NCBI GenBank assembly: GCA_002269645.1
Contig: NIVC01002455.1
Coordinates: 183,159 to 239,302, forward strand
Length of the DNA: 56,144 nucleotides
DNA from: Macrostomum lignano
Taxonomy: Eukaryota
Reading direction: 5' to 3'
The notes under the pieces were generated by a model. It saw only the letters and a list, made by a program, of their open reading frames with translations, was not told the origin of the DNA and ran no database searches. Position numbers and translations under genes: made by a program. Of this stretch, positions 1 to 56,144 are shown piece by piece; position 1 is the stretch's first letter, and each line of letters opens with the position of its first letter.

Positions 1-5
1 CAAAC

Positions 6-2053
6 ATGTTGCTCGAATTCGCACTGTCGCTGTCCTTCTACTGCTGCTGCTGCTGCTGCTTTTGCAGAAGCGGCAGCGGCAGTTGCGGCTCTCAAGCGGC
101 CGGACTCCGCCAGGACCCGGCGGCCGCCATTTCTCGCCAGCTGCCGGCCTTCTTTGCCAAAGCGCTGCGGTTCGGCCGGCGCTTCCGCTTCCACCTGTAC
201 CTGCAGGGCCTGAGCCGCCGCTTCGGCCCCGTGACGGCCTTCCGGCTCGGCACGCAGCGCTTCGTCCTCATCAGCGGCCACGCCGCCCTGCGCGAGGCGC
301 TGATCGGCCGCGGCGACGCCTTTGGCTACCGCATGGACACGCCGTTCTTCCGCTACCTGTCAAGGAAGCGCGGCCTCGCCATGTCCGACGGGCCTCTCTG
401 GGCGGAGCATCGTCGTCGATTCGCCGTGCGCGCCTTCCGCCGGCTGGGCCTCGGCGGGCCGCAGGCGGAGGCGCTGATCGAGGCGGAGTGCCGCAGTCTG
501 CTGGATGCGCTGGCCGACGCCCTCGACGGCCGCGCGTCGGCTGAAGTCGACGCGAGTGGTAAGGAAATTTTTTAGAATTTCGAACTTTTCGAGTGCGCGC
601 TTCCAGTACTGAGCAGAGAGCATTTGGAACTTTGAAAATCTCAGTCTGACCAGTTTTCCGTCCAGCTTACTTGGCCAAATTTTTACTTTGCCTCCAATGG
701 CCGTCTCGTGCGTCATTCGCATTTTCTGGTTTAAGAGTTCAGATTGGAGCAGTTTTATCTGGCTTGACTGCATTCTTGCTGTGCCCTATTCTACTGAGAA
801 CTCTGCTCACCCGCCCCCCCTCCCCGCCTTCAGACTTGATCACGCGGGCCATTGTTAACGTCATCTCTCAGCTGCTCTTCTCAACCCGAGCCGACTACTC
901 AGACAGTGAGCTGTCGGAGTACGTGTCCCACCTCAGCACGCTGACCCACGGAGACTTTGTCACCCTGCTCATCACCTGCTACCCCTGGCTCCCCATCCGC
1001 CTATGCTGGCCCTGTCGTCCGGGGCTCGAGCTCTGGACCGCAGCAACAACTGGGTTTTGGAGTTCATGCGCACCCGAGTGGAGGCTGTCCGGGCCGGCCG
1101 GATGGATCCGAACTTCTGGACGGACCCGGACAGCCAGCCGGCCAACTATGTCGAGGCCTACCTGCTGGAGCAGCAGCGACAGCTCCGGGAGACCGGCAGC
1201 GTTGGCACCTTCGACGACTACCAGCTGTACCGCTCCGCTTACGACATCTACCTGGGCGGCACCGAGACATCCGCAAACAGCCTGCGCTGGCTGCTGCTCA
1301 TGGCCGCCTGCACCCCGACATGCAGCGTCGCTGCCGCCTGGAGGTGGCCGCCGCCATCGGCACCGACTGGAGGCCAGTCAGCATGGCCGACAGAGAGAAG
1401 CTGCCGTCACCAGGGCCTTCATTGAGGAGACTCTGCGCCTGGTGGTACCGCTGCCACTGGGGGTCAACAGCCGCGTAGTCAGGGTGAGGACTCGGGGTCA
1501 CTAGGGTGGGGACTTGGGGGGTCACCAGCCCAGGGTGAGGGCTGGGAGGGGGGGTCACCAGCCCAGGGTAGGGCTGGCGGGTCAGCAGCTAAGGTTTGGA
1601 TTTGGGGGGGGGTCAAAATACGCTAACAGCCCCTCCCTACCATGCCCCCTGACCTGCACTGCCCAGGCCACGGAGGTGCTGGCTGCACCGTGAGAGCCGA
1701 GCGACTTCGTGATGCTGAACCTGTTCGCCACGCACCGGGACCCGGAGCACTTCCCGGAGCCGGAGCGGTTCAATCCCGAGAGGTTCATCGAGCCGGAGTC
1801 CGGGCGCTGCCGCCGGCTGGACCAGGCCGTGAGCTTCGGCATCGGGCGCCGGGCCTGCCTGGGCGAGCAGCTGGCGCAGCGCGAGCTGCTGACCCTCTTC
1901 GGCTCGCTGCTCAGCCGCTTCCGATTTGAGCTGGGCGACGCCGAGAAAGCCGAGCCGGAGAGGCTGGAGGAGCTGATGCTGGGATCCATCGGCCTCATCA
2001 GAGCCCCCGAGACCATCGCCTGCGGATCACCCGCTGTCGACTGGAGCCGATGA
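6..2053 (+). CDS. Cytochrome P450, clan 2 (CYP2-like), 3 exons; at least 7 single-base frameshifts (consensus errors or a young pseudogene)
   Basis: Exons 6-558, 834-1483, 1667-2053 with GT-AG boundaries (GTAAG 559, CAG 831-833, GTGAG 1484, CAG 1664-1666). Across frames: hydrophobic anchor + PPGP, WAEHRRRF (helix C), GGTETS (helix I), EETLR (ExxR), PERF, and heme motif FGIGRRACLG. Confidence 0.85.
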
Positions 2054-2106
2054 AAAAATCGATGATTGAAATCGAATTTTTTATTCTGTACACAACTGAC
2101 AGTCTT

Positions 2107-2120
2107 GTTGCCATGGTAAC
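2107..2120. promoter_or_regulatory. RFX X-box, GTTGCCATGGTAAC
   Basis: Exact match to the 14-bp palindromic consensus GTTRCCATGGYAAC. Confidence 0.6.
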
Positions 2121-2396
2121 AAGTCTGAAACTGCCAGACAATTTGTTGCCAACTCGAAATTGCGCCATTGCTCCATTTCTTAGTTATGTCTAGCAGTGCA
2201 TTTCTCCAGATCATCATCGCGTATTTTACTGCGCGGTTCACCTTCATGTAGATTTGTCAGTCTTTTAGCTCGTGGCTTCTTTACAAAACAATTTTTCGCA
2301 TTGTTAGCTCGCAGTTTGTTGCTATGGAGAAACTGAAGGATTTTAAATGTGCGACTTCTGTTTTTCATTTGCTTGTTTTCTGATCAGAGCTTAGGA

Positions 2397-2743
2397 TGAG
2401 GTTGAGAGCTTTACCTTCAGGAGGCTGAGAGCTTTACCTTCAGGAGGCTGAGAGCTTTACTTCAGGAGGCTGAGAGCTTTACCTTCAGGAGGCTGAAGCT
2501 TTAATTTCAGGAGGCTGAGAGCTTTACTTCAGGACTGAGAGCTTTACCTTCAGGAGGCTGAGAGCTTCCTTCAGGAGGTTGAGAGCTTTACTTTCAGGAG
2601 GCTGAGAGCTTTAGCTTCAGGAGGCTGAGAGCTTTACCTTCAGGGGGTTGAGAGCTTTACCTTCAGGAGGCTGAGAGCTTTACCTTCAGGAGGCTGAGAG
2701 CTTTACCTTCAGGAGGCTGAGAGCTTTACCTTCAGGAGGTTGA
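2397..2743. repeat. 23-bp minisatellite (GAGAGCTTTACCTTCAGGAGGCT), about 15 copies
   Basis: Tandem units read directly. Confidence 0.95.
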
Positions 2744-2882
2744 TACCACGAAATTCTGTGGAAAAGAACACACTTCAGTAGCTTCAGGTGGCTGAAGCTG
2801 AAGCCCAGACAGAAGGCCAGTTCACTCACAGAGCGCCTTAGTCCAATCCAAAGCTGGCAAGGGCCAGGGGATCTCAGGGCCA

Positions 2883-3670
2883 ATGGGAAGCGACCTGCAA
2901 GTAAGTCCGCTTGCGTTTTAAAGAAATCAACCTACCGTGCGCCACCCAAGCCTCCGGAGCTCACTGAGGGTGGGGAAATGAGCTCCAGCTTCCCTTACGC
3001 CTCATCAGTCTCCTCGATTCCGCTGCGAGGACGCCATCGATGAGCCACGCGCCAGCGCCAAAGTCGGCGTCGACGCCGCAGAAGGCCCCATCGACGATGA
3101 CCGGCGCTGGCACCGACGTCTGCGTCGTGGCATTTGAAGGTCGCCGATTCGCCCTCGCCGGGCTGAGCAGCGGCACGACATGCGGACGCGATTTTTGCCC
3201 TCCTGTGGCACCGCGAGCGACGGCGGAGTCAGACGGCGACATCTTCGGCGTCGGAGATCTGGAAGGCGGCGGCCGACTTCGAGCTGCTGGCCGAGATGCC
3301 AGACGCGTCGAGCGAAGCGCGCCCGCGGCCACCTGCCGCTGCTGCGGGTCGCCAACCTCCTTCGGCGTCGATGGAGCGCCTGCGGCAGCTCGCGGCCGCC
3401 GCTGCTGCAGGTTCGACCGCGGCGCTCCCACTGGATGTCCGCTTCCGCTGCCACGGCAGCCGCGGCTCAACCACCAGTCGACAACAATCGGAGGAGGAGG
3501 AGGAGGACATCATCAGCGACTGGATGCGCCGGCTCAACCTTCTGGGACCGAGGGCTGAAGAAGGCGAAGCAGCTGCCGCGGCCGCTTCATCCTCTGACGC
3601 TGGCGACAGCGGCTTCGGCACGGAGACGGAGCGCTGCTGTGACCTGGTGTTCTACGCCACTCTGGTGTAG
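2883..3670 (+). CDS. Orphan two-exon ORF with a broken frame near 3130-3170; disordered protein ending DSGFGT...ATLV
   Basis: ATG 2883 (MGSDLQ), donor GTAAGT 2901, acceptor CAG 3006-3008; in-frame TGA at 3135; another frame open 3167-3670 with protein-like, GC-rich codons. Confidence 0.4.
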
Positions 3671-3686
3671 CGGACTGGGGGCTGGG

Positions 3687-4954
3687 GGATTGCTAATCTA
3701 TGGTGTGGATTGCTAATCTATGGTGTGGATTGCTAATCTATGGTGTGGATTGCTAATCTATGGTGTGGATTGCTAATCTATGGTGTGGATTGATAAGCTA
3801 TGCTGTGGATTGCTAATCTATGGTGTGGATTGCTAATCTATGGTGTGGATTGCTAATCTATGGTGTGGATTGCTAATCTATGGTGTGGATTGCTAATCTA
3901 TGGTGTGGATTGCTAATCTATGGTGTGGATTGCTAAGCTATGGTGTGGATTGCTAATCTATGGTGTGGATTGCTAATCTATGGTGTGGATTGCTAATCTA
4001 TGGTGTGGATTGCTAATCTATGGTGTGGATTGCTAATCTATGGTGTGGATTGCTAATCTAAACTCGATGCTAATCTACGCTGTGGATTGCTAATCTATGT
4101 TGTGGATTGCTAATCTACGCTGTGGATTGCTAATCTACGCTGTGGATTGCTAATCTACGCTGTGGATTGCTAAGCTACGCTGTGGATTGCTAATCTAGCA
4201 CGTGGATTGCTAATCTAGACTGTGGATTGCTAATCTACACTTTGGATTGCTAATCTAGACTGTGGATTGCTAATCTACGCTGTGGATTGCTAATCTACGC
4301 TGTGGATTGCTAATCTACGCTGTGGATTGCTAATCTATGTTGTAGATTGCTAATCTATGTTGTGGATTGCTAGTCTACACTGTGGATTGCTAATCTATAC
4401 TTGGATTGCTAATCTACGCTGTGGAGTGCTAATCTATGTTGTAGATTGCTAATCTATGTTGTGGATTGCTAATCTACACTGTGGACTGCTAATCTAGACT
4501 GTGGATTGCTAATCTACACTGTGGATTGCTAATTTAGACTGTGGATTGCTAATCTATACTGTGGATTGCTAATCTAGACTGTGGATTGCTAATCTATACT
4601 GTGGATTGCTAATCTATACTGTGGATTGCTAATCTAGACTGTGGATTGCTAATCTATACTGTGGATTGATAATCTATACTGTGGATTGCTAATCTAGACT
4701 TTGGATTGCTATCTATGTTGAGGATTGCTAATCTAAACTCGATGCTAATCTATACGCTGTGGATTGCTAATCTATACTGTGGATTGCTAATCTAGACTGT
4801 GGATTGCTAATCTATACTGTGGATTGCTAATCTAGACTGTGGATTGCTAATCTAGACTGTGGATTGCTAATCTATACTGTGGATTGCTAATCTAGACTGT
4901 GGATTGCTAATCTAGACTGTGGATTGCTAATCTATACTGTGGATTGCTAATCTA
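3687..4954. repeat. 20-bp minisatellite (TGTGGATTGCTAATCTANNN), about 63 copies, with zoned variants
   Basis: 5' half has the CTATGG variant; 3' half has CTACGC, CTAGAC and CTATAC variants. Confidence 0.95.
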
Positions 4955-6177
4955 GCCAAAGCTACACAGGAATCGCACATGAGTTGCCAGCCTCCAGTCC
5001 ACATTCCTATCTAGTCAAGACGGCCGATAATTTTAGCGCTGAAGTTTTGCTTGTTAAGCTGTCATTCTGTCACTCTGAACCCCACAAGGGTCTGCATGCA
5101 CCCAGCCATATCCAGGTGGATAATTGCTTTGACAGCAAATTTTCTTATCTGGTCACTTGACTGCTGCTATTATTGCTAAAAAATGCTTAAATAAAAGTTA
5201 ATTTGCACGCACTCGGCCCAAACGCACTGATCCTGTTCTTTGCGGGAGCCCGCCGCCCCCACTCAGCCAAATTAGGAAATCGCCAACCACCCCCTGCCTT
5301 TCTCTCTCTCAGTAGATTAAGTCGCCGACAATAAAAACTAACTCTCTTTGCCCACCTCCCCAACTGGTTGAGTCATGGAATTCTCTAACTAATGTCTGGA
5401 TGCATCGTGTTGAAGAGAAACCAGCACACTCGATTCGCAGTCAGTGATTCGCAAGTGAGGTCTTTGTTTGGATTCCGTCAAGGGAGATTCTGATGCGGAC
5501 AGATGCAACATCTCTTAATTGAAGTTTGAAATATTGTGTCCAGAGTTTCAAGTCCAGATTTCTAGCTTTAAGAGTCCATGTCGCAGCAGTCCATGTACCG
5601 AAATAAAAACCGGCCGCTGGTGCTCACTATAAAACTATGCGGAATGGCTGGGGACTTTATTGCAGCCAGCATGCGGCCGTGGAAGCCCGGCGGCCCGCGC
5701 TTGTAAATGGGAGTCGAACCACCAACCCCAAGCCATTGTCCGCGGGATATTTTCTGTCTTTCTGCCAGGTGGAGAAGCCCGCACAGCATTCTCAATAATT
5801 TTTTTGTCGTTTTTCTATTCCAAAATTATCGAGATTTCTGCGACTTCTGTCTTGTTTCTCATTGCCCTCTGCCGTCTGCCTCACTGTCTGTGGACCGCTG
5901 CTCCGGCACTTCCCGGCCTTCAGTCGTTTCTCTCAGCTCGGACTCTGTGGGTGCTCATAAATATTTGCCTTTTCCCCCTGTCTTTCAGGAAGAGTCAAAC
6001 CAAATTTCCCTTTGGTGAGAAGCGCCACAGGTGAAAAATTATTGCAGCTGTTTAGGTCTGGCGGGGCGGCTTCTTGTGTTGGATTGCTTTAAGTCAAACA
6101 CAGACAGAGCGTCCTTGGAGCATGAGTCAGCGCAATGAGTAGGCTGAGAATTAAAACAGTTCACTGATGTTATATGC

Positions 6178-7247
6178 AGGATTAGAGACTGTGGAAGGAG
6201 ATTAGTGAGGTTGTGAGAGGATTAGGGAGTGTGTGAGGATTAGGGAGTGTGTGAGAGGATTAGGGAGTGTGTGAGAGGATTAGGGAATGGGAGAGAAGAT
6301 TATGGAGTGTGAAAGGATGAAATGTGAGAGAGGATTAGGAAGTGTAAAAAAGGATTGGGAAGTGGGAGAGATGATTTGGGAGTGTGAGAGGCTTAAGGAG
6401 TGTAAGAGGATTGGGGAGTGTAAGAGGATTGGGGAGTGTGAGAGGATTAGTGATTGTGAGAGGCTTAAGGAGTGTAAGAGGATTAGGGAGTGTGAGAGGA
6501 TTAGGGAGTGTGTGAGAGGATTAGGGAGTGTGTGAGAGGATTAGTGAGTGTGAGAGGCTTAAGGAGTGTAAGAGGATTGGGAGTGTGAGAGGATTAGTGA
6601 TTGTGAGAGGCTTAAGGAGTGTAAGAGGATTAGGGAGTGTGAGAGGATTAGTGATTGTGAGAGGCTTAAGGAGTGTAAGAGGATTAGGGAGTGTGTGAGA
6701 GGATTAGGGAGTGTGTGAGAGGATTAGTGAGTGTGAGAGGCTTTAGGAGTGTACGAGGATTGGGAGTGTGAGAGGATTAGTGATTGTGAGAGGCTTAAGG
6801 AGTGTAAGAGGATTAGGGAGTGTGTAGGAGGATTCGGGAGTGAGGAAGAGGATTAGGGAGTGTTTGAGAGGATTAGGGAGTGTGGGAGAGGATTAGGGAG
6901 TGTGTGAGAGGATTAGGGAGTGTTTGAGAGGATTAGGGAGTGTGTGAGAGGATTCGGGAGTGAGGAAGAGGATTAGGGAGTGTTTGAGAGGATTAGGGAG
7001 TGTGTGAGAGGATTAGGGAGTGTTTGAGAGGATTAGGGAGTGTGTGAGAGGATTAGGGAGTGTTTGAGAGGATTAGGGAGTGTGTGAGAGGATTAGGGAG
7101 TGTGTGAGAGGATTAGGGAGTGTGGGAGAGGATTAGGGAGTGTGTAGGAGGATTCGGGAGTGAGGAAGAGGATTAGGGAGTGTTTGAGAGGATTAGGGAG
7201 TGTGTGAGAGGATTAGGGAGTGTGGAAGAGGATTAGGGAGTGTGGGA
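6178..7247. repeat. 18-20-bp purine-rich minisatellite (GAGAGGATTAGGGAGTGTGT)
   Basis: Tandem units read directly; most contain GGATTA and TTAGGG. Confidence 0.95.
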
Positions 7248-8203
7248 GTCGGTTAGCTAAAAGCAGCAATGAGAGGAAACAAGCATAGGAATTCAATTTC
7301 AACGCAGCCTGATGAATTCTTAGAAACAGACTGGAAACCAATGGAAAAGAGGCAGAGAGCAGCCAGGGGAAAAAGTCACCACAATCCTAAATCGCGGACG
7401 GACACCAGAAGTGCCAGCAGGGCGCGGAGGCGGTCCTTCAGAGCTCGTCCGCGGCTTCTCTCCCGCTCTCTTCAATCTGGGTCTTTGCTGCGAGAGAAAA
7501 TAGTCGCGGATCTCCAAGCTGCATCTCAAATTTCAGAAGAAGCTTGAATTCCTTTCAATAAGGGAGACTTATTATGCGAGGGTTTGTGGGAGCAAGAAGC
7601 AACATTCTAGTATTATTTCCTCTCCAGACTTATTATTTCATCCACCATCTCAATTTGTCTACTTAAAGTAGTCTAGATTAGAAAAATTGTTTAAATATGC
7701 CGTTAAAATACGAGCAGTCAGTGTAGCATCAACGTCAACTTTTATTTGCTTTATTCCTCTATTGTATTTGTATTTAATAATAGTTAATTACCAGTAGCAA
7801 ACTGAATTAATTTGATAGTTAATGCAGACAAAAGTACAATAAGCTTAATTTATGCATGGTAGAAATAGACTTTAAACTTGGAGCTGGCGGTGGAGTAGGC
7901 CGGGGACTCAAGGTGTCTAGTGACAGAAGAAACACAGGAGGAACAGTGTACTTTATTTGTGCCAATAAGCGCCGCCCAGCCCGACCCCAGCCTGTACATT
8001 TACATCAGTAGTTAATTCAGTAGTTGATGTCGAACATTTGCCTTATTATTCTCTACGAACCATTAAAAACGGAGATATCAAAATAAATTCAAAACGAGAA
8101 GGAAAAAAGTTGTTTAAGCGCTCGCTGGGGACAACAGAAAGAAGAAGGAAACTTTTTTTGAGTTCCCCAGCGGAAGTGCTTCCGCTTTGCTGGTCCGCTG
8201 CTC

Positions 8204-11200
8204 TTAGAAGGAGTGAATCTGGATGCTGCCCCGCAGGCCGCCGCACTGCACCTCATCAATGTAGAGCGTGTTGGCCTTGATCTGGATCTCCTCCTCCAGG
8301 TCCAGCTGCCGCCTCAGCAGCCCCTTCAGCGAGTCGCGGCTGGCGGCCAGGCGCTGCGAGAGAGCCTCCACCGAGGCTTGGATGCCGCCCACCTCTTCGA
8401 CGAGCCTGGGAGGAAATGGCATTTTTTAAAGATTTTTTTGTAAATATTTTAGTTGTGAAGTCGCGTCAGACACAGCTGAGTGTACGGAATAAGCCCGGCG
8501 ATGCTGAGGGATTAGCGGCGCTGTTAATAAAGATAATAAATATTACATTTAAACTGAGATTGAACCTACAGGCGAGTCGTAGAAACCACTGACCTTAGAT
8601 ATAAGCTTGTACTTTTAAGTGATTACAAGCGTACTTTATTCTCCAGGCACCTAGACTAGAGCGTACTTTGATCTCCAGGCACCTAGATTAGAGTGTACTT
8701 TGATTTCCAGGCACCTACTAGACTAGAGTGTACTTTGATCTCCAGGCACCTACTAGACTAGAGTGTACTTTGATCTCCAGGCACCTAGATTAGAGTGTAC
8801 TTTGATCTCCAGGCACCTAGATTAGAGTGTACTTTGATCTCCAGGCACCTAGACTAGAGTGTACTTTGATTTCTAGGCACCTAGACTAGAGTGTACTTTG
8901 ATCTCCAGGCACCTAGACTAGAGTGTACTTTGATCTCCAGGCACCTACTAGACTAGAGTGTACTTTGATCTACAGGCACCTAGATTAGAGTTTACCTTAC
9001 ACTTTACTCTCCAAGCAGCTAGGTTACTATTTAAGCCACCTAGATGAGTTATATAAACTTACCTCCAAAGTAAATTTGAATAGAATTTAGAATAGAATAG
9101 CTTAGTATCCAAGCAAACTATATTAAAACTTAGCTCTCTACACAACTATAAATTAAAGTGTCCAGGCACTTTGACAAGATTTTAACGATCGAGAAAGCAA
9201 GTGCGGGGCTCTTGGAAACCGGCCCTCCCCTCGCAGTCGAACCTGAATCCAACGCAGTCCAGCTTTGAACGGTCGACACAGTTTCTGCTGCGGTTTTTTC
9301 AAAGAGTTTCTTATGGCCAGGTGAAAATTTATGATAGGCAGTGAGTCACTTCCTTTCAACTGGTTGAGCAAGCAAACCCTGCCCCTTGGCTCTCCTCATC
9401 CTTACCTGAACTGGGCGGGGTCGCGGCACTGCTCAACGTTGGGTCGGGCGCCGCGCACCTTCAGCCTGGTCTCCGCCACCTTCAACGGCTGCTCCTTCTC
9501 GGCGATGGCCGACTCCAGCTTGTCGATGTTGACCTCCATGTCCTTGACCTCGGCCAGCACTTGGGCGAGGTGCTCCTCGAGCTTGGCCTTGGAGTCGCGG
9601 GTCTCGGCGACTCGGCGCTTCACGGCGATATCGACGCAGCTCTTCTGCTTCTCCAAGTCGTTGGCCACCGCCTGCAGGATGCCGTCAACGATGGAGCACA
9701 TGTGGGCGGAGTTTTGGCGCTGTTTCTCAGCCTCCAGGATGTTGCGGTTGCTTAACTCCTGCCACTCCTCAGGGCTGACGGACCTGCAATGGCGGGTGGG
9801 GACAGTCGGGCTTTGAAGTCGGCTTTTTGGTGCATTTTCCGCAGAAAAGGGTGAGAGATGAAGAGAGAAGCAGAGCGAGGTGAGAGAAGACTTGGATGCT
9901 GAGCTTTGAAAGCTGAGAAGCCTCAGAGGAAGGGAGGGGGGCGGAGAGGAAGAGAGGGGCGGAGAGGAAGGGAGAGGGACGGAGAGGAAGGGAGAGGGGC
10001 GTAGAGGAAGGGAGAGGGGCGGAGAGGAAGGGAGAGGGGCGGAGAGGAAGGGAGATGAGCGGAGAGGAAGGGAGAGGGGCGGAGAGGAAGGGAGGGGCGG
10101 AGAGGAAGGGAGATGAGCGGAGAGGAAGGGAGAGGGGCGGAGAGGAAGGGAGATGAGCGGAGAGGAAGGGAGAGGGGCGGAGAGGAAGGGAGATGAGCGG
10201 AGAGGAAGGGAGAGGGGCGGAGAGGAAGAGAGGGGTGGAGAGAGAGGGAGAGGGGCGGAGAGGAAGGGAGAGGGGCGGAGAGGAAGGGAGATGAGCGGAG
10301 ATGAAGGGAGAGGGGCGGAGAGGAAGGGAGAGGGGCGGAGAGGAAGGGAGAGGGACGGAGAGGAAGGGAGATGAGCGGGGAGAGAGACGGAGGAAGTTTC
10401 ACAGAAATCACAAGGCCTGAGTCATGAATCGGACAAGATGCAGAACAACAGATGCAAAGTCAAAAAGCCAAAGAGCGCGCCACCAACTTGCTGTCGATGC
10501 CCACGGCGCAGGGCGACCTGCCCAGGCCGGCCGAGTTGCCCTTGAGCGCCACGCAGTGCGAGTCGAGCTGCTCGGCGCTCCGCTTGTCCGCGATATCCTT
10601 CTCCAGCTGGTACTTGGCCTTGCGGTTCAGCCTGAGCTGCTCCTTGGCCTGCTCGAGCGTCTTCAAGAGCAGCGCCTGGGCGCCCTGGTTCACCTCCACC
10701 TCCTTCAGCAGCTCCTTCTGGACATCGTCGTGGACCAGGTCGATGCCGATGCGGCCCTCACTGCAGGGGTTGATGAGCTTTCAGGGTAATTCCTAACTGA
10801 CTACTCAAGTAGAAGATGCTGGGAGGACACACTACCAGACACTACCAGACACTACCAGACACTACCAGACACTACCAGACACTACCAGACACTACCAGAC
10901 ACTACCAGACACTACCAGACACTACCAGACACTACAGACACTACCATGACACTGCCAGACACTGCCAGACACTACCAGACACTACCAGACACTACCAGAC
11001 ACTACCAGACACTACCAGACACTACCAGAGCACCACTTCACATTCTTTGCTTGCTACTCTTTCAGTAGGGTGTTGTAGCCTAGTGTTCAGAGCGTCGGTT
11101 CACGACTGAAAGGTCGGGGTTCAGTTCTTGCCCTTGAGCAAAGCACAACTCTGCATTGCTTCAGTTCAACCAGCTGTAAAATGGGTGCCAGCATTAGCTG

Positions 11201-13104
11201 GGTGTGTGTGGCGACCCCCCCCCCGAGTCCTTTGACTGAACAGCCATACGCAGCCTTCAAATGCGCCGCGCAATAGCTGCGGCTGAGCTGTCGGTTGCAC
11301 CGACATCTGGCCCAATTGGGACAGGTGTAATCAATTATCATTGTTATTATTCAGTATGAGGTATTCTATAATATTTATTACTGGCTCTTCTCCTCACCGG
11401 TTGATGAGGCACTGCTGGGAGATGTGCAGCGGCTCCTGGTACGACTCGAGCGCTTTGTCAACTCGGCTGATGAAGGCGCCCAGCCTGTCAATCTCGCCGC
11501 TGACTCCGGCGAGCTTCTCGTCGACCTCCTCGCGCCAGTACTTCACGTCGTTGAGACGCTGGTCTGGGAGGTAAGAAAATAAAAAAAGTCATTTTCGGAT
11601 TTTATACGATGGAAGTACTTATCCACGGTAGACCTGGATCTACCATCCAATCTGCACTGAATCTACCATCCAATCTGCACTGAATCTACCATCCAATCTG
11701 CACTGAATCTACCAACCAATCTGCACTGAATCTACCATCCAATCTGCACTGAATCTACCATCCAATCTGCACTGAATCTACCATCCAATCTGCACTGAAT
11801 CTACTATCCAATCTGCACTGAATCTACCATCCAATCTGCACTGAATCTACCATCCAATCTGCACTGAATCTACCATCCAATCTGCACTGAATCTACCATC
11901 CAATCTGCACTAAATCTACCATCCAATCTGAACTGAATCTACCATTCAATCTGAACTGAATCTACCATCCAATCTGAACTGAATCTACCATCCAATCTGA
12001 ACTGAATCTACCATCCAATCTGCACTGAATCTACCACCCAATCTGCACTGAATCTACCACCAAATCTGCACTGAATCTACCACCCAGTCTGCACTGAATC
12101 TACCATCCAGTCTGCACTGAATCTACCACCCAATCTGCACTGAATCTACCACCAAATCTGCACTGAATCTATCACCAAATCTGCACTGAATCTACCACCC
12201 AGTCTGCACTGAATCTACCACCCAATCTGCACTGAATCTACCACCAAATCTGCACTGAATCTATCACCCAATCTGCACTGAATCTACCACCCAGTCTGCA
12301 CTGAATCTATCACCCAATCTGCACTGAATCTACCACCCAGTCTGCACTGAATCTACCACCAAATCTGCACTGAATCTATCACCCAATCTGCACTGAATCT
12401 ACCACCCAGTCTGCACTGAATCTACCACCAAATCTGCACTGAATCTATCACCCAATCTGCACTGAATCTACCACCCAATCTGCACTGAATCTATCACCCA
12501 GTCTGCGCTGAATCTACCATCCAATCTGCACTGAATCTACCATCCAATCTGCACTGAATCTACCATCCAATCTGCACTGAATCTACCAGCCAATCTGAAC
12601 TGAATCTACCACCCAATCTGCAATGAATCTACCACCCAGTCTGCACTGAATCTACCATCCAATCTGCACTGAATCTACCAGCCAATCTGAACTGAATCTA
12701 CCACCCAATCTGCAATGAATCTACCACCCAGTCTGCACTGAATCTACCACCAAATCTGAACTGAATCTACCACCCAATCTGCAATGAATCTACTATCCAA
12801 TCTGCACTGAATCTACCACCCAATCTGCACTGAATCTACCACCCAATCTGCACTGAATCTACCACCCAATCTGCACTGAATCTACCATCCAATCTGCACT
12901 GAATCTGCACTCACTCAGCTTCTTATCAACGTCGGCCTGGGCTGCGGCCGTCTTCTTGGCCGTCTCCTCGATGATGCGGTCCGACTCGGCTTTGAGCCGT
13001 TCGGCGGCGGCCCGCTCGAGCTCGGCGTTGCGATACTTTTGATTGTTGCTGAATGTCCACTCGGGGTGGGTGTAGCGCGGCGGTGGGTTCACGACCTTGG
13101 CCAT
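8204..13104 (-). CDS. TEKT1: Tektin-1, 5 exons, 402 aa
   Basis: Exons 13104-12915, 11563-11398, 10760-10488, 9783-9406, 8405-8204; all GT-AG, phases 1,2,2,2, 1209 nt. N-terminus MAKVVNPPPRY..EW; motifs RIGIDLVHD, RPNVEQCRD (tektin signature RPNVELCRD), KANTLYIDEV. Confidence 0.93.
8628..8992. repeat. 32-bp (36-bp variant) minisatellite in tektin intron 4
   Basis: Unit GAGTGTACTTTGATCTCCAGGCACCTAGACTA. Confidence 0.95.
9926..10385. repeat. 20-bp polypurine minisatellite in tektin intron 3
   Basis: Unit GGAGAGGAAGGGAGAGGGGC. Confidence 0.95.
10829..11029. repeat. 10-bp tandem repeat (ACACTACCAG) in tektin intron 2, about 20 copies
   Basis: Read directly. Confidence 0.95.
11068..11349 (+). 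mobile_element. tRNA-derived SINE with CORE-like central domain, full-length copy
   Basis: tRNA-like head (TAGCCTAGTG..GGTTCAG), core CCTTGAGCAAAGCAC..TTGCTTCAGTTCAACCAGCTGTAAAATGGG, (ATT)n-like tail, 7-bp TSD TTCAGTA (11061-11067, 11350-11356); second copy at 46175. Confidence 0.8.
11632..12910. repeat. 23-bp minisatellite (TCTGCACTGAATCTACCATCCAA) filling tektin intron 1, about 55 copies
   Basis: Read directly; abuts the exon 1 donor. Confidence 0.95.
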
Positions 13105-14987
13105 GGCTTGCTGCTGTGGGAGCTTTGGGCTGAAACATGAGCATCTTGATGATTTAGCATTTATGCATCAATGAGTTCCAAATAGTACATGTATAAAAAT
13201 TAATTTTCATAGCTTCCATTATTTTTCATCAATACTATTTTATCCTTGTTTAACACATTGTTTAAAAGCAACCTAATGTATTTTAGACTACAAGCAGTTT
13301 TGAATCCCATACTTCGAAATTAGAAAGTGCTACAAGTTGTAAAGAAATTAATTTTGCTTAAGATCCTAAAAGGAAACATTAAAAAATTATCATCCAGACA
13401 TGTGAATAAAACAAAGATTTTTTAAAGAAATACAATATCTGTACTTAATTAAAATTTCAAATTATCCACTTGCTAGCAAGCCAACAGAAAGTTTTCTACA
13501 GATCTTTGAAATTAAATGACACAGCAAGGAAACTCATATTAATACCATTAAAATAGTTCTTTGGTATAAATTTTGAGTTGTTGCATAAATCTAACTTGTA
13601 AAATTTCAGAAATTTAGAGTATTAGACTAAAATGGACTTTAAAGAAGAAATTAAAAATAAATTAGCATTTCAATTTTTGTCTGATAGACTATTTTTCAAC
13701 TGCATCTTTATGAAGAGCAGCACAAAAAGAACCAGAACCACTGTTTCGCACTATTTTAGTAGTTGATTTGATTGATTTTAGTATTTTAAATTTCTTAGCC
13801 ACAATGCATGTACCGTCACGAAAAAAATTCTGATCGAAAAGTGCACGTTCGAAGAAAATCGGTTGAGCCATTTTTCTCTACTGATCACATAGATACCTAT
13901 CTACCGACAAATCATTTTTGGTATATGGAAATAGCTGGTCATTGTGAACGAGATTCTATATCGTTCTGCATTTATACTAAAAATTATATTTTTTGCTAAC
14001 AGCGAATTTAAAGTAAACACAGATATCAAGATTTAAACTCAAAGGACACACTGCTTTACGTATAATCTACATACCGTAAAATTATTGAATGCTCGTGTAC
14101 TTCTTTGTTGAAGGTGTTGCGATCAGCGATATATGCGAAAGATAGATAGTTACCAAATCAAAAAAATTTCGTTGCTAGTGTTAAATTTTGTATATTGGAC
14201 CTTAACAACACAAATATTAATTAAAATAAAAATGTGAGTCCTTTATTTGCTATAAAAATTGTTTAATTTGATTTATATTATTTAAAGGGCTTCACAACTG
14301 TGCGTGTGTTTAAATATAGAAGTAAAATTTGTTAAAACATTAGATTTGCGGAGTAAAATATGTCTTAATTCGCAAAACGGATAAACGAATTAAAAACTCA
14401 TAAATTATTATTTATCAGGGTTTATTACCATTATCAATAACACAAATAAATGTAAAAGGGTTGATTTTTTCTGTGCGAAACATCCTATTACTGTTCATGC
14501 ACTTCTCTATCAAGAGTACAGACAACCTAACATGAATAGATCAAATAGATTATTTGTGGATTATTATAAATGAAACAGTCCGGCTTATTTCATAAAAACC
14601 GAAGCTATATTTAAGAATTTTCTGGTGTGTTGCACATAAAATTGTTGGTAGAGATCTATTAACTTAAAATATTTGCTTTTAAAGCTTATTTCCAGGCTTT
14701 TTGCTTGTGTTGTTGTCATATCTGTACATGCAAATTTGTTTGGATATGGAATTTAATGTACTGTGCTTTAGTTTGTTGAGGAACTTTATGTCCACATCTA
14801 TGCCGAAAGTAGAGAATTTATGGAAACATAAATTACATGGACTCGTGTATTTAACTTGTTTTGAACTCTTGCTACACAGCTTGCTACACAGCTTTCGAAT
14901 TCCCGACTAAATTATAGAGATCGAAATTATCGAGTGTCCAACTTGGATCGATGCTCCACCCATCTACCACACTAGTCCAAAAACGCT

Positions 14988-15135
14988 TGACCAATGAGAG
15001 AGGTCGGAACACTCGGATCAAAACCCGTTCGCTATTTTGCTTCCAACTTTACTTTTCCTCTCTCTTCCCATTTCCCTTTTCCCCTTTCCCCTTTCTTTTC
15101 GCCGAACTTCTATAAAGCCTCAGCAGCGTCAGTGC
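14988..15135 (+). promoter_or_regulatory. Candidate core promoter of the acidic repeat gene
   Basis: CCAAT near 14990, pyrimidine tract, TATAAAG 15111-15117, TCAGT 15129-15133; the TATA-Inr spacing is shorter than canonical. Confidence 0.3.
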
Positions 15136-15232
15136 CCAGGTATCCCAACCCTGGTTGCTGTAGTTTTGGCTTGCAACCGAATTGGATCAGCTGAAACTAG
15201 TGCACAGAATTTGTCAGCGACATTTACCAAAA

Positions 15233-18200
15233 ATGGTGGCACCCAGGCAGCGAAGAGGACCGTCTTTGGTGGCTCCCTTGTGCCTCCTGTTTCTAGGTGA
15301 GGAAAAAACACACAAAGAGGCACTGTTTTAAGCCGTTTATTAATTAATTATTCGCACCATTTTTCATCACACATTCAACAAACAGGCATCGCTTTGGTTT
15401 GCTGCCTCGTTGAAGCAGCGGATGAGCAGGCGGCCTTGAATAATGTCGATTCAATACTGGTTAGTAAACCAAACATCCTTACTTCCCTCCTAAAGCCTCT
15501 TGTAGAGGCTCTCGTAAGTTATAAAAAATTATGTAATGCTTTAGTAAACATCGACCCTCGACGACAAAACTTAACTCTAAACTTCCCAACTCCAATAAAA
15601 TCATTTCTCTCCATCGTGATCGCGCAATAACTAAAAATTTGGACCACCAGCCCGAGATGACCCACCCTCACCACCACTGCAGTCTGGCGGACGGCGCCGC
15701 CTTCTGCAAGAGGCCGAAGAGGAAGAGGAGGAAGCGGAAGAGGAGGAGGAGGAGGAGGCACCGGCGGAGTCCTCCGATGAGGAGGCAGATGAAGAAGCTG
15801 CAGCAGTCGAAGATAATCCGGGTAAAAATAGATCGCAGGCTTAAATATTACAATTCACAAGACAGGTATTTACAAGTACATATACACTGTATGCTCACTA
15901 ATTTGAGTGGATTTGAGTTTCTTGATAAGCATTTCATCAGACCCACCTTCACCCACCATCAATCCATCATTTTTCTCGCCATTTATGTTGGTCATCCGAT
16001 CCATTGAACTCTAACACGGGTTACGTATTTGAGTTTGATTCCTTGGCTTTTTCTTTGAATGAGCCCTGTGCACCAGAGTCCCACTTACAACATTTTTCAT
16101 GCTCATTTTACTACGAGCGTATATCGGCTTCTGGGGAATCATAAAACTAATTGGGGCTCACTAATACGATTAACCATAACTTAATTTCAATTGCGACTTT
16201 GCTACACAAAATTAACAAAACGCCTGACAGAAAAGCTAGGAGAGTCGCTCCGACCCTCTATTAGCCCAAGTCAAATTCTTGCAAAACAACGCCACCACTA
16301 CCAATGAAGACTCTCACGAAACTGACGAGGAATCTGGAGACGATGGCGGTCGTCGCCGACGTCGACGAAAGGGCCGCGGTCCGCCGAAGCCGCCCAAAAT
16401 GCAAGTTGAAAACGAGGCCGCCGAACAGCCGATGGTGCTAAGCGAAGACCCGAACGACCACGACTGCGACGGCATCCCGGACGATCAGGACGATGACATC
16501 GACAACGACGGCCTGCTGGATCGGACGCAAGACTCCGACTGGGACGGCGAGACAAATCAAAATGACGACGATGACGACAACGACGGTATTCCGGATGTAG
16601 AGGACCCGGACGCTAACGGTGACGGCATCCCGGATTGCCGCGAGGACACATCGGACAATGAGAAGCGACTGCGGTACCGGAACCGCAAGAAGGAGGGTGA
16701 TGCGGACAATGATGGAATTCCGGACTATCTTGACTTGGACGACGATGGTGATGGCATTCCGGATGTTCTGGAGGACTCCGATGGAGACGGCATACCCGAT
16801 CTACTGGACACCAGCAAATACGATGCCACAGGTGAGTGCCGCAATGGTCTGATACTCTGGGAAGCTGTCACTTCAATACTTAGGAATTCTTCTTATTAAA
16901 ATTGCCAACAAAAAGCAGAAAAGATGTTTTCAGGTGCTCGTTTTCTCACTGCCCTTCCATTCTATGTTCAGATGGCCCTGAGGTTGAGGACCTTATCGCG
17001 GACCTCGAAGACATGGGTTGGTATGACCGTGACTGTGACGGCATCCCGGACTTCCTTGACCCGGATGACGACAATGATGGCTACCTGGACAATAAGCAGG
17101 ACAGCGACAACGACGGCGTCCTCAACGAATGGGACGATGACGACGACAACGATGGCATCCCAGATTGGGAGGACGAAGACTCTAACGGCGACGGTAAGCC
17201 CGAGTGCGTCATGGAAGACTCAGACGGCGACGGCATCCCAGACCACATTGACACTGATGATGACAACGATGGCATTCCTGACCTGAAGGATCCCAACCAT
17301 CGGCTGTACAATTTTTTTAAAGACTCCGATGGAGACGGCATTCCGGACTCTATTGACAACGACGATGACAACGACGGAATTCCAGGTAAACAATGAGTAG
17401 CAGCAACTTGCTATGAATGTCAGCAAGCAATATTTTTCAAGTCGGGAATTTCTGAAACGTTCATCCTTCCCTTACTTCAACACTTTTTGCCCTTGCACTC
17501 GGCACTGCTGTCTGGAGAGCCCGAACGCGTCACAATCAGCCAGCCCTCATAAGTCATCTACATGCAGCGCTTTCTAAATGAAGGGAGTATCGAAGGCAGA
17601 GTTAAGGTAGAAAATGAATGGAAGCAACGGGAGGACGGGAGGTATACGAAGGTCAGAAGCGGATGGAAGCAGCTGTCGAACTAGTTTAGAAGCCATGGGG
17701 TGGTGCTGCACAAGCAAGCAGCCATCCGGGAACAAACGCTCCCTTGCAGCTGCATTCGAAAGGTCGCGATGCTTACACTCTCTATCCCCTCCGCTGTACT
17801 TGCACCAGTGCATTTGGTTCCATATGCAGCCTTTCGCATATCGATCGAACACATCCAGCTTTCAGTCCCCAGGTCTGCGGCCATACGTCTTCCAAAAGCG
17901 ATCTTCAGAAATTTTCTCTCCAGTCTGATATTTATAACCCAGTTGTAAAACGAGCTTTACAATACGAGCTATATTCTACTTTTCCGAGTAGGCAGTCTGG
18001 AAAATTCTCAGACGCTGCAAATACTTAGAAAGTTTTTGAAGCTATTAAAAATAAATTTGGATATCCCTTTCTAATCTTCATGCAGACAACGTTGACGCAG
18101 ACTCGGACGGTGACGGACAGGCCGATCTTTTCCCCGACCGGGACGGGGATGGCATCCCGGATAGCATCGATGATGATATGAACAACGACGGCATACCCGA

Positions 18201-21200
18201 CCACCTGCAGGACCACGACTGCGATGGCATCCCAGATATAATCGATCCCGATGATGACAACGACGGCTACCTTGACAACAAGCAGGACAGCGACAACGAT
18301 GGCGTCCTGAACGAGTGGGACGACGATGACGACAATGACGGCATCCCGGACAGAGATGACGAAGACTCAAATGGCGACGGGATCATAGACTGCGTGCCAA
18401 GAGACAGCGACGGCGATGGAATTCCCGACCATTTGGACGACGACGACGACAATGACGGCGTGCCGGACCACCTCGACCCGGACTCCATGTCGTTTCTGCT
18501 GTACAAGAACCTCGACGCCGTGGACGCTTTACCAGGTGAGACGCTCCGTGTGGATTCCGTTTTGTCTGATCCCGCGGCAGCTGCTATTGACGGTCCCTGA
18601 TAAGAATGCGCGCGTTTTCAACAGCAGTTTGCTAGTAGCAAAGCCGTCCCGCCTCTAGCCGCTATCCTGTAGATTGAACGCCAACACTGCGCTGCGGCTT
18701 CGCTCGCTCGCGCGCTTTTTGCCCGATAACAGCAGCGCAATTAGCCTTCGATAATTTGCATTTATGCGATTATAAAACTTATTGGATTCATGCGGCAGAA
18801 CTGCTTGGTGCATATCATGCTACTACCTTATATTAGTTTTTAGATGCTTGTACTAATTCACCATGTCAATGTAATCTAATTACAGCCCCAAGAGTTCTTC
18901 CGTGTAATACTGGAATGAATGCGTATGAAATTCTGCACAGGATAGGAATTGTATTTGCCAAAATAGCAATGTATATTAGAAACTTCCCCGAATTGCTTTC
19001 CAAAGTACATTACCTTGATCCTGTCTTTCCAGAGCATTTGCTCATTAGGAAGTTGCAGAAAAAAATGAACTACTACTCGCTGAGGTATCCGGAAGGACTT
19101 CCGCCTCCTGAGACGGGGGACTCAAGCGTTCTAAATGGTTGGTCCCTTCCCGAATCCCAGTTCGTGCCCACATTTGCTCCCCCTCATACACTTTCAATTT
19201 GATCTTTTGTTTTGGCTGTGGTGGCGATTTTAGTTTGCTCCGATTTTAATTTTCATTTAAGTTATCCCCACCCAGTAGGCAGCATTGAGTAGTGTAAACC
19301 GATTCAGTAGTCAGCTGACATAACTCGACATCATATATTTATTCACATGGGCTTACTAATGTTGAGCATTGATTTGCTTCAATTGACAGTAGCAAGTACG
19401 CTTACAACTTCTTTTAGTTGCACGGCGTGCCTTCAAGTTAATTAGTTTCTTCTTATTAGCTTAGTTTTTTTATTGTTTTTTAACGTTTTTTTAGTTTAAC
19501 TGACTTGCTGTGCTTAGTCTGAGTCGTAGGCAACTTAGGCCGTAAAGACGGTCCAATTATGATTGTCTGTTTGGCGCACTCCACCGGGAGGGTACATTGT
19601 GTGACTGGGCGGCCTGGCTGATAAACTTACTCTCTATGCTCCTATGAGAGGTCATTGCGCTAGGTGAACCTACCTGCAAAGGGAGCTGGTAAATGGAGCA
19701 CCTGGAAGGCATGAGCCCCAGAAGTTAGTACACACTGTCAGTGAGACCAACCAGATAACGGGGGATCATAGGCCAGATAGGACACCCAAGCCCCACAAGG
19801 GTTCCAACTCTCTCGGAGGACCCATCACAACAACAACAAACTGTAGGCAACATTTGCAATGTTTTTTTCATTTTTACGAGCCATATAATCGAGTGTAATG
19901 TGTTGTTCAATGATGTGTGCAACTAAATTAATTGTACTTTAACCAAGCCTAAGATATCGTAGACGTTATCAGTGCCAACGTCAATAATTTCATTCATAGC
20001 TAACGCCGATCAACATGCTTTTCGCCTCCTTTCAGCTGCATTCGTGTCAGGTAACTGCCAACAAAGTACTTTTAGTTGATACAATACAAAATTTTTTTTC
20101 TGCACAAGTTTTCTTGATGGACGTTCTGTTCGACTCAAAGCCCGAGCACTAGTTGAAGAGACGCGACAGCTTTTGTTTCATTTATCGAAAAAGAAATTAT
20201 TTTCAATTTTTTTTAACTTTGGTGAATCCCAATTGTTTCTAGAATAAATTCTCATTTAAAGTGTGGAATTAATTTGCAAATCTAACAGTGTTTTGTCCTG
20301 GTATTATTTCATTAACAATGACTGGAATAGACAAGCTAGATAAACAAGGTGCACAGGACACAAATTCTCATTGGGTTGGCGTACGGACTCAAGGGAAGGA
20401 ACTCGTATGGCACTCTTATCCAGCTCTCAGCTGCCCAACTCAGCAATCCTTTTTAATACTAACCGGAATAAAAATTTTCCCAACCTTAAGCTTGTCACAG
20501 ATGCCCAGCTTGGTGGCAAGCCATCCACCAGTTTTCAGTTTCCGAAGTTTGTTTTTACTTGAGCTCGCAGCTGATAACGCAATGCGTTCGAATTATCCAA
20601 GAGTTTGTCAAGGCGTTTAGCGGTGCCGGCCACTCATCTGCCTAACAAAAGCATCTCATCTAATTCTAACAATTTTTTGTGACTTTGGTGCAATATTGAA
20701 GGCTCACTCCGTGAATTATTTTAAGTTTCTGAATTATAGCTATTGCTCAAACATCGGAGCCACTTGGAAATTAAAAACCGAGGAAGATACTGAACTGTGT
20801 GCTAACAATTAGTAACTGCCATGCACTCACAACCAGAGTTTGTACTCTCATACAGTTCCTGAAAGCAGCATTTTTGTTTCGTCTTGCCCGCAGCTGACGA
20901 GGCCCGAGCAAACGCCAACAACGAGGCCAACCTTGGCGACCCGGGTGACCGCGACTGCGACGGCATCCCGGACGAGGAGGACGATGACAACGACAACGAC
21001 GGCAAGCTGGACAGGACTCAGGACTCCGACTGGGACGGGCAGCTCAACCACGTTGACGAGGACGATGACAACGACGGTGGGAGAAGTTGGGTTGCTTGGG
21101 TTGTAGGTTAGGAAACGATAGAATGCAGCAAGTTATGCGACACGAAAGAACTTCGAGAACCGTGGAAGAGAAGTCGCCACGACCAACCCACTCGAAAACA

Positions 21201-24200
21201 AACAACAAGGCCCCATGCAAACTTATCTGCAAAAATGGTAGAAAGGTTGCATCGGGTTGGGTTTGGCTGGTCGGCTTTTATTGATCGAGATTACACATCT
21301 ACAAACCTCGCAGGCATCCCGGACGAGCGCGATCCGGACTCCAACGGCGACGGAGTGCCCGACTGCCGTCGCGACGAATCGATTCTCTACAAGGTGGTCC
21401 GCTCCGGCAAAGGCAAGGTCCAAAAGGTGCTGATCTCGCGCAAGGAGGCCGAGGAAGAACAGGAACTCATCGAGGCCAAGAAGTCGCAGGTGTCCGCGCA
21501 CGAGATTCACAAGAAAGGCTTGGGCAACCGCATCAAGGATCCCATGATGCACACGCGCATCAAGCTGCAGAAAAAGAAGCCGGAAGAAGTGGCAGAACAG
21601 GCTGAAGCACCAAGCAAACCTGATAGCAAGAAGAAACTCGCGGCCAACAAGAAGGCGGAGGTGAAGAGCAAATCACCTGACAAGAAGGATAAGAAGAAAA
21701 ATTCTAAACCGGATACTAAGAAGGAAGATAAGAAGAAGCCGGCTGCACCAGCCGCAACTAAAAAAGCTCCTCCGGCGGCAAAGCCTGCAGCCAAGAAGGC
21801 AACTCCGCCGCCGCCACCGCCGCCGCCACCACCCAAGCCAGCTAAGGCTGTCCCAAAGAAGCCCGATGCTCCAGCGGCAAAAAAGCCAACTCAGCCGACA
21901 CTTGCGGCAAAGAAGCCGGCGGCCACTAAGAAAGCACCCGCGCCGCCAACTCCAGCAAAGAAGACTGCAAAACCAGCTAAAGCCGCTTCGCCACCACAAG
22001 CCAAGAAGCCGGCTGCAAAGGAGGCGAAAAAAGCTGCAACTCCACCGAAAAAGCCGGCCCCGACCAAGACGGTCTCAAAGCCGGAAAAAGCCGAGAAGAA
22101 GCCGCAGACGCGCAAGCTCAAGTCGCTTGCTGATGATCACGACTGCGACGGCGTGCCGGACGACGTCGATGTGGACATTGACAACGACGGCTACATCGAC
22201 CGCACTCAAGACAGCGACATGGACGGCGTCATGAACCACGTAGATGACGACGACGATAACGATGGAATTCCAGACGCAGACGATCCGGACCGTAACGGCG
22301 ATGGCATCCCAGACTGTCGGTCGGACTTCAAGCAGATCCAGGACACCGTAACCCGAATGCGCAGTCAGCAAGCTCAGGGTGACAGCGTCGGTGCCGTTAG
22401 GGAACCTCGCAGTGGAAGTAGTGGCCCCAGTGGTGGCGGAGGCTGGTTTGGTGTCGAAGCCGCCGACGATAAAGCCATTCGGGAGGCTCAAAAACAGAAG
22501 AAGAAGCTGATGAAGGAGGCTGAAGCAGTCAAAGTTAGCGGTAAGGCAGGGGCCAAGAAGCCGCCGCCAGCAAAAGCCTCCAAGAAGTCTGCCCCGGCTC
22601 CAGCAACCCCTGATTCAGACGGCGACGGCATCCCCGACCACCTTGAAGGCGACAGTGATGGCGACGGCATTCCTGACTACTTGGAGGACGAAGACGGCGA
22701 TGGAATTCCGGGTATGTGAGATCAGAACCTTCGAGAAGTCTTGAAGTTGATTTTGCTGTTTTTTGCTACGTATGTTTAGATTACCTTTAGACATCCTATT
22801 AGATCCTCGTTCGTTCTTTTACAGCTCTGCCAATAGTCCTTAGCAAACTTTCGTTATATACTCGTATTTTTTTGTTTTCTAACACTTTGTCCGCGAGCTT
22901 TCATGCTGGTATTTCATGCCGCATTTCCTCTACCAGGAGGGCACTGCAAGAGTCTTACCTTGTAGTTGCTAGAGCTTTTCTGTCTCTCAATACAGTGACC
23001 TTTCCTTTCTTGTTCGCCCTTCTTCACTGATCTTGGTGGGGATAAAAATATGTTCCGAATTATTTCGACTGACCTGCTCGGGCAGACCACCTGGAGGGCG
23101 ACAGCGATGGCGACGGAGTTCCAGACTATCTAGAGGATGACGATGGGGACGGCATTCCTAGTAAGTGGAGCTCAATATTTACTTTGTTCATTCCTCAAGC
23201 GCAACACAACTAGCAAATCATTTTTAGAGTTATGGAAAACTTTTTGCACAAATCAATTTTCTGAGCCAGTCGCAATCCAATCGAAACCTTCGTTCGTATG
23301 AGCTGTTGCAGCATGAAAACAAACACTGGGAGTAGAGCACTCACAATCCCTCGCCCAAACAGGCAGTTTCATCTCTTATATTCTTACTCAAAACTACACC
23401 AACCAATCATAGCTGGCAACAGTAGATTTGGTAAACAGTAGAAAGACCATGGGGTGTATTTCAAATGCACACATTTTTCCTTTGTCTGTCTGTCCGCTCT
23501 ATTTGATGAAGCAACTTTGAGAATCACGAAAAATTGGCATCGTCGAGATATTCAGCGATTCTCCTCGGGGTGTCTGGTGGCAAAAACCACCAACATTGGC
23601 AAAATTTTTCTGCTCACACAATCTCATCATGAAACCACGTCGGCTCAACAAACTATGCATATCGGTCGTGAGGCCTTTGTTCTTAGCGTCCCGGGCCCCA
23701 GGGTCCCCTTCATCTCCGTCTGGAGCAACGGCGGCGACCGTCGGGACCTTCAACAAAAGCACCCGATCGGCGTCTCAGAGGCGGCTGCGTTCCCAAAACT
23801 GAAATGGAATAATCCTCTTCTGCATGCAGCATTCAGTCAGTAGACACAATCGGTGAATGAAATGGACGATGGCGACCCTCTAGGCTGACCTGTAGACATA
23901 CAGGCGACCTTCGGGACCCTCAACGGAGTGCCACCACGCGGCCCCGACGAGCTGGCACCACCAAAATCGTGATTTTTCTATTAAGGCTCCAACCAGGCAT
24001 GTCTGCATATTCTACAATGCATTTGTACCATGTTAAATTGGAGAGTTACAGATTTAACTAGCGACTGAAAAAAAATATTTAATTTGTTAAAAATTATATT
24101 ACAGTATGTCAAAAATGATATTACAGTATGTCAAAAATGATATTACAGTATGTCAAAAATGATATTACAGTATGTCAAAAATGATATTACAGTATGTCAA

Positions 24201-27200
24201 AAATGATTTTACAGTATGTCAAAAATAATATTACAGTATGTCAAAAATGATATTACAGCATGTCAAAAATGATATTACAGTATGTCAAAAATGATATTAC
24301 AGTATGTCAAAAATGATATTACAGTATGTCAAAAATGATATTACAGTATGTCAAAAATGATATTACAGTATGTCAAAAATGATATTACAGTATGTCAAAA
24401 ATGATATTACAGTATGTCAAAAATGATATTACAGTATGTCAAAAATGATATTACAGTATGTCAAAAATGATATTACAGTATGTCAAAAATGATATTACAG
24501 TATGTCAAAAATGATATTACAGTATGTCAAAAATGATATTACAGTATGTCAAAAATGATATTACAGTATGTCAAAAATGATATTACAGTATGTCAAAAAT
24601 GATATTACAGCAAATTCAGAGCAGAAGGATCTGAACAGGCAGTAGGACACACACGTGAGCTTCTCAGAAAACCGGAATTCGCTCGTGTGTGGAGCCATGT
24701 TTTGAGTTGAATTCTTGAGATCGGCTTGCAGGCCACCACGAGTGCGCATCACTGTTCCAAGAAACGTGAATCCCTTTTCCCGGTAAAAGTGATTGGCCAG
24801 CGCTGGACTCGAGAAGAATCTGTCACATGTGATGCTGTACCAGTGTCCTCTGAATGGATCAGCCATGATCGCAAACAACTTGCCTACCACTCCACACCTC
24901 TGAGCCCTTGGCCAGCCGAGCATCGGATTCCTGTGATGCAAAAGTAGTGGACAGCAGTGCCCTTTGCCAGTGCAGATTTCCGTATTGAACACATAGCGGA
25001 TGTCCATGTCATCCTGAATCTCTGGATTTCCAGTCGATGTCAGCAGGAACAGCTTGGCACCATTGCGACCGTTGGGGGCCAAGCCCGGATCCCGCGGCAG
25101 TTTTCGAGAACTGCACCGCGGTGTTGAACTTCCTCGGGAAGGCGGGCGCGATCTGACGCCCGGTGCCATGGGCCCTGGCCCGAGCGCGCCCGAATGGAAG
25201 AAGAAGACCGGGCTTCTCCTTTAGAAAGACCGTGAAGTCACAGTCCACACCCCAGTAGACAACCAGAGTTTCGTCGAAGCAGAGGTACGGCCCGGAAAGG
25301 ACAGGATGGCGCAGCTGACTGACAAAGGTGTCCCACAGGCGTCGGATGCCGTAGAGCTTATCCGTTGTGGCAGTCCGCTGACGATGTTTGGCAGTTTCGA
25401 ATTTAACATGGTGCAAAAGCATTGTATAATACGCGGAAATGCCTGTTTGGTGTCTTGATAGAAAAATCACGATGTTGGCGGTGTCAGCTCGTCGGGGCCG
25501 CAAGGTGCACTCGGAAGGTCCCGAAGGTCGTCCAGACAGAGCTGAATGCTGAACATGGTGCAGGATCATTGTATAATACGCAGACATGCCTGGTTTGGTG
25601 CCTTGAAAGAGGGATCGCGATGTTGGGGGTGCCGGCTTGTCGGGGCCGCGTGGTGGCACTCCGTTGAAGGTCCAGAAGGTCGCCTGTATGTCTACATGTC
25701 AGCCTAGAGGGTCGCCGTCGTCCATTTCATTCACCGATTGTGTCTACTGACTGAATGCTGCCTGCAGAAGAGGATTCTTCCATTTCAGTTTTTGGGAACG
25801 CAGCTGTCTCTGAGATGCCGATCGGGTGCTTTTGTTGAAGGTCTCGACGGTCGCCGCCGATGCTCCAGACGGTGATGAAGGGGACCCTGGTGCCTGGGAT
25901 GCTGGGAACAGGGGCTTCTACGACAGATGGACTCAGATTATTGAGCCAATATGGATTCATCATAAGGGTTTATACAGTGTAGTGTTGGTTGTCCTTGCCG
26001 CCAGTGTCTTCGACAGGAATCGTTGAATATCTCGACGATGCTGACGTCGGATGACTTTGAAAGTTAGTTCGTCGGAAATGGCGAAAAATTTTGATCCATA
26101 TGTTGGACTTTTACGAAAATCGGAAATTCGGTTTGCGAGCTATCGTGAAATGGGTCGTGTGTATTTGTAATACACCCCCGTGGTCTTTCCCCATGGGGAA
26201 AAATAGCCTGGTCTTTCTACTGTTAAATGGCTGAGGGCACTCCATCAGTAACATCATTCCACTACCAGCGCTAAAGCAACTATGCTCATTCCATTGACTC
26301 TTGAGCGAGGATATGCAAGAGTGTTGATACTGTGCGCAGAGCCCTGACTTTCGGAACGTTTACTGCTGAGCACAGACATTGGGAGTTGCTTTCATAGCTG
26401 CATTGGGCACCGTCTGGAAAAGAACGCCCCATTTTGCCTGCCCCTAGCGGTTGTCACTGGGGTTTCTCAATGAGATTTCATGTAGTGCCATAGCTGAAAT
26501 GGTTGTCCTGCTTTATTTCTTGCTAGATTACCTGGAACGCGACTCCGACGGAGATGGGATCCCCGACCATCTTGAGGACTCGGATGGCGACGGCATTCCC
26601 GACCATTTGGACAAAGACTCCGACGGAGATGGAATCCCCGACCATCTTGAGGACTCGGATGGCGACGGCATTCCCGATCATTTGGACAAAGACTCCGACG
26701 GAGATGGAATACCTGATCATCAGGAAGACGAAGATGGAGATGGCATTCCAGGTAGATTGAAGTCTGGGCAATTCAAAAAAGTTCAATTGAAAAGAGCAGA
26801 CTGTAACACGAGCTAGCACCGTATCACCAACCGGCTACCAGACCACCTCGAGGGCGACTCTGACGGGGACGGGATTCCCGACTACCTTGAAGACGATGAT
26901 GGCGATGGCATCCCGAGTGAGTCGGGCGCCGTTTGTTGGAATGGGAGAAAATGAACTCACCTTGACATGGGACCACAAAAGGTTAAACCTTACCTTGCGA
27001 CCCCGAGCCATGACTTTCACATGACCTTCGCTTGTACAACGGCTGCACGACTCATTTCGAAATCAAATTTTCTCATTTTCATGACTGGATTGGAAATTAT
27101 CGGCAAAAGCGTCTCTGCGGATTGCATGCTAATCGATTGATTAAGTTGCGACTAACTGAAATCGTATGACTTGCAGTGCTGTTTTCTGAGCATTCAACAG

Positions 27201-30200
27201 TATCTAGGCGTACTTTGCTCTTCTTTTGCATCCTCCAGGTGATCAACTTCGGTGAGCCAAATGTTTCGGCAGTTTAGATATCTACTAAAGCATCCGCTAA
27301 CCTCGAATTCCTTTCACAATGCAACGCAGCACTGCACGACGATGCTAATTCCAGATTATCTTGAGGGCGACTCGGACGGTGACGGAATTCTCGACTATCT
27401 GGAAGATAAGGACGGAGACGGCATCCCAGGTAGGCACTGGTCTGGTCCGATTATCTATTCCGAGGGTTGATCAAAAAGTTCTGCAACCTTTTGTTATAGC
27501 TTTTAGTTATAGAATCGGCAAAAGCCAAAAACTTACACATATGCGGCTATATCTCTTTGCTATATTTATATGCATTTTTGGCTTTCAAATGTGCTCCAGT
27601 CAAATTTCACAGCTGTATATTTTCCATGTGTTTTCAGTAGCTGATGGAAACATCAATAGACAGTGTTCGCTTCTATATCTTTATGCGCATGCAACTTGGT
27701 TGCAAAGTGACTGAGATTCATACCGATCTGGTGAATGTTTTAGCTGACTCTGCTCCATCATTTGACACGGTTGCCCGCTGGCTGCGCCATTTCTTGGAAC
27801 GCCGGGACAGCTTCAACGATGAACCGAGGTCTGGCCGACCCCGGACATCCGTGACCGAAGATGTCGTGGCCCATGCCGATGCAATATTTCGTGAGGATTG
27901 GAGCATTATGCTGAGATTCCTTGCCTATGAGCTTGGTGGGTACCCCATCTTCTCACTCCGGAGCAGCAAGCAGAGAGGGTGGACATCTGTCGCTTGTGGG
28001 TGCAAATGTTTGAGACCAACGGCCCACGACGACTGTCGGATGTCATCACAGGAGACGAATGTTGGATCTCCTTCTTTTACCATGAAGGATAAGCAGTCCA
28101 ACATGGTCTGGCTGGCAGAAGATGAGCCCGAGGCCCAAGTTGCTGCAGACCGGATTCCGCAGTCGGAAGCGGATATTCACCATTTTTTCAACTCTCAGGG
28201 TTTTGTATCGGTAAAAATCCTTCCAACGGGTGCCACAGTGACTGCCAGGTACTACACAGACATTGTTCTGCCAGGCGTGCTGCAGGAGCGGCATGGACCT
28301 CGACTCCTGCTGCACCATGACAATGCGGCACCCGAACAGAGCGGCCTCAACCATGGCGTACCTGGAGCAGCAGGGGGTCCGGCTGCTGCCCCATCTGTTG
28401 TGAGTGCGCGACCATACGTACTTAACTCTATGTTCAGTGTGGGGCACGTTGGTTTGCGAAACGCGTTACGCAATAATCTAACATCCAATTTTTCCCACAG
28501 CGTGCATGTTAATATATAAATACAGGCCGTGGTCCGGCGAGACTCACTAAGTTTTTTCTAGGAACCAAACCTACGCGTTCAATACATAACATTGGCGACG
28601 AAGATGGCAGACTTCAGTCTCAACCCACCAACGCCGTACCTGGCTAGCCCGGGCGAGCCAAGCTGCCCGTGGCCAAGGTGGAAAAGTCAGTTCGCGATCT
28701 ATTCAACGGCAACGGAACTGGACAAAACGTCGGAGGCGAGACAAATGGCCGTCCTTCGACACTGCCTCGGGCCGGAAGGCCAACGGCAGGCGGAAAGCGT
28801 GGAGGCGAACGACATGAAGAAGCTGATCGAAGAACTGGACAAAATTTTCGTGCCGAACAAGAGCGTCATCGGAGCTCGCTACAGGTTTCGGTGCAGGGAG
28901 TAGCGACCAGGGGAGCCGGTGCAGCAGTTTGTCAGAGATCTCCAGCAGCTCGCGGCCGATTGCGCGTTCAAGGACCTGACAAAGGAGATGGTCCGCGATC
29001 AGCTTATCGAAAAAACGTGCATGCCACGTATCCGTGAGAGGCTGCTGATGGAACAAGACGACCTGACACCGGAGAAGTCCCTGCAGCTCGCCAACCAAAT
29101 TGAGACAGCCATCAACGAAGCCCAGGTCCTCAACGGCACATCAGGGGCAGAAAGTCAGAAAGTCAGAACCAAGCCCAAAACGCGCAAGGACAGCGAGAAG
29201 TGCAGGCGATGCGGCGGCGACTACAGCAAGGAGCACAAGTGCCCAGCAATGGGGAAAATGTGCAACAACTGCAATAAGCCGAACCACTTTGCCGCTGTAT
29301 GCCGAAGCAAGACTGTGGCGACAGTCAGCGAGGAGGTTAGCACCATCCTGCAAGTCTCGAACCAGGATCCGACTGCCGCCCACACCATCGAATGCGCGGT
29401 CCGCGACGAGCTGCTGACGTTGACGCTGGACAGCGGTGCCTCCGTGTCGGTGATCAGCGCGTCCGAATTCCAGAAAGTTCGACGACACGCAACCAAGGGA
29501 AGCGGACCACCAGCACGGCACGTGGCCTACGGAGGCTCGCACATCCGGACCTATGGGACAGCAACGCTCCCGGTCATGTACAAGGACAAGACGGCCTCAG
29601 TCTGTTTCCAGATCACAGAGGGCAGCTCAAGCCTTCTTGGGCGCTCCGACTTCTCGAAGTTTGGTGTGTCTCTTCAAATTAACCATCTCGGTGACGAGGG
29701 CTCACAACTCCAGGACAACTCCAAGGACTTCTTCGAGCCGATCAGGCAACAGCCGAGCACGCCAGCAGGAGCCTGGCAGGAGCTGCAGCTCGACATCTGT
29801 GGAGAGTTCAGAGCGGCGCCGCGTCACCAGCGATCGCGGACCGCGGTCATCCAAGACGGCTCCTGGGTGTACATCTCCAAGCCGGTGGCACCTGGCAAGC
29901 TGGAGCCGAAGCTCGCCGGGCCGTTCCAGGTTCGCAAGCGATTCAAGACAACCGTGCTGCTCGAAAACGGCAAGCGGTGGCACCTGCGGCACTGCGTGCC
30001 AGCCGGACCTGGCAAAGGAAGCGACGATGACGGCGACGCGCAACTCGACGAAGGTGGCGGCGGCCCGGAGTTGGATCCGCCAGGACCGCCTGATGATCTC
30101 GCTGGGGACCCGCCAGCACCTCCGCCGGTACTGAGAAGGTCAGAGCGCGAGCGTCGCCCGCCAATGCGCTATCCGAACTGAACCGTGTATGATGCACTGA

Positions 30201-33200
30201 ACTGAGATGCGATTACTTAGGGGAATCTCATGTGGGGAGGATGTTGTGGGTGCGCGACCATACGTCGGTGTGCGGCCCGTCGGGCACCTTGATTTGCGAA
30301 ACGCGTTACGCAATAATCTAACACCCAATTTTTCTCACAGCGTGCATGTTAATATATAAATACAGGCCGTGGTCCGGCGAGACTCACTAAGTTTTTTCTA
30401 GGAACCAAACCTACGCGTTCAATACACAACAGACCCTACTCTCCAGACCTAGCACCATGCGCCTTTTGGCTGTTCCCGAGGATCAAATCCGTCATTTCTG
30501 GGAGGCCGTTTTTACACATAAAAGACCTTGCCCAAGCGATACATTCAGCTCTACAGGGTATACCAACTCTGGAGTACCATGACTGCTTTCAGACATGGTG
30601 CATACGCATTGCGATGGTGCATAGATAGTGGTGGAAAGTACTTTGAGGGAATGTGACGCTGATTAGACGCCGTGGCTGCTGTAACACTGAGTTGTGAGGT
30701 CCCTTGCAGAACTTTTTGATCACCCCTCGTCTATGCAATTTCGAGCACGATATTGATATTAATATCCATCATAGACTATCTGGAGCTCGATCTGGACGGA
30801 GATGGGCAGCCCGATTACCTGAAAGACTCAGACGGCGACGGAATTCCAGGTAGGAACTTTTTGTTCAACGTCATTTAACTGATTGGTCCCTTGAAACCGG
30901 GAGGAACTTTTAAAGATACTCATACTCATATTCCCTATTTTTTTACTGATGCGCGTTGAATAACTTGATTTTCAGACCACAAGGACAAAGACTCTGGTAA
31001 TTTCTCCTGTCTCTTAGTATCTTAAAGCACGCTTAACTAAATAGCTTAAAGCACCAATACCACACTGATTACAGTACGACATAAATTTGTTTGAAGCGAG
31101 AAAGTTGGTTAGCTTACGGAATTAGGAGTCATATTTTACTTATGAGCTATTTATTACATTTATTGCCGCATGCGTGGCAACACACTGCTTTTGGTGACGG
31201 AGTTCCGACATGAATTCGAGTTTTCTATACATATCGTGCTATTGGTGACGGTTGCCTTTCCGTGAATGCAAAACAGTCCATATTTTTTATTTAAGAGGAG
31301 ATGAAAAAATCATGCCTAAAATTATTTTTTGCGCAACCCCGCTAGACTATAAACAAAAGCCAGCCGCGGGAGCGAAGCCAAAGAACGCGGCAAAGAAGCC
31401 TGCAAAGCAGCCTAGCAAGAAGGCCTTGGCTGACAGCGACAGCGATGGCATTGCCGACTACCTCGATCGCGACGCCGATGGAAACGGTGTTCCAGACGCT
31501 GCGGAAGACAACAATGAAGACGGCATGTCCGACCTTCTGCAATCAAAGGACAGTGACGGTGATGGCATCCCGGATGCTCAGGACGATGACGATGACAATG
31601 ATGGCGTCGCAGATTCCAAGGACAAGGATGACGACGGTGACAAGATTACCGATAAGACCGAGGATGAGGATCGGGATGGCGTCCCGGACTATTTGCAGCA
31701 GGAAGACACCGACGGCGACGGAGTGATCGATGTCCTTGACACTGACGACGACAATGACGGCGTGCCAGACTACTTGGACCCCGATGATGACAACGATGGA
31801 ATTCTCGACCAGTTCGAGGACGAAAATAAGAACGGCCGAGTGGACATCCTGGAGGCCAAAGACTCCGACGGTGATGGAAAGCAGGATTTTGTCAACGACG
31901 ACGACGATGACAACGACGGCGTACCAGACGCAGCCGACACGGATGACGATGGAGACAAGATCGAGGACAGGTTTGAGGACGAGAACAGAAACGGCGTGCC
32001 AGACCAGTTGGAGAGAGAGGACACCGATGGGGACGGCATCATCGACTTGCTGGACACCGACGATGACAACGACGGCATTCCAGACTACCTGGGTGAGGCT
32101 AGCGCGACCTGCTGCACCGAGTTTATTTCCGAGTGGCTGGCTGTCAATCGGCTTTTTCCTCAGCTTATTTTTGTAGCGCAGCCTTTTCTAGATGCATTTT
32201 TAGGAGAATAAGCGCAAAGCTTGAAGGATCTCCACTTACTTTGCCTTATATGTAGTTGCTTTTGACATATGAACGTACATCCGGCATTCAACCGCAAACT
32301 CCATGCACGAGAATATCTGAGTTATTTTTTGCAAGCTGACTTTCCTTTCCTAGAAAGAGTTTTGAAGTGGCGGCATTGTTAAACTTGGAGAGGCAAAATA
32401 GCACCGCTCCACTTTGAATTCCACAGACCCCGACGACGACAACGATGGCATTCTGGATCAGTTTGAGGACGAGAACGCCAACCGCATTATCGACCTGCTA
32501 GAGGCTCGCGACACCGACGGCGACGGTGTTCCCGATATTGAGGATGACGACGACGATGGCGACGGTGTCAGCGACGAAGACGACACGGACGATGACAATG
32601 ACGGTTTGTTCGGGTCTCTAGGCAGGTGGTTGGTTTGAAGAATTTGAAAGAGAACAACTTTAAAAATCTTCTGTGATTCTGTTCAGGATTTCTCTTCCAA
32701 TGCTGTCTGGGGCAGAGCAGGTCACCGAAAACGCGTCTGTTTCTTGCATCACGACCTCTGGTTTAATTCTGTGCGCGACCAAATTCATTTGGCACAAAAA
32801 TGCCGGGGTTGTCGTGCGATACACAACCAAGAGGTCCAATTATTATTATATTACTGCGCACAGTATTGACGCGCTTGAATGTGCTCAGAAGTCAGTGGAA
32901 TAGGCAGAATTGCCTCGGCGCTGGTTGTAGGACGATGTCGTAAAAGGCATTGCTCCAGGGTTCCTGCACCCATCCTACGAAAATTTATTTATATTTCTTC
33001 TCGTTCTTAGGCATCCCGGACGAGTTTGAGGACGAGAACCGTAACCAGGTTCCTGACTACCTCGAGATGGAAGACACGGACAAGGACGGAATCATCGACC
33101 TTGTTGACACGGACGATGACAACGATGGCATCCCAGACCAGGACGACGATGACTCCGACGGCGATGGAATACCCAACGACGAGGAGGACGAGAACACGAA

Positions 33201-33606
33201 CGGAATTCCAGACAACCAGGAGCTCGTTGACTCCGACGGTGACGGTGTGCCAGACGTTATCGACCAGGACGACGACGGTGACGGAGTGCCAGACAGTGTC
33301 GACGGCGACTCGCCCGCTGCCGGAGAGCACAAATGCCGCAGTAAAGAAGACTGCGCCGCCAAAAAGCAGAAACAGAAGCAGAAGAAGCAGGTAATTCAAA
33401 CATTTTAGTGTGTTATTGTTTATCCAGGTACTTCTTGCGACAAAAGATTAAAGGTAAATCGTTAAAATTGTTTGCAGACCGCCAAAAAGACTGGCGGAGG
33501 TGGAGGCGGCGGCGGCGGTGGTGGTGGAAGCAGAGAGAAAGTTCGCCAGGTGCTCGACTGGATCGAGGACTTCTTCGGCGTTGACGATCAGCAGCATCAT
33601 CACTGA
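15233..33606 (+). CDS. Secreted Asp-rich calcium-binding repeat protein (thrombospondin type-3-like DxDxDG repeats), 18 exons, about 1767 aa
   Basis: Exons 15233-15296, 15386-15463, 15651-15821, 16265-16831, 16972-17385, 18086-18535, 20894-21076, 21314-22711, 23086-23160, 26527-26751, 26842-26916, 27355-27429, 30775-30849, 30976-30996, 31346-32092, 32427-32603, 33011-33390, 33478-33606. All GT-AG; 5304 nt joining into one stop-free frame. Signal peptide [32 protein letters not shown]. The exon 2 donor (15464 vs 15460) is the least certain junction. Confidence 0.85.
23436..26222 (-). mobile_element. piggyBac-derived non-autonomous element with long inverted arms and a truncated, frameshifted transposase
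   Basis: Terminal inverted repeat CAGTAGAAAGACCA at both ends; right flank TTAA (26223-26226), left flank TAAA. Transposase motifs [22 protein letters not shown] and [20 protein letters not shown] on the - strand at about 24610-25400. Confidence 0.85.
24097..24610. repeat. 22-bp minisatellite (TATTACAGTATGTCAAAAATGA), about 23 near-identical copies, inside the piggyBac element
   Basis: Read directly. Confidence 0.95.
28593..28607 (+). promoter_or_regulatory. Primer-binding site, probably tRNA-Ser(GCU)
   Basis: TGGCGACGAAGATGG is one mismatch from the complement of the metazoan tRNA-Ser(GCT) 3' end (..CCATCCTCGTCGCCA). Confidence 0.65.
28604..30181 (+). pseudogene. gag-protease-integrase-fragment ORF of the LTR element, with one in-frame TAG at 28901
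   Basis: Double Cys/His knuckle [24 protein letters not shown], protease LDSGASVS, integrase fragments [12 protein letters not shown] and KLAGPF. Confidence 0.85.
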
Positions 33607-34349
33607 GTCTTCATTGCCATCGCCAGCATCTCATTTACATCTTTGAGTGAATATTAGTTCTGCTTTACGAGCCTAAAATTAGAATGAAGAATGAACAGTC
33701 GCTAGGATATTTTATGTATCTCGAATTCACAAAAAACTCAACAATACGCTTCACAGTACTTCCCTCACTACCTATATTTTCTTTATAGCAGGCTTATCAA
33801 TTGGAACAAATGTTATTCATGTTGTCTGCTCTGAACTGAATGCTAATAGCCATTTTCAGATCAAATCGAAATTTAGCACCTTGAAATTTATCATCACCAA
33901 TACATGTACATCTAAACTATAATAGCCATACTTGTACGTATAATATAAGGCAATTCAAGCGAGTCATCAGCTGCTTAGTGAGTTCCCTTTTTCTCTTTAG
34001 AATCCGTTCATAAATTCTAGGTTTAATTCCTTACTATTACCGAATCACTCACCTTTGCTCATTATTGAAAGACCTTAGGCGCGCTTTCCTATGACACTAC
34101 TGGTACAGCCGCATCAGACGCGTATTGATGTTCAGATTTTCACCAGGAAAAATTGTTTCGGTTTAGTAAAACAAATAAATAAAACTGCGTTAGCAGCGGT
34201 ATGAAACAATACAAGGACTGCTGCTAATGCCGAAGACTTCCCAGAATCCTTCCTTAACAGTTATGCTGGCTTGTTAATGTGTTGATTAATTCTTTACTTA
34301 CTTTTCAGTCTATCTTGTTCATGGAAAGTCGGTCAATAGGACTAAACTT

Positions 34350-35405
34350 GGATGATTGGATGCCTGCACTGCAGGACTGACTTGGATGCTTGGATGCTTG
34401 CACTGCAGGACTGACTTGGATGCTTGGATGCCTGCACTGCAGGACTGACTTGGATGCTTGGATGCCTGCACTGCAGGACTGACTTGGATGCTTGGATGCC
34501 TGCACTGCAGGACTGACTTGGATGCTTGGATGCCTGCAGGACTGACTTAAATGCTTGGGTGACTGCAAGACTGACTTGGATGCTTGGATGCCTGTACTGC
34601 AGGACTGACTTGAATGCTTGGATGCCTGCACTGCAGGACTGACTTGAATGCTTGAATGCCTGCACTGCAGGACTGACTTGGATGCTTGGATGCCTGCACT
34701 GCAGGACTGACTTGGATGCTTGGATGCCTGCAGGGCTGACTTGGACGCTTGGATGCCTGCAGGACTGACATAAATGCTTGGGTGACTGCAAGACTGACTT
34801 GAATGCTTGGATGCCTGCACTGCAGGACTGACTTGGATGCTTGGATGCCTGTACTGCAGGACTGACTTGAATGCTTGGATGCCTGCACTGCAGGACTGAC
34901 TTGAATGCTTGGATGCCTGCACTGCAGGACTGACTTGGATGCTTGGATGCCTGCACTGCAGGACTGACTTGGATGCTTGGATGCCTGCAGGGCTGACTTG
35001 GACGCTTGGATGCCTGCAGGACTGACATAAATGCTTGGGTGACTGCAAGACTGACTTGAATGCTTGGATGCCTGCACTGCAGGACTGACTTGGATGCTTG
35101 GATGCCTGCACTGCAGGACTGACTTGGATGCTTGGATGCCTGCAGGGCTGTCTTGGACGCTTGGATGCCTGCAGGACTGACATAAATGCTTGGGTGACTG
35201 CAAGACTGACTTGAATGCTTGGATGCCTGCACTGCAGGACTGACTTGGATGCTTGGATGCCTGCACTGCAGGACTGACTTGGATGCTTGGATGCCTGCAG
35301 GGCTGTCTTGGACGCTTGGATGCCTGCAGGACTGACATAAATGCTTGGGTGACTGCAAGACTGACTTGAATGCTTGGATGCCTGCACTGCAGGACTGACT
35401 TGGAG
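34350..35405. repeat. 34/29-bp minisatellite with a 155-bp higher-order repeat
   Basis: Unit CCTGCACTGCAGGACTGACTTGGATGCTTGGATG; the marker CATAAATG recurs at 34769, 35026, 35181, 35336. Confidence 0.95.
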
Positions 35406-36172
35406 GCTTGACAGATGACTTTATTCGATGCGCTGATCATATGCTAAGGCGGCAGAGTCCATGAAAAAGACACTCAACCCATTTGTAAAACCCAGGAAGC
35501 GGCTTTTTCTGCCGCGCTCAATGCCGCCATCCATTGTGAGGCAGTCCGGACTGCTCTCAGCCCTGGCTGACAGCTCAGCGCATAAGTGGATCGATGCGGC
35601 AAGCCAGCTCACATCCTCGCTCTTGAAGGTGTCAGGAGAAGCCCAACCAATTCAATAGGAGGCGGCTCTCATTTGCTAACAATGAAAGCAGAGAATCTGT
35701 GAGCAGCAGCTAAAGAAGCCGAAATGAAACAAGCCAAGGTGGTGTATTTGAAAAATAGGCTTCTAAATGATGAGCTTATGAATCTGGAAGGGTCATCAAA
35801 ACTTCCTGAGGTCAGCGAGTCGGGAGTCGGGCAGCACGCCTAGAGGTTTTCCCAGTCGATATGAATTGAGGAATGAAAGATTAGGAAACCGGAGGTGCAA
35901 ACAAAAGTGGGAATTTCAGTAGGAATTCTTGCCTTGAAAAAAACTTTTGCGATGACTCAGCCGCGGTTCCAAAAATTGTTTGCTCACCCACTTCACTGAT
36001 TCCACGCGACGCAGGGTCTCACGGGTAACCTAGCCAATGGATTGTGTCAATTTAGTAATCTGGGACTCGCATTTTGCTTCTCTAAGGGCGTTCAGGGCAC
36101 CGAGTGCTAGTGCAGCTTTTAAAACAGACCAAAAATCAGCAGCGACGTCCAGGTGAACTCTGCTTTGTAAAC

Positions 36173-36885
36173 CATTCAATACAGTGTGGATCTCATGGAT
36201 CGGGCATTCAATACAGTGTGGATCTCATGGATCGGACATTCAATACAGTGTGGATCTCATGGATCGGGCATTCAATGCAGTGTGGATCTCATGGATCGGG
36301 CATTCAATACAGTGTGGATCTCATGGATCGGACATTCAATACAGTGTGGATCTCATGGATCGGGCATTCAATGCAGTGTGGATCTCATGGATCGGACATT
36401 CAATACAGTGTGGAGCTCAGTGAGATCATGGATCGAACATTCAATACAGTGTGGATCTCAGTGAGATCATGGATCGAACATTCAATACAGTGTGGAGCTC
36501 AGTGAGCTCATGGATCGGGCATTCAATACAGTGTGGATCTCAGTGAGATCATGGATCGAACATGCAATACAGTGTGGAGCTCAGTGAGCTCATGGATCGG
36601 GCATTCAATACAGTGTGGATCTCAGTGAGATCATGGATCGGGCATTCAATACAGTGTGGATCTCATGGATCGGACATTCAATACAGTGTCGATCTCAGTG
36701 AGATCATGGATCGGGCATTCAATACAGTGTGGATCTCATGGATCGGGCATTCAATACAGTGTGGATCTCATTGATCGGACATTCAATGCAGTGTGGATCT
36801 CATGGATCGGACATTCAATGCAGTGTGGATCTCATGGATCGGACATTCAATACAGTGTGGATCTCAGTGAGCTCATGGATCGGGC
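36173..36885. repeat. 32/41-bp minisatellite
   Basis: Unit CATTCAATACAGTGTGGATCTCATGGATCGGG; the 41-bp variant contains a 15-bp interrupted palindrome. Confidence 0.95.
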
Positions 36886-38215
36886 ATGCGAGCCGACTGG
36901 CAGATTTTTGCGAGAGTGCATGAAAAGTTTACAACTCTAAAAATTCATTGGCACTCTCATCTCTTCAACAGTCATAATTTGCTCAATATTTTTACCAGCA
37001 TAAATAAGCCATCAAATGAAGAAGCTGCCGGTTTGCGCACAGTATGATATATTAATATATTTGTACACAGGCTCAGCAGTACAGAGACTGGGAGAGACAA
37101 AGGGGCCAGTGGGGATCAACGATTTGCAGGCTAGCACAGTCTACAGTTGCAACTGATGCGGCCCGACCTCGAAACGAATCGGTTGCAGCAGCAGCAACTG
37201 CGCACTGTGGGAAAGTGAGGGGCTAGCATAGCATTGCTACCAGCCCATATGGCACTCGGCTGCGACTAAAAACAATTTCTGCTACTAGAAGAGACAGAGA
37301 GCGATAGAGAGGGTATGGAGAGAGGTGCGGCAAATGCAGGGCGCTCCGAGAACAGTTAGCTACAGCAGACAGCGGGTGCCCAGACGCTCGTAATTAGTTG
37401 TTAGGCGTTGCGCACTGCACAGACACTGCGCTGAGTAAATAAAACCTTCTTGACAGAGAGAGAGGGTGCGAAGAGAGGCAGCAGGGAGGCTGTGGGCCGG
37501 ACTGAACGAGCCGGTGGGCGGATTGCACTAATAGACTATTGAAAGGGAGATAGAGCAGAGATGAAGCAGAGAGGCTGAAGAGGTGTCGCTGGAGCAGCCG
37601 TATGGAGTCAGTCGTGTAATGAAAATAACATAAAGCTGCGCTAACCATGCATTGTCTGTGCATCAAAACTCCCTTCTCTACGTATACGGTATTCCGAGTT
37701 TAGAGCAGAGCTAGAGATTATTTAACCTAAGCAGGAAAGGCGAAGGACTGTTAAATTAGAACGACGCGGCACTTCTCAAATCTTGAAAGCGTTTTGAGTT
37801 AGGCAGGGCTTTCAAAGGTTAAGGCTAAGATGCAGTTGCTAGTGAGGACTCAGAAAGTGTTAATTAGGCTCACATGTTTGTCTAGCTTTATATACAGTTC
37901 GGAAAATATATACTTATTAACTTCCCAAGAGATCGCACGCCATTCTGTAGCCCTTAAACAGGACATCAATAGGATACAAAATTAAACAGTTCATTACAAG
38001 CAGTGCAGCGATTGTGACCAACACGAATCAGCATCCAGGCTCGTATGCGAGAGGTAGACACTCACAATGGGTTAAGATTAAAACAGATAATTGGCGCCAA
38101 CATCAAAAGAGGAGACAGTCGCGATAGAAGCTGTATGGATGGACTGTGCAGTGTCTTGGCCGGCTATAGTCAAAAGTTCAAGGCCTCCCTCCGCCAGCGA
38201 TGATTGAACCTCCCG

Positions 38216-39430
38216 TCAGGTCGATGACTCACCGATGACTGGCGAGGACTCTGGACTGGAGTGAACGTCGTCCAGAACGTTCACCGGGTTCGCTCGATTA
38301 GGTGGCAGCGGGTGCTGGAACTGGGGCTGGAACTGGAGCTGGTGCTGGTGCTGCAATGTCCTCAGCGGCAGCGGCCGGACCAGATGGCTTCGCTCGGATT
38401 CGGACGCGGACTCGGAGGGCGTCCGCGGATCCGAGGTTCCCGCAGAATTGTCCCGCGAGGTGCCACCGCCGCTGCCGCTGCCACCTTTGCCTGCGGCTGC
38501 GCCGAACAGTCTTTGGTCGGAGTGATCGCGGCCTGCAGTGGTGCGGGTGCGGGCGAAGGCGGAATAGGTCAGCTGGTACTGGCCCGTGCCGTCTTCCTCG
38601 TCGTCTGGCGCGTTGCCACCGCCATGACCCCCGGGTTGCTCCATGGAGCTGCTCTTCTGCAGTCGGCGCCGTCCACCGGGGATGGCTGTGATCATTGTTG
38701 AAGCCGGGTGCTGCTGTGGAACCGACGGGGGCGGTTGTGGTGGTGGCGGCGGCGGAGGATGATGTGGCGGGGGCGGAGGCTGCGTCTGGCGAAATCCGAA
38801 GGCTAACGACGTCGAAGTCGACGAAACCATGCCAGGCGGCTGTCGAACTGTTTGCCTTCCAGTTTGAAACAGGCAGGAGGCACTCTTGGCGAATTTCGAC
38901 GAGTGGTGCTGCTGACTTTGTTGCTGCTGTTGCTTTTGCTGCGGCTGCTGCTGCTGCTGCTGCTGATAAAGCATCTGACTGTGGTGCTGAAGCGCTGGGA
39001 AGCCGGCCAAAGCCGGGAAAGTGACAGAGCCCGGGATCGCTGGCTGGGGCCGGTCGCCAAAGTACAGCGAGTGCATGGAGTCGCGCACAGTGTATTTGTC
39101 CCACAGCAGCCGGCCATCTTCATCCAGAGCGTACACGGGGTGCTGCTGCGTCTGCTGGTGCAGCTGGTCCAAGCTGATGGTCTGGTGCGGGCCGCGGTGC
39201 TGACCGGCGGCCAGAGTCGGCTGCTGCGGAACAGGAGGCAACGGCGGCATCGTGTGCTGCGGCTGCTGCTGCTGCGGCTGCTGCTGCTGCTCCGCCGTCT
39301 GACTCCCGCGCCTGTCCTTGCAGAATGGCAGGCGAGCGGCAAGCCGGAACCAGCACAGCAGGAAAACGATGAAGGCAACGATAACCACGAGTGTGGGCAG
39401 CAGGACGCCGAGATAAAACAGCAGCTCCAT
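38216..39430 (-). CDS. Single-pass membrane protein with a long Q/P/S-rich disordered cytoplasmic tail (404-aa ORF; may be the last exon of a longer gene)
   Basis: Hydrophobic helix LLFYLGVLLPTLVVIVAFIVFLLCWF followed by basic residues; a strong splice acceptor lies 13 nt upstream of the ATG. Confidence 0.7.
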   Translation of the reverse strand: MELLFYLGVLLPTLVVIVAFIVFLLCWFRLAARLPFCKDRRGSQTAEQQQQPQQQQPQHTMPPLPPVPQQPTLAAGQHRGPHQTISLDQLHQQTQQHPVYALDEDGRLLWDKYTVRDSMHSLYFGDRPQPAIPGSVTFPALAGFPALQHHSQMLYQQQQQQQPQQKQQQQQSQQHHSSKFAKSASCLFQTGRQTVRQPPGMVSSTSTSLAFGFRQTQPPPPPHHPPPPPPPQPPPSVPQQHPASTMITAIPGGRRRLQKSSSMEQPGGHGGGNAPDDEEDGTGQYQLTYSAFARTRTTAGRDHSDQRLFGAAAGKGGSGSGGGTSRDNSAGTSDPRTPSESASESERSHLVRPLPLRTLQHQHQLQFQPQFQHPLPPNRANPVNVLDDVHSSPESSPVIGESST

Positions 39431-42400
39431 CTGCCATCGCCGACTGGCCGGAGACGGAGAAGAGAAGGACGGAGAGAGCCGGCGAGTTTTGCTCTTTGAT
39501 GCCTCAGTTGGCTTCTCTTAACGTTCCTGGCCGGGCCTGGCGCTCCTCCAGGAGGGTTGGACGTTTGAGGGTGAGCGGGCCAAGGAACGGTGGGCCACAA
39601 GCTGCTATTGGCTGGCCGGGGGAACGTAGGAATGCCTCCGTGCACTCCGCGTGTTCTCTCTCTCTCTCTTCTTGGCCTCAGCTCCAAAATCTACACGGGC
39701 TGAAATGGAATGGAAAGGTTTTTTAGCTCGGTTTGGTTTCAGCAATGCGCTCCAACTCCTAGGCTCCCTTCGCTTTGTCTCCGGCCCTGCCCTTTCCCAT
39801 TGTTCACTGGGGAATCGGGGATTCCTTATCTGGCAGCTCAGGGAGGCGGCAAGGAATTCAGCTCCAGGTGAACAGGATCTGAGCGAGTCGCGCACAGGAA
39901 GACAAGCCCGGGAGAGAAAGATGACGAAGGGAGAAAAAGTGTTGGGGATTTTTTGGCGCCGCCAGGAAGGAAGCAGAAGCGCATTTGACCGACTGGAAGC
40001 TCAGGTCCTGTGTTCCGCGCTTCCTGCCAAATCCCAGTGTCTCCCGATTTCCTTTCCCGCGCTTCCGTCATCCTTGCCGCGGCCTCTCCTCTCCTCGCTC
40101 CTCCCCGCCAAGCCCGCCGTGTCAACCTCTTCAAGCTGGGGTTGGTGCGAAATCGGTGTCATGGGATTTGAAACAACCGCCTCTCCCCAGCAGAGCCCAC
40201 CTGCTTTAATTTTATCCGCCAAGAATCCATTCAGCCTCCGCTCCCATCATCGTCATGTAACAAAATCCCCTCTCCCAGTGCCAGTTCGCTGATCGACAGG
40301 TGGGTCTCCCACTTGGGCCGGCGGGGAGTGCAGGGGGACCAAATTCACCCCGGATCCTCGCATTTCACCCCCACCCAACTAGCAGTCTCATTAAAGCGTG
40401 CAAGATGAGACACCTTCTGCCCCATCGTTCCCCAGCTTCCACTCAGCAATGCCACTGCCCGCCCCTGCCTGATGACGTGTGAAGAGAAAAGTCATTAGTC
40501 CGATGCGAAGTGAACAGCCCTGGCTGGCAGCTCCCGGCAGCCATCGGACACCCCGCCGCATTTCTCTGTTTGTCCCGGCAGCCCCGCCTGCCGCGGTGTT
40601 AAACACCGAGACGCGGACAGACAGACAGCAACAGTAAACTGCATTCAGCAGCATCACATTTTTGCGCGCTTCATCACTCGCTTCTCAGCAGAGCCACTCC
40701 CCTGCAGTGAACCGGGGCAGTTAACACCCCCAGCGGGAGGAGGAAAATGAAGGCAGCAACAAACAAAAGAGGAAGTAAAAAAGAGGTCTCTCGTCACTTC
40801 TCCTCTCCAACCCTCTCCCCACCTGCAGTTTAAGCCGCACGGGGGTGGCTGCCCATTCTTTTCAAGCTTTCACACACGGCAGGGCTAAAAAGTGCTGCCC
40901 GAGCCGCTCCAGTCAGTCTTTGAAAGCCGATCGACTGAGGGCTCTCCCGGCCAGGCGCTCCGGTTGCTGTGTGCCAAAGCCGAGAGCCCGTTAAAAGCAT
41001 TTTCAGCAGGTCCCAAGTGCAATGCGAGCCACTGCAGGCTTGGCGGGGAGTTGGGGAGAAGCAGAGCATGTGGGGATCCTGACGGGACAATGGGTTTTCA
41101 CCTGCCTGACTTTCTCTCTCCCCAGTTCTCATTCTACATCGGTGGGATTTTCTCCAATTTTGGCATCCCTAGACAGGGGGGAGCAAAGTGGAACTGCTCA
41201 CTGTGGGTGTGGAAGCCCTGCTAAACAGTCCCTCTCACCACCCCTCTCTTGCTCACCTCTCTGGCCCTCTTAATTGCCGGCATTTCCGATCCCTGAGCAG
41301 CCGAGGGCGCGAGGATTCCAAGAGGGGGAAGTGCGAGGAGAGGTGGAGTTTTTGGCAGCGGCTCTGGCTCAATGTCTCCAGTGTGAATTGCAGTGTGGGG
41401 TGACTGGCAGGCGGACATTGTGGGGCAGAGACAGTCCAGTCAGGGACAGTCGGAAGGGCCGGTCCGGTCTCCCAGCTGTCTGCGGGAGCTTCCTCTCCCG
41501 CCACTGTTGCCAACGCCGTGGGAGCTTTTCAACTCGCTATGAATGATTCCTGATCCGCCTCAACTCTTTCATTCACTCTCGCGCGGGCCCTGCAGTTCCA
41601 ATTTTCACACCGACCGGCCATTGCAACAAAAACATTTCAGACGCTGCGGGCTTCCGGCCCCGATTGTTGTGCGGCCCCGCCGGGCTGCGCTAATTGGAAT
41701 TTAATTAAAATTCTTGCCGCCCAGAGTCGCTGCAAGCATCAGACGGAGAGCTGCCTTATCTGGACCCAGCCACCCCCCCCCCACTACACGGCAACTTGAA
41801 TCGGCCTGCTTTCCACAGCACCACTCGGCGGAGCGGGACAAGGGTCATCATTAGTTAGGAGAGCTTCGGTTGCAATCCGACCCCGTGTTTGGCGAGGCTC
41901 GAGAGTTGCGCAACCGGCCGGGCCCAGCGCTTCCCCCCACCCCTCAAAACAGCGGATAAAGCAAAAATAGGCCATTTCGAAAGCCACTCGAGTCCAATCG
42001 TGTCTTCAAGCCCAGCTTTCAGCCTCTGGCTCGCCGCTCTGTTTTCTCTCTGGGGCCAAGCGGCAGTCCGGACGGCACGCGCTGCAGCTTCCTGCATCTC
42101 AGATGAAGCGCCATCTGCCCCCCCCCCTGGAACGGACTGAGAGAGCGGATCAGCTCTGCACAGCCGCTCGGCAACCAAAAAGAATTATCCCTAATTCCCC
42201 GCTTTTCTTCTCCCCAGGCCTCAAACCGGGAGAGCTGGGCTCGCCATCAGCCTCTATTAATTCCGACCGGAGCCCCGGCTTTCCCTCTTTTTCTCTCTCT
42301 CTCTCTCTCTCTCTCTGTTCCTTACTGATCCGCCGGCAAACGGAGACACGCGGACTGGACGCTGGAAGCTGAAACGGCAAAATTATATTTATCGAGCGTG

Positions 42401-45027
42401 CTGCGCTTCCCTGATCCCCTGAACTCATTCTGCCCGGGAGCCAAATAGAGCTGCATCGTCTGTGCTCTCATCCACTTCTCGTTGTCGTTCGAGTCTCTCT
42501 GTCCTATCTTTATTCCCAGCATTGAAGGCAGCTGGCAAGTCTGGGAGGGAGGGGGAAGTGTGGGGATAAATTCCCCTGGCGCACGCGCGCTAGCACAAAA
42601 GCAAAGAGAAAGCGGGATTTGGGGGGCTGATTTCTGGGGGAGTGGAAAACTTTTGGGTAGGGGAAAACCGCAGCCGTCGGCAGCATCAGAATTCGCCCAT
42701 TTTCAAATCCTTCGATTTGCTTTCCTCCACTGTCGCCTCTCCCTCTCCTCCCCGATCCGCTCCATATGTTTTGCTAAGCCGTCTGGGGCCGCTGTGGAAC
42801 CCAATCTTTGTTACGTAATCTCTTTGTTTTGCGATCGCTGCTCGGCGGCGCTTTCGGCTTGAAGTTTTTTTTCCTCTCGCTGGGGCGCTGAGCAGAGAGC
42901 GGCAGGGAGCCCCGCTGGGACGCAGCTTTTGTCAGACCGGGCCGGGAGGATCCGTGCGATACGGGGGGGGGGGTTGTCTGGCGGACGGACAGAGAGAGAG
43001 AGTGTGCCGGGGCTAATAAAGTTTGAGTGCCTTTTAATAATGCACAAGTCATTGAGCTGGCTGGGGCTGGGACTCCGCCCTTGGCTAATTTGGCGCAAAA
43101 TTTCAGTCTGAGAACGCTGAGACCAGCCGGCGGGGAAGAGAAACGGTTTTATCCCAATCGAAATAATCCTCACAATCGTTTGGAATTATCTGGTAAGGCT
43201 GAGCAAAACCAGCCTTGAAGCCGCTAGCAGTATCTGCAAACGAAATGGAAAATTTCTGTCAATTCAAAGCACTGCATAGGATTTCTCAGTTCGGTTTGCC
43301 GACAGGGCCGCAGGTTTTCTTGGGAGGCTTTTTGCCAGGCGGCCGAGGTGTGCCCGCCAGGTGTTTGCTCTGCCGGGTCAGTCGGGAAGGGCCGAGTCTG
43401 CGTGCCCATCCATTTGCACTGGCTGTAAAGATTCCTGATATTGCCGCTGTTTGCGTAGCGGCCATTGTCAGATAGCCCCCCGTCATCATTCTTCTTCTTT
43501 CTGTCCTTCTGTCTGCGTTTCCCTGCCTGTACGCTCGCGCTTAGCTGATAAAAATTCGCTGCTTCAATGCAGAGAGCGGCGGTGCAATAAATTGAAGGCA
43601 GCCAGAGATATTAATCTACGAGGAGTGAAATTTGAGACTTGATTGACAGCTGGTCGCCGGGAGATGCAATTGGCAATTGTAATTGGCAGTCGTGAATTGT
43701 TTAAGCTCTGTGCAGCAGCACTCCTGCGACTTTGGCTGAATATTCCCACACGTGATGCTGCCGGCTCAATCTGAATCCAGGGACAACTTAAGAACACAAA
43801 ACTCGACGAATCCATGAGCTACAGGCAGTGACAGTGGAAGGACGTCTGGTAACTGTTAAAGTAGCAGTTATATGATTAAAGAGTTAATTAGTTAGATCAC
43901 GTTATTATTTATGAAAAATTAAAAGTCTACAACACAGATGATGATTTTAGCTGTTCGTATTCTTTCAACCAGGCGTGCCGGTCTCAAAACTTCCCAGCCG
44001 AATCAGAGGCTGGGGGCATTCATCACCACTGGGGAGTTTGAGGCCGGCTGGCTCCGTTCGAGCTCAATCAAAAACTTAATTTCCGTCTTGACAGGCTCGC
44101 TGGGAAATAGCTGGTTGGGGCTGCAGGAGTTGGGCCGGGGTCTGCTCCGTTCTTGGGGGTGGCGCCTCGATGCTGGTTGAGATTTCTTGTATCCATGGCC
44201 TGGTCGCCAAACGTCTGCCTCTGAGTCGGTCGATCAGTCATTTCCGTCTCACCCCCGGCCTGGCATATCGGAGCTTACGGAGAAGATGGGAGAGACGCGG
44301 CCAAGAGGACGGGGGACCTTGACAGATTTTCCAGTTCCCAGAAGCAGATGCCGCCAAGATTGGATGCTGGTTCTCTGCATGGCGGGTGATATTTTTTCGC
44401 TATCAACTCAGTGTAGACACCCAGAACCAGCCCAGCCTCCCGCGGGTGCTTACGCTCGAGTGTTCCATTGTGATTGCGTATCAGAAAAATCGAATCTCAT
44501 CTTCAGCTGAAAAACGCCGTCTTCTCAGCCAGGCGTGGAGCAAATCTCTGACGGCAAGTCGCTAGCCAAGGACAGACTGCTTTGATTTACGCTCTGCTTA
44601 CTGAGCATTGTCGAACTCAGCTCCAAGTACATTAGTCTAGATTTATTGTTTGTTGCCTGTCGTCAGCTGTATTAGGTTAACCTCGAGCCTGCTCAACTAT
44701 CTCAAGCGGCCTCATGTTATGCTTGCTCTTGGGGGTAATTTGATAGGTTTGTGTGGATGTATCCATCTTTTCTGCGCATATTTGCCATTCAATATTTTGT
44801 CAAGTACTATTAGTGCAAAATGTTTAGATGCACACACAAGTTTATAGTTGGAGCTGCTGACAAGATTAAATGGGGACATCCGCTTGTCGCAGCTAGCAGA
44901 TATTAAAGACTTCCGGTGCACGGTGGCTCTAGCTTTGAAACATCGGAGCAGTGACCAGGCGCTAAAAGGTAGGTGAGAGGGCTACAGCAAATACTCGTAG
45001 CCTAACTCGAGATTTTAAAAACAAACC

Positions 45028-45053
45028 GGAAGTGCTGCTGTTATAAATATTCA
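45028..45053 (+). promoter_or_regulatory. TATA-containing promoter block of microprotein A
   Basis: GGAAGTGCTGCTGTTATAAATATTCA; 25/26 identical to 47778-47803. Confidence 0.6.
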
Positions 45054-45115
45054 TCCGCGCATCGACTTGTAACAAGCTTGGTAATCGTAAGGCTAAGGCA
45101 GAGCGCAACCAAGTC

Positions 45116-45337
45116 ATGTCAAGCACTGAAGACGCTGAAAAAATCAGAGTATGGATCTACGCGGTTTGGGGATCGGTCCTTCTGACCGGGTGGATCTGCA
45201 TCCTGTGCGCCTACTGCTGCTGCTGCCAGGAGACCTGCCGGCCGCAGATGGGGTCTAACCTGTTCGGCCGGGCCAGCAGCCAGGAGTACAGCCGGATCGG
45301 CTCGGGCGGCGGCTTCCGAAATGACAACAAAGTTTAG
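45116..45337 (+). CDS. Single-pass Cys-cluster microprotein A (73 aa)
   Basis: TM helix, then ILCAYCCCCQETCRPQMGSNLFGR, tail YSRI; paralogous to three neighbours. Confidence 0.75.
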   Translation: MSSTEDAEKIRVWIYAVWGSVLLTGWICILCAYCCCCQETCRPQMGSNLFGRASSQEYSRIGSGGGFRNDNKV

Positions 45338-45706
45338 ACGATATTCAAGTGCTCAAGAACTGTGATTTTACAAGTATTGTATATCAGCCTAACTGTCATC
45401 CCCTGAGAACAGCTTAGAACAAAAATCATTGCTGTACCTACGTATTAATACGATGGATATGCAGACAGTTACAGTTTTATAAAGTACGAATAATACATTA
45501 ATCTATCTCCAAATATATATTCACAGAGAGAAGTGAATCAATTGATGGTGTTTTATTTTAAATTCTGTTTTAAGTTCAGACTGAGCTTATAGCTACCATA
45601 TCTGTAAGGCTAACTGCTCTAAAATGAATCTTTTTTGCGTGAAATTTTTTCCCTAAATATTTCCTAGCCCATAATTTACCATCATTGACTTCAGAATTCA
45701 CTTTCG

Positions 45707-46176
45707 TTGGGTTACCATCCAGTTCCCATCGGGTTTATCATCCAGTCCCCATCGGGTTTATCATCCAGTTCCCATTGGGTTTACCATCCAGTTCCCATTG
45801 GGTTTACCATCCAGTTCCCATTGGGTTACCATCCAGTTCCCATTGGGTTTATCATCCAGTTCCCATTGGGTTTATCATCCAGTTCCCATTGGGTTACCAT
45901 CCAGTTCCCATTGGGTTTATCATCCAGTTCCCATTGGGTTTATCATCCAGTTCCCATTGGGTTACCATCCAGTTCCCATTGGGTTTATCATCCAGTTCCC
46001 ATTGGGTTACCATCCAGTTCCCATTGAGTTTATCATCCAGTTCCCATTGGGTTACCATCCAGTTCCCATTGGGTTACCATCCAGTTCCCATTGAGTTTAT
46101 CATCCAGTTCCCATTGGGTTTATCATCCAGTTCCCATTGGGTTACCATCCAGTTCCCATTGGGTTTATCATCCAGT
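45707..46176. repeat. 22/23-bp minisatellite (CATCCAGTTCCCATTGGGTT(T)A(T/C))
   Basis: Read directly; one more unit follows the SINE at 46441-46467. Confidence 0.95.
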
Positions 46177-46432
46177 TGTAGCCTTGTGGACTCACGACTG
46201 AAAGACACTGAAAGGGCTCAAGACACTTAAATCTGCATTGCTTCAGTTCACCCAGCTGTAAAATTGGTGCCAGCATTAGCTGGGGTAACTGAGGGTGTGT
46301 GGCGACCCCCCAGTCCTTGGACTGAACAGCCGTACGCAGCCTTCAGATGCGCCGCACAATAGCTGCGGCTGAGCTGTCGGTTGCACATTGCCCATTAGGG
46401 CAGGTGTAATCAATTATTATTATTATTATTAC
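46175..46432 (+). mobile_element. Second copy of the CORE-like SINE, head rearranged, inserted near the end of a minisatellite
   Basis: Shares CTGCATTGCTTCAGTTCA.CCAGCTGTAAAAT.GGTGCCAGCATTAGCTGGG ... GCTGCGGCTGAGCTGTCGGTTGCAC ... CAGGTGTAATCAATTAT with 11068-11349; (ATT)n tail. Confidence 0.8.
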
Positions 46433-46815
46433 TATCATTAGGTTACTATCCAGTTCCCATTGGGTTTAATCATAATTTTCATAGAGCTCGAGAGAATCCT
46501 TCCGCACTGTGTTCTCGACAGCGGGGAGGCAATGTCGAATACACTAAAAACCATTGTGAATGATCGAACGCTAATTTCACGCTTATGCCAACAAGCTTGG
46601 AGACTTTTTCCTAGTAAACTGATAATCTTTTTCCTAAAAGCTCTTCAGGCGGATCTGGAGTTCGCTATAAACTTTATCAAACTAGTAAGCAAAAGAAAAC
46701 CGCGGCATCCCTACCGTATAAATCACCGGCTCCGCTGGTAACAGCGACCAGAGCCTTATAAGTCCCCAAGTTAGCTGGACTCAGAAGACTAATTCGGAGA
46801 ATTCGGTGAGCAAGC

Positions 46816-47109
46816 ATGGGAGGCACGACCCCTACGGATGCACAGTACAGCGAACAAGTCATATACATCAGAAACTGGGTGCCCGGCATCTTTCTGGCCA
46901 TCAAACTGGTGGCCAGCATCGGCATTCTGTGCGCCTACTACTGCTGCTGCCAGCAGCAGTGCCGGGCTCAGATGGGCTCAAAGCTGTTCGGCCAGAGACC
47001 AAAGAGCTGGTTGCCACAGAAGAACAACCAAAGCAGCCGCCTGGGAGCTACAGGCCATTGGGAAACAGCACTGATGCCATGGTTTAGTGACTGTCGACCA
47101 GTGCTTTGA
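46816..47109 (+). CDS. Single-pass Cys-cluster microprotein B (97 aa; tail possibly frameshifted)
   Basis: IGILCAYYCCCQQQCRAQMGSKLFG core preceded by a hydrophobic segment. Confidence 0.65.
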   Translation: MGGTTPTDAQYSEQVIYIRNWVPGIFLAIKLVASIGILCAYYCCCQQQCRAQMGSKLFGQRPKSWLPQKNNQSSRLGATGHWETALMPWFSDCRPVL

Positions 47110-47777
47110 TTAGTTTTTGTTAAAATTTTGTATTGTACTTATCAAACAATGTGTTAAAATATGTATTGTGCAGTAAAATTACACGAATATTCCCAAGCTC
47201 ATTGAGCGCATTAGATATTAATTTATGATTTTGTGTATGAAACGTGGCTGCTGTGCTGCATGCTGCAAAAGTACAGGACATTCCCGTTCCTTAATCTCAG
47301 TTACTCTTCATTTTGAGATAATATTAACTATGATAACACTGTGAATTTATCGCAGTATTTGCAGTCGCTACAGTGGCTCCTATCAGTTCTCCAACAGCTA
47401 AGAACTGAACATCTTCAGTACACAGTGGCGCTCGCTCCCACACTATTAACAAAAATTTTTTGCAACACTCGCTGCGACACATTTGCTGCGGTCATCCAGG
47501 CGCAATGCCTTCCACGACATCGGCCCACTTTCGAGACCTGAGCCTGATGCTGTCTATATGGTTCAAGTTATCGTTAAACAAATTGTCACCTATCACTTGT
47601 CGGTTCGTCCCATTGTTGTTGTTGTTGTTTTAATGGGCCCTGCTAGAAATCTCGTGCGTCAGTTGTTGTTGCCATGGAAGCACTCGTGATTGGAATGCCA
47701 GTGATGCCAGGTCATATTAGGTAAGCGAAGGCGTTATAACCCAATTTGTCAAAACTTTGATGATATAAACATTAACA

Positions 47778-47803
47778 GGAAGTGCTGCTTTTATAAATAT
47801 TCA
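47778..47803 (+). promoter_or_regulatory. TATA-containing promoter block of microprotein C
   Basis: GGAAGTGCTGCTTTTATAAATATTCA. Confidence 0.6.
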
Positions 47804-47881
47804 CTGTCGAATGCGCTCAGGTCTGCCCGTTGACTTAGAAAACTCTGGTAAACGTAACATTACGCTGAGCGCAACGAAGCC

Positions 47882-48196
47882 ATGTCAAGCAGAGAAGAAA
47901 TTGAAACAATCAGATTATGGATCAACCTGACCTACGGATCGATCATGATGATCGGATGGATCTGCATCCTGTGCGCCTACTACTGCTGCTGCAAGGAGAC
48001 CTGCCGGCCGCAGATGGGGTCCAACCTGTTCGGCCGGGGAGCTCAGGCGGTGGAGCAAGGTGGCAACGTCACTACCGGACCAGCTGAGACTGTTATCGTC
48101 ATCAGGCAGGAGGATGAGCCTCATGTGCTGCTGCAGCCGCCTCAGATGCAGCCGCAGTCTGAGCCCGCCCCGCCCGAGTACACAGAGAAGATCTGA
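47882..48196 (+). CDS. Single-pass Cys-cluster microprotein C (104 aa) with C-terminal PPEY
   Basis: WICILCAYYCCCKETCRPQMGSNLFGR core; AATAAA near 48318. Confidence 0.78.
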   Translation: MSSREEIETIRLWINLTYGSIMMIGWICILCAYYCCCKETCRPQMGSNLFGRGAQAVEQGGNVTTGPAETVIVIRQEDEPHVLLQPPQMQPQSEPAPPEYTEKI

Positions 48197-48794
48197 TGCC
48201 CGAAGTTACGAGCGTAACACAAAGATTTACATCAACCAATAGTTAGACTTATTTTTAAAAGTACATATACTTTTACACATACACGATAATTACTAATTTT
48301 GTGACTGCTCGATTATGAATAAATGTATAATTGCCTTCCGCAATAGCCATAGTCAAAGTAAATATTATTCATTGCCAATTCTCAGTGTTTTACATAAAAT
48401 TTTGGAACGCAATACAAACAGCACGTGAAGTCTTTTTCAGAAGACTTTTTAAGTAAAACATAATGGGTTGAACTGAGCTATCGTCTGAGCCGCTGGCTAA
48501 ATAAACTCGGCTTGGTATTACATCGAGGCGACATCCGCTTCGGGGCCAGAGGTATTGTACGCACACTGTACTGCAGACTTCCATTGCACGCTGCTTCGTG
48601 AGCTGCTTTGTGAGAAGTCACATGGACAGATAAGGAGCGTTCCACCTCAGTAAAGCAGGGCGGAGTGCGCTGTACGCGATAAGAGCGGGGGTTTATAATT
48701 TCTGTGCTTGAATAAATTAAGCGAGCAGAGGACCGACTGAGCTGGGCTTCAATCTCCGCACACTAGCGTATCCTGAGCCCTCAATACCGAAGCC

Positions 48795-49169
48795 ATGTCT
48801 TACAACAGCTATGCAGACACGTACGTGCTCGTGTACTGGGTTATTGTCGCCGTGGTTGTGATCGTCATCCCGCTGATTGGCGGCATCGGCATCCTGTGCG
48901 CCTACTACTGCTGCTGCCGCGAGGCCTGCCGTCCGCAGCTCGGCTCCAACCTGTTCGGCCGGAGTCCGCAGGCCGCCGCGGCCAGGGCTGTGCAGAATCC
49001 CAACCATGCTGGCCCACATGCTCAGGTGTTTGTCACGCAGCAGTACCCGCAGCAGTACCCGCAGCAGTACCCACAGCAGTACCCGCAGCAGTACCCACAG
49101 CAGTACCCGCAGCAGTACCCGCAGCAGTACCTGCAACAGCCACCGCCTCCAGAGTACTCTGAGAAGTGA
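48795..49169 (+). CDS. Single-pass Cys-cluster microprotein D (124 aa) with (QQYP)n and C-terminal PPPPEY
   Basis: IGILCAYYCCCREACRPQLGSNLFGR core; long hydrophobic N-terminal helix. Confidence 0.78.
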   Translation: MSYNSYADTYVLVYWVIVAVVVIVIPLIGGIGILCAYYCCCREACRPQLGSNLFGRSPQAAAARAVQNPNHAGPHAQVFVTQQYPQQYPQQYPQQYPQQYPQQYPQQYPQQYLQQPPPPEYSEK

Positions 49170-51247
49170 GCCAAGCACGCGGAGGAGGTGCGCCTTGTCA
49201 TCGAGAGTTTTTACAAAATTTGACTGTAGTTAATCTCGGTATAATTTGATGCCTCTATAAATAACTATTCATCATTCAATCGATTCAAAATGAACAGTAC
49301 TTATTGTAAAATTGATGTGCGCCTCGATTCTATTAATCACAGTAAGCTTTGCGGTATCGCCCTGTGAATTTTTGCTCCCAATTATCTTTGCCTTTAACTA
49401 CTTGAATTACATTAACTACTCGTATTAAGCTAACGATGATTCAGCATGGCCTTCGGTCTGACTTGATATCGTTACCTGACCAGTGCGGCCAGTATAGAAC
49501 TGACTTTAGCAAAAGTGAGAGGCGCGGAGAGGGCGAAGCCCACGAGAGGAGAGAGAGGGGGGCGGAAACGGCGCAGCAGGGTTTCTGTGCTTTCTGGGCC
49601 AAGATTTTCGAGCAGCAAAAGCCAATGTTCGCAAACTGTTTCCAAATGCTGCAATGGTCGTGGGGTGCCTTTTTGCGCAGATTGTCCGAGCCAGGCCTGC
49701 ATGATTTATGCATTCACCTCCAGCGCACTTGTGTTATGGAACTGCACACTCTGCACTGAAAGTAAAACGCGAAGCTTTTCTAGTTGATAGACCTGTCTGA
49801 AATGTTTTAGTCTTCACTTGCAGCTGGACTGCACCTGCTATTTATAAAACAAATTTGCTGTTAGCCAACTGTGTTCTGATTAGGCAAGGATGTTAGTATA
49901 TTTATTCCGAAGCAAACAGAAGACATTTGATCTCTAGCCGGTAGGGTGAATCCAAAGTACAACAAAACGTTGAAAGATTTGCAGTTTGTTTATTGGGCTG
50001 AACAGATGTTCCTCCGCGACACTCGGCCAATCCTAATTAGCGTCCTTGTGGCTAAAATTTTGACTGGTTGAAACCCCAAAATAGGAGCTATGAATTTGGT
50101 TGCAGCGGCAGCAACTGGAATGGGGGGGCGCAATGAACCCCTCGACTCCTTTGACGTCTTGACTTGTTTACTTCGAGATCTGCGATATCAATTCTTTTTA
50201 GCAATGTTTTCAATTTGCCAAATAGCATATGAAGCCAGTATGGGGGTTAGAGCTCACTCATTAGCAGCTTGGTTATTAGCAGCTCGTTAATGCTAAAATC
50301 TGCTTACTCAATAAGCAAACGAATGAGCAGTCCCTCAGGCTCAGACTCACTGATTATGCAATTGACAGGCCGCTGCACTGCCGAACAATGGGCGTATCAA
50401 ATGTCAGGCCGTGGAGGCGCAGGTGGGGAGAGGAGTCGGAGAGAAATACGAATGACAGCTCTTGTCTCCGCTAAGGTTGAAGGATGACAATCGAATGACT
50501 GACAGTTGAAGAGCTCGAGGCTGTTGAATGGTGGGGGGCATAAATTCATACCCGACACCAACAGCGGCAGCAGAACAGGTTAAATAATAAATTCTAAACA
50601 TTCTCAAGCATTGACTGACTGACTCGATCGAAGCTGGGCATTGCAACTGGCCATAAAATGACGAGTAGAAAATCTGTTTATCAGCGAATACGCGTGACCG
50701 AGGCTCACGTAGCAATAATATCAAATATTCATTTGGCACTCGAGAAGCCCCCCCCCCCGGGCCAGTGGAGTCGCGTTGCCGAAGGCAGGCGGAGGACCTC
50801 ATCTACGGGATCCCCCGCGGCGCTGGCGCCTACTCATTTCTCTCTGCCAGGCCCAACTCAAGCACCTTCTCAATGCAGTGCGCTTCACCTCCAGCCACAC
50901 AGCAACTGCGTTTGTCCCTGTGGGAAGGTGAGAAGCGGCAAAAATTAATTAACGCCGACCTGTCCCAGGTGAGACGGAGAGGCTGTTGCCTCGGGAATGA
51001 GGCAGAAATGAGGGACTCCGCGACGTGCAGTTGAGAGCATGCCCAGCCTCGCTTTGCCTCTACACCTCAGCTGCTTCTGGGAATTTCCTCTGGAGAGGGT
51101 CCGCGCGCCCGTGGTCGGTCAGTCGCTGCCGCCTCATTGACACGCCCTGCTTCATCTGCGCTCTTCACCGTCCATTGAATATTCTTTCTTTATCTGCTAT
51201 ATTGTGTCAGGCCATCTTGGAAGGGTTTTAGGGCTCTGCCAGAAAAG

Positions 51248-51837
<590 letters not shown>

Positions 51838-53214
51838 TTCTGCAGGGTGTAATTTTATACGGGGTTATCCCGCTCTCCCTCTATCTATTAACAGCTGGCC
51901 GATGTGGTCAGTTAATCGTCCAAATCTCTGAGAGCAAGCCGTGACTGCCTGCAGGAAGCCACCGCCTGGCTACACAGTGTCAGTGCCGATTGTTGACCTG
52001 TTCACCCATGTTTCACCAACTGGCAATTTCTGATCTGTAATTTATTGCATCAGTTGTTATCGCGATCTGCGATACACTGTTGCCCTATCGAGATGAATAA
52101 GAAGTGCACCTGCTGCGATAAGCTTTCAGTGCTTTGAACCGCGCATTTCACTCGTACTGGACAGAGATGCATGCCAGAAAAGGATAAACAATTAGGACAA
52201 CATGGGACTTGTTGAAAATATCCTGAAGATCAAATCTCGTATCTCGGTTGTGTAAAGCCAGCCTTGGCTAATGTGAAAATGTATTTATTGCACGGGCCGC
52301 ATAGCAACGCCCTGAGCAGCCTTCCTCAAGCCCAAGCCCTCCGGCTTGCAATTCTGCAACAGGCCGAAATTCTCCAACCGCTTGCCGGGATTTGGCCGCA
52401 GCCGGGCCATCTGGGGATTTCTGAAACTGCACTGAACCAGAATGGGGGATTCGGCTGCTTGTGCTGCCTCTGGGCCCACTTGAGCAGAATGCGCGAGCTG
52501 CCTATGGCCATTTTCAACCACTTGAGAAGGCCCGGACGACCGAGGAGAGGCGAGGAGTTCAGCTGTGGCGCGCGGAGCGATTTGTAGAAAGGGTGAGGGG
52601 ACAGTTTTCCCCAAAGAAACAATTGGACCACTTCAATTGAGCCCTGAACGAGAGAGAAAATGAAAAACTGGGAAACCGAGACAAGAGAGAGAGCAAACCA
52701 TTCTTGAGCATTCCATTCTCTGCAGTCTTCTCCACGATCAAAGTAAGTGGCGGCCCGGCTCAGCTTATAACCTCCCTGCTGCCTCCCGGGGAACTGCATC
52801 GATTGTTGCCCCAACCTCCCCCCCACTCCGAATCCCCCGGCATCAAAGCTGGGAACAGAAGCGAATTGAAATCAATCAGAGGAGGCCAGCGCACCGACCG
52901 CATTGCCCATTTCCCAACAGGGGAGGAGAGGCTTTGGGAAGAATTTCCCGCCGGGTGAGTCACTGGCATGGCGGGAGAGCTGCAATTTTGCCGTCACGAA
53001 GCCGCGAGAAAAAAATCGAAAAGCGATTCGGTCCATACTACTGACGTTACAGACATAAATTTGAACTGCAGAAAATTTGGGGAAAATGGAACATTTTCTC
53101 ACTGAGATTGATTGATTTGTTTGCCTTATATTTCGAATGTTTCTGTCCGAAAAATAGCAGAAAAATAGCAGAAAAATAGCAGTCCGTTGCGTTAAAAAAA
53201 GACAAAAAAACATG

Positions 53215-53219
53215 AAAAA
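53215..53219 (-). terminator. Pol III terminator (T5) of tRNA-Gln
   Basis: A5 on the + strand, 6 nt past the tRNA 3' end; further T7 tracts follow. Confidence 0.7.
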
Positions 53220-53225
53220 TAATTA

Positions 53226-53297
53226 AGGTCCCACCGAGACTCGAACTCGGGTCGCTGGATTCAGAGTCCAGAGTGCTAACCGCTACACCATGGGACC
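53226..53297 (-). tRNA. tRNA-Gln(CTG): tRNA-Gln, anticodon CTG, intronless
   Basis: GGTCCCATGGTGTAGCGGTTAGCACTCTGGACTCTGAATCCAGCGACCCGAGTTCGAGTCTCGGTGGGACCT: 7-bp acceptor stem, anticodon arm CTGGA-CTCTGAA-TCCAG, T-loop GTTCGAG. Confidence 0.97.
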
Positions 53298-54388
53298 GCC
53301 TGGCTGGGGGCGGCGAAGAGGCGGGCCCTTAACTCCGGTCCGCTGTTGCAACTGGGGTGGTGGGCCGGGATGTACATTTACTCCCGCAGTGTACATTGAT
53401 TGGGCCTGTCCGGAGAGCGATAAGACGCCGGCCCGAAATACCCGATCAGCCCTGGCTGATAACAACGGCGCTGAAGCTCCAATGCAACAGAAGCTCAAGT
53501 TCGGCGTGCACTTTGATTTACAGTAAATTACAGCGGCGGAATGCTTGCTAGATTGTATGCTGTAAACCAACTGTGCGAAATTGTAGCAGAAATTGTAGCC
53601 AGCAGAACAAGACAATAAAAACATTGTACGAATTCATATCTGATACAGGTAAGCGGCATGAGTCGGACAAAGGTAGAGGAAAAATTCAATTTTTTGAAAA
53701 TAAACGAATTTGGGGACAAATTACGCTAAGCTATTAGGGAAAAATCAGTTGCAAAAATAAATATTTTTCATTTACAAACCACGATGTAGAAAGTTGCATA
53801 TGCTTTCGTGCAGAATTAGAGGCATGGAGCATTTAAGCTTGGACCAATAACTATAACTGTATTGTCTGCTCAGGGCTTCATGCAGGGCCGCGCCTGAGGT
53901 AGATGATAGATGCTTTCGACCCGATTATACTACTTGTCAGAAAGTAGCATCACAGTTTGTGTTGAACTCCGCTAGCCTAATGCCTTGAATAGGCGGGTTT
54001 TACAGCTTTCAGATGCACTGTTTCACAGTGACTTGGGAATGTAATCGCACTTGGACTGTCGGAATGTACCAAGCTGCTCCACGGCAGGTGCAAAGCGAAG
54101 CGGCTAGACAATACGAGATGGGAACAATGTGGGTGAAGGACAGCACATCAACCAATAAGAGCAGACGGGATAAGCATTAAGGGAAAAAGAGTTAAAAAAT
54201 ATTAGAATTTAGGAGTTTCATCGGAAATAACTGATGCACACTCTGCTGCTCCAAGAACTGCATCGCGCAGATCCGCATGCTGTGTCAATTCAATAACCAG
54301 CCCAGTAAGCTTACAGAAATCATTGTCAGGCAACTCCAAGAATAAGAAATTCCCCTTGTCCTTGTAAACTCTGGTGGAAATCTGACAG

Positions 54389-56144
54389 TTACAACAGGCG
54401 GCAGGTGGCAGTCTGAGGCGCCTTCCGAAACTGCAAACCGTTGGCAGCTCCGGCCTGCTGTCGGTGGCCCGGATCAGCTGACTCGGGTGGCGGCGTCCCG
54501 GTCTCGTCTTTCTCGAACACCGGGTCGCTCAGCCGGTGCCGGCCTTCGCTAGGGGCGGCTCCGTTTGCCACCTTGACGGCGCCGGAGGAAGCCGCTGCGC
54601 TGGCCGAGCCTGACGCTTTGCCAGCGAAGGGGTTCGGGGTGGCCGCTTTCAGCGTGCGCTTGGCGTGGCCCAGCAGGAAGTAGGTGCTCATAAGCCCCTT
54701 GCCTTTGATGTTGATCTCGCCGCGACCTTCAAACTTGTAGCCCTTGTCGGCGCACTTCTCGGTTAAAACTCTGGAGGGAGATTTCGGAAGATTTCGGAGT
54801 TATAGTAGAAATGTATTTCTTTCACGACGCAGAATACACTCTCTACTTTCTCACTTGTAGGTGGTCGGGCTGACGTGAATTCGACTGGGCACCCCGTGGC
54901 TCTCCATGCGCGAGGCCACGTTAACGGTGTCACCGAACAAGCAGAAGCGGGGCATCTTGTCGCCAACGACTCCGGCCACTGTGGGTCCGGTGTGCATGCC
55001 CACTCGGATCTGGGGTAGAATTGGTTTGGTGAATGAAAATCGTTATTTTTCTGATAGAAGCTGATAGTATTAACCTCTCTTTTACCTGAAGCGGCAGGTT
55101 AGTGACTGGCGAAGCCACCCGACAGGAGGCCTCGATCATGTCCATGGCCTGCTCACTGACAAAGTGCGCGTGCTGGTCTGTGCGCTCCGGAACTCCGCCA
55201 ACCACCATGTACGCGTCGCCGATCGTCTCCACCTTGTAGACCTTGTTGACCTCCGTGGCCTTGTCGAACAGCGAGTACAGGTTGTTCAGCATGTCCACAA
55301 TGTTCATGGGCGTGCACTGGCTGGCGATGTCCGTGAAGGTGACAATGTCCGAGAACAGGATCGTGCAGATCTCGTATTTCTCTGCGGATGTGAGAATTGC
55401 ACCTCCCGAGGCGGCGGTCCAACAGAAAGGAGAAACACTTGGAATGTCGCGTGTTCGCTCACCGGCTGCGACCCGCTTTCCCTCCAGCAACTGCTTGGCA
55501 ACCTTTGAAGGCAGCATCTGGGACAGCAGCGTGTGCGTCTTCTTCTTCTCGTCCTCCAGCTCCGCAGTCATCTTCTTCATCTCATTCGTCATCTCATCCA
55601 TGTGCTTGCTGATCTCAATCTCTGCCAGGCGTTGCTGGTTCACCTGAGAGGGCGGGGGCGCGGCGGTCAAGGGGCAAAGGGTGGAGTCCGGATGCTGCCA
55701 CCACAGTGAAGATGATAGGCTATAGGTTCGTTCACACCGCTATCAAAACAGGCCAACTGTTGCATGATGACATGGCTTATGCAACTTTTTGTGGCTTTTT
55801 ATTTGTACATTAGTCATGACATTCGACGGCTCAATTTGATACCGGTCTGAGCGAACCTTAACTTCGGTAAACTACAGCATGAAATCCCTTGGACCCACCT
55901 GCAGCAATTCGCGGGTCACGTCGTAGAGCGGCAGGTCGGACATGAAAATATTCTTCTCCATCATTTCGCTCAGCGTCATCACGCGAGGTGAGCAGACGAA
56001 TAGAAAAAGGTTTGTGTCCTCCATGAATATCATCTGGCCTAAAGTTCAATAGTGAGCTGCGTAAGGTTCGATTCAAATGTAGCAGCTGGTAAAAACTTCA
56101 TCACCTTTGACGAGTAAAGAGCTCTGCAAAAACTCATCACTTGT
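54389..56144 (-). CDS. GUCY1B2: Soluble guanylate cyclase, beta-2-like; 3' part only (HNOBA/PAS, coiled coil, catalytic domain, CaaX); 5' end outside window
   Basis: Exons >56144-56105, 56038-55899, 55643-55463, 55381-55086, 55009-54855, 54770-54389, phases consistent. Motifs [79 protein letters not shown]; ends CRLL. Confidence 0.88.

Follow-up and report, generated by a model that had tools for sequence, protein, structure and literature searches.

A tandem array of intronless single-pass microprotein genes with a shared juxtamembrane cysteine motif in Macrostomum lignano

Rcr1, Comm, PRRG4, and CYYR1 belong to a recognized class of short transmembrane proteins with PY motifs (PMC5578492; PMC7401822), and the PPxY motifs of WBP1L, a palmitoylated adaptor with a single membrane pass, bind NEDD4-family ligases and activate them (PMC6991692). 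The Shisa-like, or STMC6, proteins are defined by a lumenal cysteine domain of the form C*C*CC*CC, usually behind a signal peptide (PMC5578492, PMC6991692). In yeast, the PY motifs of Rcr1 and Rcr2 (PPSY and VPEY) bind the Nedd4-family ligase Rsp5, and the two paralogues are sorted to different compartments (PMC5578492; PMC7401822). Commissureless of Drosophila and vertebrate PRRG4 carry Nedd4-binding PY motifs and re-route the surface receptor Robo (PMC5578492).

Here, we compare with these systems a tandem array of four open reading frames (ORFs), A to D, lying on the same (plus) strand of contig NIVC01002455.1 of the flatworm Macrostomum lignano. The window (the whole stretch of DNA analyzed) is 56,144 nucleotides long (Table 1), and two further contigs of this assembly carry the array as well, giving three copies. 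The positions, strand, lengths, core pattern, and tail motifs that the original prediction gave for the four ORFs were all verified. The coding sequences are unbroken, and wherever a gene is annotated in GenBank, its range equals its coding length; the array genes are intronless.

Table 1. Features of the array, in window coordinates
Feature	Positions	Strand	Basis	Remark
Promoter elements of A	45026-45049	+	Sequence reading	CCGGAAGTGCTGCT (ETS-like GGAA core), then TATAAATA
TATAAATA TATA element of A	45042-45049	+		74 nt upstream of ATG
Gene A, 73 aa	45116-45337	+	ORF scan	YSRI tail, no PPxY
24-codon core of A (ILCAYCCCCQETCRPQMGSNLFGR)	45200-45271	+	Alignment	
YSRI of A, residues 58-61	45287-45298	+	Motif scan	
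Second TATAAA of B	46717	+		
TATA-like box of B, TATAAG	46757-46762	+		59 nt upstream of ATG
Gene B, 97 aa	46816-47109	+	ORF scan	Divergent; uncalled on all 3 contigs
24-codon core of B	46924-46995	+	Alignment	
Promoter elements of C	47776-47799	+		CAGGAAGTGCTGCT plus TATAAATA; homologous to A's
TATAAATA TATA element of C	47792-47799	+		90 nt upstream of ATG
Gene C, 104 aa	47882-48196	+	ORF scan	C-terminal PPEYTEKI
24-codon core of C	47966-48037	+	Alignment	
PPEY of C, residues 97-100	48170-48181	+	Motif scan	
AATAAA, candidate poly(A) signal of C	48318-48323	+		122 nt past stop codon
TATA-like box of D, TATAAT	48694-48699	+		101 nt upstream of ATG
Gene D, 124 aa	48795-49169	+	ORF scan	C-terminal PPPPEYSEK
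24-codon core of D	48891-48962	+	Alignment	
(QQYP)n repeat of D	49036-49139	+		12-bp coding tandem repeat, 8.7 copies
PPEY of D, residues 118-121	49146-49157	+	Motif scan	

All four proteins fit the core pattern ILCAY[YC]CCCx[EQ]xCR[PA]Q[ML]GS[NK]LFG[RQ], and most of the 20 invariant alignment columns fall in I-x-ILCAY-x-CCC-xxx-CR-x-Q-x-GS-x-LFG. When each protein was searched against the whole window (tblastn), the other three were found with E values of 1e-24 to 0.15, depending on the query pair, and no fifth copy was found; the similarity of the paralogues is far above chance. Their core DNA is 81 to 87% identical over 76 to 100 nt, the flanking coding sequence is unalignable, and the nucleotide similarity ends where the core block ends. 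The C termini of C and D share PPEY[TS]EK, and A and B lack PPxY. B also carries CRAQMGSKLFGQ and has a Lys within the helix, and the motif scan found neither PPxY nor YxxPhi in it.

Each protein has one hydrophobic segment (best 19-residue Kyte-Doolittle window, 1.83 to 3.09), with no second segment in the Kyte-Doolittle scan of A to D. The hydrophobic span covers about 25 residues, the helix lies at approximately residues 12 to 37, and the AlphaFold2 model of C (mean pLDDT, 60) shows a single helix at residues 3 to 37 followed by disorder. The N-terminal stub is 11 to 19 aa long (4 aa in D by the hydropathy cutoff) and Cys free in all four proteins; all Cys residues lie within or after the helix, with 5 to 7 of them clustered at the membrane boundary. 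Given the lack of a cleavable signal peptide and the net charges of the flanks (−1 or 0 on the N side and +1 or +2 on the C side), we infer a type III topology, in which the N terminus is outside or lumenal and the C terminus cytosolic. The CCC(C) cluster at the predicted cytosolic helix boundary is consistent with S-acylation. These results show that the family is defined by a module made of the helix end closest to the cytosol and the juxtamembrane segment, ILCAYYCCC-xEx-CRPQMGSNLFGR, and that the tails beyond the core are disordered and differ between members.

In architecture, the array proteins match a class already described, the short membrane adaptors with PY motifs (WBP1L, Rcr1, and Comm/PRRG4); membership in any named family fails when tested. 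WBP1L/OPAL1 and the Shisa-like proteins (STMC6: Shisa, WBP1, VOPP1, CYYR1, and TMEM92) are likewise small and single pass, with a disordered cytosolic tail bearing [L/P]PxY. Such a tail behind a single helix is seen in C and D and is absent in A and B, and the experimentally shown palmitoylation of WBP1L, together with its binding and activation of NEDD4-family ligases, is the same logic as that proposed for C and D. The lumenal C*C*CC*CC domain, however, is absent from A to D, and there was no relevant Pfam-A profile match at an E value of ≤10, so Shisa-like/STMC6 membership was rejected; Pfam-A presumably holds models for Shisa, WBP-1, and CYYR1. As originally predicted, the Shisa-like, CYYR1, WBP1, and NDFIP proteins have an ectodomain or additional helices that the array proteins lack. 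NDFIP1/2 carry three helices behind an N-terminal region with PY motifs; membership was rejected on one hydrophobic segment and one modeled helix instead of three and on the C-terminal position of the PY motif.

Closest in overall architecture are Rcr1 and Rcr2, which have a short N terminus, one helix, and a cytosolic PY tail. They have neither a juxtamembrane Cys cluster nor a CRPQMGSNLFGR-like motif and show no sequence similarity to the array; since they are fungal, any likeness to the flatworm proteins is convergent. Pfam, in which we take a model for Rcr1/Rcr2 to exist, gave no family match at an E value of ≤10, and we regard the likeness as resemblance, not homology. Comm and PRRG4 are also short, with no classical signal peptide and with a conserved Cys close to where the helix ends on the cytosolic side, but they need the extended motif GLPSY[DE][EQ]A[LV], and their lumenal parts are longer, with a Gla domain in PRRG. 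Membership was rejected here too, as a scan for [PL]PxY returned PPEY in C and D only and no LPxY and there was no Pfam match. The leukocyte adaptors LAT, PAG, NTAL, and LIME combine a very short ectodomain, one helix, juxtamembrane palmitoylated Cys, and a long disordered tail of short linear motifs; those motifs are phosphotyrosine sites for SH2 proteins, not PPxY, and these adaptors are known only from vertebrates and have no sequence relation to the array proteins.

We searched more widely for relatives. At an E value of ≤10, hmmscan against Pfam-A matched nothing in A, B, and C, and its matches in D were all spurious, to helix or low-complexity sequence; NCBIfam gave noise only, and a profile search of PDB sequences found no more than the generic helices of PsbJ and CALHM1. 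A word-indexed search of 5.8e9 proteins with full and core alignments, in which 62 candidates had any 5-mer of the core, yielded two M. lignano entries and nothing else, and a profile search with HMMER, run exhaustively over 1.84e9 representative proteins, yielded the same two entries alone. Back-translated pattern scans produced 78 pattern matches in viral contigs and 268 in JGI metagenome contigs, 0 of which were confirmed by tblastn in either set. A neighboring 404-aa single-pass protein was rejected as a distant member (hhalign probability, 8.6%), and no expression information came from a full-text literature search with the locus tags or from searches of the supplements of three M. lignano transcriptomic papers. 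Within the reach of these data, the family is novel in sequence and lineage restricted, and the negative Pfam and exhaustive HMMER searches agree with the prediction of a paralogous single-pass microprotein family without a named relative. With no detectable relatives, comparative support extends to one genome.

Our main reading, to which we give a probability of roughly 0.35, is that these proteins are S-acylated docking modules with tails for sorting and that C and D recruit Nedd4. Three to four Cys at the cytosolic membrane boundary would be S-acylated, the invariant CRPQMGSNLFGR segment would be kept on the inner leaflet as a putative docking site for a partner, and the disordered tail would carry the signals for sorting. 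In C and D, Nedd4-family WW-domain HECT ligases would be recruited by the conserved PPEY at the C terminus, and the protein, together with any cargo it held, would be ubiquitinated and then sorted, like WBP1L, Rcr1, and Comm/PRRG4. A would carry at most a YxxPhi signal, and its YSRI is a four-residue pattern that could easily occur by chance. Palmitoylation and Nedd4 recruitment we infer from sequence motifs, and ubiquitin ligase recruitment would be a plausible role for C and D. Because PPxY is present only in C and D and the juxtamembrane motif in all members, the predicted role of ubiquitin ligase adaptor cannot be a family-wide function. The PPxY could also serve just the turnover of its own protein. 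Should the mechanism hold, the flatworm proteins would rank with the smallest known membrane adaptors that use PY motifs, and they would be a clean case of a lineage-specific family that reinvented the logic of WBP1L, Rcr1, and Comm around a juxtamembrane motif of its own. Since M. lignano is tractable by transgenesis and RNA interference, the idea is directly testable. Uncharacterized small membrane proteins restricted to one lineage are common among animals, so the family as it stands would not surprise a specialist.

The same helix end and juxtamembrane motif might instead bind and modulate a specific membrane partner (for example, a channel, a transporter, or a receptor), as regulatory micropeptides of the FXYD, KCNE, or phospholamban type do. 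The tails, PPEY included, would then set only the protein's own trafficking or half-life, and the proteins would not act as ligase adaptors toward other substrates; we consider this possible, if somewhat doubtful. The element invariant in four of four proteins is indeed the helix end plus CRPQMGSNLFGR, not PPxY, and paralogue nucleotide identity is confined to that block. Moreover, the PY-less A protein is identical between contig copies, differing from the copy on NIVC01000406.1 by two synonymous and no nonsynonymous changes (the identical protein lies inside PAA83761.1, BOX15_Mlig011417g1, partial). The comparison of dN/dS among paralogues, proposed with the original prediction, gave values below 1 for the core (0.33 to 0.56). 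Near-neutral evolution is seen, however, in the half of the helix toward the N terminus, part of the helix-helix interface that such a micropeptide would form (dN/dS of 0.6 to 1.2 for the whole 41-codon helix block). Furthermore, PPEY[TS]EK is kept in C and D despite synonymous differences in both Pro codons (ccg/cct and ccc/cca) and although the 40 to 60 residues ahead of it are unalignable between the two, which suggests a WW-domain ligand. We think it unlikely that the family arose in Macrostomum with an S-acylated CCC-xEx-CRPQMGSNLFGR that is a new kind of membrane-proximal motif docking one common partner and with tails that set the partner's fates (PPEY and Nedd4-dependent ubiquitination in C and D, YxxPhi and AP-dependent endocytosis in A); if true, this one-partner, swapped-tail arrangement would amount to a small "plug-in" system for sorting that evolved recently.

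CYSTM proteins are tiny proteins with a Cys-rich membrane helix and a P/Q/Y-rich cytosolic region, some of them with PPxY. That the array encodes CYSTM-like protectants against stress, metals, or redox damage, in which the Cys-dense segment and the Pro/Gln/Tyr-rich region buffer metals or oxidants, is rather improbable: the 5 to 7 boundary Cys and the Q/Y/P-rich repeat tail of D would suit this role, but such composition is limited to D and partly C, the orientation is reversed (an N-terminal helix at approximately residues 12 to 37, as opposed to a C-terminal tail anchor), and Pfam gave no CYSTM match at an E value of ≤10. CYSTM membership was rejected on the last two points.

We also weighed whether the ORFs are young and lineage specific, with little or no function, being incidental transcripts conserved through recent duplication and gene conversion. 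The lack of homologues outside M. lignano in the databases searched and the high dN/dS outside the 24-codon core fit this view, as does the deletion of the entire core that B tolerates. So does the overall divergence of the coding sequences, in which 12 of 912 nt differ between contig copies, a rate near the 1.7% of noncoding DNA. The composition points the other way, since GC3 of A to D (0.68 to 0.81; 0.78 in A) is as high as that of conserved genes, matching that of a bona fide guanylate cyclase exon in the same window (0.78), versus an intergenic GC content of 0.32 to 0.46. When the window was compared with a contig copy that is 97.5% identical to it, A, D, and codons 13 to 104 of C showed 6 synonymous and 0 nonsynonymous changes; D itself is identical in protein across all three contig copies, with two synonymous differences. 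With a 27-nt N-terminal patch of C included, outside which all changes are synonymous, the count becomes 6 synonymous versus 6 nonsynonymous and is only borderline evidence of constraint. Simple gene conversion as the origin of the patch was not supported (of its 6 variant sites, 3 match A in one copy and 2 in the other). In addition, the four frames are still open despite tails that have diverged past alignment, the C-terminal PPEY is conserved across synonymous codon differences, and each gene has its own TATA box. We regard ORFs with little or no function as quite improbable.

B tolerates the loss of its entire core: the copy on NIVC01000406.1 has a 198-bp in-frame deletion (window positions 46862 to 47059) that leaves a 31-aa remnant without helix or core. 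This deletion allele marks B as the outlier, possibly a decaying or dispensable copy, and together with the absence of a PY motif it leaves the prediction of four functional members only partly supported. A, C, and D look like genuine coding genes, with B doubtful. It is highly improbable that the products are secreted Cys-rich peptides with the hydrophobic stretch as a cleaved signal peptide, because, although that stretch lies near the N terminus with Cys after it, a span of some 25 residues behind an acidic 11- to 19-aa stub is no signal peptide layout, conservation peaks at the end of the span, unlike in signal peptides, the model predicts one continuous helix (residues 3 to 37), and the product would be disordered with one or no Cys past the cluster.

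The annotation of the M. lignano assembly was built solely from RNA-seq transcripts (PMC5730564). A, C, and D appear in it as hypothetical proteins, and these gene models speak against A, C, and D being untranscribed, an outcome that the original prediction had named as damaging to it. Across the three contigs, C is called on three, D on two (as a 124-aa gene, both on sister contigs), A on one, and B on none. The exact C protein is present in NCBI/UniRef (P0003), from two contigs, and a 95% identical copy is PAA83760.1/A0A267GCK8 (BOX15_Mlig003630g4). The expectation that these genes are undescribed and easily missed by annotation is only partly supported: C, A, and D have database entries as unnamed hypothetical proteins (PAA83760.1, PAA83761.1, and the called 124-aa gene), and B is called nowhere; on NIVC01002455.1 itself, C is called and A, B, and D are not. 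That tandem microprotein genes are called unevenly between duplicated contigs of this assembly is a practical lesson for annotation.

The array consists of independently promoted, intronless, transcribed genes, so far only in M. lignano. A TATA box lies 59 to 101 nt upstream of the ATG in all four genes. At the 3′ ends, A, B, and D have only variant poly(A) hexamers, 63 to 141 nt past their stops. A and C share 77.5% identity over the stretch that starts at position −100 and runs through the core (45016 to 45272 versus 47764 to 48038), and the partial model of A, derived from transcripts, has its 5′ end at window position 45077, which is 35 nt past the start of the TATA element of A.

Each of the four proteins of the family (A to D), used as a tblastn query against the whole 56-kb window, recovered the other three and no further family copy. 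Protein alignment gave 20 columns invariant across A to D, almost all of them within I-x-ILCAY-x-CCC-xxx-CR-x-Q-x-GS-x-LFG, and the core consensus of the original prediction matched all four proteins. The tails were likewise as described there: A carries YSRI, both C and D have PPEY at their very C terminus, and D also has (QQYP)n, which is encoded by a 12-bp coding repeat of 8.7 copies. ORF coordinates, alignment, tblastn and tail motifs thus confirmed a tandem family of four ORFs. At the DNA level, paralogues were 81 to 87% identical, with the identity confined to the 76 to 100 nt of the core; the exception was A versus C (77.5%), in which identity set in about 100 nt 5' of the ATG and continued through the whole core. 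A and C have promoter, 5' UTR, helix and core in common, followed by unrelated tails, and the extension of their identity upstream of the ATG indicates that they are the most recent duplicates.

Features of the window, in window numbering
Feature	Position	Strand	Description
Gene A	45116-45337	+	73-aa ORF
Gene B	46816-47109	+	97-aa ORF
Gene C	47882-48196	+	104-aa ORF
Gene D	48795-49169	+	124-aa ORF
Antisense ORF over D	48717-49178	-	153 aa, LLRVLLRV repeats
Satellite	45707-46177		between A and B; 23-bp unit, 20.8 copies
Site of extra sequence 3' of D	49218-49327		about 3.8 kb extra in the NIVC01000406.1 copy (13879-17678 of the stretch compared)
404-aa ORF	38216-39430	-	gene model on all three contig copies
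Offset alignment registers	36173-36887		offsets of about 32 bp each; identity to sister contig 80-95%
Transposase-like ORF	27644-28519	+	HTH_32, HTH_48, partial Transposase_1
Guanylate cyclase exon	54930-55670	-	HNOBA and catalytic domain (E = 1.5e-28)
tRNA-Gln (CTG)	53226-53297	-	Rfam (65.6 bits) and ARAGORN

Over the 6 kb compared (44000-50000), the window was 100% identical to NIVC01002455.1 of assembly GCA_002269645.1; copies of the region were found on NIVC01003112.1 (99.8% identical) and NIVC01000406.1 (about 97.5%). Redundancy of this kind is expected: the assembly contains 180 Mb of nonrepetitive blocks at 95% identity or higher, a consequence of the extra large chromosomes of the line sequenced (PMC5730564). 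RNA-seq-derived transcripts were the sole basis of its GenBank annotation: StringTie/TACO output was combined with a de novo transcriptome, trans-splicing and poly(A) data were used to cut the transcripts, and TransDecoder called the ORFs (PMC5730564). Gene models from this annotation were present for C on three of the three contig copies, for D on two and for A on one, so that the concern that the ORFs might be untranscribed does not hold for these three genes. Wherever annotated, the gene range equalled the CDS length, which indicates intronless coding regions. Some members already have GenBank and UniProt entries, where they are called hypothetical proteins.

GC3 of the four ORFs was 0.68 to 0.81, compared with 0.78 for the guanylate cyclase exon, taken as the codon usage reference, and 0.74 for the neighboring 404-aa gene; GC between the ORFs was 0.32 to 0.46. 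A TATA-like box lies 59 to 101 nt 5' of every ATG, and TTATAA is invariant in the four aligned upstream regions. A and C also have in common GGAAGTGCTGCT, with an ETS-like GGAA core, immediately 5' of TATAAATA. The partial model of A begins 13 codons 5' of the ATG, at 45077; its TATA box starts 35 nt upstream of that position, a distance that fits a TATA-driven start site. Three members of the family are credible genes, and the fourth, B, is doubtful. The B helix contains Lys and Pro, its version of the conserved motif is CRAQMGSKLFGQ, neither a PY motif (PPxY/LPxY, a WW-domain ligand) nor a YxxPhi endocytosis signal was found in it, and it had no gene model on any of the three contigs. In the NIVC01000406.1 copy, an in-frame 198-bp deletion (46862-47059) leaves a 31-aa remnant of B with neither helix nor core, and we treated B as probably dispensable or decaying.

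Each protein has one hydrophobic span of about 25 residues, which starts at an invariant Trp and reaches the Cys cluster. The 11 to 19 residues before it carry a net charge of -1 or 0 and the 15-residue flank after it +1 or +2, which favors an N-out, C-in orientation; the Cys cluster would then face the cytosol, together with the invariant motif and those of the tail. An AlphaFold2 model of C (five-sequence alignment) predicted one helix at residues 3 to 37 (pLDDT > 90 at 11 to 30) and disorder in the remainder, the conserved CRPQMGSNLFGR segment included.

The only database relatives were two hypothetical M. lignano proteins, PAA83760.1 (BOX15_Mlig003630g4) and PAA83761.1 (BOX15_Mlig011417g1, partial). 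We found no relatives in Pfam-A (E ≤ 10), in NCBIfam, among PDB sequences or, by pattern scans, in viral and metagenome contigs. Beyond M. lignano there were none in 5.8 billion proteins (two word-indexed searches, in which no more than 62 candidates had a 5-residue word in common with the core) or in 1.84 billion cluster representatives (exhaustive HMMER profile search). Because the searched protein collection lacked D despite its gene models, DNA-level searches for relatives covered viral and metagenome contigs, and a 64-position profile requires roughly 45 bits for significance in a database of such size, restriction to Macrostomum is the best current reading rather than proof. The family is real, novel in sequence and apparently lineage restricted. 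Orphan families of small membrane proteins are common.

The layout of the family is that of a known functional class. A tiny, presumably exoplasmic stub is followed by one helix and a juxtamembrane Cys cluster, and a disordered tail, predicted to be cytosolic, ends in PPxY in C and D. WBP1L, a single-pass adaptor that is palmitoylated, uses its [L/P]PxY motifs to bind NEDD4-family ligases and activate them, and in this way controls CXCR4 levels (PMC6991692). Rcr1/Rcr2 of yeast, Commissureless of the fly, vertebrate PRRG4 and CYYR1 have been placed together in a group of short transmembrane proteins that carry PY motifs and control how much of other proteins is present at the surface (PMC5578492, PMC7401822). 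Membership was rejected for Shisa-like/WBP1/CYYR1 (lumenal C*C*CC*CC domain absent, no Pfam profile match), Rcr (no profile match), Comm/PRRG4 (the extended LPSY motif needed there is absent) and NDFIP (three helices versus one hydrophobic span). A defining test failed for every named family, so that the proteins belong to no described one; C and D at least would work like PY-motif membrane adaptors.

In the explanation we favor, A, C and D would be S-acylated type III membrane proteins whose invariant juxtamembrane segment docks a partner, with the PPEY of C and D recruiting Nedd4-family ligases. We give this reading a probability of roughly one in three; the family fits the architectural class, and the adaptor role is putative, drawn from motif logic alone. 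In the main rival explanation, the conserved module would itself be the functional unit, a regulatory micropeptide acting on a membrane partner, with PPEY governing only the protein's own turnover. We rate it only slightly below the favored explanation; it stays strong because the element conserved family-wide is not the PY motif. CYSTM-like cysteine-rich protectants are improbable: there was no CYSTM profile match, and the position of the helix is opposite.

Young ORFs without function are about as improbable. Noncoding divergence from the NIVC01000406.1 copy was 1.7%. A and D each differed from their copies there by two synonymous and no nonsynonymous changes. C had two synonymous and six nonsynonymous nucleotide changes (five residues), the latter all inside 27 nt of the N-terminal stub (47891-47917, codons 4 to 12), where there were no synonymous ones; comparison with A gave no clear pointer to gene conversion. 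With this patch left out, a post hoc choice, the synonymous-to-nonsynonymous count was 6:0, an improbable outcome for neutral evolution (about 0.25^6 when one change in four is synonymous); with it counted, the ratio for A, C and D was 6 to 6 and support for constraint only borderline. Among paralogues, dN/dS (Nei-Gojobori; small counts) was 0.33 to 0.56 for the 24-codon core and 0.6 to 1.2 for a 41-codon block including the N-terminal helix half. C and D end in a common PPEY[TS]EK, with synonymous differences at both Pro codons (ccg/cct, ccc/cca) and 40 to 60 unalignable residues before it; the shared ending is an independent sign of constraint. Secreted peptides are scarcely credible; the layout is that of a signal anchor, not a cleavable signal peptide.

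Around the array, the satellite (TTGGGTTTATCATCCAGTTCCCA; 45- or 68-bp units are also a possible reading) varies in length among contig copies and yields spurious long ORFs on both strands. The antisense ORF over D is no gene; it arises from the 12-bp coding repeat of the opposite strand. The extra sequence of NIVC01000406.1 held no further family member by tblastn. The 404-aa ORF has a very short N terminus, one helix (MELLFYLGVLLPTLVVIVAFIVFLLCWF), a long Gln/Pro-rich tail and no Pfam domain; its SLYFGDRPQ faintly resembles SKLFGQRPK of the A-to-D family, and it was rejected as a relative at an hhalign probability of only 8.6%. The transposase-like ORF, with mariner/Tc1-type remnants all below Pfam gathering scores, is probably a decayed transposon, and the guanylate cyclase exon belongs to a soluble guanylate cyclase gene. 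The many offset registers against the sister contig indicate a tandem repeat array, which lies about 1.3 kb beyond the 404-aa gene on its 3' side.
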